This document shows positions 1 through 64,000 of a stretch of DNA of 64,000 nucleotides, in pieces. Source of the stretch: Carpediemonas membranifera BICM (lineage: Eukaryota > Protista > Fornicata); assembly GCA_019828565.1 (NCBI GenBank), contig JAHDYR010000042.1, positions 36,548 through 100,547 on the forward strand, written 5' to 3'. Below the pieces are notes generated by a model, which had not been told where the DNA came from, ran no database searches, and saw only the letters and a list, made by a program, of their open reading frames with translations. The position numbers were made by a program, and so were the translations under genes. How positions within the stretch are numbered: the first letter of the stretch is position 1; each line of letters starts with the position of its first letter.

Positions 1-2183
1 CTCTAACTCGCTGGTGTGTAATCATGACTAATCGCTGTCAGCGAGCGCCGTTAATCGGCCTGGCTCAGACCTGATAGCTTAATAGAAGAGTGTTGAACGA
101 CACTCGTGTGCTAGAGCATACATGCTCGCTAGCTGACTCAGAACATGCTCCGTAACAACCGTACTTGCCACATGGCCTTTCCGGACGCTCAGGTGTGCAG
201 AGCCCGTCGGCAAAGCATCCATTACCCGAACCTTAGATGGCGGTCCCAAGGTGTCACACACAGCCGTGTTGTCGTCGGGCGTGCACTCCCTCAGACTCAC
301 CGCACCGTGGATCAACGCTCAGCTGACCACTACCACCCGTCCACAGACCTACTGGTCTGGATCGCGATATATATCAAGTTGTTGGGATCCCTATGTAAGT
401 AAGCGACACCCCTATACTGGCTAACTGCCAAGGCGGTGCAAAATAGAGATGTCGAACGACAGCTCAAAGGCTTGTAGACACTCATGTGCTATACAAAACC
501 TACCTGGCCTCTGCGCCTACTCAGAGCATGCAAGATGCTCCGTTGTTCGACACAGCTCACTGGCCGTCTCCACCGAGGATTAACCTCCTGGTGAGACCGA
601 TTGGATGAACTACGAACGTAGTTTCGACGAGTTATAAATGTACATGTAACGTTAAAGCGCACCGGTGCTGACTGAACATGGGTAACCTACCTTCCGGTAC
701 AGGTTGGGTGTTAGGCTGAGTACGCTTGACTCAGGATACTATGAAGTGCTTCTTGCACTAGTAGATGACTGTCGGCACAGCTTATGTCACAAGCCTGGCT
801 GACATTGCGAAGGCTTGACTGCTGTGACGGCTATTCGGCACTAGAACTGTCCGCTTCGAGATGAGCGACGACTCATTGGCCACTCGATCGTGTGTCGCAT
901 CACTACATGATGCTGTCAATTGACGGTAGCTGGACATTGCTCAGGCGGCTGGGGATGTCTCTCGTACTTGCGGGTGGACTCACTCGCTCGGCCGAGGCGG
1001 ATGGTTAAACATCGGGTGTGTACTGCTTGGGCTAACCCTTGCTCGCGGGCACGGCTCCTACGTAGCATAAGTATACGCGGTTGATTAGGTCATCCGCTGA
1101 TGACTGTCGACCTAGGCTGGCTGTCTAGTGTCCGGGACATGGGTAGCAGAGTGCTCGGGAGACAGACCTGTCTCAGGGGCATACGGAAACTCTGCAACGT
1201 TTGCTTAGTGTAAACGACGATACAATCCACGATAAGTGGAGACTCTAGGAAGTGGGTGAACCACGGGTTGAGATGCATCGACACTACCCTCCATCTGGCT
1301 GAGTCTCTAGTTGCTGGCTGACCTGACGGGTCGCAAGTATTGTGCTAAACGCGCTTGGTTCGTCTCTCGCTGGCGCGAATGAGAGTCATTACGACCTCTC
1401 TCGAGTGTCCTGTGACACCGAGTAACATGCAAGGTTGATTGAAGAGGCTGTAGGGCACTGTCACCCCGACTGGGTGGTGCCTGAAGATCCCACAGATGTG
1501 AAAGGAAGGTTAAGTTCGTGAGGCAAGGCGCTGCCAAGCTCTTAGTTCCACTGCTAGTCAGCAGGCGTCGAAGGTGTATCCGCCCTCCTGTGGCGGAGAC
1601 TTATGGGTAACCGGTGCGAACACGCACCGTGGGTGGACTTTTAGTCCTGGTATTGGCCTCGTATGTCAGTACGAGAGGGCTTATCTGGCTTAGTGTTGAT
1701 ACTGCGGACGTCTTCGAGGGTGACTGCTGGGTCTACCGCTCGTCAAGAAGGTTATCAGCCTCCTCCATAGCTCTGTCTCCTAGTAGAGATATCATGTGGC
1801 GACGTGACGACATGAGTTAGATACGATATGAGTACTCTGCAGCATGACATGACGGATACCTTACCCGGAGGTTCTTCAAGAAGGTGTTCCTATCCTTCCC
1901 ATATATGATGACGTCGTCCACGTACGCTAAGGCCTGAGTGTACAGGCTGTCACTGAGAACGGCTTCGAGAGCCCGTTGACACTGGATAGGGGCATTCTTC
2001 ATTCCAAACGGCATGCGGCAGTACTCAAATTTCCCCAGGCCATCCACTGTGAAGGCAGTATACTTGCAACTATCACTAGCCATGGGAACTTGATGAAAAG
2101 CCGATTTCAGGTCTAAAGCCGCGAAGAATTTTGCTCCCTCGAGGTGATCCAGGAGGTTGTCTATCAGTGGCAGGGGGTGACTG

Positions 2184-3704
2184 TCAGGCGAGGTGATGAG
2201 ATTGAGGGCTCGGAAATCTAGGCATAGTCGTAGGGCTCCGCCCCTTCTTAGCCATGACTATCGGGTTGTTGAATGCCGATGTGGATCTCCGGATGATACC
2301 CTGGGCCTCTAGTTCATGGACTTGGCGCACAATCTCGGTCCGTACAGGTGTGGAATAGCGGTAGGGGTAGACGTTAATGACTTTGTCTGGGTCTTCGGTC
2401 TTGACCTTGAAGGGGGGCAGAGTTGATGTCACGGACAGATCTTCCTCGAAGAGGCCAGGTAGATCTTGCAAGATTCGCGATATCTGCTCCTCGAACTTCA
2501 TGATCGTAGGTGTTGTGGTCTCAGTTGCGTCATGTAGGGCATCCACATCGAACATGTCGTCGTAATCATCCCCAACCTCCACAATGAGGTCGTCAGCGGG
2601 GAATTGGATCAATCCGGCGGACACGAGCAAGGGGAACCCAATGACTGTAGGAGCTGGGAGCTTTTCGCGCATGATAATGAACTTTGTCTTGATCGTGAGC
2701 TTGTGGCCAGTGGCGGAGGGGAACTCACAGTCAGCCGTCATTACATGGGTCGTATTAACCTTCTGTCCAGTGAACAACTGGACCTGATGGGACTCGAGTG
2801 AAGGCTCAATGGGCAGCGAGGAAGCTAGCTCTTCTGAGATAAAGTTGGCCGTGGCGCCAGTGTCGTACAACGCAGATGAGGGGCACTGCAGGAGGCGGAT
2901 CGGGAACAGGGGACGAGCAGAGGCTTGGCTAGGCTTACCTTGGGTCAGAGCTGCGAGGAGAAAGTCAACGTATGCCTGCCCTTTACTCTTGGACCGGCGA
3001 CCTTCTCTCTCCGCTTGCTCAGCCTTTCTGGCTTGCGCAATAGCTGCCTGAGCCGTTCGTTCAAACGATCGCTTGTCCTTGTAGGTGGCGCAGCGCTCAC
3101 GTAGACGGTCTCCGCGCACGTTGGTCAGGAACTTCTGAACTAACGAAGACTCCTTCGGACGGACATGCGCGCAGTTCATAATCATCCGCGAGTAAAGGAA
3201 CACATAGGTTAGCATGGACTCGTAGAGGTTACCGTCGGGGAACTTGATATCGTCGAACCGGTCGAGAGCATCTTGCTTATCAAGGGGGGCGAAGATGCGG
3301 TTCACGCGATCAATAAAAGCCTCATTCCAGTCTTCGGGAGGGGGAGCCAGCTCATTGTCATCATCGGAAGAGGATGAGTCGGAGTCGTCAGACGTGTCTT
3401 CGTCCTCTTCTTCTTCTGCAGGCGCGGCGGCGACCATAGCGATCTGGCCTACATTCTCCTCGGCCACTTCAGGCACACGAGGAGATTCAAGTGCCGCGCG
3501 CGCTTCTGCGATAAAGGCATGGAGCTCAGGATCACTCAGCTCCAGGAGCTGAATAACAATGGGGCTAATGAGACTGAAGATCGGAATTTCGGAGTTCGTG
3601 CGGGCGTTAAAAGAACGGTAATTGTCTCGGAACGAGTACCATGATTTCGGCTTAGCCGAATTCAACCATGGGGCCAAAAAGTTAGACAGGGCGTCAATGT
3701 TCAT
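2184..3704 (-). CDS. Gag-aspartic protease-start of RT of E0; +1 shift at AAGAAGGGG (~2240) into RT, which continues to ~1817
   Basis: LYDTGATANFIS protease motif; PYRYS...IIRRSTSAFNNPIVMAKK RT entry. No CCHC knuckle seen; acidic insert present. Confidence 0.85.
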   Translation of the reverse strand: MNIDALSNFLAPWLNSAKPKSWYSFRDNYRSFNARTNSEIPIFSLISPIVIQLLELSDPELHAFIAEARAALESPRVPEVAEENVGQIAMVAAAPAEEEEDEDTSDDSDSSSSDDDNELAPPPEDWNEAFIDRVNRIFAPLDKQDALDRFDDIKFPDGNLYESMLTYVFLYSRMIMNCAHVRPKESSLVQKFLTNVRGDRLRERCATYKDKRSFERTAQAAIAQARKAEQAEREGRRSKSKGQAYVDFLLAALTQGKPSQASARPLFPIRLLQCPSSALYDTGATANFISEELASSLPIEPSLESHQVQLFTGQKVNTTHVMTADCEFPSATGHKLTIKTKFIIMREKLPAPTVIGFPLLVSAGLIQFPADDLIVEVGDDYDDMFDVDALHDATETTTPTIMKFEEQISRILQDLPGLFEEDLSVTSTLPPFKVKTEDPDKVINVYPYRYSTPVRTEIVRQVHELEAQGIIRRSTSAFNNPIVMAKKGRSPTTMPRFPSPQSHHLA

Positions 3705-3737
3705 CGGGAAAGTAGCCTTAATCGAAAGTTATATAAC

Positions 3738-3857
3738 TGTGACGGGCAGGGGACAGGAACACCGAAGGGAAACGATGAACTAACTTTAAATTGACTTTGA
3801 CGATCATTGACCAATCATAAAAGAACTGATTGGGACAGCTAACACAACGTGACAACA
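3738..3857 (-). repeat. Putative 5' LTR of E0 (~120 bp)
   Basis: TGT...ACA ends, AT-richer than flanks, interrupts an integrase-like frame. The partner LTR was not found, so the outer end is inferred. Confidence 0.6.
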
Positions 3858-4800
3858 TTGTCTTCTGAGGGCGGAGGAATTCGCGCATCAGGCGCTCATC
3901 TGTCCTTTGTCCTCTGATGTGGCGCTCAAGCGCCTCGTTGGCACGTTCGAGCGTGAGGCTTGCGGTGAATGCGCGGTCCGTTGCCGCGGCGTGCAGAATG
4001 GCGACAGCATTAGCAACATGAACATCACGGCGGGAAGCTCCCGATCTGTGGCCCGGTCCGAACCAAGGACATGTAGTGCAAGCGAAATGTTGTAAGGGGT
4101 AACAGGACAACCAGGCCCAGTCAGCCTGGGGGAACACCGCCCATGCCCTGACCCACGCCACCTAACCGGGGTAGACAGCATGGACTTAGTCACTTTCCCC
4201 GCCTTCGGGTAGGCTTCTTAACAGAGTCGAGGGGGCATGGAAATGGTGAACCGGACAGACGAGAGGGTGCCGTGGCTGAACGGCTCTACAAGGACTGCAG
4301 GGAAGCAAGGAGTGTCATAGTCAAGGTCCTGCAGGACGATCCTGCCTGTAGTGCACCTGATTCATTATTTTGATTTGGTCCTCATTGGTCTTTGTTGACA
4401 CACGTGTGTCGTAATAAAGCACTTCCTCTTCTTCCTGGTGTACCACACTGCCTGTCAATGCCCCGAGGACAGACCCCCAGGCTCCCCGGATAGTTGCCGG
4501 ACTTTCAGGGAGACAGGAAAGCATATTTGCACGGAGATGGCCGCAGGGCCTCTGGGGCGATTGGAATCGGCTTTCCGCGGAGACAGTAGCACCGAAAGCC
4601 CAAGGCAAACGCTGCTGACCAGTTTGCCATGGGAAATAGGCAGTACCCCGGGGCACTCAGCTCCAAGACAACGGGAAACAAGCTCAGCCCGGGGTCAGTC
4701 ACCAAGCACCATAAATTTCTTCTTCTTCTGAAGGTTCTGATCGTAACAGGATCTAGATCAGATAGGAACAGATGATTCTGCGTTATCATTTTCCAGGAGT
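3858..4800 (-). pseudogene. Degenerate gypsy pol fragment (RNase H-integrase) into which E0 inserted
   Basis: ERANEALERHIR resembles the integrase core ERxNxE motif (ERANKEVERILR in E1); FPWQTGQQ resembles the RT-RNase H connection; many indels. Confidence 0.5.
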
Positions 4801-5005
4801 GATCACTGTGCCGGATGGCAGCAGAAAACGGGGAAATCCATTTACCTTAAAGTGCACTGGGAGTGAGGGAGATGCTGTGACACTGTACTTACCGTGTGAT
4901 ATGTTCGCAGGTGGCACCAGCCTGCTGTCCACAGAGTAGTAGGATCATTTACGTATGCTACAAAACTGCAGGGTTGCTCGCTGACCGTATATGGGGGGGG
5001 GGGCT

Positions 5006-5551
5006 CTAGTCACGGTCAGCGAGATGGGCCCGGAGCTCCATCAGAAGTTGCCCAAGCATGTTCACACCGGTTCCACGGGCCCCACAGCCCCAGAAGTAGT
5101 CACGCGGAGAATCCTCCACAAGCCACCGTGTGCCCGTCTCGAGCAGGGCGGCGCGCCACTCATCGTTCTGCTCGGCCTTCATGAGAAGGGCGTCACGCAT
5201 GACATCTACGCGGCGGGTGTTCCACGTCTCTGTGTCCTCAGAAGACATACGGAAGCCATGCGGGCCTCCGAGTCTCTTGGCCTCGCGCGGTGTGGCTGCC
5301 ATTGCGATGGTGAGATGCTCCTCAGACCCATACGGAAACTTGCAAGCTTGGAAGTAGTGCTCAACAGTGTTATACCGTACAGATCCGTTGCAAGTGAAGC
5401 CATAGCTTCCGAAGTTGGAGAATATGCTGTTCTTTGAGTAGAACCAGATGGTCTCCGCGGAATTCAGCGCTTTCCAATTGCGTTTGTTGTATGCAGTGCT
5501 CTTAGTAGTGTCACTCGTCGATTTCACACCCGATGCTGCCTTTTTCGCCAT
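5006..5551 (-). CDS. NADAR (YbiA-like) family N-glycosidase/ADP-ribosylhydrolase
   Basis: FSNF, TVEHYFQACKF, PREAKRLG, LLETG..LVEDSPRDYFWG, NMLGQLLMELR motifs. Confidence 0.9.
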   Translation of the reverse strand: MAKKAASGVKSTSDTTKSTAYNKRNWKALNSAETIWFYSKNSIFSNFGSYGFTCNGSVRYNTVEHYFQACKFPYGSEEHLTIAMAATPREAKRLGGPHGFRMSSEDTETWNTRRVDVMRDALLMKAEQNDEWRAALLETGTRWLVEDSPRDYFWGCGARGTGVNMLGQLLMELRAHLADRD

Positions 5552-5885
5552 TCGATGCTTTTCTGTGTCTCATCGGCGAGATCACACCACCAACTGGTCA
5601 AATCCGGCAATATAATCAGTCATGGTATTGGCCGAATTCATGTGGCATGTGTGGTGTGGACCAGCCAGGGTAACTGACGATAGATTGCGCGTTGTGCGCT
5701 TCAGCTGGTGTTGGGTTGGGCATCTCCAATGAGCGGCTTTGCTGGAAGACTGGGCCAAGCCGCGTTTGCTGCCAGTTGCGGTCACAAACAGCATAAATTT
5801 TGATCAATCATAGAAATGCTGCTTTATTCTTTGTATCGAATTATACCGGAGAAAACATAAAAGTGCTGTTATAAAACACAACACA

Positions 5886-8800
5886 CTACCCCGACTCTGC
5901 CCGGGTGACGCCGAGGAAGTCGCCGAGGAGCGTATCTGGGATGATCTGGTCCCGGGGGATCATGTCGAGCAGACCGGACACCATCTTTTCATCGTCGGAA
6001 AGACGGCGGAAAATGGGGTGGAACACCACGCGGTACGAGGCGAGCAGCACGGTGATACCCAGGAGGAGCAAGGGCACCTGGCCCAGCCAGAAGCCGTAGT
6101 GGAACGCGGTGATTGCGTCCGCGACAATGCTCGTGTTCTCGTCATACAGATCGCCCAGCGGGACGGCCAGCTGGGTCGCCGAGAGGAAGTCCGCGCCCTC
6201 CAGCCCGCCGATGCTGATACACTCACCGCTGTACGCCGGGTCGAGCCCGTCCGCGGAGTAGCGGAAGGATGCGAGCACCTCTCTCGGGGTGGCACCGAAC
6301 GTGCTGTTGTCGAGCGTGCGGTCGTCGGTGCGGTCACCCGAGACGCCTGTGACCGACAGGAATAGGTCGAAGTCGTTGAGCTGCTGAGTCAGGTCCCGGA
6401 TGGCGTCCATTGACTCGGCGGCAGCGACATAGCCGTGGTTGCTAAGAGACGGTTTGGTCGCGATGTCGAAGAGGCGAGACGCCGCGTCGAACAGGTATGC
6501 TGCCCGCGATGCCTCGTCCGCAATGAGGACGGTCCTCGACACTGGGAAGTAGAGCAGGCCGGTGTAGGCGATGAAGAGGGACAGCACCACGGCGATCACC
6601 CAGAGCGTGCTCGTGGAGATGCGTCGGAACTTCAGGATGCGGGGCAGCTCGAGATGCTGGCGGACGACGTTGATCTTCTGCAGTGCTGGGGGCGTGGCGA
6701 TCTGGAGGACGAAGCGGCAGAACATGTAGTAGGTGCAGATTACGGCGCACACGAAGCCGATGAAGACGCCGATGAGCATGATGACCTCAGTGCCCTGGGT
6801 GTCAACGATGTCGTTCGAGTAGGCTGAGAACATGTCACGGAGCGAATCTAGCTCCGATCGCATTGAATCAATAAGATATTCGAACTTATCATCGAACAAA
6901 AGGGATCTTGAGAGCGCAGCCTGCGTGTCACTGCTGAGCGTCGCGTCGTACGTCGAGTTGTGGTACACCGCCCGGCCCGGGAAGCTGAGCAGGTCCGACG
7001 CGTAGCCAGGCTCCGCTGCCCCGTCGTACTCGTAGTTATGCAGGGATGGGGCGACAGTTGCGGGGACGGCGGCTGCCCAGATGCCGAGCTGCGCGGACAC
7101 CCTCGTGAGGTTGACCATCGCCGTCCAGTGGGAGCGGAAGGAGGCGACGGTAGCTGTAAACTGCTCGTCGACGTCGTCGTCGACGAGCACAAAGAGGGTT
7201 GGGTCGACTGCGATGGCATCCTCAACTTCTTCGAGCCGGGCGGTCTCGAAGTGCTGCGAGAAGAGGCGGGATGCCCTGAGCACCCCGCGGAGGGCGACGC
7301 TGAAGTCCGAGGCATCGGACAGAAAGTCGTGCTTGACCTGGCTCTGGTCGTTCAGTGTCAGCGTCCGGGTCCCGATGTTGTCGGCGACGAAGTTGAGGGC
7401 GACTGAGAGGCAGAGGAGGATGATGATCATGATGAAGACGTTGAGGAAGAGGTTCTTCCCCAGGGCGTTCATCCGCCCCAGGAAGGACTTGTCTTGGCTG
7501 ATCGCCGCGATCTTCTGCTCGTTGCCCTCAAAGATCGTTGTTGCCTCGGATGCGTCCCGCATGAGAGAGCTGAGCCCGACACTGAAGGCGTTCGTGCCGG
7601 ACCGCGTGCTGCGGGCGATCGATACGACGCTGAAGGCAGGCGAGTGGGCGGAGTCGACGCTCATGACGTCGGGCGATCGTGTCTGCGACCTCAGTGACAG
7701 CAGCGAGGCCCGTGAGCGTGAAACGACGTCTGCCCGGTCTAGTGCTTTCCGCAGCGAGTCCGTACTCTCGCCGAGGGCGACGATGGCCGGGTGCCGGACG
7801 ACCTCGCCGTTCATCGCGTCGAGACCGAGCCGGTACATCTCGCGGATGACGTCGAGCCGGTTGATGTCGACGACCTTCATGCGGAGGTTGATGAATAGCC
7901 CGACGACGAGGATGGCGGTGGCGAGGATGCGGAGGACGAGCAGCGTGGTGAGGGTGTAGCCCTGCACCTTGAGCACCGTGGCCTGCTCAGTCACGAGGGT
8001 CGACACCTCGGCTGTCGACCGGGCCAGCACGAACGTGCGCACGTCTAGGATGCCCGCCGTCGAGCCCGTCTTGAGCGCCCAGTACTTGTCATCTGCGATC
8101 ACTGCCCGCGCGATCTCGATCTTGTCCGCCGGGTCGAGGGCCAGGTCCGCCGCGCTGTCGCTGTAGTAGCCCCACTTGGCTCGGTCGGGCCCGTACACCG
8201 CCCGGTCGGCCTGGTACGCCGTCTCCGCGGTGAGGTTGTAGGACCAGCCCGTCAGCTGGCAGCGGGACTCGGTACCCAGGCCCCAGGCCGACCGGGACAG
8301 CAGGATGCTGTTGGCCTCGAGGTAGGCCAGGGACCGCTCGGAGTTGAGCGCTGCGACCAGACCATCGTGGGTCGACCCGAGGTCGGACGCCGCGAGGGTG
8401 AGGGCATCAACCACGTCGGCCGTGCTGCTGTTGATCGCCCAGTAGTCCTGCTCCGTCTTCAGATAGCGGCCGTGGGCGACCCGCATGGCGTCCCAGGTTC
8501 GGGAGTCAAGGAGGTCCTGGAGCTCATCAATGACGAGCACCGTCTTGTCTGCCTCATCAAATGATGACCTGAGCTGGGGGTAGAGGTAGATGATGTACGA
8601 TGACGTGCACACCAGCACGCAGATGATGCCGACGCCCACCGCCAGCATGGTCACCAAGACCACCCAGATCAGCCGCAGCCGGAAGTGGAGCTTGCTGTGC
8701 ATGCCGGCGAGGTCGGTGACGATCTCTGCGAGGTCGACGCCGTTGTCGTCCTTCATGAGCACGTACGCCTGGCTGTCCGTGTCCGTGCTGATGCGGAGGC

Positions 8801-11800
8801 TCTCGCCCTCGTCGTCGTCGTCGAAGTCGTCGAACTCCTGGTCTTCATCTCGGTCGAAGTCGAGCGTCGACTTGCCCAGGGTGGCCGTGTTGAGAAACGA
8901 GTCCTGGAACTGCTGTGAGCCCATGCTGGGCGTCTGGAACGAGATCACTCGCCGCTCGAGGGCTGCCTTTGTCAGGGACCCGTTGAGGCGCTTTCGTTTC
9001 GTCGTGACGTTGGTGACATTGACGAGGTGCCGCACGAGTCTCGCGGGCACATGCAGGAAGATGTTGAAGTGCTCCTCATGGTAGCGGCGGACGGCGACGA
9101 AAGACTTCTTGAGGACGAAGATCTGCAGCAGGAGAACCACCGTCACAGTGATACCCCAGATAACCGCGAACGTGCCAACCACAATGTACCAGAATACACT
9201 CAGCGTGCTGCCTATCGAGTCGGCGACACATTCCATCGCCACCCGGAACGATACGGCGCTGTTCGCGAGGGCCAGGTGGGCGCTGCGTGTGTCCCCGGCG
9301 GCGGCCTCCCGGAGCTGGATGAGAAGCGTCTGTCCGAGGTCGATGGGGCTGGCGCTGTCGTACTGCACGACCGCGGGGACGGTGGCGGCCAGCCCGGCTC
9401 GGAACACCCAGGCGTCGTTGATGGCGTCGAAGACATCGGTGGCGAGGAAGCCGAGGATTGTCACGTCGAGGGCGTCCATCGCGCCGAGGGCGTCGCTGAG
9501 GGTGTTAATGGCACCACCCGGGTCTGCCATCTCGGCCGTGTCGAAGCCGTCGTAGTTCTCGGAGATTGCCATGGTCAGGAACGTAGCCCGGGCTGCTGCA
9601 ACCTGTCCTGCAGCGATGGTCCGTTGCAGGGCGAGCAGACGGAAGTAGAAGATGTTGGCGAGCTGGAAAAAGATGGAAGCGAAGAGGAAAAGCCCGGTCA
9701 GCACCAGCATCAGCGCGCACACGTTCCGCCGCAGCTTCCGCACCGTGGGGCTCTGCGAGTTCGACACGTGCAGCGTCAGGACATCGCTGACAGTCATGGC
9801 AGCCCGCACGGTCGTCGCCGTCGCGTTGGACTGGCTCTCGCTGGCGTGTGACTCGTCGTCGGACAGGTCCCTGTTCTCGAGGGCGATCTGGTCGGCGATC
9901 TCTCTCAGTCGGTCGGCGGTCTCGTTCTCCCGCTTGACGTTAGTCAGGAACTCGGCGTAGTGCTTGATCAGGTGGACGCGGCGGGGGAATGCCCGCAGCA
10001 CCTCGATGAACAGATGATCCGCCTGGGACGACTGGGCGTAGATGTTCTCGGCCACCCGAGCCAGGTCCTCCGCCCGAGGGTTCTTCGAGTCGAGGGAGCG
10101 CCAGAACTGGTGGATGGACCTCCTGGCGCCCTGGGCCAGCACCTTGGCCTGTCGCTCCTTGTTGTGGAGGTCGGCAAGTTCATCCGAGGTGAAGCCGGTC
10201 TCCTGCCGTTGCCGTAGCCTGTTGGCCTCACATCGTACGGCCGTGAGCATCATCATCCCCGCCGTCGACATGCCCCTGAGCACACCCCGCTCGATGAGAC
10301 GGGGGATCTGGCCGATGTCGAACAGGGCGGCGTCGTGATTGGCGTCAATGTGGATTGAGAACAGAACGAGCGTTATCCTGTCCCTCGAGGACCTTGTCCT
10401 GGCCGCCGCAGTCTGTGTGATCCGGAAGAGGTGAGCGATGAGGGTTGCCTTGGTCTTGTCCGCTCTGGCCGTGGGTGAGGTCACCGAGAGCATGTCAAAG
10501 CGGTCCGAGTTGTGCTTGATACGTGCCCGGAACAGGCGATGCGTCTGGACCTGCAGGTAGACGTAGTGCGCGACGGTGATGTTGCCCCAGTCGGGCGGTA
10601 GCTCGTCCTGCTCGAGCGGGATGATGCTGGACGCGTGGTGGTGCGACCGGTTGTCGAGCTTGAGCACACCGCTCGGCACCCTGCTGAGCGACGAGTGGTC
10701 GAGGGGCACTGGCCGGCCGTGCTTGCCGAAGAGCAGATGAAGGAGGAATACCTTGGTCCCCGCGACGAAGACCGCGCAGATGACGGTGGCGACGACGGCG
10801 ACTGGGACGAGACTAATGAAATAAACGGAGATGGGCGCGACGAAGCATGGCATGAGGACAGTGATGAGGCTCCATAACCAGCGGAGGAGGCTGGCGTGGG
10901 GCGGGAAGATGATGAGCCCGACCAGCGCAGCGAACGAGAGAAAGCAGATGGCCACGGCGGGTACGTACGCCGAGAGAGACAGCCCCAGCCCAGCGGCGGC
11001 CGTGGTGTTGATCACGGTCACTGCGACTGACAGGAGGGGCTGGACGAAGATCGCAAGGGTAGGGAAGTCCACAAAGCGCACAGAGGTCGAGGACACAGTC
11101 TCGCTGAAGTGCACGAGGCCGGAGAAGAGCGTGAATGCGACGAGCACGGCAAGCCCAACCCGCCCGAGCCCCGTCACCAGTGTATTGAGGTACCAGGCAA
11201 ACGAGGGCGCCGTCAGATCAGCAAGCGTCCCGCCTTCCTTCAGCAGCGGCGCCGCGAGGACCTGTGCGGCCGGGATGAGGAGGGGGCCGACGAGGACGCG
11301 GATCAGCGTGTCCAGGAGGGATACACGGCGTTTGGACCGGCCATTTCTGTTCAGTATGAGCTCTACGCATAGCCAGGCAAGCAGAAATAGGATTGCAATG
11401 CTCACCCCCGCACACGCCGCGACGACTGCAGTTGTGTTGGATCCAATGTACGTGAGGGGTAGAAAAAAGCGAAACGCCCAGAACAGATAGCTAGAGTCGT
11501 TATGAATGGCCGGGGAAAGGGCAATACCGAGCAGTTCGAGGGGAATTGGGGTGTTCAGTAACCGATAGAGCCTACGCCACTTCCACTGGCGAGATCGTAC
11601 AGTAGAAACATGAAAACACATGCGTTTTTGAAGTATGTTCATGTCTAATGGGGCCAGAAAACCGATTGCACCAGTCTGTGGGCCTCTAGAGGCAGAATGC
11701 CGCGAAGTTGAGGCAACGGAGCGTGCAACGTGCGGAGAATCCGTACCATCAGAGCGTCTGGAGGATAGATTAGAGAATTGATACATCCAGAGTGAGCTCA

Positions 11801-11855
11801 GTGCGGAGAGTACAGCTCCAGCCCTCTTTCGGCAATATGAATATGATGAATTCAA
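5886..11855 (-). CDS. Large polytopic membrane protein, TmcB/TmcC-like; true start probably downstream of 11855
   Basis: N-terminal multi-TM block; helical region FWRSL...YAEFLTNVKRENETAD; repeated TM-extracellular-TM modules; C-terminal LLDMIP. Confidence 0.7.
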   Translation of the reverse strand: MNSSYSYCRKRAGAVLSALSSLWMYQFSNLSSRRSDGTDSPHVARSVASTSRHSASRGPQTGAIGFLAPLDMNILQKRMCFHVSTVRSRQWKWRRLYRLLNTPIPLELLGIALSPAIHNDSSYLFWAFRFFLPLTYIGSNTTAVVAACAGVSIAILFLLAWLCVELILNRNGRSKRRVSLLDTLIRVLVGPLLIPAAQVLAAPLLKEGGTLADLTAPSFAWYLNTLVTGLGRVGLAVLVAFTLFSGLVHFSETVSSTSVRFVDFPTLAIFVQPLLSVAVTVINTTAAAGLGLSLSAYVPAVAICFLSFAALVGLIIFPPHASLLRWLWSLITVLMPCFVAPISVYFISLVPVAVVATVICAVFVAGTKVFLLHLLFGKHGRPVPLDHSSLSRVPSGVLKLDNRSHHHASSIIPLEQDELPPDWGNITVAHYVYLQVQTHRLFRARIKHNSDRFDMLSVTSPTARADKTKATLIAHLFRITQTAAARTRSSRDRITLVLFSIHIDANHDAALFDIGQIPRLIERGVLRGMSTAGMMMLTAVRCEANRLRQRQETGFTSDELADLHNKERQAKVLAQGARRSIHQFWRSLDSKNPRAEDLARVAENIYAQSSQADHLFIEVLRAFPRRVHLIKHYAEFLTNVKRENETADRLREIADQIALENRDLSDDESHASESQSNATATTVRAAMTVSDVLTLHVSNSQSPTVRKLRRNVCALMLVLTGLFLFASIFFQLANIFYFRLLALQRTIAAGQVAAARATFLTMAISENYDGFDTAEMADPGGAINTLSDALGAMDALDVTILGFLATDVFDAINDAWVFRAGLAATVPAVVQYDSASPIDLGQTLLIQLREAAAGDTRSAHLALANSAVSFRVAMECVADSIGSTLSVFWYIVVGTFAVIWGITVTVVLLLQIFVLKKSFVAVRRYHEEHFNIFLHVPARLVRHLVNVTNVTTKRKRLNGSLTKAALERRVISFQTPSMGSQQFQDSFLNTATLGKSTLDFDRDEDQEFDDFDDDDEGESLRISTDTDSQAYVLMKDDNGVDLAEIVTDLAGMHSKLHFRLRLIWVVLVTMLAVGVGIICVLVCTSSYIIYLYPQLRSSFDEADKTVLVIDELQDLLDSRTWDAMRVAHGRYLKTEQDYWAINSSTADVVDALTLAASDLGSTHDGLVAALNSERSLAYLEANSILLSRSAWGLGTESRCQLTGWSYNLTAETAYQADRAVYGPDRAKWGYYSDSAADLALDPADKIEIARAVIADDKYWALKTGSTAGILDVRTFVLARSTAEVSTLVTEQATVLKVQGYTLTTLLVLRILATAILVVGLFINLRMKVVDINRLDVIREMYRLGLDAMNGEVVRHPAIVALGESTDSLRKALDRADVVSRSRASLLSLRSQTRSPDVMSVDSAHSPAFSVVSIARSTRSGTNAFSVGLSSLMRDASEATTIFEGNEQKIAAISQDKSFLGRMNALGKNLFLNVFIMIIILLCLSVALNFVADNIGTRTLTLNDQSQVKHDFLSDASDFSVALRGVLRASRLFSQHFETARLEEVEDAIAVDPTLFVLVDDDVDEQFTATVASFRSHWTAMVNLTRVSAQLGIWAAAVPATVAPSLHNYEYDGAAEPGYASDLLSFPGRAVYHNSTYDATLSSDTQAALSRSLLFDDKFEYLIDSMRSELDSLRDMFSAYSNDIVDTQGTEVIMLIGVFIGFVCAVICTYYMFCRFVLQIATPPALQKINVVRQHLELPRILKFRRISTSTLWVIAVVLSLFIAYTGLLYFPVSRTVLIADEASRAAYLFDAASRLFDIATKPSLSNHGYVAAAESMDAIRDLTQQLNDFDLFLSVTGVSGDRTDDRTLDNSTFGATPREVLASFRYSADGLDPAYSGECISIGGLEGADFLSATQLAVPLGDLYDENTSIVADAITAFHYGFWLGQVPLLLLGITVLLASYRVVFHPIFRRLSDDEKMVSGLLDMIPRDQIIPDTLLGDFLGVTRAESG

Positions 11856-12147
11856 GCATGATCACCCTCGCCAGGCTGACTAGGCCTCTCTCGCCGGCTT
11901 TTCGGTAGCCAATGCCAACTTCATCCGGTTATTGAGCGTTTCGATGGTACAAGCTGAGGTTTTGCGCCAGTTCTGGTCTTACATGCCTGTCGACCGCGCC
12001 AGGGCGCGAACAATAATAAAACGGGTCGTGGGGGCTATAACCATTCCAGTGTCCTGCCATGTACACATGGTGACACTTATAGGGCCGAGCTTTCGTCGAT
12101 ACTGGATTGTGTTGGAAAAAAGCTGGCAACGAGCAGAAAAGCCCGAA

Positions 12148-12491
12148 ATGACTGATACGACGAACGCCACCGTTGTATTCCATGGCGAAGATCACACACT
12201 TGGGAATGCTCTGAGATACTGCCTTGCGAGAGAGTTTGTTGCGGCTTATTTCCCTTATTCAGCGAAGAGGTTGATTTCGCCGGCTACACAGTTCCCCACC
12301 CCGCAGAAAGCCGAATGGTTGTTAGAATTCAGACCAATGGTACGTTTCCATGTTGATCATCTCACACATGCATCCCAGCAGCGACGGCGCTCCACCGGGC
12401 AGCAGATACGCTCGAGAACATTGCGGACGACATTCTAGACAAGTTTAATACGGCGCTGAACGACTTTGAGGAGGACGAGGACGCCTTCTGA
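12148..12491 (+). CDS. POLR1D: RNA polymerase I/III subunit AC19 (RPB11/L family), two short introns (12234-12262, 12340-12378)
   Basis: Spliced: [41 protein letters not shown]...ALHRAADTLENIADDILDKF. Start may lie further upstream. Confidence 0.85.
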
Positions 12492-12619
12492 GGTGAACAT
12501 GATATGAACATCTAAATTTTGCGGACAATGATGGCATCCCCCCGAGGAAGACCAGACCCATAAAGATGAGAAGCCGATGAGCGTAATCAAACACGGCAGG
12601 GACGCACTGGCTCGGAGCA

Positions 12620-13465
12620 GTGCCGACCGTCCAGCCGACTCAGGCGCAGTCGGCAGTAGTAACGACGATGGACTTGCCGCCAACAAAGGGAAGAGTCCGC
12701 GTGGTGTCCTCTGTAGGGACCTTTCACATCAATTTATTTCCCGTACATGCGCCCAAGGCGTGTAGGAACTTTCTCGGTCTCTGTTTGCGGCACTACTACG
12801 ATGGATGCCCTGTGTGGCGTGTGATCAAGGACCAATTCTTGCAGACCGGCGACCCTACGGGCGAAGGAACCGGTGGAATTGCCTTCGAGGACCCCATTGA
12901 GACCGAGCCCCATCCCCGACTCAAGTTCAAGGCCGCTGGCCTCGTCTGCACCGCCGGCGAGGACAACATGCACGAGAGCCAATTCATGATCACTCTTGGT
13001 GCCATGAAATCGCTCCAGGGCCGCCAGACCATCTTCGGCGTGGTCTCACCCGAGTCTATTGGCGTGCTGCAGGCGATGAGCAGCGTCGACGTTGACGATG
13101 ATGGTCGGCCGGCCAACCCGCCGGTCATCCTGAGTATCGATGTGGTGGACAACCCGATGCCCGAGCTGGGGGCGGCAGGGTTGGATGCCGAGCTCAAGGA
13201 GGATGTGGCTGAGCCCGACGCCGAGGCACAAGACAGCGTCGTCGTCAGAATCACGGGCCAGGTCGATGTCGACTTCGCAGCGATTGAGCCGCTGGCCAAG
13301 CGGAGGCGGCACAAGAGGAAGAAGGTTGTCCTGCCCCAGCCGGAAGAGGAGAAGCCAGCGCCGGAAGCAGTGGAGGGAGGCAATGAGACGACCCCGGCAG
13401 ATCCGGTCGTACCCAAGGCCAAGACGAAGCTTGGTAGACTCAAGCGCCTGACCGCCAAGAAGTGA
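12620..13465 (+). CDS. CWC27: Spliceosomal cyclophilin-type PPIase, CWC27-like (ATG likely 12668)
   Basis: PPTKGRV, APKACRNFLGLC, QTGDPTGEGTGG, HPRLKF, SQFMITL, TIFG; basic tail. Confidence 0.8.
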   Translation: MPTVQPTQAQSAVVTTMDLPPTKGRVRVVSSVGTFHINLFPVHAPKACRNFLGLCLRHYYDGCPVWRVIKDQFLQTGDPTGEGTGGIAFEDPIETEPHPRLKFKAAGLVCTAGEDNMHESQFMITLGAMKSLQGRQTIFGVVSPESIGVLQAMSSVDVDDDGRPANPPVILSIDVVDNPMPELGAAGLDAELKEDVAEPDAEAQDSVVVRITGQVDVDFAAIEPLAKRRRHKRKKVVLPQPEEEKPAPEAVEGGNETTPADPVVPKAKTKLGRLKRLTAKK

Positions 13466-13566
13466 GCAGCGCATCCGAGGCAAGGAAACAACATCGGCAC
13501 CCCAGCACATAAAGCCCAGTCCCTCGGCCCAACATTTACGAATTTACTCGATTGTATCACTCCCGC

Positions 13567-14253
13567 CTACTCGAGCGCGTTGTTGAGGTGGCGCACGACG
13601 GTGTCGATGAACTGGTCGTTGTTGAGCATCGCCGACAGCATCGCCCGCACCTTCTCCCTCGAGTACGGCACCCCCTGCGGGCCCGGGGTGTGGAGCAGCC
13701 CTTCCATGACCCGCGTCACAGCCTCCTCCCCTCCTCGGGTCGGCGTCACCGTGATCATCGGGCCGTGGGGCGAAGCTGCGGGCCCCCCTCTACTTCCGGT
13801 CGACCCGCCGTGCCGCGTCATCATTGGAGTCAGTGGTTGCGGGATGGCGCTCGGCGTGGGCTGAGAGAGGATGCTCTTTAGCTGCTCGCCGATCACAGCC
13901 TTCTCCTCGTTATTGAAGAACCAGAAGCCGTGTGTCTTGACGGCGCCCTGTCCGGTCACTCTGATGAAGATGTAGTTGTCGTCCCGTACTTCGGCCATGA
14001 CGCCGGGCTGGATGGGAAGCACGAAGTGCTGAGCTGAAGCCCGATTCAGGATAATCAGGCAGTATTTCGGATCGGATTGCCGCTCGCAGATGAATAAGGC
14101 ACCCTCATAGCCGTTTGTCGTTGGTTTCACCCATTGCTTCGTTCTTGCGTCGTAGCTGTAATAAACGGTGCTTTGAGCAACGCTAAGATATCGTTCAATG
14201 CTAGAATCTACACGTCTGAGAGACTTTAGCGTCAAGCGCTCATGGTCATTCAT
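13567..14253 (-). CDS. DCP1: mRNA decapping cofactor DCP1 (EVH1 domain)
   Basis: LRRVDSSI...VYYSYD...W...EGALFICER...YCLIILNR, GFWF; C-terminal trimerisation-like helix. Confidence 0.85.
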   Translation of the reverse strand: MNDHERLTLKSLRRVDSSIERYLSVAQSTVYYSYDARTKQWVKPTTNGYEGALFICERQSDPKYCLIILNRASAQHFVLPIQPGVMAEVRDDNYIFIRVTGQGAVKTHGFWFFNNEEKAVIGEQLKSILSQPTPSAIPQPLTPMMTRHGGSTGSRGGPAASPHGPMITVTPTRGGEEAVTRVMEGLLHTPGPQGVPYSREKVRAMLSAMLNNDQFIDTVVRHLNNALE

Positions 14254-14437
14254 GGCAAGGCGTGCGTCTCAAACGTTGGGCAAAAGTGCTCCCCCCAAAG
14301 CTCAGACACATGCCACTGAGTGTCTGCCACCGTACGTCTTCACTTGTGGCAGTAGTCAATCCTGCCTTTACGGTGCACTTTATGTCAGGGCGGAGCGATT
14401 TGCTCAAATGACGCATAGGGAGGTCCTCGATCATCCC

Positions 14438-15808
14438 ATGAGTGGGATTCAGAAGCGTAAGAGCAAAAGTATCGCTGATTGTGAGATGCGCTTTCGTAAC
14501 CAGCGTGAAGCGAATGCAAATCGAATTCGTCGTATAAGGGAGCAAGCAAAGCAGGCTGATGCGAAAAAGAGGGCTGAGGAAGATGAAATCAAGAGGAGAA
14601 ATCAGGAGCGTGAGGCCAGGCAGAAAGCTGCAGCGGGAGAAGCCCAGAAGAAGATGCAGGCCCAGCAGGCCGCCGCTCAGCCAGCACCCCTGACCAAGCC
14701 AGCACATGAGACTCCAGCGAAAGCAGCAGCTGCGCCAGCTACTGGGTTCCAGACGAAATCGGCGTTTCCAGCGGCACCATTCGCAGCACCCAAGCCCACC
14801 GAGACGCCCCAGAAGCCGGCCCCCCTGACGCAGCCGAAGCCGACCACCGCGCCAGCACCCCCGGCTGCCAACGCAGCACCGGCGAACATCGACGTCAAGC
14901 ACCAGGACCTACTCCCTGCGATCAACCTGGCCTCCCCCGCCGCCCTGAAGGCCGCCGACGGCTTCCTCACGGCGTACGAGGCCGCCCAGGCCGCGTTTAC
15001 CCAGCTCTCGGCCGACCCCCAGCTGGCGGAGGCCAAGGGCCAGGTGAGCACGATGGTGACCCAGATCGCCCTGAGCCCCGACTCCATCCGTACGAGGACG
15101 GGCCTGCTCGTCGGGCTGCTCAAGAACCCCTCGGCACCCCACAGACAGGCTCTGGCGGTCCAGTTTTCCCGGGACGTGATCACGGCCGCGGAGACCCAGG
15201 TGCAGGCACACCCCGACAGCGCCGTTGCCTTTGGTCTCGTCGTGTCGATGGTCATGGGGGCCCTGCCTGAGGTCGGCCCGATATTCATGGGCGCGCTCGG
15301 GCGGAAGACGCCGTGGATCGTCCCGAGGCTGCCCCGCAAGCTCAAAGGCGAGGCCCCGGCCGATACGCAGAAGCGGCGCGGCTACAGGGCCCCGAACGGC
15401 GCGCTCGAGACGGAGGAGGACTACACCAACCGCGTCCTCGCCCACACCAGGCTCCTCGCAGCGGTGTTCGTTGCCGCGCCCTTCCAGGTGCAGGGCCTTG
15501 AGCCCAAACCCCCGCTGTTCGGCATCGAGCACGCCTGGGTGTACGTTGCCCGGCTGCTGAACATGAAGGTCCCCCCCATGAAGATCGCCCTCGACATCCT
15601 CTGGGCGTTCCTGTCGATCTCGGGATACGATCTCTGTAGGACGTATCCGGACCGGATGAAGGCGCTCGTTGACCTGCTCGAGGGCCAGTTCATCCCGGCC
15701 TGCAAGTTCGAGACACCCGGCCTGACCCGCGTCCAGGACCTCGTCGAGCAGTACCGCAAGACAGGGTCGCTGACCAGGCCGCAGGGGCAGGCAGAGATAT
15801 ATGGTTGA
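14438..15808 (+). CDS. GLE1: mRNA export factor GLE1
   Basis: Coiled coil, then AETQV, ETEEDYTNRV..TRLLAAV, GIEHAWVYVARLLN. Start taken at MSGIQKR. Confidence 0.8.
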   Translation: MSGIQKRKSKSIADCEMRFRNQREANANRIRRIREQAKQADAKKRAEEDEIKRRNQEREARQKAAAGEAQKKMQAQQAAAQPAPLTKPAHETPAKAAAAPATGFQTKSAFPAAPFAAPKPTETPQKPAPLTQPKPTTAPAPPAANAAPANIDVKHQDLLPAINLASPAALKAADGFLTAYEAAQAAFTQLSADPQLAEAKGQVSTMVTQIALSPDSIRTRTGLLVGLLKNPSAPHRQALAVQFSRDVITAAETQVQAHPDSAVAFGLVVSMVMGALPEVGPIFMGALGRKTPWIVPRLPRKLKGEAPADTQKRRGYRAPNGALETEEDYTNRVLAHTRLLAAVFVAAPFQVQGLEPKPPLFGIEHAWVYVARLLNMKVPPMKIALDILWAFLSISGYDLCRTYPDRMKALVDLLEGQFIPACKFETPGLTRVQDLVEQYRKTGSLTRPQGQAEIYG

Positions 15809-16003
15809 GCTCTTTCATGGATATAAATGCGGCGCTTTGTGCAGACCTGGCTCGGCCAAGAGTGGAGGCCTTAAACGCCGGTAGAGCGATAAATAACGCT
15901 ACTTCAAACTCGATGGGGAGATAGCACACAACACCCGATCACAGATTACAGATACGCCCATGATCTTTGGAATTCAACAACGGTCAACGACGACACAAAA
16001 CCA

Positions 16004-17629
16004 ATGGAGAGCGACTCTTATCAAACGCCGGAGGAAAACACATCAACACTCGTGATGCCTGCGGTAGATAGCGATCATCTGAGCGATGATATCTCGCCAA
16101 CGCCTGACGATGACTCCACATACACGGAAAGCTACATCCCGGCCCGTATTGACCGGCTTCCGTGGACCTGGTGGCACACCTACTTCGTTCTTGCGCTTGG
16201 CGTCTCCTGGGTTCTCGACGGCCTCGAGGTGACAACCATTTCTCTCATCGGCAACATTCTCCGCAGTCACACCCACGGCCTGGGCCTCAGCCAGGCACAA
16301 GTGGGCTACTGCGGCACTGTATACGTCTGTGGCGCTGTTACTGGCTCTCTTTTCTTCGGTTTCTTGTCCGACCGCATTGGCCGCCGCAAGCTCTTCTTCG
16401 TCGCCCCCTCCATCTACCTTTGCAGTACGTTCCTCACGTCCCTCACGTTTTTCAAGCTGTGGCTATTCGTGTGCCTCTTCTTCACGGGCTTCGGCATCGG
16501 CGGCGAGTACTCTGCGATGAACAGTGCCATCAACGAGCTCATCCCATCGAGAGTCCGCGGCGTCATCAGCATCCTCATCAACGGTACGTACTGGGCCGGC
16601 GCAGCCATCGGCGGCACCCTTTCGACGCTCCTGCTCGACACGATCGGGCTCTACTTCCCGACGATCGGCTGGCGGCTGCCGTGGATCCTGGGCGCGGTCA
16701 TGGGCGTCCTGATCTTCATCGCCCGTATCCGCCTGCCCGAGTCGCCCCGCTGGCTCCTGTCTCGAGGCCGCACGGAGGATGCGGACAAGATTGTTCTCAA
16801 GCTCGAGCGCTACGTCGAGAAGCACGGCCGGAAGAAGAAGACATTCGTCCGCCCGACCTCCGACGAGCACGCGGGGGAGCTGGGCATCCCGTCGACCGTG
16901 ATCAACCGCAAGCCAGTGCCGTACTCGATCGTGCTGAAGGCCGTCTTCACGCAGTACAAGACCCGGTCGTTCCTGTGTTTCACGCTCATGGTGTGCCAGG
17001 CCTTCTTCTACAACGCCGTCTTCTTCAGCTACTCGTCGATCCTTACGGTCTACTACGGCGTGCCGGACTACGACACCGGGCTCTTCATCGTCCCCTTCGC
17101 CATCGGGAACTACTCCGGCGCCGTCGTCCTAGGTCAGTTGTTTGATAGAATAGGGCGCAAGCCCGCCATCTCCGGCACCTTCGCGTTGTCCGGCATCCTC
17201 CTGATCGTGACCGGCGTCATGTTCCTCGCAGACATGTTCAACGCGCTCACACAGACGATGGCATGGTCGGCCGTCTTCTTCGTTGCATCTAGCGCTGCCT
17301 CTAGCGGCTACCTGACCATCTCCGAGGTTTTTCCTGCCGAGATGCGTGCGGCGGCCATCGCTATCTTCTACAGCAGCGGGACAGCGCTGGGCGGGATGCT
17401 CGGCCCCGTCATCTTCAGCCACCTCATCAAGAAGGACAACAAGATGACCCTCTTCGCAGGATACGTCTTCGTCAGCATCCTCATGATCTTCGCCGCCATC
17501 ACGGAGCTTGTAATCGGCATCGAGACCGCGGGCAAGAGCCTCGAGGACATCAGCAAGCCCCTGGGCGCCGTCGAACGGCCCAAGACCAGCGACCGCGAGG
17601 CCGACGCCCAGCCCCTGCTCGCTGAGTAG
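16004..17629 (+). CDS. MFS sugar-porter-like transporter, bacterial-type
   Basis: IPARIDRLPW, WVLDGLEVT, SDRIGRRK, GIGGEY, PESPRWL, SEVFPAEMR; about 12 TM; intronless. Confidence 0.9.
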   Translation: MESDSYQTPEENTSTLVMPAVDSDHLSDDISPTPDDDSTYTESYIPARIDRLPWTWWHTYFVLALGVSWVLDGLEVTTISLIGNILRSHTHGLGLSQAQVGYCGTVYVCGAVTGSLFFGFLSDRIGRRKLFFVAPSIYLCSTFLTSLTFFKLWLFVCLFFTGFGIGGEYSAMNSAINELIPSRVRGVISILINGTYWAGAAIGGTLSTLLLDTIGLYFPTIGWRLPWILGAVMGVLIFIARIRLPESPRWLLSRGRTEDADKIVLKLERYVEKHGRKKKTFVRPTSDEHAGELGIPSTVINRKPVPYSIVLKAVFTQYKTRSFLCFTLMVCQAFFYNAVFFSYSSILTVYYGVPDYDTGLFIVPFAIGNYSGAVVLGQLFDRIGRKPAISGTFALSGILLIVTGVMFLADMFNALTQTMAWSAVFFVASSAASSGYLTISEVFPAEMRAAAIAIFYSSGTALGGMLGPVIFSHLIKKDNKMTLFAGYVFVSILMIFAAITELVIGIETAGKSLEDISKPLGAVERPKTSDREADAQPLLAE

Positions 17630-17771
17630 GCAGTAAAGATGGTGTTTAGGGAAGAATGAATATGTGGCGTCAGCAATGCTTTACCGATAATGTACCGTAT
17701 CAATTTGTTCGTTCCGTTGTCAATAATAATCTCAGGCGCTGTGTCATATGTAACTCACGTAAATCCCCCGT

Positions 17772-19278
17772 CTACGAATCATCCAGGGCCGCCTGGATCG
17801 CACCCACCCAGACGTCCGCCTCGTTGTCCACGCTCTTGAACACGTAGGTCCGCGCCGGGACGGCAATCGTGAACCGCCGCTTGTCGCTCCGCATCTTGGC
17901 CTCGAGGCTGCGTGTCCAGGGGATCTCGCCCTTCTGGACGGGCTGATCCTTGCTGGCGTCGAAGTAGAGCAGCCTCGGGTAGTCGGTGAGGATGAGCGTC
18001 CGCCTGCGGTAGGGCTTCAGGTTCTTACGCTTGAGCACCTCCCCAATCATGATGATGGACTCCTTGCTGAAGAGGAACGGCTTGAACGCCGAAACCCTCC
18101 CGTTCGCCTTGGCCACCCTGTCGGAGACCCTCGCGTTCTTCACCACGAGGGGCGTGGACGCAGGGTAGTCTGGGATGGGAGCCGGCCGGGACACCGGGGT
18201 CGACGGGACAGTGAAGACGCGGCGAGAGGATGATGACTCGTGGAGGGGCGACACAGAGTTGAGGCTGGATGACATCGAGGTGATGTCCGCGCTCGACATC
18301 AGCGGCTCCCAGCTGTCCGCGAACATGTCCCGCCGCATGCCGTCCACAGCGGCCTCGAGCTCGTCCATCTTCACTGGGATGGGGCCGGGGGTGGTGTCGC
18401 GAATGAACGGATGGTCGAAAAGCTCTTGGAGGTCGGTCGCACCGAGCCGCTCGGCCGGTTTGACCACGAGGATGCGGCGGATGAAGTCCTTGGCGTCCTC
18501 GCCGTACGTCCAGTTGCGGGGGAACGAGAACTTTCCCGAGCAGATGGACTCGAACAGGAGGTATTCAGACGGCTCCTGGAAGGGTCGCTTCCCGGTCAGC
18601 AGCTGGAATACGATGCACCCGACAGACCAGAGGTCCGCAGCGTACGTCTGCTCAAGGTCCTCGAGGATCTCAGGGGCGACGTATTGCGCCGTGCCGACGA
18701 ACGTACCCTTGCGGGACTCGGGCGGGGTGGTGTGGGGCATGTCGAATGAAGGGTCGCACACCTTGGCACAGGCGAAGTCGGCGAGCTTGATATATCCCTC
18801 CTTGGATATGAACACGTTCTCCGGCTTGAGGTCACGGTGGATGACAGATTTTTCTCTCAGAACCATGAGTGCTTCGATGAGCTGGATTGTGATGATGCGC
18901 ACCCAGTCGAGAGGAAGCTTGCCCATGTGTTTCATGAGCTGGAACAGGTCACACACGCACAGTTCTATCACAAAGTCTGGGTAACTGGTCCGAAATGAAC
19001 GAACAAATGTTGTCCTCATCCGAAAACGTGGCATAGAGTGCAATGGTTCGGTCGGACGACACTATCTGAAGCACTGTTTTCTCAGTAAAGGCATCAGCGA
19101 TTCGGTCTTGTTGGATAAGCATCCTTTTGGACACGCTTTTCATCGCGACCTTCTTCTTCTGCCCCCCGGGAGTATCATATGTGGCACTATATACATTCGC
19201 AAAGGTCCCTTCCCCAATCAGGTCTCGTATTTTCACTGATCCTCCACTCATGCCCATGGCAACACTATGTGTGCTCAT
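17772..19278 (-). CDS. PDPK1: PDK1-like AGC kinase with C-terminal PH domain; intron 18977-19004
   Basis: GEGTFANV, HRDLKPEN, RKGTFVGTAQYVAPE; PH motif RRRTLILTDYPRLLYFD...KGEIPW. Removing the intron gives DEDNIYFVIE. Confidence 0.85.
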
Positions 19279-19513
19279 CGGGCTGTGATCTGCGCAGTTT
19301 AACAAAACTGAACTGTAGCGTTGGGTGTAGCGCCCATGTGACCCATGTGACAGCACAGGAATGCGGCGCTAGGCCCTCGTTTCGGCCCGACTTCACCTGG
19401 TAGGCTGATCTTTATCAGTAAAAAATGGACGGTCGGCGCAACAATCACTTCTCGAACCTCAAAGATCGCCGAGAAATATTGGGTCGAGCGAAATTACTCG
19501 TAAATTGATTGGA

Positions 19514-20743
19514 TTAATGTCCATGTCCAGCCATGTTGACAGCCCATGCGCTGATGTTGGCAACAGAGATGAGGCCCAGAATAGCGGCAGCGAACGAGAC
19601 CTCCCGAGGCAGCGGATGCAGCGCGGCAAGGGCCCACAAAGCTACACCGACGAGCCACGCGGCCTTGCTAAACAGGGCAGCGGCGGCGAGGACGAATACC
19701 ACGGCGGCGGCGACCTGTGCGAGACTGGGGTACAGCGTCAGGAGGGCGGCGGCGACAGCAGCGCCGAAGAGGGGCGTGCCGAAGGAGACGGCGTCGGCCA
19801 CGTGACGGGACCCCATCATCCGGTAGGCAACGGGGGAGAGACCAGCGATGGCGGCATACGTCGGGCACGTCAGCGCCAGTGCCAGCCCAATTGCCCAGAA
19901 CACGACTGTCGGGACGTACTCTGATCTGTATCGCGTGGCTAAGACAAGGCACACGAGAGCACCCGCCACGGCGCCGAACGAGGGGAGAATGACATCGATC
20001 GGGATGAACGTCAGGCGGGGTGTTGCCGGGACGACCCTATAGAGGAACCACCCTGCATGAAGGTCCTCCTCGAGCGTGCACATGGCTCGGACGAACTGGA
20101 ACAGGCCGCGCTGAGTGATGTCTGGCATGGAGACGGTGACCGCGTCGACGGGGTGGGGACGGGCCAGGTACTCACCGTGTACGTCTCCAGGGGTGTCGGC
20201 GAATGCATCAGAGAGCAGGGAATGCAGAGCGGGGTAGGACCTGGCCGTGTTGGCGATAGTCCTGGGCATCCAGGAGGGGAGGGTGCCCTCGAACGAATGA
20301 CGGGGGAACATCTTGTGGGCGACGATCATAAAGTCGAAGTTGGGCCGTCTGGGGGTCTCCCCGTGGTATGAGATGACCGGCGTCCGCTTGGTCCAGTCCA
20401 GCACAAGGGCTGCCCGTGGGGTCCGGGACGGGGGCGGGAGAGACGCGGCAGATGGGGCGGCGCGGACGTTCAGGTTGAGCGTCAGCCAAGGCACGTGTCT
20501 GAGGTGCTCGATCTCGTTGAGAAGCGGCTGGTACTGCGTCTGTGAGCCGATGAACACGAGGTCAAGGGTATGTGTCTGCGGCGACCGGGCAGCGGGAACG
20601 AAGAGGCTGCCTGTGAAGGACGCCAACTTGTATTCGTTGGCATCGTAGTCGAGGCTTTGGAACTCAATGGCGTGCTCCTCCACTGAGGGCTCGACGGTGG
20701 CGCGACTGAGGTCCATGAGCAGCCACAAGCCGAGAACGAACAA
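19514..20743 (-). CDS. GAA1: GPI transamidase subunit GAA1-like
   Basis: RRPNFD, HGEY...DAVT, RAMCTLEEDLHAGWFLY (cf. GAA1 NNLLExLHQSFFxY), followed by TM helices. Start uncertain. Confidence 0.65.
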   Translation of the reverse strand: MFVLGLWLLMDLSRATVEPSVEEHAIEFQSLDYDANEYKLASFTGSLFVPAARSPQTHTLDLVFIGSQTQYQPLLNEIEHLRHVPWLTLNLNVRAAPSAASLPPPSRTPRAALVLDWTKRTPVISYHGETPRRPNFDFMIVAHKMFPRHSFEGTLPSWMPRTIANTARSYPALHSLLSDAFADTPGDVHGEYLARPHPVDAVTVSMPDITQRGLFQFVRAMCTLEEDLHAGWFLYRVVPATPRLTFIPIDVILPSFGAVAGALVCLVLATRYRSEYVPTVVFWAIGLALALTCPTYAAIAGLSPVAYRMMGSRHVADAVSFGTPLFGAAVAAALLTLYPSLAQVAAAVVFVLAAAALFSKAAWLVGVALWALAALHPLPREVSFAAAILGLISVANISAWAVNMAGHGH

Positions 20744-20907
20744 CGCAGTGGCACTTGGTTAGAGAGAAGTGGTAAACAAACAACAGGATAGTCTTTTTGC
20801 GGCCAAAATAGGGAACATTCGTCATCTCGTCAGCGCTTCTTGTGAGGTCGCAAGTTGCACGTCAACCTGACAGATGGAGAACTTTACAGACCAGTTGACG
20901 GCATGCG

Positions 20908-22256
20908 TCACCCGAAGTTCGCCCTTGTTGCCGGTGATTCCTCGAAATCTTCCTCGGGGATGTCGAGGGTGAGCATGGGTGTCTTCGCCATCGGCGTCTT
21001 CATCAACCGAGCCGCGTCGCCGGGAGTCCGATGGCACGCCTCGGCCACTCTCCTGATCCTAGTGCTGTAGGAAAGTGCCACGCTGGTGTCGAGCCCACCG
21101 AGCAGGGTCGACTCATTGAGACTGCTGCTGTTCATGTTTGGCGTCTTGAATGACAGCGTCCGCGCAGTTCCGCCTTCCCTCACGAGCGAGTCGTCCTCCA
21201 GCCTAGACCTCTTGGGCGTCTGGTCGAGGGACAGGCCGACGTCGCGCTTGACACGGTGGACCCTGGTCTTGGGCTTGCTGGCGTGCTTGGCCGCGACCAC
21301 TCTCGTCATAAATGCCTGGCAGTCCTTCTGACTCAGCGCGAAGTCTGCGAGGAAGTCCGACGCAAGGCACTGCTCGACTGTCCACCGCTCGGCGGGGTCC
21401 CACCGCAACAGCCCGCGGACCATCTCGAGCGCTTCCTCCGAGGCCCTGGGGAGGGCCTGGGAGAGGTCCATGAGCTGCCCTACACCCGCGTCGAGGAAGG
21501 CAGTGGTGCGTGACATGACGACCTGCTTGAACTCATCGGACATCTCGAGAAACTGGGCGATGGAGCACTGAAGCGCTGAGTCCCGGTCACCCTCGAAGAG
21601 ATAGCCGCGTTTCAGCAGGTTAGCGAGGCAGCAACCGACGGCCCACATGTCTGTGGCGCCCGAATACTCTGCCCAACCCCACATGGTCTCGGGCGCCTGG
21701 AAGTTCAGAGTCGTCTGAGTCAACTCGCCTGAGGAGGAGGCCGAGCCGAAGTCGGCGATCTTCAGGACCCCCGTGGCAGACAGCAGCAGGTTGGCAGGCT
21801 TGAGGTCGCGGTGGATCACCCCTCTCGAGTGGAGGAACTTAAGCCCGTGGAGAAGCTGGAGGATGATCATCCGGATGTCATTCTCAGTGATTTTGAGCCG
21901 CTCGTTCTCAATACAGTCCTGCACGTCGCACAGCATGCCCTCTAGTACAAGGTAGAGGGTCGAGTTGTGCACGTGCGGCTCGATGAGGCGGATGATGTTC
22001 TCATGCTGGAGCTCTCCAAGCATATTGAGCTCCCGCAAGCCAACAAGGTTGATGCCATCGGCTTGTGGGTCCGGTGAGATCTGCTGTAAGTCTGATAAGT
22101 GAGGCAAACCTTCTTAACTGCGACCATGGTTCCCTCGTCGCCCTCTTTGGTGCACATGGCAGCCGATATCCGGCTGAACTTGCCAGTACCGATCTTTTCT
22201 TTCTTAACGTAGTGGTCCCATACATCCTTCGTCCCTCCTGGGAATGTCGGCTGCAT
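20908..22256 (-). CDS. Cyclin-dependent kinase, CDK7-like; intron 22081-22109
   Basis: [53 protein letters not shown]. Confidence 0.75.
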
Positions 22257-22446
22257 TTGGTTGCAATATTTTCTCGAATTCCGACGCTTCTCGACTCCGT
22301 CCGAGTTACCAATGCCCATCTAGCAATAACTGCCGGCCTCGCTGACATGCCAGTGAGCTATGAAGACCGCCCATACTCATTCCCTTTTCCCCGACGAGTC
22401 TCGCAGCCCATCACCTGGAGCCCGCCATCATAACAGTGCTAAACAT

Positions 22447-23205
22447 TTATAGCCCTCCCCGCCGGTTCTTCCGCATCAGCATATGCCTGTTCGTCACACT
22501 TGCAAAGTGGATACCGCTGCGTGGCCCACTCACTGGAATCTCCTCGTCCAGCGTCTCGTCGGCGTCGTCGTCCTCGTACATCGCATTCCACTGCTTCAGG
22601 ATCTTCCTAGCCATCTGCTTGTGCTTCTCTGCGACATGTGGATGGTGCTCAATGGCGCCAAGGGTCTGGGTCAGTCCCGACTGGAGCAGGGTCGGGATGT
22701 CGATGACTTCGCTGCCCGTAAGCTGCTCCAGGATCCGGAGACAATGGTCGCGATACATAGTGCTGCCGATGGCCCCGCGCTCCTCAGGGCGGAGGAGAGA
22801 GTTGACGAGCACGAGGATCTCTTCCTCGATGAGGCTCTTCTGGACGTTGATGTTGCCAATTTCCGCCAAGATATTCTTCAGAGGACGAAGCATGGTGGCA
22901 ATCGCCTGCTTGGGGTCCGATACAGCGAACCGCTTGTCCAGAGCCGCGCGCAGCTCGGCGCAGAGGGTTCTACCTTTCTCGAGGCCGCGCTGAACGATCT
23001 CATCGTCCCCGCCCTGGATCCTCTCAAGCTCTTTTGTACGCTTCCGTATGTCATCGTCGAATTGGCGGTCAATTTCCACCAAATCCATGGAACGCTTGGG
23101 CCTGATGGCCGACAGCCTCCGCAGCTCCGTAAAGTCATCAAAAAACTCTACTGAATAGTTATCAGCATCCAGCCACGCGGCTTCTATTCGCGGTTCTCCA
23201 TCCAT
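22447..23205 (-). CDS. IWS1/Spn1-like protein (TFIIS N-terminal domain)
   Basis: LLQSGLTQTL...HPH...KQMARKILKQW C-terminal pattern. Confidence 0.6.
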   Translation of the reverse strand: MDGEPRIEAAWLDADNYSVEFFDDFTELRRLSAIRPKRSMDLVEIDRQFDDDIRKRTKELERIQGGDDEIVQRGLEKGRTLCAELRAALDKRFAVSDPKQAIATMLRPLKNILAEIGNINVQKSLIEEEILVLVNSLLRPEERGAIGSTMYRDHCLRILEQLTGSEVIDIPTLLQSGLTQTLGAIEHHPHVAEKHKQMARKILKQWNAMYEDDDADETLDEEIPVSGPRSGIHFASVTNRHMLMRKNRRGGL

Positions 23206-23367
23206 TTGCCTGATTGCCCTCGTTTTGTCGCCTGGTCAAATATGGCAAAACAACAGAACAAAACGACGCGAAAAGGAGATGGACACGAGCCAATATCTCT
23301 CCGCAAGAGGGATTAATGAAGATTCGTTGATGCACTTATAGTTTAGGGGCGATTTACGGCAGGTTGC

Positions 23368-24049
23368 TCAATAGATACGGATGGGGTGACCCATGGTGGT
23401 CTTGATGTAGAGGCACTTGACGTTCTGCCACTTCTTCTTGAGGAGGGAAACGAGGAAGTTGATGGAGAGAACAAGGTTCTTGTAGATCTCCTCCTCGGTC
23501 ATCTTGAGGTGGCCGATGGCGGTGTTGAGGCAGAGGACCTTCTTGAGCTGGAACTTGATGGTAGACTGGAGCTCGGCGATCTTCTGGGCAACATCGTCGT
23601 TATCAGTGAGGGCAGTGGGGAACTTGCCGGCCTTGGAGAGGGTGGGGCCGAGGATACGGGGGATCCTCTTGATCATCGTGTCGGAGCACAGGAAAGCGTC
23701 ATAGGACTTGGCGAAGCGCTTGACGACCTTCTTGGCCTTCTTGAAAGCCTTGAGCTGCTCCTCAGTGCGGATGTCGACAGTGATGCCAGCAGCGAGAGCG
23801 GCGTCACGCTGAGACTCGTTAAGAAGAAGGCAGATCTTGGCGTTGGGGCGGGGGTTGGTGGGGAGGACGAAGGAGCCAGAGAAACGCTTGTCCTTCTGGG
23901 GGTCGTAGCCCTTGAGGCCAATCTGGAGCTCGATGGTCTCGGTGAACTTGCGGGGCTTCTCGGCGGAAGCAGCCACGATCTTGGAGATAGACTCACGGAG
24001 GAAATCAGAGGGGATCTTGGACACTGAGTAAGAAATTCAAAGCCTACAT
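23368..24049 (-). CDS. RPL10A: 60S ribosomal protein uL1 (L10a); ATG separated by a ~24-25 nt intron
   Basis: KPRKFTETIELQIGLKGYDPQKDKRFSGS ... KKKWQNVKCLYIKTTMG. Confidence 0.97.
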
Positions 24050-24227
24050 GGTTCGTAGGCGCCGCACAAACTCCTAACTCGTTCTCAGTTTTTTCATGCA
24101 CATTTTTTTCGGGAAAAAAAATGTACCGAACGAACAGGACAGAATGAAACGTGCACGCCGACTCAGCCCAGCCTAATACAGTGTAACCATGCATCCATTA
24201 CATATACAGCGTTTAAACTTAACTCGT

Positions 24228-24869
24228 CTACTGGGCGCCCGTGTGCTTGAGAGGAAGGAACAGCTTGAATTCCGGAGGGAGCTCGTCCTCGGTATACAGT
24301 CTGTCCGAGAAGTAAATGCGGCGGATGCGGCAGTTGGCGTGGAGCTGCACCCGGAGCGTCTCAACGTAGTTCGTGCCGTACGCACGGCGGGTGAAGTCAG
24401 ACAGGTTGAACTGGATCTGGTTCCAGCCGTCATCGAGGCGCATGGGCATGGTGCACACGAAGGGCTTCACCCGGGTGGTCGACTGGTAGTTCGAGGCACG
24501 GAAGCGGCGGCGGATGCCCTTGTCATCAAGGACCTGGACCTCGAAGGTGAAGTACTTCTTCAAGTTCTTGATAACCATGACGAGGAAGGGGAGCTTGATG
24601 CCGAGGGTCTTCTTGGGATCGGCGGGGCAAGTGATGTATGTCGTCGAAACATTGCTGCCAAGAAGCTCAAGGACACAAGACTGGATATCAGGGTCAGTGA
24701 TTCTCTTGATGTGACTGTGTGATTGGAGTACTAGAAGACAACAAACCCGTTCTGCACTTGCTTGTCCCAAATTTGGAGAGGGCGGGAGCTATGTGAGCTG
24801 AAAGAGGAGAACAAACCCAATCGAGTATAGGATAGAGAGGAAGCCGCTTTGGAAGGTGTTCCTGAACAT
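24228..24869 (-). CDS. CFAP20: Cilia- and flagella-associated protein 20 (BUG22); introns 24789-24816 and 24715-24746
   Basis: Spliced [39 protein letters not shown]...[29 protein letters not shown]. Confidence 0.97.
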
Positions 24870-25136
24870 TCTTCGCGCTTTGTTGGCTTTCTCGGTTTGT
24901 TTCGAAATTTCGATACATGAACAAATGTAACGCACATAAATGGCTATCCAGGCCTTGAAATCGCAATACGAGACGAGTTTACGACTATTGTGTGCTCTTT
25001 GACGCCAGTGCGCCCACGCAGACTGAAGCTTGGCAGACTAAACCCACTCCCAGTATCTGTTGGCTTTCTTGGTTGCTAAAGTTCTGAGATCACCTTGAAC
25101 CATGCAGTGAACCAACCGTAAAGCGACCCCTTTATC

Positions 25137-26531
25137 CTAACTCCGACTCCGCGTGGAGTAAATGCGCCGGAACCCGGCCGTGACGAACCCCAGCACGAAG
25201 TCCGACTCCAGCCCCATGGCCCCACCCGCGACTGTGACCAGGTCAGTCGGCTCCAGTGCCGCGACCTGTGCCTCGAGCGTGCTGACAAACTGCTCCCGTC
25301 TCCGGAGAACATCGATGTGGGCGATTGTCAAGGGCTCCTCGTCTGTGGGCCGGGCGACCTGGACCTTTGCCCGCCCGTCGAGGTCCCGCAGCAGGTCGAG
25401 CACCCCAGGCACCATGATTCCCGCGAACCTAGGCCCGCTGGGTGCGGTGTTTCCGATCCACTTCTCCTCCCATGCCGTCTCCCGTCGGTTCCACTCAGCC
25501 CAGCCCGCCGGCCCCTCGATGTCGACCGGTGCGGCAGGGTTGGCGGTGACGGTGTACATGGTGCCCTGGTGCCCGGACCCGTACGAGTAAACCAGCACGC
25601 GGTCCCCGGGGCGCAGTCCGGTCAGCACAGTGCTCATCAGGGCGGTGAACACGGAGGCCGTGTACGAGTTGCCGGTGCGCCGTGGGATGCGGAGGGCGGG
25701 CAGGAGGCGGGACTGGAGCTCCTGGGCCCGGGCCTCGGTCAACTCGACCCCGGTACGCTCGCAGTGAAGCTCGATGAATTTCCCCATGGCCTTGAGCGCT
25801 TGGCGGCCAAAGGGCACGTGCGTGACGACCCTGGCGCAGTCGTCAAGCGAGAGACCGGTGCGGTCGGCCCAGCGGGTGTAGCAGTCGGCCGCGTTGGCCA
25901 TGTACGCATCTATAGACTCCCTGCCGTTCACGATGGGGTACTCGGACCCGAGGTGGGGCTTGAAGAAGTCCCAGTAGTGGGCCCCGGCGTACACGGGGTC
26001 GGGGTTGGCGATCAGAGGGGCGTCGGGGCCGATAAGGACGCAGACCGCACCTGCACCGCCAGAAGGGATGGCCTTCTCCCCTTGGTAGACGGCAATATCA
26101 GTCGCAACGACGAGGCCGTAGCGTTTGGCCGGGTCCCAGAAGGGGGAGGACATCTCCTTGACGCACGCCAGGAAGGCGTCTGTCCCGCCATAGCAGGCGT
26201 GCACATGGTCACAACAGCCAACATTCGTGGCTTCGGCGAGCTCTGGGAGCTGGCGAATGAAGGAGCTGATCGACTTGGACTTGTCGACAGAGGACTCGGT
26301 CCCAACGTGGAGAAAGCCGATCAAAGGGGCGATCCCGGGGTGCTTAGCGAGGAGCTTCCTCGTGGCGGATAGCCCGAGGGACACTGAGTCGTTCTCTGGC
26401 CCGCACACCGCCATCTCGCGAATGATGAGGCCTTCGAGGCTCCTGGCGGGATTCAGCGGCTCCATATCGCTTACAAGGGCGTATGTTGGTGGTGCGTAGA
26501 GCACCATATCGACGATGCCAACATTCTGCAT
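25137..26531 (-). CDS. HMGS: Hydroxymethylglutaryl-CoA synthase
   Basis: NVGI, VGTESSVDKSKS, HACYGGT (catalytic Cys), GGAGAV, DFFKP, GNSYTAS, SYGSG. Confidence 0.9.
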   Translation of the reverse strand: MQNVGIVDMVLYAPPTYALVSDMEPLNPARSLEGLIIREMAVCGPENDSVSLGLSATRKLLAKHPGIAPLIGFLHVGTESSVDKSKSISSFIRQLPELAEATNVGCCDHVHACYGGTDAFLACVKEMSSPFWDPAKRYGLVVATDIAVYQGEKAIPSGGAGAVCVLIGPDAPLIANPDPVYAGAHYWDFFKPHLGSEYPIVNGRESIDAYMANAADCYTRWADRTGLSLDDCARVVTHVPFGRQALKAMGKFIELHCERTGVELTEARAQELQSRLLPALRIPRRTGNSYTASVFTALMSTVLTGLRPGDRVLVYSYGSGHQGTMYTVTANPAAPVDIEGPAGWAEWNRRETAWEEKWIGNTAPSGPRFAGIMVPGVLDLLRDLDGRAKVQVARPTDEEPLTIAHIDVLRRREQFVSTLEAQVAALEPTDLVTVAGGAMGLESDFVLGFVTAGFRRIYSTRSRS

Positions 26532-26699
26532 AACCAGTGGCTCGTCTCGACTGAATCGAATCGCACCCGACGGGATCCGCCTTGGCCGAGGGTGCCGTCG
26601 CGCCGGACAGCCGGGGCCATCGAATGAGTGGGATCTGTGTGATGACTGGCTCTGCTCAACCTGTGCACACCCGCCGGACACGCACGAAACGTTAAGGAT

Positions 26700-27429
26700 T
26701 TAAAATGCGTCAAACATACTCGTCGAGTGCGTTCTCGCCATTGGTGACGCGCTAGGGCTCACACCGCCGTAGCTGTGGTCGGACTCGTTGCCGCGGAGGT
26801 AATCGGGCGCAGCAAACTCGTTTTCCAGCGTGAACATCCCAACTGACGACGCAGCAGACAATAGTGCGCCCGAGTTAGTCATGGACCCGAAGCCCGTGTC
26901 GGACCCCGCGCTGTCGCTGAGGTATCCATTCGTGGGGATCTCAAGGCGGAACTCGGAGCACGGCTCCTCCAGCGGGACATTCATCATGGTCTGCTGTCGC
27001 CTGAGGGCCTCGCGGTGGTCCATGTGGGGCAGCATGCTGTCCGTCTTCCCCTCGCTGGGCACCGTCCCGTCCAGCCGGAGGTGCGTCACCGCGCCGGCCT
27101 TGCCCTCTTGACGCTCCTTGACGGTGGTGTTGAGGAAGACGGGCTTTTTACCCCCCTCTGATGGGCGAATATATGAGCGAAGAAGGTCGCGGCCGCTCTT
27201 TTCCTCAATGAGGGGCTTGAACTCGTCGGTGGCATAACTATATATCTGTGTAACAAGGGGTTAGAATGGGCCATACGTTGTTTGTTTCAGATTTGATGGC
27301 AACAAGAAGTGAACAACCCGTCAAGGACGCAAGTTCGTTGGCTTTGCGCAACAGCCCCTGTTTGCGCTTCGAGAATGCGCTAAGTCTCTTCCGCTTATCT
27401 GTAATACGCTGGCTGTTACGATTATTCAT
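26700..27429 (-). CDS. SRF/MCM1-type MADS-box transcription factor; intron 27246-27276
   Basis: ITDKRKRLSAFSKRKQGLLRKANELASLTG...SETNN|IYSYATDEFKPLI after splicing. Confidence 0.85.
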
Positions 27430-28412
27430 TCCTTCGCTTGATTCCTCCGTTGTATTCTGTGAAAAATGAACGTTGTTCGGTGCATTTTTGCGACCGGCGG
27501 TCTGTCGCCCATATTGGCGATGACATCTCGCACCCACCAGATTATCTCACCGCTAGTGGGGTATGATCGGGGTGAGGAAGGCGACCGTTCGGCAGCCTGG
27601 GTCAGTCGCCTTATTGCCTCGCATATCAGAAAATCGAATAATCTGCAATGTTGGAGCCTGCTGACCAATTGACTGCCGTTCGGAACGCCTGCAAAGCTGC
27701 TTGGTCGGCTTGTCGGATCTTGTCGGTCAGGATTCGGTCAGCGATCTGAGAGAATATTTGGACAAACACGAAGTCGGGCTGCCCAGCTCCGCTGTGGCCC
27801 ATCCTCACATGAGGTCAACGTGTGCTTTACTCTGGTCGACATTACAAGTTGGGCGATTTTTGTCGTCCAACATCAGATTCTTCTCTTCCACTACTCCGCG
27901 AGGCCCTTTTTTTCTTCCTCCCAGTGAGCCGCGAGAATGGCCGTTACGATTGCCAAATTGATCGGATGCTGGAAGGATTTCAGCTGGTCTCCTTCAGCAA
28001 CCTGCCGCACGTTCTCGATGTCTACTGGGCGGTTTGCTAATGGATGTGGACCTCGATTTGGTCGATATAGGTTACTAAGAGGTGGTGGGGAATCGCATAT
28101 GTCTCTAAAGAACGGTCTCATTGATGATAATTTTGTGGTGGTCTCCTTTTGGCAAAATTTGCGGGGAGATTTAGCGAGATTGAGCAAAATCACAGCTCAG
28201 TATAATAGACGATCGCTGGACACATTGATTTCATTTGGGTGGATGTGTCGCCCCGTCTTACGGAAATTTTCTCATATCTAAATCGGAAAAACAAAAGGGA
28301 CCTGCCTTGGTAGAGGCTGCTCCCACCCGCGCTCTGACAACGGTGGGTGTGGGTGCCCGAGATTCGACTGACGCGACTTCGCGAGAATACTGACCTGGGG
28401 ACGACTGGGAGA

Positions 28413-29513
28413 ATGGCGTGGTGCCCTGTCAGCAACGATTCGGAGTTCTGGTATAGCAAGGCGCTTAACTCGTACCGCTGTAGAACAATCTATGTCCTCG
28501 TCTCTGACGCTATTATGCTTCTCTCAATCCTTCTTGCAGCTGTTTTCATCTTATGCTGGGTAATCACGCCGAAAGCAGTTAGTAGAAAGCCCTATTTCAG
28601 TCGTGTCGCACTTATTATCGTCTTTTTAGCCCTTGGCCTGGCATGCCAGGCGTTCGACGTCGTCAACATCTCCAGCCAGGCGTACCTTGACTTCTGGTGC
28701 GACGCCTTTGGCCACATGACGGACACCTGCACATCATACGCGAGCTCCTGGCTCATCCGCTGGGACCGGCGGCTCCTCCGCTATGTCCTGATGCCGCTCT
28801 ACACCAGTCTGCAGTTCGTCGGTTACACGCTCTGCCTGACGACGTCGATCTTCCTCTTCCGGATCCGCCATATCAGCCATGCCAAGGTGGTCAGGCTGAC
28901 CCGCCCCCGCCTTCTCATCGTCGGGTGGTGGGAGTGGGGCCTCTGTCTCGGAGTGGGCGGCCTCATGTTCATCTGCCGGCTCGTATCGTCCCTCTTCATC
29001 GTCAATATTGACCTCAGCCAGGGCAGCCCGGGTCCGTGGACCATCTTCAAATACGTCCTGTTCCAGTTGAACGCGTCCTTCCGCATCGCCACGATGGCAG
29101 TGATAATGCTCCTTGAGTTCGTGGTGTTCGCCCTCATAGTCATTACCATGGTCCGGCTGAAGGGCCAGGGTCGTCTCAGGGCGAACTATCTCTCCCTCAT
29201 CGCCTCGTTCATCCTGCCGCTCCCACCCATGATCGTCATATTCATACTCACCATCGCCATACAGGTCCTGCTGCTCTTCTACTACGCCGACGCCACCTCC
29301 AGTTTGTGCCAGTACTTCATCGAGGACGTACAGACTAACCTCGTCTTCACGACGTCCAACATCCTGGCATTCGTCCTTGGCGCACTGGCCGTCTCACACA
29401 CTTTCCTCATCACCAAGGCGAGACGGGCCAATAGGGCGGCCGTCCGGCGAGAGGTGCAGGCCGGCATCGTCATCCAGCCGCTGAGCGAGGACGACTGTGC
29501 CGTGAGGTTCTAG
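28413..29513 (+). CDS. Seven-TM-like membrane protein, unknown function
   Basis: About 7 hydrophobic segments; coding-like GC3 bias. Confidence 0.6.
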   Translation: MAWCPVSNDSEFWYSKALNSYRCRTIYVLVSDAIMLLSILLAAVFILCWVITPKAVSRKPYFSRVALIIVFLALGLACQAFDVVNISSQAYLDFWCDAFGHMTDTCTSYASSWLIRWDRRLLRYVLMPLYTSLQFVGYTLCLTTSIFLFRIRHISHAKVVRLTRPRLLIVGWWEWGLCLGVGGLMFICRLVSSLFIVNIDLSQGSPGPWTIFKYVLFQLNASFRIATMAVIMLLEFVVFALIVITMVRLKGQGRLRANYLSLIASFILPLPPMIVIFILTIAIQVLLLFYYADATSSLCQYFIEDVQTNLVFTTSNILAFVLGALAVSHTFLITKARRANRAAVRREVQAGIVIQPLSEDDCAVRF

Positions 29514-29704
29514 GTGTGACAGAGTGGTGCCAGTGTATGGTGCTGGTCCCGCCGCTGTGAGCGACCCTTGTAAAATAGCATTCCCCGCAGTTTAGACTCA
29601 ATAATGCTAATCCTGCGCGGCACAGTCATTTGAGACCAATGGCCTCACATAAACCCCCCTGCTCCAGCGGGGTCAGCAGTACTATCAGTACTTTATCAGT
29701 AACC

Positions 29705-30919
29705 CTACAGATAGCTGTTGGTGTCGTCGCCGCCGTCGAAGCCGCTGTCGAGAGGTGTGTAGCCCGCCCCGCTGTCCTGGCGGGCAGCCGACACGCCGAC
29801 GCTAGTGCAGCAGCAGCACCACAGGGCCCAGCAAGGCGTGCAGAGGTTGCACCCGCACCAGCAGCAGCAACAGGCGAGGAAAAGGACGGCCAGGGCGGCG
29901 TAGGCGGAGGCGCTGAGCCCGAAGCCGCCCCACTTGGCGTATATGATCATGGGGTCAGACTCCATCATGGTGTAGACCTTGACGCTGCCCATGTTGTCAA
30001 CCAGCGGAGTGGCCCCGTTCGTGTCGGTGGAGTAGCGGTAGTGGAGGTCCTTGAAGAGGGAGGAGCGCCAGGTCGCCTCGGACAGACGGTAGCTGTCGTC
30101 GAGGAGGATGATCATCTCGTCAGAATCGAGATACGACCCGCTCTCGCAGACCTTAAAGTGCGGGTCGAAGTAACCGTGGTTGAGGGCCATGCACTGGTCG
30201 GTGCAGAGGGGCTGGGTCTTCGTAGGGTTGGCTAGCACGCAGCTCTTCATCTTGCGGTCGGACATGGGCACCGAGGCGTTGATATAGGTGCTGGTGATGG
30301 CCTCCCGGGTGCCGGGGAGCAGGGGGTGGTTGTTCACGGTTACCTGCAGGTAGTCGCGCTTGTAGACTTCAGTGGCGGTGAGGTAGTTGGTCTGGTCTCT
30401 TGTGTGGTCCGTGGTGAAGGCCTTGCCGTTGTCGGACCAGTAGGACGTGTTGATCGGCAGCTTCACCTTGGCCTTGTCGCCGTCATCGATCGAGGGGATC
30501 GTGGAGGGGTAGCCGGACTTCACGTGGAGCATGGCGGTGTTGGCGTAGTTCAGGGACTCGTCGGAGACGAGCATGGCCTGGTGGGCAAATGCGGGGGCGA
30601 GCTTCTCGTTCCAATGCTTCACATCCTTGTTGAATTGATCAATGTGATGAGCACGGGGGTTCTTGAGCATGAGAATACCGCATATGCTTGCGATAATGAG
30701 CCAGAAAAGAGCGCAGCAGCTGAAGCAGATTGGAGCACACACAAGAGTGGAGAAGAACAGGTAGATGCGGGCAATCATGTCCTTAATGGCCTTTTGGACC
30801 CAAGCAAAGGGGTCTAGCATGAATAGCAAGCCCATCGTGCAGTCGTCAATGATTTGACTGTGCGGAGTTTTGCCCAGACTCCTGTTCCGGAGATCCCCGA
30901 GAATCAGCCCGATAGCCAT
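29705..30919 (-). CDS. Hypothetical membrane protein with Cys-rich C-terminal TM segment
   Basis: N-terminal TM, luminal domain, CCCCWCGC...WCCCC cluster. Confidence 0.6.
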   Translation of the reverse strand: MAIGLILGDLRNRSLGKTPHSQIIDDCTMGLLFMLDPFAWVQKAIKDMIARIYLFFSTLVCAPICFSCCALFWLIIASICGILMLKNPRAHHIDQFNKDVKHWNEKLAPAFAHQAMLVSDESLNYANTAMLHVKSGYPSTIPSIDDGDKAKVKLPINTSYWSDNGKAFTTDHTRDQTNYLTATEVYKRDYLQVTVNNHPLLPGTREAITSTYINASVPMSDRKMKSCVLANPTKTQPLCTDQCMALNHGYFDPHFKVCESGSYLDSDEMIILLDDSYRLSEATWRSSLFKDLHYRYSTDTNGATPLVDNMGSVKVYTMMESDPMIIYAKWGGFGLSASAYAALAVLFLACCCCWCGCNLCTPCWALWCCCCTSVGVSAARQDSGAGYTPLDSGFDGGDDTNSYL

Positions 30920-30965
30920 ATTATCCTGATATCATTATGATGTGCTTATGATGTGCCGTCGTCTC

Positions 30966-31535
30966 CTACCCGTCCAGCTTCCCCGCCAGCAGCGCCTGCT
31001 CGAAACAATCGGGCGCCGTGGTGTCGACGTCGACATGGGGGAACGTAGGCTGCTGGCACCCTGTATAGTATCTCTGCGTGTTCTCCCAGTCCTCCAGCTT
31101 CGGTCTGTCGCGGCCCTCGCCCCTCTGCTCCATCCTGGCCTTGACTGTCGCGGAGTCGGCGTGGAGCCACAGCACAGTGACCCTCCTGGCGTTTGGAACG
31201 ATGCTCATGATGGTCTCGGGCCAGTGGGGGTCCTGCATCTCCTTAGTGAAGGGTGCCGACACCGCTGCGCTGGTATAAGGGAGGTTGGCATTAGCCAGGG
31301 CGAACAGGGCAGCGTATATTGGCTCGCGGAAGATGGTCTTGAACTGAGTGCTGTCTCTATCGTCGGGGTTTCCATTGATAGCTTTCATCGCGGCTCGAAT
31401 AATCGGCTCGGTGGCCACGTCAATGTCTATGAGCACGGTGCCGAGCTCCTTCGCCAGGCGACGGGCAAATGTGGTCTTTCCCACAGCTGGCATTCCGACG
31501 ACAACGTATAGTGTTCCAGCTGGAGCCTGAGTCAT
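30966..31535 (-). CDS. Small P-loop kinase (AAA_33-like), bacterial-type
   Basis: Walker A GMPAVGKTT; DPDDRDS-like motif; lid motif RMEQRGEGRD. Confidence 0.8.
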   Translation of the reverse strand: MTQAPAGTLYVVVGMPAVGKTTFARRLAKELGTVLIDIDVATEPIIRAAMKAINGNPDDRDSTQFKTIFREPIYAALFALANANLPYTSAAVSAPFTKEMQDPHWPETIMSIVPNARRVTVLWLHADSATVKARMEQRGEGRDRPKLEDWENTQRYYTGCQQPTFPHVDVDTTAPDCFEQALLAGKLDG

Positions 31536-31867
31536 GCTTTCAGGGAATACGTCACTTAGACTTGGCGTTCCGATTCGAGATCAATGAGGGCTAAACCTGC
31601 ATAGGCACGCCGTATCGCCAAGGGCGGTGACCCATAGCAGGTCTCCCTCCACGTTTTATTCCAGTCGATTGGTGCGATCGTAGTTCAACCGAGCTTGGTC
31701 TCGCCGTTGACGTCGCGCTGCCCTTGAGTCAGCTCCGTGTGTGCATAAGCATCATGTCCGCGTCTTCAGTGCTATGGTGTGATTTCGCAGATTTAGTCCA
31801 TCTTTGACATGCCTCGATGACATGAATTTTTCCAGCAGAGAAGAGACGCACTGACAATACGCTAAAC

Positions 31868-31919
31868 TATGTATGACTGTATGTCCTATGTATGACTGTA
31901 TGACTGTATGTATGACTAT
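31868..31919. repeat. Degenerate (TATG/TATGACTG)n microsatellite
   Basis: Directly visible. Confidence 0.8.
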
Positions 31920-32218
31920 TCTCATGCAGATGGTGTGTAGCAACAGCAGTTGCCCAGCTGCATCGCGATTCTCTTACACAGCACGCCTGGCGCGTTTGAT
32001 CCACCTATCTCATGATTATACAGCCAATGGTATCGTATCAAGGCCGCATTCTCACACAGTCACAACTGCAGAGCAGTAGATTCTCAGATACGTACAGCGA
32101 GTACCGAGCGCCCCAGCCGCAGAGGCCTACAAATCCGCAAGCGATGTGAGACGCCGATCACGATCCAGGACCTCGAGAAGGTCATCCAGTACTATCTGAG
32201 CCCGCTGTTACCGTCACC

Positions 32219-35005
32219 ATGGTCGACGGCAGACTCAAGGCCGACCATGAGAACAACCGGATTAAGCTCGCGCTCGAAGCGTGGGACCTGCGGTCCACAA
32301 TGAATGACGAGGCAGTTGTCCGCATTAGCACACTGACGGGGCACAAAAGCAGAGTGACCGATATCGCCACCTCCCCCGACGGCACCATCGGCACTGCATC
32401 AGATGACGGCACGATCAAGCAGTGGCGCTCCAATGGTCGGTGGATGCCCAGGACGCATGGGGGTCATGTTTTGTGCGTAGCAGTGTCACCAGACGGGTCG
32501 ACCATCGCTTCTGGCGGATCCAACCGTCTCATCAAACTATGGGACACAACCGCGGGCCGGTATAATAAGACCCTCAGAGGGCACACAAGGGTTGTGCGTT
32601 GCCTTGTATTCTCGTCCGATGGCCGCACCCTCGTCTCCGGGTCGGATGACAAGACCGCCAAGATCTGGGACGTCGAGGCAGGGCAGTGCAGGTTGACACT
32701 AACATGACATCACGATATTGTGCGTGGCGTGGCCATCTCCCCCTTCGGCTCAACCATTTTCACTTGTGGTTTGGACCGCACGATCAAGCAGTGGTATATC
32801 ACCACTGGTGACTGCTTCGGTACCATTGACGTTGGTTCACAAGCCATCAGCATTGCCTTGTCACCTGATGGGGCCCAAATAGCTTCCGTTACCAACAGCG
32901 GCTCCATCAAGTTCTGTGATTCCGTAACTGGCCAGCTGACTCGGACCATTGATAGGCGCACCAGCACTGTGCGGAGCCTCGCCTTCTCCCCCGACGGAAG
33001 GCATCTGGTGTCTGGGTCCAATGACAAAACCATCAGGTTCTGGGACATTGCGACGGGAGCCCTGATCTGGACGTATCCGGCGCACAATAGTGCGGTGACA
33101 AGCGTCGCGTTCTCTCAAGATGGCACCACGATCGTGTCTGGATCCTATGACAATGCCGCCAAGGTCTGGAGCACACTCCCCCGCACCCCCAAGTTCCTGG
33201 CCACCTTCAACCAGCTCTGCTCCAGCCCAGTCACCCCGACGCTGATATTCACATCTACTACGACATATGGCTCCACGAAACTCAGTCGTACTCCCCGGCG
33301 ACATCGCTCGCATTATGATCCACTTCCTCGCCACTGGTCTGCCCCGCTACTTTTCGATGACGCTGACCCACCCCACGGCCACTGTCTGGCTGGAGGACAA
33401 CGAGGCCAAGACGGACTCCAATGACGACGAGCTGGCCGAGCTCATCAAACTCGTTAACACGTTCAGACCCGACCAGCATGTTGCCGACTTCTGCTCAGGC
33501 GCCGATTCGGGCATTGTCATATGTGATGCGACAATCGACCACCTGCGGCAGATCGCCTCTCCCGTGGTCTCATCGCAGGTCACTCCAGACGTTTTCTATA
33601 TCAAAATGGCCGGCCGGAGTTCGTCCCAGATCAGCATGTCGGATGGACTATTTATGGTCGAAGATCCGCAGAATGATGCAATCATATCGCAGGCGAACTG
33701 CAATCTTTGGAGCGAGCGGGTGGACGAGAGTCGCGATATGATTGCCAGACTCCGGGCAGAACTCTCTAAGGCGAAGACCACCGTTGCTTCCTTCCAGGCC
33801 ATTGTGAACTTCGCCGCTATCGAGCGGGCTGCTGAGCTGAGCTCCACGCTCGATGGCCGCCCCCTGCTCTCGATCTCCATGCCAACACTTGACACTGGCG
33901 ACACTCCGCCGCTCGCTGGCTTCATCGGCCGACTCGGCAAGGCCAGACGCCATCCAGAGACCCGCATCGCCGAGTACGAGGCGGTCATCGCCCAGGCCAG
34001 CGCCGGTGTCGAGGCACTCGAGGCCAGGATCATCGCTATCCGCGCTGCCTACCAGGCGGCATCGGCTATCGTCAACGCCGCCGAGTCTTTCCCCTCGCAT
34101 GATGAGATGGCCCGCGTGCTCAAGGCCGCTGACAACGAGGTCGTCGGCTTCCCCACCCTCGCGCCCAAGCAGCAGGCCAGGTACGCCACGCTCCGCGCCT
34201 TCCTCCAGCCGGTCGTCCGTGAGACGTGGCTGCGGGCCCTCCGTCGGAAGGAGCTTGGTGATGACACGAGCGCCGAGGAGCGCACTATTCGCGGGTTGAC
34301 TGGCCTGGTGGCCGAGGCTGTGGTCCATCTGGCTGGGTTCGCCGAGGCCGACGCTATCGCTGCGCAGCTCCGGTCGCTGGGCGACTACCAGCACATCAAG
34401 AGCAAGGCCGAAGAACTCGAAGAGGATGTCGATTTCTTCAGCAGGAGACGTAAACACGGCTTAGGCAAGCTTAAAGAGGCGCAGAAGGAACTAGACTCCG
34501 TCAAAGCCAAGCTAGCGCGCATGAAACAGATTCATATCGCTGCACGCCGAAGCTCGTCCGGCTCTGCCCTGAGCTGGGTGCCCTCACCGCGCCCTCGGCC
34601 AGCCTCTTCGCCGAGCTGCGCGAAATGGGGCTGGCCCACCTCATGGATCTACCCGAGATGCGCGCCGACCTGTCTCTGTCTGACTTCACTGTTGAGTCGA
34701 CCGTCAGCGAGAACAGAGCGCTGTGCCAGATCGTGGCCCGCGACGGCCAGACCTACTTCGCCAAGACCTTCAAGCTCGACAGCGCGCACCAGCACAAGCT
34801 CTGCGACCGCGAGGCGGGCATCCTGTCACGCATGTCGCACAGCCCCGCAGTGCCAAAGCTGCACTTCGTCCTCGTCGACAGAGCCGAGCAGACCTGCACG
34901 ATCGTCATGGAGCGCCTCGAGGGCCACCTGCACGACTCGCCTGACACTCAGCGCACACTTCTCCACTGGCTGCTCACCGCGATCCACGATCTGCATAGCG
35001 CGGGC
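32219..35005 (+). pseudogene. WD40 repeat - coiled coil - protein kinase gene, 5' part (disrupted)
   Basis: WD40 repeats with an in-frame TGA replacing the G of a GH motif (32705-32707); frameshifts near 33250 and 34550; kinase N-lobe ends HDLHSAG at the E1 insertion. Confidence 0.75.
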
Positions 35006-35127
35006 TGTTGTGGGTCCTACCCAAAGTTACACAGATTTACGTTATATTTAATAGTCAAGGAGTTTCTCCTCGACACCCTTGTGTCGAGTCTTCTCCTCAG
35101 TAAAAGTTCAACACCCATTGAACCACA
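35006..35127 (+). repeat. 5' LTR of E1
   Basis: TGTTG...ACCACA; identical to 40830-40951; internal hairpin CTCGACAC-cctt-GTGTCGAG. Confidence 0.97.
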
Positions 35128-35148
35128 GTACTAGTACTACCAAAACAT

Positions 35149-38100
35149 ATGGGTACGGAAACTTACAGAAGCCTGAAGAAGAATCCGCCTCTCCTGAAGA
35201 AGTCCTCCATGGACGCTCTTTTGGACTTTGCGGATAACCTCCACGATCATCGCGCCTTAGGCGGCCGCGATGATGTTATTGACCTCATCGAGCCTAGCAT
35301 AGCAGAGCTAGCAGGCCTTAACGACGACGAAGAGGTTGAAGACACTCCTCTCCTGCTCTCCGCGAAGCTCCGTAAGAAACGTCGTGTCGCAGCCCAAGAT
35401 GAACGAGTCCTCAAGCGCCTCGGTGCTGCCCTTCGACCTTCTCGCCCGAGCATGCGTCTACAGCTCTTCCGAGTCCCCGCCAAGTCCTTCGAGCCTGATG
35501 AGGTTGCTCGAGTGAACCGCCGATTCAATCTGCTCTTGAAGCTCGTTCAACCCGAAGATCCCGAGGACGTCTTGAAGGAGACGTACAGCCGCTGCTTCAA
35601 GTTCCCCAACAACAGTCGCATCATGTATCGAGTCAGAGAATCAACGGAGCGCAAGGATCTCAAGGACGCAATGGCTGATGTCCTCGTCATGTCACGCGAC
35701 CTCAAGGAGTCCAAGGAGATGATCGCTTCCTTCGGCGCTGCGGGGGTCTCCGACTCACAGCGTACCAACACCACGCCCTCCCATACACGGCACACGGGGA
35801 GCGGTCCGAAGAACCCTCATCGACGCGAGCCTGACCGCACGAACGTAGCCCCCTCAAAAGGCAAGCCGATCGACAAGCCCAAGCACGAGAAGAAGCCATT
35901 CGTGTGCTTCAACTGCGGTAAGGTCGGTCACTCCGCTCGCCGATGCCCTGCTCCGAAGACAACCTGTTCCAAGTGCCAGAAGCCGGGCCACCGAGCTGAA
36001 TTCTGCCGTTCTGAGGTAAATTCAGCTCGTTGTGTGTTTTCTCTCGGTTCCCGTCAGAGTGTCCTTCCCACCGTCAAGGCTAGCATTCTTAAGCAAGTCG
36101 TGTCCGTCCTGTTCGACTCGGGCGCTGACTGCGCAACCATTGACCCCAAGCTCTGCTACGGCAAGGCAGTGAAGTGGATCTCACACGAGAAGACACTTAT
36201 CGAGACAGTGGGCGGCGTCAGAGAGGCCGAGGGTCAGGTATCCTTCCGCCTCGTCTTAGCGCCCTCGCCATTCACTCCGCGCGGATGCTCTATCACTATT
36301 AAGGCCTACGTCCTGTCGACCGCTTTCGATGTATGCCTGGGTTACCCTCAGATGGTGGAGATCGGCCTTCTCCCTTCGTTGTCTGAGCCTACCAGCGAGC
36401 TCGCAGCCAGCGACGAACCACCTACATTCGAGAAGTACGTCGCGCAAGCCAGAGCCATGTCCTCTTCCTTTTCTCAGAGGCAGGCCGACATCCTCAAGCG
36501 TTACGCCCGGACATTCGTGGACCGTACCGAGCCAAGCCGGCTCGAACCGTATGATTTGGTCCTCAAGGGCGACAGAGTCGTACACATTCGGCCGTACTAT
36601 GTTCCCCCGCCGAAAGTCCCGATCATTCAAGAGCACATTAATACGCTCCTGGCAAAGCGCTACATCGAGGCATGCCAGTCTCAATACGCGAGCCCTACCA
36701 TCATAGTTCCAAAGAAGGGGGGGAAAGACGCGTTTTGTCGTCGACTTCCGCGAGATCAATCAACTAACGGAACCATTCGACTACCCCATCCCTCGCATAG
36801 ACGAAGTTCTCACTCAACTGTCCGGAAAGTCTGTGTTCGCTACCCTAGACTTGTCAGCAGGATACCATCAGATCCCTCTTACTGAACGGTGCCGTCACCT
36901 AACCGCCTTCCGTACTGTTTTTGGTCAATACCAATATACACGGATGCCCTTCGGCTTACGTAACGCCGGAGCGTACTTCCAGAGGGCGATGGAAGACGGG
37001 TTCAAGGGTCTGGTGGGCTCCGCCTGTGTCATATACATTGATGACATCATCGTCATGGGTGCGGATGAGGACGAGTACCTGGGAAACCTCGAAAAAGTCA
37101 TGCAACGCGTTGACAAGCTTAACCTTCAGCTCGGCCGAGATAAGTGCCAGTTCGGTCGGCAAGAGGTCGAGTTCCTCGGGTGGATCATATCCCAAGGCAG
37201 CGTGAAGATCTCACCCCAGCGGACCGAAGATATCGCGAACCTCAAGCTGTCTTCATCCACGAAGGGCATGCAGGGTCTCAACGGATTCCTCAACTATTTC
37301 CGCGATTACATACCCAACTTCGCGGTCCGAGCTAAGCCTCTGCTAGACGCCATGTCCGGTCGGCAGACCCCCTCGAGACGTTCTTCAGAAGTCGCTGGAC
37401 GATCTGAAACAAGCTTTATGTTCGGCCGACGCTCTAGCCATGTTCGACGCGACTAAGCCTCACACCGTCATGACTGACGCATCCGATGTCGGGTACGGAG
37501 CAGTCTTACTCCAAGAGGGCCGACCAGTTTGCTATATGTCGCGTGCGTTCAACGACGTCCAGTCACGCTGGTGTACCGGTGAGAAAGAAGCCTACGCTAT
37601 CGTGGCAGCGTTACAACGATGGCGCAAGTTCCTGTGCTGGGAGAGCTTTACTATTCTCACGGATCACCGGAACCTACTCTATATGTACCGGTCCACCAAC
37701 GCCAAGGTCCGCCGGTGGGCTGATTCGATCGCCGATTTAGATTTCACCCTACAGCACATCGCCGGTCTGGACAACGGTGGAGCCGACGGTCTCTCGAGAG
37801 TATTCTCCATGCAACAGGCGTCGAGGGATCAGGTATCCCGCGCTCATCTCACAGCAGGAGCTCATCTGTCTCGCCGGATGACAACCGAGCAACTTAGGGC
37901 CGACGGTTTGTCTGTCTCCCGTCAAGTCGTAGACGACGTGATTACCGCGTGTCCAGAGTGCCAAGTCTTGGCCCGCCCTCCTGTTGATACACCCGACGGC
38001 CTGCATACAGCTGTAGACCTCCCGTTCCGGCGTGTGGCCATTGACACCATGGGTCCGCTACCGACGGTCAACGGCCTGTCCTACGTGACAGTAATGATCG

Positions 38101-39086
38101 ACATGTGCTCCCGCTGGACAGAGCTAGTCCCGGTCAACAGCACCTCAGCCAAAGACGCAGCCAACGCATTGGTCAACACCTGGATTCTACGATACGGATG
38201 CCCCGAAGTCGTCCAATCGGATGGGGGCTCAGAGTTCAAAAACGCTCTGTTCAAACGCCTCTCCGAAGAGATGGGGTTCGACGTCCACATAACGACAGCA
38301 TACCATCCCCAGAGCAACGGTGTCGTCGAACGCGCGAACAAGGAGGTCGAACGCATCCTCAGAGCCAGGAAGCTGGAGTTAAGGAATAACGATTGGGTAG
38401 CACACCTACCAGTCGCCCAATTCTTGGTCAACTCAATGCCCAGGATCCCGACCCGGTTGACTCCGGCCGAGATCATGTTTGGCGCCAATTTATCAATACC
38501 GTCATCGATCTATATCACGGATGCCGCCTCGGCTGGTCCGCCACAGTCGAAGCTAGCCGCAGCCGATGCCGCCATCCAACTCGCCAAAGCAAGGATTAGA
38601 GCCATGCGCGAAGACGCTCTCGCAAAGGCAACCTCATCGAGAAGCGAGATATTGAGCCGTTTCGTGCTGGTCAAATACTACCCAAGACCACCGAGCAAGC
38701 TAGCCCCGGGCTGGCGCGGCCCCATGAGGCGTGTCGCAGCCGTCAAACGTGATGGTGTTGTCGTCGCATATGAGGTACAAGACCTCAGTCAGTCAGCGGA
38801 CGGTCCAACTATCAAGGTAGACGCGGCACGTGTGCGAAGATTTGACCCAGGCAAGCTCTCGGAGCAACAGATCTATGACCTCGCAGCCGCTTCCGTCGAT
38901 GAGTGGCATGTCGAGCGCATCTCACGCTCTAGAGGCTCGGGCCCCAAGTCAAGGCGCGAGTACCTCGTACACTGGGTCGGATTCGAGGATTCAGAGGCTT
39001 CATTCGAACCTTATTCGCACGTCAAAGATTTGGAAGCCCTCGATACATATTTGAAGTCTGACCAAGCCAAGCGTGACGGTCTGTAA
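35149..39086 (+). CDS. Gag-Pol polyprotein of E1 (apparent frameshifts near 36720 and 37370-37440)
   Basis: CFNCGKVGHSARRC, CSKCQKPGHRAEFC, LFDSGAD, YIDD, TDASDVG, IDTMGP/SDGGSEF/ERANKE; chromodomain YLVHWVGF. Confidence 0.9.
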
Positions 39087-39128
39087 AACTTCTCAACATC
39101 GAAGCTGTATCCTCGAGGAACAAACGAT

Positions 39129-40022
39129 TTATTCAGAGCTAGATTCCTCGTCTTCCGTCTCCTCCGTGTCCGTCAGCTCGACCAACCAAGTCGGGTCAGC
39201 GTGGCGCTCAAGGGCGTTCTCAGCCAAGTACTCTCGCACACACCGGACAAGGCAGAGATCAGCGTTGAGGGACACGATGCTGAGTCCCGAGTATCCGTCA
39301 TACTGCAGGATCAACACAAAAGACCCGGGACCACAAGTCGTCTTCAGATACTCGTGACGGACTACGCACGTGACAGTGTAGTAGCGGTCCGGATCAGAGA
39401 CCTGAAGCGGCTCCCAGTGAGCCTCATCGCCAATGGCGGGCAGGTAGCCGTCGTGGCACAAGCGGCTGACCAGGGTTGCCCAGAAGTCGTTGGGAGCCGG
39501 GATGCGCCGGCTGATGCCGTAGACAGCGACACGGAAGTAGTCCGGTGCGAGGACGAGGACCAACAGGCGGTTAAGATATCCGCGCGCTGTAGTGTCCGAC
39601 TTGACCCCGCCGGCAGTCCGCACAGCCGCCACGAGAGCTGCAGAGTAGTGACCATTACCGGGTGAAGATCCACCCAGCGTGATGTCGCGGCCCCGGATCG
39701 CGGCCGACACGATGTCGCCATCGGACAAGCGCTTCCTGCCGAGCTTGAGGTGGGCCCTCACACCGGCAAGCGCGACCTGGCAATGAGCCACGAGAGCCAA
39801 GACCTGCTGGGTCAGCTTCACGTCCTGCACTACGGCTGCGTCGTTCAGACGACCTTGCTCAATAGCGTCAAAGATTCGCTGGAGCGGCAGCTCGATGGAG
39901 TTGGTGTAACCTTCCAGGCGTCGGGCAACCTCGGCCTTGATGTCGTGGGGCATCAGAGTCGTCATCGTCAGGGTGCGAGTGATGCGTTCTGAGGCTTGCA
40001 CGCGGTGACTATATAACCTCAC
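39129..40022 (-). CDS. Antisense accessory ORF of E1, unknown function (ATG likely 39965)
   Basis: Intact ~280-297 aa ORF inside the LTRs, convergent with pol (stops 42 bp apart), acidic tail. Confidence 0.65.
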   Translation of the reverse strand: MRLYSHRVQASERITRTLTMTTLMPHDIKAEVARRLEGYTNSIELPLQRIFDAIEQGRLNDAAVVQDVKLTQQVLALVAHCQVALAGVRAHLKLGRKRLSDGDIVSAAIRGRDITLGGSSPGNGHYSAALVAAVRTAGGVKSDTTARGYLNRLLVLVLAPDYFRVAVYGISRRIPAPNDFWATLVSRLCHDGYLPAIGDEAHWEPLQVSDPDRYYTVTCVVRHEYLKTTCGPGSFVLILQYDGYSGLSIVSLNADLCLVRCVREYLAENALERHADPTWLVELTDTEETEDEESSSE

Positions 40023-40829
40023 GGTTGATGTTTGTTACTTACAGATTGTCGGTGACCATGCGCTTGCGTCCACGATACTTCTGAGCGCGAAGGGAACGAC
40101 AAACGGACGTATGGGCAACAATAAGTGGCCTAGCCAGATCGTCATCACCAAGTTCGGTGATTTTTGGCACGAATTTCCTTCAGAACGGCCTCTACGGCTG
40201 TGTTGTCCGACATCAAATGAGTTGACGGCGACATATCCTGCACATTTCTCGGAAACGGTCGAAGGAACAACTAACAAGGTCATCTTAGTCTTCAAGCATG
40301 CATTTATTGTCGGTAATAAGGCATTAGGAGCTTCCTAGTGCTCCTTCCGGTCAGTTTGATGTTGTTATTCAAGTACAGTTGGACGCAGAAAATTAGAAGC
40401 CTCAGAACTCCTCAACGGAGCCGAATTGGAGCTTCTAAGTACGTTTTTCGGCGTCTGTGTGATTATGAGCGATAAGGGCTCAGCATTGGCAGTGTTTGCT
40501 AGAGCAATCGTTCTTGGCCTTCGAATTACATGGAATGGCATATAACACGTATAAGGTTTGTGAAGACGGCCTAGGAAGGCCGTGGAGGGGCAGTGGTAAG
40601 CCTTTCCGTCACGTTTCACCATTTTTGAAACAGAGCTCACATAGCGGTACCGCAGTTAGATCATGATACCATCATTTTGATTTCGTTCAGCTAGATGCGA
40701 AAGCACTCAGGCCATGGGGTTGCCAGCCCTATGAGTCACCGTTGGCGGTCGGGTGGCACCGTCCAGGCCTTTGGTGAAATGCTGACGTCAAGTCTCTCTG
40801 TCATGCCTATACCAGGCATGGAGGGGCAG

Positions 40830-40951
40830 TGTTGTGGGTCCTACCCAAAGTTACACAGATTTACGTTATATTTAATAGTCAAGGAGTTTCTCCTCGACAC
40901 CCTTGTGTCGAGTCTTCTCCTCAGTAAAAGTTCAACACCCATTGAACCACA
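40830..40951 (+). repeat. 3' LTR of E1
   Basis: Identical to the 5' LTR; preceded by the PPT and followed by the TSD GGGC. Confidence 0.97.
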
Positions 40952-40955
40952 GGGC

Positions 40956-41683
40956 ATCTGCCACCGTGACCTCAAGCCCGAGAACGTCATGCTGCGCGAG
41001 GGCCACCCCGTGCTCGTCGACTCGAGACGGCCTCGAACATGGACGCCGTGAACACGACCGCGACGGGTGTCAATGCCGGCACGCTCGCCTTCAGCGCGCC
41101 CGAGGAGATCGCCGTCCGCAAGGCCGGGAAGAAGCTGAGCCACCGCGAGCAGCAGGCCGCCGACGTCTACCACGTGGGCCTGACGATGCTCGGTGCCATG
41201 GCGCCAGACTACTTTGACTTCTGCCGGAGACTGCTCAGCTTGATCACAGGCGACCTCGTCGCTGCTTCAACAGTCGACGACGATGCTCTCTGCATCGCCT
41301 TGCTCGCCACGGTCGCCGTCACAGACGCCCTGCGCGAGATACTCTCCGGCATGCTCGCCACCCACCCCGAGGTCCGCTGCAAAATGGATTTGATAGACAT
41401 GGGTCCAGATCATGCAGTTGGCCATCCTGAAGCGCTAGGGCAGCCTGCAGACCGCAGCAATGCCTCTGCTGAATGCCCTTCATGCCTGACGGACAGGACG
41501 CGCGTTGACTCTAAAGGACTGCATGTTTCGGCATCAGAAGAAGGTGTGGAATACAACGGAGTCATCGCCGAACCGCTCCGACCATGTCGGTTGTTAGGAC
41601 ATCGCGTTCAGACGCCCTCTGCAATTACCAAGTCAATAGATGGGAGTCGACCTGATCAGCACGCCATTTGGGGCCTCAGGTGA
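40956..41683 (+). pseudogene. Protein kinase C-lobe: 3' part of the gene interrupted by E1
   Basis: ICHRDLKPENVML; a 1-nt fix gives VLVDFETAS...GTLAFSAPEE. Rejoins in frame with 35005 once one TSD copy is removed. Confidence 0.8.
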
Positions 41684-42574
41684 CCCTATAGCTGAGCTTT
41701 GCTGGGCGCTGCTGCGGCCATGGGCCGCTAGCGCGCTGCTTGGCTCGTTTCTCCTCGTATAGCTGTCGTAGAGGTCTGATCTGAGCCTTATTATAATAGT
41801 CTGCCCGAGTAGAGTCCAGCCATACCATAAATGTCCCCCATTCCCCCCCTCCCGGTCGCTCATATCTCCAAAATGGCCTATATTCCCTGTAGGAAGAAAT
41901 TTTTACCGGGAGCAAATAGGTATTTTTGGCAGACAACGCCGCTCCGAGCTCTATCGCGCCCAGCGGTGCCTGCAGCGGCCACAGAACAGAGCTAGAATTC
42001 GGGTGATTTTTAATCTCGATCGAAATGCTGCTGAAGCACGCTCTAGAGGGACTGAAGCGCTCCTCGAGGCGCCAATGAATGGAGATAGATCGTGTTGTTC
42101 GCGTTTACTTTGAATACTGCAGCAATAATGGAGATAATGAGATTTGCCGGGAACTGCAGACGAATTCCCTCACTAACTGCCAGCCTGGAATCGTGATAAA
42201 GCTCCTACATGATCACTCTGCATGCCCCAGAAGCATTGTACGCATGCTCAGAACCGCTTGAGCTGATGTTGGGCTGCTCCGCAGGATAAGGGATGATCGC
42301 TCATGGACGTCTGAAAGCAGATCCTGGACGATAGAAGAGACGAAGAGAACACGTAAACATTTACATTCATTGCGACGCGTATGCCAGCTGGGTTGGCACT
42401 GGCGTCATCAACGCAGACTTCGCCATCGCTGTCGGTGGTAGGCGAGTCGTTGATGTTGTTAGGGAGTGATGTGGATGATGGAACTTGCTGTTGAGGGCGC
42501 CGGTGATGCGGGGCTGGCGTGGCGCTGAGGGTGGCGTCGTGGCGCTGGCGTAGGGGTGCTGTGTGGGCGCTGCG

Positions 42575-43680
42575 ATGAGGGCGCCAGGAATGAGGCGCCA
42601 TGGATGAGGCGCCAGGGATGAGGGCGCCAGAGATGAGGCGCCAGGGATGAGGCGCCAGGATGAGGGCGCCAGAGATGAGGCGCCAGAGATGAGGCGCCAG
42701 AGATGAGGCGCCAGAGATGAGGCGCCAGGACGAGGGCGCCAGGATGAGGGCGCCAGAGATGAGGCGCCAGGATGAGGGCGCCAGAGATGAGGCGCCAGGA
42801 TGAAGCACCAGAGATGAGGCGCCAGGGATGAGGCGCCAGAGATGAGGCGCCAGAGATGAGGGCGCCAGAGATGAGGCGCCAGGATGAGGGCGCCAGAGAT
42901 GAGGCGCCAGGGATGAGGCGCCAGGATGAGGCGCCAGGATGAGGGCGCCAGAGATGAGGCGCCAGGATGAGGCGCCAGGAATGAGGCGCCATGGATGAGG
43001 CGCCAGGGATGAGGGCGCCAGAGATGAGGCGCCAGGATGAAGCACCAGAGATGAGGCGCCAGGGATGAGGCGCCAGAGATGAGGCGCCAGGATGAAGCAC
43101 CAGAGATGAGGCGCCAGGGATGAGGCGCCAGAGATGAGGCGCCAGAGATGAGGCGCCAGGATGAGGCGCCAGAGATGAGGCGCCAGAGATGAGGCGCCAG
43201 GATGAGGGCGCCAGAGATGAGGCGCCAGGATGAGGGCGCCAGAGATGAGGCGCCAGGATGAGGGCGCCAGAGATGAGGCGCCAGGGATGAGGGCGCCAGA
43301 GATGAGGCGCCAGGGATGAGGGCGCCAGAGATGAGGCGCCAGGATGAGGCGCCAGAGATGAGGCGCCAGGGATGAGGCGCCAGGATGAGGGCGCCAGAGA
43401 TGAGGCGCCAGGATGAGGGCGCCAGAGATGAGGCGCCAGGATGAGGCGCCAGGATGAGGCGCCAGGATGAGGGCGCCAGAGATGAGGCGCCAGGATGAGG
43501 CGCCAGGATGAGGCGCCAGGATGAGGGCGCCAGAGATGAGGCGCCAGGGATGAGGCGCCAGAGATGAGGCGCCAGAGATGAGGCGCCAGGATGAGGGCGC
43601 CAGAGATGAGGCGCCAGGATGAGGGCGCCAGAGATGAGGCGCCAGGGATGAGGGCGCCAGGATGAGGGCGCCAGAGATGA
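42575..43680. repeat. Tandem satellite A: variable 13-16 bp unit GATGAG(G)GCGCCAG(A/G)
   Basis: Dozens of directly visible copies containing GGCGCC. Confidence 0.97.
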
Positions 43681-44041
43681 GGAGTACAGTATTAGAACCC
43701 CGAAAACGCCATAATACCAACACCAATGAGCTTCATCAACGAAGATATGCTCACTGGTGCCGGTTATGGCGTTTTCGGGTCGTCGATATCTGCTCCCAAA
43801 TCTGCACCTGAATTTTCGTGAGCATGCCCGGGAGCTATGCCTGACGAGTGATACCGCAGGGACCACGCTCAGATGCTCAGCCTCTGCCAGGCGGCACTCG
43901 TTTGAATTCTGCACGAAAAAAAATCAGACGACGAATGATGGGCAAAGGGCCGCGAAAACGCTGTAGTACCAGCGCAAGTAGAGTATTTTGCAATAAAATA
44001 GCTTACTTGCGGTGGTGCTGGCGTTTTCGGGGCCCCAATAT

Positions 44042-44621
44042 CCTCTCTCCCCCGTGCTCTCCCCCGTGCTCTCTCCCGGACGTTCCCCCGGGCTCTCTTC
44101 TCCCGGGGCTCTCTCCCCCGTGCTCTCTCTTGGACGTTCCCCCGGGCTCTCTTCTCCCGTGCTCTCTCCCCCGTGCTCTCTCTTGGACGTTCCCCCGGGC
44201 TCTCTCCCCCGTGCTCTCTCCCGGACGTTCCCCCGGGCTCTCTTCTCCCGGGCTCTCTCCCCCGGGCTCTCTTCTCCTGGGGCTCTCTCCCCTGTGCTCT
44301 CCCCCGGGCTCTCTCCCGGACGTTCCCCCGGGCTCTCTTCTCCTGGGGCTCTCTCCCCCGTGCTCTCTCCTGGACGTTCCCCCGGGCTCTCTTCTCCTGG
44401 GGCTCTCTTCTCCTGGGGCTCTCTCCCCCGTGCTCTCTCCCCCGTGCTCTCTCTTGGACGTTCCCCCGGGCTCTCTCCCCCGTGCTCTCTCCCGGACGTT
44501 CCCCCGGGCTCTCTTCTCCCGGGCTCTCTCCCCCGGGCTCTTCTCCCGGACGTTCCCCCGGGCTCTCTTCTCCTGGGGCTCTCTCCCCCGGGCTCTCCCC
44601 CGGGCTCTCTCCCGGACGTTC
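44042..44621. repeat. Tandem satellite B: pyrimidine-rich CTCTCTCCCCCG(T/G)G / GGACGTTCCCCCGGG units
   Basis: Directly visible. Confidence 0.95.
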
Positions 44622-44653
44622 CAGAAGAGACAATGGCTATTTCTGGAATCCAA

Positions 44654-44909
44654 TGGACAGTTGGTGGCAGTATTGATGTTGTTTATGCAATTAAAGTTCC
44701 TATCGTTTCTTCTAGCTCGTTCCTTGTGTGGTTTCGTGGTTCCTTTGACTCGTTTGATGTTGTTATTGAGTATCATGGGCCATAGCGGCCGTCAGACGCT
44801 ATTGATGTGTTATTATGCAAGCTTATATCCTCAATAAAGCTCTATAGCTCATTGGCACTGAGAAAATAGTGGGAAGTCGGTTCCCACTATTGGTGCACTT
44901 TATGGCTCG
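44654..44909 (+). repeat. 256-bp direct repeat, copy 1
   Basis: Matches 53846-54101 with one mismatch seen; contains AATAAA and hairpin AATAGTGGGAA-gtcgg-TTCCCACTATT. Confidence 0.95.
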
Positions 44910-45511
44910 ATCTCAATCCGCTGGTCTCCGACAGGCAAGAGAGCGAGACAGGAATAAATGAATGTATATCTGACTGTCTGGTCAGCTGCGCCAAGTCGAT
45001 GGCTTAGTCAGTGTTTGAGTCATTCCCACGACATATTTACTTCGTTCATTTACTTCTGATGCTTTTCCTGCTCTCTCTTCTCCATCAGGTCGTCATACTC
45101 GGCCCTCGTCAGCCTCACAGTTGTCATCCCGGCATCACGGATGTGCTCAAAGGCCTCAACGGGCAGCTTCGGCATCCCGTCCTCGCTGTCGCTGCTGCTG
45201 CCCAAGTCTGACTCGCTCTCGTGATAGCGGCGAAGGCGAATGCGTCTGCTGGGCTCCCTGGTCTTCATAGCGTCATAGAGCGGAGCGAGCCCACTTCCAT
45301 TGGCCCCGCTACGGACACCCTCATCGGTATCTCTCTCAGACATATCACACTCAACCTGTTGTGACTGAAGAAATGACAGGTTGTCGACGAGGCTATCCTC
45401 GGCATCGCTGTCTGAACTCTCCTCATCCTCCCACTCTCCTTCCAGCATCTCCAACCCGGCCTCATCGTCAAACTCGCCCTCCCCCGTGTCGCCCCCCTCG
45501 GGCTTACGCTG

Positions 45512-48500
45512 TGTGGTATGGATAGAACAGCTAGCGAAAGAGGTTTAATCAATTGATTGGGACACTACCCCTCTCCTCGAGGTGACGGCGCACGACGGAC
45601 GTGCGGGCGGCGTCAGAGTTGGGACCCTCCCACGTGGCCTTAGCCTCAGGGAAGCCGAGCCACTTAATGAGGAGGTCGCCAGTCTCGTCGTCGACCTCTA
45701 GGACTTTCTCGACGTAATACTCCTCGTCGTCGGTAGCCGCGATGCGCAACAGTTCGGCGTCGCTGAGGGGGCCTTGGCAGATGCGGATTAACTGGCTCAG
45801 GTGGACCCGGCGGCTCTTGCCGCCAGTGAGCGGCGTGATCTCCGCTGCGTAACCGTCGGCGGCTGTGATGCGGAATGGGCCGCGGTGGCCGTGTAGCTTC
45901 GTGGGGCTCTCGTTCTTACGAAGGACCAGAGTGCCCGGCTCGATCGGGGGCGTCGGCTCTGCGGTCCTTGTCATTGCCTGCTGGCGGTTGAGGGCCTGGT
46001 CGGCGAGGATCTGGAGGTGCTCGGTGAGCGCGTCGATGTAGGAGGCTATGTCGTCCAGGGGAGTATGAACTCTACCCTCCTCCTTGGGTGCGATCGTGAA
46101 GTCGCGAGCGGAGGCATGCTTGCCCATCAAGAGAGCAATGGGTTCGACGCCGGTGACGGAGTGGACCGTAGTGTTCAGGATGTACTGGACGTATGGGACC
46201 ACGGAGGCCCAGGCGTCGTAACGGTCAAACATCAGACAGAGCACACGTAAGTGTCGCTTGACTTCCTGGTTGCGTCTCTCGGCCAGGCCGTTTGACTGAG
46301 GGTGGAAAGGGATTGTCCGGTGGTACGTGACCTGCAAGCGATCAAGGAAAGCTTCTATCATCCGATTGCGGTACTCGGGGCCGTTGTCCGAAAGGAACTC
46401 GCGAGGCACACCGTAGCGTCCGATGATGGACCAAAGTGCCAGCCCGACCGTCGTCGCGTTGTTGGAAGCTGTGGGGATGAGCTCCGTGAAGCGGGTAAAC
46501 ATGTCGGTTGCCACCACGATGTATCTGAAACCCTCGGAGTCGACAGGGAAAGGACCCATGGTGTCTACAGCAATGGTCTGGAAGGGTCGGTCGCGCAGAG
46601 AAGACTGCGTTGTGGTCTTAATGAAAGCGGAGAGGCGTGCCTTAGCGCAGTACACGCAGGTTGACACGACTGCGTGCACGTCGGAGTGGAGGCCTGGCCA
46701 ATCGTGCCCAAGCTGGCGGACGTTCCTGATGGTGGCCTGCTCGCCCTCGTGGTATCGGTGAGCTTCTTGCACGATCTTGCGCTTGGCGTCTTCGTCGAGC
46801 TCGGCCTCTGAGACGTTGTTGACCTGCGTGACTGTGGCCTGCGGGTTGTATCGACTGAGTGCGTCGGCCAGTGTGTTCTGCGCGCCTGCGATGTGTCTGA
46901 TGACGAACTCGAACTCTTGGATCATAAGCAGCCAGCGGAGGTGCTTACGGTTTTCCTGGCCAGCCTTGGAGTGCAGGTAGACCAAGTTGCGGTGGTCCGT
47001 CCAGATCGTCAGGTCCTGGTGGACTCTAAAGATGGGCGAGAGGTCAGGCCGAGTGAGGCAGTAGATGATCGCGAACAGCTCCTGGTCGTACGTGCACCAA
47101 CGCGACTGTGTGTCGTTGAAGACCTTTGAGAAGAATGACACGACGCGCCATGTGTTGTCCGAGTCAAGCTGCAGTAAGACACCGCCGATGCCTTCGAGAG
47201 AGGCGTCGGTCTCGAGGCGCCAGGGCCTGCTCTGGTCCGGATGGGCGAGGACCTCTTCGTCTGTCACGGCCTGCTTGAGCTGATCAAACAGAGCCTGAAG
47301 CGTGTCGTCCCAGTCGTTGAAGGTGTAGGGTGGGACCTTGCTGACCAAGGCCTGGAGCGGCTTGAGGCGTGTCTGGCAGTCGGGGATATAGTCACTGAGG
47401 TATGTGAACATACCGATGATCATGCGTAGGTCCTTGACCGAGTGAGGTGCGGCGAGGTCCTGCATGGATCTGACACGAGTAGGGCTCATGCGGCGGCCCT
47501 TGCCATCGACGATATCGCCGAGGATCTCGATAGACGTCGCCCCGAAGACACACTTGTCGCCGCGGAGGCAGACGTTGCGTTCCTCTGCGATACAGAGTAG
47601 GCGGTCGACGTGGTCTAGAAGCTCCTGAGGTGTCTTGGCTCGACCAAAGATGTCATCGATGTAGTTCTTCGTACCGTCGGCGCGCACAGGGGCAAGGATT
47701 GCCTGGATGGCCCGCTGGAACTGTGACGGTAGGTTACGAAGACCAAAGGGTGCAAAGTTGTACTCTTTGAACCGGCCTGGCAGCGTTATAGCGGTGAGGT
47801 ACTTGTGGTCTTCGCGTACTGGCATTTGATGAAAACCTGACCGGAGGTCCTAAGCGAAGAAGTACTTGGCACCGATGAAGTCGTTGGTGAAGGTGCGGAT
47901 ATCTGCGAGGGGAACCTGTCTGGTGTAGTTACCGAGTTAAGCTCGCGGTAGTCGGCGCAAAGTCGTGACTCGCTTGACTTCTTCACTACGATGACGGCTG
48001 CGGATGCCACGTGGCTGTAGGAATCGCGTACGATGCCCTGTCTGTCCATGTCGTCGATAATCTCGTGCACTCTTTCGGCGGTGGATGCCGTGAGCGGTCG
48101 AGGGGCATGGTTGGGTAGGGGTGCGCCTGGCACGATGTCAATCGTTGCGGCGGCGATCTGGGCGCCGTCAGGGTGCAGCTCGCCGAATACCGGTGCGTGC
48201 CGGCGGATGACATCAGCCATCTCGGCTTTGAGCGGGAAGTCGCTTGCGATGCGTGTGCCAAGTGGGCCCGCGTCGTCGCTGACGATGTTGTTGACTGCGT
48301 GGAAGTCATCGGTCTGGTCGTCGGGGAGGCCTTCGTCCTCGCCGTCGTGAACTTTGCGGGCGGAGGCGAAGCATGATGCCCTCGTCGGACATGAGGCCTA
48401 AGAACCACAATATATCCGAGCCGATGAGGACCTTATCGGCCCTGCCGCTGATGACGTGCAGGGGGCCAATCGATGATCGTTCGGCGGTCGCCCAAGCGGT

Positions 48501-50039
48501 CCGCGACCAGCGTTGTCTCGAAGGTGCCGTGTTGCTGGAGACCTTGGTCGTCAGGGCCCGTCAGCTGGACCATGTCGGGGCCCCTCCTGCCAAACTGGGC
48601 GAGTGCGTTGGCGAGGTCCAGCGAGATGGTGGACACTACGGAGCCAGGGTCGACCGTCGCTGAGATAAGCGTGTCACCTATCGTCACTGGAATCCGGAGA
48701 AGCCGGCCCGGCGAGTAAGCGTGCTCGGCATGCTCTACGTTCTGAACGCTGCCTTGTTGGGGCTTGTTGGGGGGTGTCGGTGTGAATGGTGTGGCCTGCT
48801 TGGGGTTCTGCCTGAACTGCCAAGGACCCTTCGACGTCGATGGTTGCTGGGGCTGCTGTGGTTGTCCAGCGGCCTGTCGTTGGGGACCAACTGCCTGCGG
48901 CTGGCGTGACTGGTTCTGCTGGGCGGCTGAGGCTTGGTGTGGTGTGCGTTGAGAGGCCTGGCCCTGGCGGGGATCTTGAGGTTGGCGGCCCGCCGGTGTG
49001 GCTCTGTTAGCCTGACTCTGGCGCTTCAGCAGCCGGCACTCTTCAGTAGAGTGGCCGCCGGGACCGTGGACGCGGCAGGTCTTGCGGCCGTTGCCCGGTG
49101 TAGCGGGGACCTTGGCGCCTGCCATGGGACCGGAGGTCCTCTGGCAGAAGGACCAAGGCGTGACGATCGTCCCATCGGAGTTAGTTGGCAAAGCCAGGAT
49201 GCGGTGCTGGACGTCATCGATGGTGGTGGCGCCGTCGGCGAAATCCTCGAAGGCGAGGGCGGCTTCGGTGACGTCAAAACCGCGGGTCAGCACGCGGAAA
49301 AGCGTGGATATCAGCCTCTTCTCGGTGAGGGGCGTGTAACCGTTTTCTTCTGTCGGGAACTTGGGGTTCAGCTGGCGACAGTGCTTGCCGAAAGCTAGGA
49401 ACATCTTCTGCATAGAGGTGATGTCTCCACCTGTGAGCGTGGTCCTTTCCAGGATCGCCGCCGCGCGAGCGGCTGGGTTGGCCCGCTGGGCGGGTGTCAG
49501 CTCGAAGTACGCGGTGTAGGTGAGCAAGAGGTCCGCCCGCTCGCGGAGCTCCTCCCTCGAGAGGCGCTCTGAGGCGTTGGTCGAGGTGTCTGGGGCCGTC
49601 GGTGGCGGACTGACCGCCTTGAGGGCTGCGGTGATGAAGGCCTGCTTCAGCTCGTCTGAAGCGATCGAGGAAGCCGCTTGGGTGTCTATATCCTTGAGCT
49701 TGGCCAGGAGAGCGCTGAGCTCCTCGGCCGATTTGTCGTCGTCGTTCTTCTCGGGTTCATTCTGCTCGGAAGGCTTATGAATGGGAGGACGGATCTCTGT
49801 CTCAAAGAAGCATTGGAAATCCTCGAATGTTGGGAATCTCGTTGTCGGGATGAACGCCGCGCGGATTTCGGCTAGTTTCTCGCTCCCGAGGAAAAAGAGG
49901 ATGCTAGACGGCTGCTTTTTGCTTGCAACATGAAGACGATACTCGTCTAAACGGCTGTTGCTGACTAAAACCATGACAGTGATCACTGTGGTATGGATAG
50001 AACAGCTAGCGAAAGAGGTTTAATCAATTGATTGGGACA
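45512..50039 (-). mobile_element. Full-length chromodomain Ty3/gypsy retrotransposon E2 with 53-bp LTRs
   Basis: Identical LTRs 45512-45564 and 49987-50039; 5-bp TSD CGCTG; PPT GAGGAGAGGGGTAG; gag-PR-RT-RH-IN-chromodomain. Confidence 0.97.
45549..49974 (-). CDS. Gag-Pol polyprotein of E2 (several apparent frameshifts at 47830-48480)
   Basis: CRVHGPGGHSTEEC knuckle, VDPGS protease, YIDD, TDASLEG, VDTMGP/SDNGPEY/ERRNQE; chromodomain LLIKWLGF. Stop codon lies inside the 3' LTR. Confidence 0.9.
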
Positions 50040-50900
50040 CGCTGGTCGTGGAGCTGGACCATCCTAATCCTGAGCTTGTTGTAAAGCCAGTCATCGAGCG
50101 TCGGCGGCACCAGGTCGGCAGAGCTTCGGATCTCCGGGTTGAGATCGAGGATCGTTGGGCGTCGCGTGGTCGTTAAGTGACTGGACGCCAACTGATGCCT
50201 GAACTGCTCATCGGTCAGGCTGATGCGCTTGTCCTTAATGACCTTACGAACCTTGATCGGATCCCTGGGCCTGCCAGTCCGTCTTTGTGTCTCAATCACC
50301 CGCTTCTTGAGCTGATTGAGATCGACATGCACAGTGGGCGCATAGCGAAGCTGGTTAACACTCAGCCCGACCGACTTGAGAGCCTGCGAGAAGGTGCTAG
50401 GCATCACAGCGGACATCGCAGATGGTGCCCCGGTGAATAGCAACCAGTCAGAGAGTTCCGGGGGAATCTGGAGCTCGCTCACATCAATATCGCGGGCTGA
50501 TGTGGCAGTCATGCCTGTGTGGCTGATGATAAGAGCCAGCGCATTGTAGGGGAAGACTAGTCGGACAATAGCTTCCAATGCGACAGGCTCAAACTGCCCA
50601 AGCGGCTTGACATTGTCTCTGCCGGAGTTTCGGAATGAGTTGACGGCACTGAGAGTGACAGCAGCGGTTGCCTTGTTCAATGATGCAGCAAAACCGGGCA
50701 CAAGCGATCTAACCTCCTCGGATCGGATCACGGAGAGCGCTTCATCCTCGGTACTCCCTCGCTCACGTTGTAAGAATTGAACGAACCGCGAAAGGTTGTT
50801 TGCGACCGCTTTCCGGGAAGATTTCTTCTTAATCTTGTTCAACCAAGCTTCTTTCATAGCTTCCATGGTTGTTTCCATCTCCTGCGGGCTTCCTTCCATC

Positions 50901-51230
50901 GATATACGGATTTCAGACTTTCGTCATGCACAAAAATTCGAATCTCTCCAAATGCCCAAAACAGTGGTCAAACCGTGTTCAGGGGTACAATAGAGTGCCA
51001 TAGGCACGTTCTTGCATTTCAAAATATTCTAGAGGTCGTTCATAAATTCTCAGATGGCCAACAGTACGAAAGTCTGAAATCCATTTATCATGAGACCCGA
51101 CAAATTTGAAATCCATTTATCGGGTGGATACATCACTGTAGAGGGTATTCATGGATATAGGTGCCTTTTCGGTGCCGAGGGGAGTCAACATTTGAGGTCG
51201 TGCAGGCAGAAAGTCTGAAATCCGTTTATC
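50901..51230. promoter_or_regulatory. Cluster of 22-bp motifs GAAAGTCTGAAATCCRTWTATC upstream of the YR-like gene
   Basis: Inverted copy 50901-50922; direct copies 51068-51089 and 51209-51230; partial copy 51107-51121. Regulatory role is inferred. Confidence 0.55.
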
Positions 51231-52014
51231 TCACCACTGCTCAGTGTTCATGGCAGACAACGGCTTCCTGGCGACGCCTGGGGTGTAAGGATTCGCTTGC
51301 CTCTGTGTTGTCGCATCAGCTTCGCTGAAAACGGGGGAACTGACCCGCGCATTCGCGCACTTTATGCTCGCAACGAGATTGAAATGGCGAACTTAAGAAT
51401 AGAAAGAATACTGGCGGCTTTAACGTAGTAGGCATGTACACAACACTAAGAAACATCAGTTGGCGGGCGCAGAGCATCACTAAAGCAACAATAATCCCTA
51501 AACAACATCAATCATCATAAGTCCATCAGGACCATACGATATGAACAATAAATGAACCACAGAGCAGTATAGATGATTTGAGAGTACCAGGCATGGCCAG
51601 AATACCGCAATACTCGCCCGTTGATCCACGTGACCTCCATCTTGGTCGGTATCCAGAGAACGCCCGTCAGACGCTTGCAACGGAACATTTAGGGGGTGCA
51701 TCCTGAATGGGGCCAGATTTGAGGGACCCTTGGTCTGACATGCCATGACCGAGTACTCTAGGGGCCTCCACAGTGCGTCCCGAGGTACGTTATAGCACCA
51801 CAGACTTGGTGTGTCTTAGCCTGCACCGCCCGAAAGCTCGCCGGATCACTCCCCATACGTTATATCGCCATTCAGTCCACATAATGGGTGTTTTCGGAGC
51901 GATTATATCCCCCGTTTGTATGGTATAACGTTTCCGACACCCCGTTGCCTACGGTTACTGGCAATTTTCTCATCTCTGTTATATGTCCATTATTGGGATA
52001 TAACGAAGAGAAGA

Positions 52015-53773
52015 ATGACGTTCGAATTCCTTCACGAGTGGATCGAGAGCACCTCAGATGATGTGATTGAGGCCGTTATCACCGAATTCAAGGAGAAGAA
52101 GACAAACAAGGCGAAGAGTGCCGTTCTTCGGGACAAATTGCTCGACGAGAACGATATCTTCGATATAGTCGTCAAGAACGGTACGTAATTGGTGCAAATG
52201 TTTATATAGGGATCAACTTCAACCACCTGTGCTCATATTTCGAGATTCAGGGCGAGAAGAAGGCAGAACTCGAGGCATTGCTGTCTCAGCAGGTGCAGGA
52301 TAAGACCTCGAACGAGATCATCGAGGCAACCTTCACGGAGAAGGAGATGAAGGCGTTTGAGTCGGCCGCTGTCACAGCCTTCAAGAACTCCAAGAGGGCT
52401 GAGTATGCCAAGGAGAATGAGGGCGCGCGTATCGAAAAAGAGGCGCTGAGTGTCAAGGTTCGGGCGTGGCGCAACGCGACATCCACCAACGCGCTTGTGC
52501 GCGACCATGTCACAGCAATGGTTGCCAGGGTGCGCAGCAAGGAGGCAGACCTTGCTTACATGAAGCACTCCTGCCGCTCGTACTTCGAAGAGTACATCAT
52601 CGCCCTGGAATGGTTGGAGACCCCCGCGGGAGAAGGTACGCCCCTGCTCCCCCCAGGTACTGGCGCTATCATCGATTACTATCACAAAATTGTTCGAGGA
52701 TACAAGAAGAGAGTCAAGCAGTTGAGGAAGAGCTTGACGGCAAAGAGTGAGGAAGTCATCACGCTGCATCGACGCCTTCTGCAGCAGCAGGCTGAGCGAG
52801 AGGCAGCCTATGACGCTGACAAGTCCATAGATGCATCACTCCCATGCAGCCCCATCCCGCCACAGTCTGGCACAGTCTCCAGGACTTCCTGTCCCCGACG
52901 CGATACGGACGAGCCCGAGGCCTCCATGTCTGTGAAGCGCAAGGCCCTCATCATCACGCCCGAGAAGGCCAGGCCAGAGGACTCGGAGGAGGAGTCAGAG
53001 GAGGAGGAGATAGAGGAGGAGGTGACTGTTGAGAAGAAGGGTGAGTCAGATGAGGAGGACGTGACCAAATGCGACGCCTGTATCCAGACTGAGCCCGAGA
53101 AGGCCAGATCTGTGACCTGCGAGACTGGAACTGAGATGAACGAAGGTGACGACCGTACCCCGACAGATGACAAGGATGTCCAGACCGAGGAGAGAGAGGA
53201 CTGCCTGGACGAGTTCACACGTCACCTCCGGTCGAAGTTCAAGCCGTACAACCCCCCAGGCGATGGTGACTGTGTTGGCCACTGCCTCAGGCATGTGTCT
53301 AACGAGCGTGACGTACCGACAACAGATTGGCGTAAGCAGCTTCAAGCTGCTGCAGGGATTATGCAGAAGCGCGACCTACTTCCGGCAGACAATCAGCTCT
53401 TTTACAGCCATGCCAGTCAACAGGCAAGGGTGGCAAGAACGACAGTCTTCCATACTGCCGGGACACCGCAATTCAGGTCTGGTCACAGATTCACAACATG
53501 CCCATTGCATCCATCCAGGACGGCACAATCGTCTTCTTCCAGGGTAGAGACAAGGGTTACATCACCCTGACAAACACTAATGCGAGCATGTCCGTCATCC
53601 GTGTCATTGCAAACGTGATTGGCGTCAATGACTACATTTATATCTCCGGCACGCCAACTGACGTCACAGCACACGCGGAAGTGTACCATGCAACACCTGT
53701 TGAGCTGAGGAAGGCAGAATCGCACCTGTCTGCCCAACAGAACACAGAGGATGACTGTTATTTTGTGGAATGA
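52015..53773 (+). CDS. Coiled-coil/acidic protein with C-terminal OTU-like cysteine protease; intron 52181-52209; frameshift near 53415
   Basis: PPGDGDCVGHCL (OTU GDGxC), then in the shifted frame YCRDTAIQVWSQIHNMPI and TAHAEV. A 29-nt GT-AG intron joins the first exon in frame. Confidence 0.6.
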
Positions 53774-53845
53774 GTCAGTAGTAAATGAATGAATTGCGGT
53801 GGCGTCGTGGTGCTGCCGTGGTGCTGTTGGCTTTGGGGCGCTGAC

Positions 53846-54101
53846 TGGACAGCTGGTGGCAGTATTGATGTTGTTTATGCAATTAAAGTTCCTATCGTTT
53901 CTTCTAGCTCGTTCCTTGTGTGGTTTCGTGGTTCCTTTGACTCGTTTGATGTTGTTATTGAGTATCATGGGCCATAGCGGCCGTCAGACGCTATTGATGT
54001 GTTATTATGCAAGCTTATATCCTCAATAAAGCTCTATAGCTCATTGGCACTGAGAAAATAGTGGGAAGTCGGTTCCCACTATTGGTGCACTTTATGGCTC
54101 G
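53846..54101 (+). repeat. 256-bp direct repeat, copy 2
   Basis: Matches 44654-44909. Confidence 0.95.
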
Positions 54102-55510
54102 CAACGAGATTGAATGACGAACTCCGTCATCCGTGTCATTGCAAAAAGGTGATTAGCGTCAGTGACTACATTTATCTCCAACTCATCTACAAATGCAAAT
54201 ATCGAGTGTCTCCACCCCATCATCTCTGCAATCTCTGCAAAGACTGCCATGAGAACTACTCTGCAATTGCGGGAATCAAACTGAGTAAAACTGACTTGTG
54301 CTTGTGTTTTGGCGTGTCTTCGGTTGGGCTGTTGACTGACAGTGTTTATCGGCTGCTACAGGTTTCTCTCTATTTACAGATCTATTCACATCGAAAACTC
54401 GTTGTAATTTGCTATGTAGTATGAACAAAATGTCTTGATCCTTGCCGTGCAGCGCTTCATCTGCTCTAATTCACCATCAATGCGAGAATCAATGAAGTGC
54501 GCTCGTTGAATCCCATAAACAACGTCTAGCTCCAATTCTATCCCTTCAATCGTTAATGCTATACGTTTCGCCGGCGATACCGGCGTCGCTCGTGTGTTTT
54601 CTTCATCGGGCGTCATCTGAAATGCGCAGTTTATGCGGAGCCTGGTTGGCTGTATAAAAAGAGGTCCAGATGTGTATCTATCCCTGTATTGACTATCGTG
54701 CGTGGAAGAGCGGCGAGCTTCTGGAATCAACGGGGCGAATCTGCCCTGTGTATTCCGGCAGCGCACGGCCCTGCCACACGTCCTAACTCGTCATTAAGGT
54801 CGTTAGTGACCCTACAAACACTCATGCGCGCATCATCCTACCTTTCATTAACGAGATTGGCTCTCGCGCCGCCCCAAATGGCCGTATGAACCAGGCGCTT
54901 GCCGGTCGCAACCTTTCGTCATCAATAGAACTCTATGCTCGCCACTTCACTGTTCCAGCGGGGTTATGTTGCCAATCGGGACGTTTCAGATGTCTGAGCG
55001 AGCGATACTGAGTAAAAGCCGACTTGATATTGATTAGTTGTGGGAAAAGAGGCTTATGCCATCTAGAATGATCGAAAGCATGCTCAGATGGGCACATATC
55101 TCGAATGCTGTCTTGCTATGAGCTCTATCACAGTCATTTCTGGATATCTCCGACATTGCTTCCGTCATTACCAATTTTTTTCATGCAGGCGGCGTGACCT
55201 TAAACTGAACAATAACAATAACTCCCCCAATTGGAAGAGTTCACACCTGAAACCATTATGCCTGAGGTTTCAGCCAAGGGCGAGTACATTGCCGTCTTTT
55301 TAATTCCAATAACTTTAACTTTTTCTTCGCGTTGACCGCCCAAGAATGTTCTCCTTACACGACGGTCTGGGCATCATCGTGTAGTAATACTTGTGTTTAC
55401 TCGGCCTCTTGGTTTTTAGTTGCAGCGTAGAAAAATTCCCTGAGCTGTGCGCTCATCAATAACGCCTCTCGACTTGGCCCGAGTCTTTTGCTAAAAATCT
55501 CGAGATCTGT

Positions 55511-55593
55511 TCTGTCCCCTTCGCAGATTTTTGTTGGATCACAAGCACTACTGGTGTAGATCAGATCCTGCAAAAAACTGCGAAGGGGACAGA
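55511..55593. repeat. Inverted repeat/hairpin with 16-bp perfect arms
   Basis: TCTGTCCCCTTCGCAG (55511-55526) and CTGCGAAGGGGACAGA (55578-55593), with further imperfect pairing inside. Confidence 0.85.
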
Positions 55594-55773
55594 GCCAAAG
55601 TGGTCGAACTTGAAAAAAATGGCTCTCGTCGTCAAGAAGAAGTCACCCATACTCAGGTCACAGCTTAGCCCACAGTTAGCCATCAATGCAGTGAATAGAG
55701 AACTAGTACTGCTACCCAGCCATACCATTCTTATTTACTGACAGAGCCTGGTTCCTCTGATTAATTCAAACGT

Positions 55774-55835
55774 CTTGACTTAAAGTCAAGTTTTGGCCTT
55801 GACTTTAAGTCACAAAAACTTGACTTGAAGTCAAG
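55774..55835. repeat. Three 17-bp imperfect palindromes CTTGACTTNAAGTCAAG
   Basis: Copies start at 55774, 55798 and 55819. Confidence 0.85.
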
Positions 55836-55842
55836 GAATTGA

Positions 55843-56323
55843 CAGTATGGCACCCTGGTCTTCACGCCCGATGCCCTCGACATGCCGCTCGACGCTCTGC
55901 GCCCGGTCCTGTTGGGGCTCGGCCGCATGCTGCAGCTCATGCTGCTCGACGGCATCACCCTGCCCGCGAACATGGTCAGCGACGCCTGGCTCGTCGCGCT
56001 CACGGGCGGCCGCATCGACCTGAGAGCGCTGATGCCCATCGTCGACCAGGCGCTGCAGACATCGCTCAGGGACGCCAGCGCCGCGTGCCCGCTCGAGCGC
56101 TTCGAGGGTAACCTCAAGGCGTACGACGACGAGGTGACACGCCGCTTCGCCGAGCGCATGCAGCTTGTCCGCAACGGCATGGCCGCGAAGACGCGCTTCA
56201 GCGAGAAGGTCCTCGTGCTAACAGCCGCCCAGCTGCGGGCCCTGCTCGTGCGCCCCAACCCGCTCACGGTCGCCGCCGTGCTCGCCCCGCTGCGCTTCCC
56301 AGAGGACAGCCAGGGCGTGCAGG
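55843..56323 (+). pseudogene. HECT-domain-like gene fragment truncated by E3
   Basis: GLGRMLQLMLLDGITLP and MQLVRNGM...LTAAQLRALL resemble HECT N-lobe motifs; strong GC3 bias. Confidence 0.45.
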
Positions 56324-59300
56324 TGTGAAGCGAACTGTTTATAGGTAAACCGTCTAAAGGTAAAAATGGTCTAAACTACCGTGACACTACCCTCTCTTTG
56401 GAAGAAAACCCCTCCTGGGGAGCAAAAGAAACCAAAGAGGGACCTTAAACGTAATTAGCAAGGTTCTTACGGGCCTTCCGAGCACGGCGCTTAACCTCTT
56501 CGACGTGGGACACAGACCTTAGGTGCTGTTCCGTGCGTTCATCATAGTTTTTCCACTTAATGGTCACCATACCGGTTTTCCAGTCGATCTTCTCGATCTT
56601 TTCGATCTCAAACTATTCCTTATCGGATTCGGCTAATTGCTTCATTTGAGTCTCTTCAAGATCTGTCTCAAATGGCATCAGTTTGTCGACGTGGGTAACT
56701 CTAATGTCTCCTGTGACAATAGATTGCAGCTTCACCTTATGGTTCGGCAGTACCTCGTGAATCTTCCACGGGCCTCTGTTCGGGCAGTCGAGCTTCTTGG
56801 GGTTTTCATGTTTCCATAGGACATAGTCACCTACTTCTACCCCCTTCGTCTCGATCTGGCTCCTGGCGGATGTGCCTTCCCTTACGGAGTCTTCCAGTGT
56901 CCTTAGGACCTCCTGGAGAGATTGCTTGAACTCAACAATCCTCTTGTTGCCCCACTCTGCCCCGTCCCACTCAGTGGAAAATAGGTTGTGAGGCTGACCG
57001 AATATTAATTCATGAGGGGAGAACTGCGTAGCAGTGTGTGTCGTGCCATTAAGTATCATTTGAACGGTTGGCACCAATGTTGCCCACTCGTCTCGGCTCG
57101 CAATAGCGAGGACCATCCACCTTAAGTGGCGACCAATCTCTGCATTTCTCCTCTCCACCAGCCCATTACTCTGGGGGTGATATGGGATCGTGAAGTGCCG
57201 AAGCACCTTCAGCTCCGTGAGCATCGCGTCCAGTATGGAGTTTGCGTATTCCGGACCCCCATCAGATTGGAGTTCGAGAGGGACACCGTATCTCGTAAAG
57301 ACTCGGTCCCATAGGGCCTGTGAAACTGTGCGTGCGTCATCGCTGGCTACGGGGATAAGCTCCGTATACCTAGTGAACATGTCAACTGCTGTGACGATGT
57401 ATCGTGCCCCCAGATTATCCAAGGGCAGTGGTCCAATGGTGTCCACAGCCACGGTCTCCCATGGCTTGCCTCTAAGGCTGGATCCTGCTTCGACCTCAAT
57501 GTAGTTTCTTATTCTCGACTTGAGGCAGATCGGGCACCGCTTAACGGTTCGTCTGACATCATTCAGCATGCTAGGCCAAAAACCCATCTTCTTCAGCATC
57601 TGATACGTGGCATTTGAGCCAGTGTGGAATTGATGTGCCAACTGCAGGAAGGTGTCGCGTAGCTTACCGTCCGGGATGATCGGGACTCCTTGTACGAAGT
57701 ACGTAGAGTCCACCAGGGTGCAGCCGTCTAGGCCTTCCCAACCGATCCTATGTTCCTCAGGGAGGCTGGCCTGGGCCTCGCTGATATCCCATAGGGACGG
57801 TATCACCTCGCTCTCCTCTGCTTCTAGCAGATTTAAGGAGTGTGAGTCCCGGCAGGTGCTCTGCACCCGCGACAGCATATCTGCCATGACGTTAGCGTTA
57901 CCAGATATATGACTAATGGTGAACGTGTAGTCCGATAGGACGGTAACCCAGCGAAGGAGCTTCTTTGATAGCTCTTTCCTCTGTAGTAAATATACCAAGT
58001 TGCGGTGATCCGTATGAATCTGGATATCATCCTTCAACCTAAAGAGTTGGGCCATATCGGGCCGCGTCAGGCAGTATATGATCGCATGAAGCTCTTGTTC
58101 ATACGTGGGCCACCTGGACTGGGTGGCACTGTGGCTCTTAGAGAACAGTGAGACGAGTTCCCGGTTACCGGACTCGTCCTCCTGGACTAAAATACCCCCG
58201 AGTCCTTCGTTAGACGCGTCCGTCTCAAGGATCCATTTCTTAGAAAGGTCGGGGAAACTCAGGATCAAGTCGGATGATAGCCGTTCCTTGAAAGCTTCGA
58301 AAGCTTCATCCTGCTCTTGGGTCCAGGTGATCAGCTGTTGATCTTTTGACGCTTTAAGCATGTCATTAAGCGGCTTTAGGAGGCGCGACGCGTCCGATAC
58401 GAACTGCGCGACATAGTTAAATGATCCTAGAGTGCGCTGAAGCTGCTTCGGAGTTTCCGGTCTGGGGATGGCTCTTACGGCATCTACCCTCTCGGGGGAA
58501 AGTTGCTTCCCTTTTTCTGAGATAATATATCCCACGGCCTCGATGTGATCTGTACCAATTACACATTTTGGGCCCTTCAGACGTAGTCTATACTCCTTGC
58601 AGATGTCAAAGACTTTCTCGAGGATCTCTAAGAACTCCTCTTCTGTCTTGGCGTAGACCATAAGGTCATCAATGTAAATGTCAACTCCTTTGTGGAGGAC
58701 CGGGGCGAACGCCTTTTGCATTGCCTTTTGGAACCTAGAGGGTGCATTGCAGAGCCCAAATGGGCACCGGCGGAACTCCATGTAATGGTCCGGTGTGACA
58801 AAAGCTGTCTTCGGAATGTCCGTCTCCTCCATGCTCATTTGATAATAGCCCTGCCGTAGGTCAAGAGCCGCAAAAATCTTGCATCCAGCTGCCCTATCGA
58901 CGAACTGACGGAGGTTTGGTAGTGGGAATTTGTCCTTCACTGTATTGGCATTGAGGGCCTTGTAGTCGACACATAGTCTGATCTTATCTGATCCCTTGTG
59001 TCCCTTACGGACAACTACAATGGGTGAGCTGAACGGTCCCGATGAGGGTTGGATTATCCCGTCCGCCACTAGGTTCTCGAGCTCATCATTCACGAGCTCA
59101 TTTGTTGTCTCAGCGAGGCTTCTAGGCCGCAGCTGGACGAGCTCCCTCACGATCTATGAGCTCTATAGACATTTTGTCCAGGCGAGACCCTTCACTAGGC
59201 AGGGTTTCGTCAAAGACCTCTTCGGCCTCAAGAATCTTAGATATGATTTGGTCCCGAATTTTTAGATTCGGGGACCGTTACACCAAGACTTCCTGGGTGT

Positions 59301-60059
59301 CACACACGTTGGCTTCTGAATCCAAGTATCGGTGTGCAAAGGGGAGCCACTCATCTTCGTTCGGGTCCGACATAATCTTCCCCAAGTTGAAGTTTAGGGT
59401 CTCGTCCCCAATCAGCCCTAAGGCTCTGAGGACGTCGCATCCAAGGAGTACCTTGAAAGCTTCCCCAGGCAGCACGTAGTACCGCCACTTGACCCTAATG
59501 GGCGCAGCCCCAATATTAGGAAGAATTATCTCCATTTCAGCCACTTGGTCTGTTGTGACAGTGCTGTTATCGCCCAGGGTTACCATGATGCGTTCCCCTA
59601 TTGACACGCTGACTGCCTCTTTTGGCAGTTTACGCAACGCCGCCTTGCTCATAAAGCTTCTAGAGGCTCCGGTGTCAACAATGAACCGATATTGATTTTC
59701 CTTTAATACGGCGGACGTAGTCATAGGGCCTTCAGCGATAGCTGCGAGGTTAGCCCTCGGCCTTCCTCTCCTCCAGCCGATGCTTTTGGATGCTGGGGGC
59801 AGCGGAAGGACTTGTGCCCGTACTTCTCGCAGATGGGGCAGAAGGGGATCCCGAGCCTATTCTTGATGGGATCTGGGCCCTTAGGACCCTGGGGAGGCTG
59901 TTGAGCCGGCCCCTTGTGGGGGTGACTGGGCTGACCGCCCTGGCGCTGCCAGTTCTTTCTCTTGCCCGTATGGGCTTGAGGGCGGTCTGTAGGCTGGACA
60001 TGGCCCAGGGGGGTGAACCCCCGCTTATCGAGGCGCTTGGCTGCCTTCACGGCACACTT
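56324..60059 (-). mobile_element. Chromodomain Ty3/gypsy retrotransposon E3 (3' part); gag interrupted by E4
   Basis: Putative 63-bp 3' LTR 56324-56386 (TGTCAC...TTCACA) after PPT AAAGAGAGGGTAG; CPICEKYGHKSFRC, IVDTGAS, YIDD, RNase H, integrase; chromodomain after an in-frame TAG at 56613. Confidence 0.9.
56613..59150 (-). CDS. Pol (RT-RNase H-integrase) of E3
   Basis: RLCVDYKALN, LDLRQGYYQ, YIDD, TDASNEG, VDTIGP, SDGGPEY, NRGPW. Confidence 0.9.
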   Translation of the reverse strand: MRELVQLRPRSLAETTNELVNDELENLVADGIIQPSSGPFSSPIVVVRKGHKGSDKIRLCVDYKALNANTVKDKFPLPNLRQFVDRAAGCKIFAALDLRQGYYQMSMEETDIPKTAFVTPDHYMEFRRCPFGLCNAPSRFQKAMQKAFAPVLHKGVDIYIDDLMVYAKTEEEFLEILEKVFDICKEYRLRLKGPKCVIGTDHIEAVGYIISEKGKQLSPERVDAVRAIPRPETPKQLQRTLGSFNYVAQFVSDASRLLKPLNDMLKASKDQQLITWTQEQDEAFEAFKERLSSDLILSFPDLSKKWILETDASNEGLGGILVQEDESGNRELVSLFSKSHSATQSRWPTYEQELHAIIYCLTRPDMAQLFRLKDDIQIHTDHRNLVYLLQRKELSKKLLRWVTVLSDYTFTISHISGNANVMADMLSRVQSTCRDSHSLNLLEAEESEVIPSLWDISEAQASLPEEHRIGWEGLDGCTLVDSTYFVQGVPIIPDGKLRDTFLQLAHQFHTGSNATYQMLKKMGFWPSMLNDVRRTVKRCPICLKSRIRNYIEVEAGSSLRGKPWETVAVDTIGPLPLDNLGARYIVTAVDMFTRYTELIPVASDDARTVSQALWDRVFTRYGVPLELQSDGGPEYANSILDAMLTELKVLRHFTIPYHPQSNGLVERRNAEIGRHLRWMVLAIASRDEWATLVPTVQMILNGTTHTATQFSPHELIFGQPHNLFSTEWDGAEWGNKRIVEFKQSLQEVLRTLEDSVREGTSARSQIETKGVEVGDYVLWKHENPKKLDCPNRGPWKIHEVLPNHKVKLQSIVTGDIRVTHVDKLMPFETDLEETQMKQLAESDKE

Positions 60060-63000
60060 TGTGGTGAGGCGCAGTTTAAGGTTTTGGTTTTTGACCATTT
60101 TCACCACTGCGGTTTCCAGGAGTAAATCAGTTCTCATCCATTAATTGGAAAGTTCCCTTCAAGGCCAAACCAAGCACAGTATCGATACTACATGCAGTCT
60201 TTTGGCATCACCATCCCGTATTTGCGATCGCTTACGCGTTCTGCCTTCTTCACCTTCCAGGACGACGTCGATCACTACCAAGTTCAAGCGAGAGCCCTCA
60301 ATCTCCAACTACCTCCCCTTGCAACCTTCCTTAGCCCATCTGTCACGCGCCTCGTGCGCCTCCGCGTCCCTATCGACGATATCCCCGACGGCGACCTCTT
60401 CGACACTATCGCGACCGAGTTCTTCAAGTTTCATACACAAGTTGAAGCTTACCAGTCTATCCAGCGCCTCCGCCTGCGCTCCCTCGAGCCGCCGGCCCTC
60501 TTAGCCCACATAGACACTTACCATAAGACCCTCGCGCTATGTGATGATAACACTCGCCCCATCGATCAACAGACGCGGAAGCTCTTCACTGCCTCGCTCC
60601 CCTCGGCCCTCAAGACTCGCCTCAAGATCGTTAGCCCCGAGACCTTCGCTGAGGCCTGTGAGGCGGCCATCACAGAGCTCGATGACATAGTCTCCATCCG
60701 CGCGCAGAGCGAATCTTTCCGCGACGAGCCCCGCCTCGACATGCCGCCCCGGCGCCCTCCGCCCATCAAGGCCAAGGCTGAGCCGACCGCCCCTACCGTC
60801 GATCGCCGGCCGAAGTCGGAGCTCATCTGCCACGGTTGTGGCCTCACAGGTCATGTACGGCCCGAGTGCCCTCACCGGGATCACCCCGGCTTCTTCGCGC
60901 ATGGCATCCGTCGCCAAGCGCTCAACCTCACTGCTAAGTTGGCCGCCCACACCAACAACAGCAGCCCTCATGTGAGCCTCCATTTCTCTGACCACGTCCC
61001 TCGCACCGCCTTGCTTGATACCGGTGCCAGCCTTAACTTCATCCCTCCAGCGCTTGCCGAGGGAGATGCACCTGCGTCTCTTCGAGGCCCACGTCCCGCT
61101 CGAGACGGCCAACGGCACTATTACCGCGGAGTATACGACCCGTCCCGTGACTATCACACTGCAGCTCGAGCGCCCAGTGGAGGTCACGGCGGAGTTCTTC
61201 GTCCTCCCTTCCGCCGGAGAGCTAATCATCGGCGTGCCCACGATACGCGCCGTGGGTTTGTTGCCCGACCTGCTCGCCCCGCGCGCCGAGGCAGAGTTCG
61301 TTGAGGCCACCCCGGTGCCCCTGCCTGACGATCGTGCACCAGCCGAGATCGCTCATCCGCTGATCCAGGACTACCCGGACCTGTTCGCTTCTGAACTGCC
61401 TGGTGTCATCGGTGTTGAGCCTTTCCACATTGACCTATCCGACACCGACGTCGCCCCGTTTCCACCGCGCCGTATGTCGCCCGCCCTAGCTGAGGCCGTC
61501 AAGGCAGAGGTAGATGGGCTCCTCGCCAGAGGCATTATCCAACCCTCGACCTCGCCTTTCGCCTCCCCCGCCTTCACAGTGCCGAAGCGCGGGGGCAAGC
61601 GTCGCATGGTAATTGACTACCGGCGCCTGAACGAGAAAACGGTCCCCCTGCAGTACCCGCTAAGCAACCCGGCTGAGCTGCATCGTAGGCTCGCCGGCCA
61701 TAACTACTACACGACGATTGACCTGGTCAGCGGATATCACCAGGTTCCGGTGGACCCGGCCTCCCGTCCTCTCACGGCATTCGCGACGCCCGCTGGCCTG
61801 TTTGAGTTCTGCCGTCTCCCTTTCGGTCTACGTTGTGCCCCTGCCTTTTTCCAACGTATGATGATGTCTGTGCTCAACGGACTCGTCGGTCGCATCTGTG
61901 AGGTATACCTAGACGACGTGATCATCCATGGGGACACCCAGGAAGAGCTGGATCGCAACACGCGCGCCGTATTCGACCGCCTCCAGCAACACCAGTTCCG
62001 TCTGGGTTGTGACAAGTGCCAGTTCGCGAAGACCGAGGTAGAGTACGTGGGACACCTCATCTCGAAGAAAGGCATCCGCACATCACCGGAGCGCGTCGCT
62101 GCTATCGTCGCGATGAAGCCCCCTTCGTCGGTCGCGGCGGTGCGCTCATTCACGGGTATGACTAACTACCTGCGGGAATTTATTCCGAACTACGCATCGG
62201 TCCTGGCGCCCATCGTCGACCTCACCAAGGCAAAAGTGCCGTTCGTCTGGGGCAAAGCCCAACAGCAGGCCTTCGAGGAAGTGAAGCGCCTCATCATGCG
62301 CCGACCGATCCTCGCGTACCCCGACTACTCCCGGACGCTCATCGTGCGTACCGACGCCTCCACCGCCGGTTGCGGCGGTGTTCTCCTACAGGAGAAGGAC
62401 GGTGAGGAACAAGTCATCGCCTACACCTCCCACCGTTTCACTGAGGCCGAGCAACGCTGGAGCACCATCGAGCAGGAGCTCTTTGGCGTGTTCCATGCCA
62501 TCATCAGCTTCGAGCATTTCATCCTAGGGCACCCCTTCGTTGTCGAGACGGACCATCGGAATTTGACCTATCTTGAGTCCACCACTACGCCTAAGCTCGT
62601 CCGCTGGCGCCTTCGCCTCTCCGAATACGACTTCACGGTCCGTCACATCGCCGGAGTCAACAACGAGGTGGCCGATTGCCTTTCCAGATGCCTGACGATT
62701 CGCTCACAGCGCGTGGCATCCCCGGTGGACATTACCAACCAGGTACGGCAGCTTTTTGGCAAGTGCCACAACGCCCGTGTTGGACACATGGGCACCCGCA
62801 TCACGACGGATCGGATCGCCGCCCAGCTACCTTCGTTTGCCCGCAAGGCGATCGAGAAACACGTCAAGCCCCCTAGTCCGTACATGCCCGGTGTGCCAGC
62901 TCACGCGACAGCGCGCCAAGGTCAGTGTAGACCTCCCTCGCCAGCCCACAATGGCACCGTACCCCATGCACACCTGGGCCGTGGACTTTATTGGCCCGTT

Positions 63001-64000
63001 CCCGGAAGAACACGGTTTCCGTCACATCCCTAGCCGCCGTTGACTGCTTCTCCCGGTTCGTGGAGCTAGTTCCCACGCCCGATTGCACCGCGCAGTCAGC
63101 GGTCACGGCCATCATGCAACTGGTGGGCCGCTACGGATGCCCGGCACACATTCGCTCTGATCAGGGCCCCCACTTTACCGCCCACCTGTTTTGCTCAGCT
63201 CTCGCGCATCCTGAACATTCAGCACGACTTTACGCTCCCGTACCATCACCAGTATAACGGCATCATCGAGCGCCGCAACAAGGAAGTGAACCGCCACCTC
63301 CGCGCCGCCATGAACGAGCTGACCGATGATTTAGCCGACTGGGTTGCCTGTCTCCCGCTTGTACAGCGCACTCTGAACTGCACGCCGTGTGCAGCCACCG
63401 GCAACATACCCCCGGCCAACATCATGTTCGGTAACCTCACCGACACGGACCGAGTACTGCTACACAACCCGGTGGAGGGGTGGGCGACGTCGCATTGTAC
63501 TACGACAACCTGCTTGAGGCACAGAGACAGCTTGTCAAGGCCGTGCCAGTTCCTAAGCCACGTCCGGTCACCCAGACCACTTTCACTGTCGGCCAAGCTG
63601 TTGTGGTCACCAGGCCCGACAATGCCCGTGGCCCCTCTCGTCTGAGCCCCATCTATATGGGCCCCTTACACCGTAGCCTCCCTCGACGGCACACTCGCCA
63701 CCCTCACGACTCTTCGAACTCGTGCCGAAGAGACGTATGATCTCCCGCCGCCTCGTTCCCTTCCTCGGCGACTACACCCCGACGACCTCACCGCCTTCGC
63801 TGCCGCCGGTGAGCAAGAATACACCGTCGAAGACATCATCGACCACCGCTCTGGTCGTACCAAGACCCGTTTCCGTTTCCGTGTCCGCTGGGCCGGCTAC
63901 GGTCCCGATGACGACACCTGGCTTCCCTATGCCGAGGTCCGTGACCTCGAAGCCCTCGACCGGTACTTGTCGAAGACCGGCATTCAGCTGTAATAGAGGG
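60060..64000 (+). mobile_element. Chromodomain Ty3/gypsy retrotransposon E4 nested in E3; runs off the window at its PPT
   Basis: Putative 5' LTR 60060-60178 (TGTGG...AAGCACA; start inferred), palindrome 60178-60189, gag ATG 60192, stop 63991-63993, PPT start AGAGGG. Confidence 0.9.
60192..63993 (+). CDS. Gag-Pol polyprotein of E4 (multiple apparent single-base frameshifts)
   Basis: CHGCGLTGHVRPEC, LLDTGAS, YLDD, TDASTAG, VDFIGP, SDQGPHF; chromodomain YTVEDII...FRVRWAGYGPDDDTW. Confidence 0.88.

Follow-up and report, generated by a model that had tools for sequence, protein, structure and literature searches.

Five families of Ty3/gypsy elements (E0–E4) are found in the 64 kb stretch of the Carpediemonas membranifera genome that was analysed here (the window), and in all five of them a perfect palindrome of 12–14 nt starts on the last one to three bases of the 5' LTR (ACA|GT..ACT). 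Judging from the pattern of substitutions between families, the self-complementarity of this boundary site is clearly under selection. We give an even chance to the reading that the palindrome is the primer-binding site (PBS) and that the primer is the element's own sense RNA, acting through intermolecular self-priming; the dimer, the cut and the extension are steps that we infer. The more specific proposal that a sister genomic RNA primes in trans, with pairing through the palindrome, an RNase H nick and extension of the 3' end into U5–R of the partner, is put forward tentatively, as somewhat short of an even chance.

The window and its Ty3/gypsy elements

Carpediemonas membranifera is a free-living metamonad. 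The window corresponds to the last 64 kb of a 100.5 kb contig, the end of which coincides with the end of the window (the genome comprises 24.2 Mb in 69 contigs). The host genes in it are ordinary eukaryotic genes with long ORFs without breaks, among them GLE1, a sugar transporter, HMG-CoA synthase and kinases. In the elements, Pfam identifies protease, RVT_1, RT_RNaseH, Integrase_H2C2 and rve domains in the order PR–RT–RNase H–IN, and a Chromo domain is found C-terminal to the integrase in E1 and several relatives. This domain order, together with TG...CA LTRs, a TSD and a polypurine tract (PPT), identifies chromovirus-type Ty3/gypsy elements (Metaviridae). LTR pairs, TSDs of 4–5 bp and PPTs are all present in E1, E2 and the copies L067 and L068. 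A tRNA-complementary PBS (TGG...) beside the 5' LTR, by contrast, is absent from these Ty3/gypsy elements. Such a site is typical of Ty3/gypsy elements but not strictly defining, and Tf1 and Skipper also lack one. A search for the Copia-type reverse transcriptase (RVT_2) gave no match in the genome, with the positive control of the same search equally silent.

All LTRs of the window families start with TGT, end with ACA and measure 53–122 bp. The relatives of the host may typically have promoters and leaders that are very short, which would fit both these sizes and the near-absence of a leader. The LTRs of E2 and E3 (53 and 63 bp) are unusually short for autonomous gag-pol elements that need U3, R and U5. 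An earlier sequence-only reading of this DNA had claimed boundary palindromes for E0, E1, E2 and E4, and all four are present at the coordinates given there. The LTR ends were set independently of that reading and again fall at ACA: that of E1 was derived from its LTR pair and TSD, and those of E0, E2 and E4 from copy breakpoints (the points where dozens of near-identical genomic copies start matching, plus LTR-only matches) and from full copies with TSDs.

The 5' LTR of E1 (35006–35127, + strand, 122 bp, TGTTG...CCACA) is an exact repeat of its 3' LTR (40830–40951, + strand), and the 4 bp TSD GGGC flanks the element at 35002–35005 and 40952–40955. In element sense the junction reads ACA|GTACTAGTACT, and the first base of the palindrome AGTACTAGTACT (35127–35138, + strand), a candidate primer-binding or self-pairing site, is the last base of the LTR. 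The gag ORF with its zf-CCHC domain (35149–36885, + strand) has its ATG 21 nt after the LTR, the part of the pol ORF that encodes RNase H, integrase and chromodomain according to Pfam lies at 37440–39086 (+ strand), and the polypurine tract GGAGGGGCAG (40820–40829, + strand) directly abuts the 3' LTR. The gag, protease and pol segments occupy three different frames. The genome holds at least 30 near-identical copies of E1, and in the 30 copies compared the 5' 395 bp, from the LTR to early gag, are 98–100% identical. The frames and the near-identical copies suggest either that the frameshifts are programmed or that a defective master copy was amplified recently. E1 sits within a kinase-like gene, the long ORF of which (33267–35005) resumes from 40956 with the catalytic-loop motif HRDLKPEN; the arrangement suggests that a family with about 30 identical copies has recently disrupted this gene.

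E0 is read from the − strand. Its 5' LTR (3738–3854, − strand, 117 bp, TGTCACG...GTCACA) was delimited by copy breakpoints, and the full copy L068 has an identical LTR pair and the TSD CCTAT. The junction, again in element sense, is ACA|GTTATATAACT, with the palindrome AGTTATATAACT at 3727–3738 (− strand), and the gag-protease ORF (2184–3704, − strand) has its ATG 34 nt after the LTR.

E2 is complete in the window (45512–50039, − strand, TSD CAGCG), and its full copy L067 is flanked by the TSD GACCG. The TSDs of E0 and E2 are thus 5 bp long, compared with 4 bp in E1. The 5' LTR (49987–50039, − strand, 53 bp, TGTCCCAATCAATTG...CCACA), placed by copy breakpoints, is identical to the 3' LTR (45512–45564, − strand), just before which the PPT GAGGAGAGGGGTAG is found, and the pol ORF with RT, RNase H and integrase covers 45549–47825 (− strand). 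The junction in element sense is ACA|GTGATCACTGT. Here the palindrome ACAGTGATCACTGT (49976–49989, − strand) is 14 nt long and takes in the terminal ACA of the LTR, and the gag ATG follows 1 nt further on. The E2 LTR also has its own internal perfect palindrome of 12 nt, AATCAATTGATT, which lies beside a CCAAT motif and is possibly a promoter. Two repeats of another kind are seen in this region. Between E1 and E2, a minisatellite of about 2 kb (42496–44627) consists of 14 nt units (GATGAGGCGCCAGA-like) and then of C/T-rich units with lengths of about 16–54 nt. A direct repeat of 256 bp (44654–44909 and 53846–54101, 99.6–100% identical and 9.2 kb apart) brackets E2; it lacks TG..CA termini and is no LTR of any family described here.

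E3 is represented by its 3' LTR (56324–56386, − strand, 63 bp), with the PPT AAAGAGAGGGTAG just before it, and by a pol ORF with RT, RNase H and integrase (56613–59150, − strand) that is 99% identical to a Carpediemonas membranifera protein. It is broken by the insertion of E4 at 60060. The palindrome that the sequence-only reading had predicted after the 5' LTR of E3 would lie beyond the end of the contig at position 64000, and it is seen in another copy, L058. This uninterrupted copy shows the E3 5' LTR with the palindrome AGTATTAATACT and reads ...CTTCACA|GTATTAATACT, a perfect 12-mer. The 5' LTR of E4 (60060–60178, + strand, 119 bp, TGTGGTG...AGCACA) is defined by copy breakpoints and by solo or 3' LTR matches that end at 60178. 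Its junction in element sense is ACA|GTATCGATACT, its palindrome AGTATCGATACT (60178–60189, + strand) is followed by an ATG 2 nt on, and its gag and pol ORFs (RT and RNase H; 60192–63033, + strand) belong to an element that runs past the end of the contig. Elsewhere in the genome (G000:C1:899749–911755), 5' ends of E4 are met about every 3.94 kb (899749, 903692, 907636 and 911579). This regular spacing suggests a tandem array with common LTRs or a shorter deletion derivative of E4.

Conservation, covariation and spread of the boundary palindrome

The window contains 17 perfect palindromes with arms of at least 6 nt, about 15.6 being expected by chance, yet four of them lie exactly on four 5' LTR ends, which excludes a chance origin as the sequence-only reading had argued. 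Two of the others are the internal motif of the two E2 LTRs. Among the copies examined, the palindrome is intact in 30 of 30 for E1, nine of nine for E4 and 10 of 11 for E0.

The same design is found beyond the window. Our survey covered about 303 kb of loci of this genome, which had been fetched for other purposes, plus relatives. At least four to six further families of this genome have it, with the cores GATC, AATT, AAGCTT and TTTAAA, and with ATTAAT in a second LTR context. Several of these additional sites are gag-proximal, the downstream ORF being homologous to gag of other families. Contigs of a second assembly (GCA_002919055.1) and an independent Logan run with Pol homologues provide four families with the design: AGTGTACACT after an 81 bp LTR, AGTATTAATACT, AGAAACGTTTCT and CAATTTCGAAATTG. 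In AGAAACGTTTCT and CAATTTCGAAATTG the normally fixed GT..AC is altered on both sides. An element from a marine metagenome (33% GC, about 32% Pol identity) reads ...CATTACA|GTAAATTTACT. At the 16 sites compared, which represent at least 15 families, the palindrome begins 1–3 nt inside the LTR end and has its centre 4–5 nt after it, the final A of the LTR lies within the palindrome at all 16 sites, and the family-specific cores take at least 12 different forms. The distant relatives L077, L139, L140, L141 and L142, in which the junction between LTR and leader is missing or ambiguous, were left out of these counts either way; L139 has AGAAAATTTTCT close to the start of its contig, where the LTR end is undefined.

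The 11 sites with their centre 5 nt after the LTR end were aligned and scored for symmetric pairing. The inner six pairs are Watson–Crick in 66 of 66 cells. Two-sided (compensatory) changes occur at five of the pairs, in 15 cells, and among these 11 sites there is neither a one-sided change nor a G·U pair in the inner six positions. The covariation score of 0.597 compares with 0.136 ± 0.047 for shuffled alignments (0 of 500 reached it), and slid registers give at most 0.138. One position further out, C faces the first base beyond the palindrome, and at 10 of the 11 sites these two do not pair; the duplex is therefore sharply bounded at the terminal A of the LTR. That base after the palindrome (alignment column 16) is A in seven of 11 sites of the 12-mer class, where it faces the invariant C of the LTR ACA. 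This recurrent C/A mismatch at the edge of the duplex could mark a cleavage site, and it recalls the A/A mismatch of GalEa elements (see below).

The Pol proteins of the window families are 29–37% identical and the families have no detectable nucleotide similarity to one another; for this reason their palindromes are not copies of each other. Contrary to the sequence-only reading, these families are not unrelated. In a FastTree analysis of 127 Pol sequences, the ten verified palindrome bearers all group within a single 33-row clade that has an SH-like support of 100, the tree being unrooted and made by a fast method and the palindrome being verified in those ten of the 33 rows. The clade also includes a Dysnectes brevis protein and metagenome sequences, and the rows labelled as animal, plant or green algal lie outside it. 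The simplest reading of the tree is one old lineage with a single origin of the palindrome trait. With about 30 identical E1 copies, one of them within a kinase gene, the clade is by this sequence evidence active at present.

Proposed priming from the palindrome

In reverse transcription U5 ends where the 3' end of the primer anneals, give or take one or two bases trimmed by integrase. Since the LTR ends on the first base or bases of the palindrome, minus-strand synthesis must begin from a 3'-OH annealed to the palindrome. The gag ATG lies 1–35 nt past the palindrome in the window families and 3–44 nt past it in relatives, and because the LTRs are so small and gag begins so soon there is no room for a separate PBS. 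The claim that the palindrome occupies the place of the PBS is therefore supported in silico: the LTR boundary fixes the primer site and no other site fits before gag.

There is no TGG next to any LTR end in the window families and the boundary motif does not recur inside their LTRs, both as had been noted before. The tRNA genes used for comparison are a partial set of 60 genes of this genome (63 scored of 497 candidates) with 25 distinct sequences and 19 anticodons. Against these 25 tRNAs, the longest complement to the 25 nt boundary segments is 6–7 nt, the same as the mean for shuffled sequences, and none of the tRNA 3' ends matches over 7 nt or more. The proposal of tRNA-independent priming thus stands as regards the missing TGG and the shuffled-level complementarity to the 25 tRNAs compared, and extends as far as this partial set does. 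The stretch right after the gag-pol stop codon of the relative L069 (L069:4333–4410) has a T-arm-like GGTTCGAATCC motif, and ARAGORN calls no tRNA in it. No Rfam family is found in the window at gathering score. The longest complement to the palindrome within the LTRs is also 6–7 nt, with duplex energies no better than those of shuffles in four of the five families, and we agree with the sequence-only reading that Tf1-style fold-back is not supported, the LTRs holding no complement to the site. In E0 a duplex between palindrome and LTR of −8.1 kcal/mol does stand out (0 of 300 shuffles); it was rejected as a general solution, since the other four families show nothing of the kind.

A primer that pairs with a self-complementary palindrome must itself carry the sequence of the site. 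Because the core is specific to the family and takes at least 12 forms, only one RNA is sure to contain the matching sequence, the sense RNA of the element itself, and this RNA is favoured as the primer. Self-complementarity would not be needed if the partner were an antisense RNA or a fixed RNA of the host.

In the proposed mechanism, two co-packaged element RNAs would pair antiparallel via the palindrome in a duplex of 10–14 bp, with predicted energies of −11 to −22 kcal/mol. Next, one of the two strands would be cleaved at the 3' edge of the duplex or close to it, the RNase H associated with the RT being the most plausible nuclease, as in the release of the Tf1 self-primer; self-primers made by RNase H are known in Tf1/sushi/Tcn1 (PMC6317226). 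Extension of the new 3'-OH into U5–R of the partner RNA would produce minus-strand strong-stop DNA, and the plus strand would subsequently be primed by the canonical polypurine tract. If the plus strand copies the primer, each cycle would replace the PBS by its reverse complement. A site is stable under such rewriting only if it is a perfect Watson–Crick palindrome, and within this model the absence of G·U pairs and one-sided changes would follow. A cut 3' of the palindrome would sever the donor RNA from its coding part, so that the model requires an uncut partner RNA as template, and it also requires a stop to plus-strand copying beyond the palindrome. It counts against the model that a palindromic PBS also permits unproductive DNA–DNA self-pairing.

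The palindrome may instead be only a dimerisation or packaging signal, comparable to the retroviral DIS and to the PBS-region palindromes of HIV-2 and MMTV, with minus-strand synthesis begun in some way that calls for hardly any sequence match or none, such as a short host RNA as primer or a de novo or protein-primed start. Palindromes that dimerise RNA are well established in retroviruses and Ty1 (e.g. PMC8096270 and PMC6844567). The self-duplexes predicted by cofold are stable (−11.4 to −22.2 kcal/mol, with −16.0 for E1 and −22.2 for E2), and family-specific cores would secure dimers of like with like. A pure dimerisation signal needs no fixed register, yet the palindrome always overlaps the last 1–3 bases of the LTR, and in E2, E4 and L069 the gag ATG follows within 1–3 nt, which leaves no other primer site. 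A retroviral DIS, moreover, usually occupies the loop of a hairpin at some distance from the U5 edge and is present alongside a tRNA PBS, and neither the loop nor the tRNA PBS is seen here; we consider this explanation unlikely. If the palindrome worked as double-stranded DNA, as the site of a dimeric protein such as a host transcription factor, an integrase or a methyltransferase-like activity, the total lack of G·U would likewise be expected from constraint at the DNA level. The cores do resemble typical dyad sites of 4–6 bp (ACTAGT, ATCGAT, AAGCTT, TTTAAA, GATC and AATT), and the second, internal palindrome AATCAATTGATT of the E2 LTR is promoter-like. The sequence of a protein site should be conserved, however, while here only the symmetry is, the core taking at least 12 forms and differing even between families of one cell, and the priming of reverse transcription would be left unexplained. 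We therefore find a DNA-level role improbable.

A hairpin formed in cis, as outlined for the 'Conserved Hairpin Site' of GalEa elements, has the closest published anatomy: there, the palindrome at the boundary takes in the last A of the LTR and is accompanied by a complementary segment, CHSeq2, 12–41 bp downstream (PMC5445492). The downstream segment would fold onto the palindrome, be cleaved and prime into U5. For the present elements this is very improbable. Within the next 120 nt there is no such partner, exact complements reaching at most 6–7 nt and RNAduplex energies equalling those of shuffles in all five families, and the sequence 3' of the palindrome is coding. The least probable explanation, to which we attach hardly any weight, is a host tRNA, an internal tRNA region, a tRNA half or a tRNA fragment that primes at the palindrome. 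Priming by half-tRNAs and internal tRNA regions is known in Copia lineages (PMC6317226), the tRNA set compared is incomplete, and some tRNAs carry palindromes of 10 nt (TGGGCGCCCA, TGGTGCACCA and GGTTCGAACC), which in TGGGCGCCCA and TGGTGCACCA are at the 3' end. These tRNA palindromes are GC-rich and unrelated to the element cores. Besides the missing TGG at the LTR and the shuffled-level complementarity to the 25 distinct tRNAs, the 12 or more AT-rich cores would need as many different tRNAs, each with the palindrome in question, and covariation that keeps self-complementarity is unexpected with a fixed host RNA as partner.

Comparison with known priming systems

The start of minus-strand synthesis is among the most conserved steps of retroelements, with few known exceptions to tRNA priming. 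Intermolecular self-priming from the palindrome would, if true, be a categorically new mechanism and, alongside the tRNA, the tRNA half and the fold-back of Tf1, a fourth way to prime the cDNA of LTR elements. Initiation would then be coupled to dimerisation of the genome, and the persistence of none but perfect Watson–Crick palindromes would be accounted for. With their tiny leaders and the sharp predictions that follow, the present elements make the priming of PBS-less elements such as GalEa and Skipper directly testable. For annotation, these elements with their LTRs of 53–122 bp will escape LTR finders that demand a tRNA PBS or a minimum LTR length of 100 bp. In the open-access literature we found no description of a palindromic PBS in Ty3/gypsy elements, of LTR elements in Carpediemonas or of dimer or trans priming. 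The sequence-only reading needs correction in that a structural parallel has been published for the fungal GalEa elements (PMC5445492).

The Tf1/sushi/Tcn1 elements are likewise of the Ty3/gypsy chromovirus type and without a tRNA PBS, and their use of the element's own RNA as primer after an RNase H cut is the model adopted here. In Tf1 of Schizosaccharomyces pombe the PBS pairs in cis with the 5'-terminal 11 nt of the transcript, which form the start of R within the LTR, whereas the present LTRs hold no complement and the site is self-complementary, which implies the pairing of two RNAs. The Pol clade with the palindrome is also separate from the rows with a Tf2-type SH3 domain. In the dictyostelid Skipper a polypyrimidine tract replaces the PBS, and its authors suggested a novel kind of self-priming (Spaller et al., 2016; PMC5006619). 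Skipper elements resemble ours as chromoviruses with neither a TGG PBS nor an LTR complement; the replacement there is a degenerate polypyrimidine stretch and not a palindrome.

The DIS of HIV-1, the PBS palindromes of HIV-2 and MMTV and the PAL sequences of Ty1 are, like the present sites, short perfect palindromes of the 5' leader that pair genomic RNAs and have variant cores with compensatory changes. As judged from the predicted energies, the present sites too are self-complementary sequences able to form an intermolecular duplex. Those systems keep a tRNA PBS, while here the palindrome is the only element between LTR and gag and is in register with the LTR end.

The closest likeness is to the GalEa elements of fungi, which are without a tRNA PBS and which, as their authors state, agree with none of the known priming models (Donnart et al., 2017; PMC5445492). 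The short conserved sequence next to the GalEa 5' LTR becomes perfectly palindromic only if the last base of the LTR, an A, is counted in, giving A|CTGATCAGT or A|CTAATTAGT (PMC5445492). Both groups lack a tRNA PBS, have a palindrome directly after the 5' LTR that includes its final A and show no complement in U5 or R, and the cores GATC and AATT also occur in the Ty3/gypsy sites. GalEa belongs to the Copia superfamily and to Pezizomycotina, whereas the present elements are Ty3/gypsy and come from a metamonad and marine protists. CHSeq2, which in GalEa forms a hairpin with a conserved A/A mismatch, has no counterpart here. The outer triplets are ACT..AGT in GalEa and AGT..ACT here, and the present cores show much greater diversity. 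LTR elements that combine a boundary palindrome with the lack of a PBS are thus already known, and what is new is their occurrence in a Ty3/gypsy clade and without a hairpin partner. If the proposed priming by a paired element RNA is true, it may also account for the fungal GalEa site.
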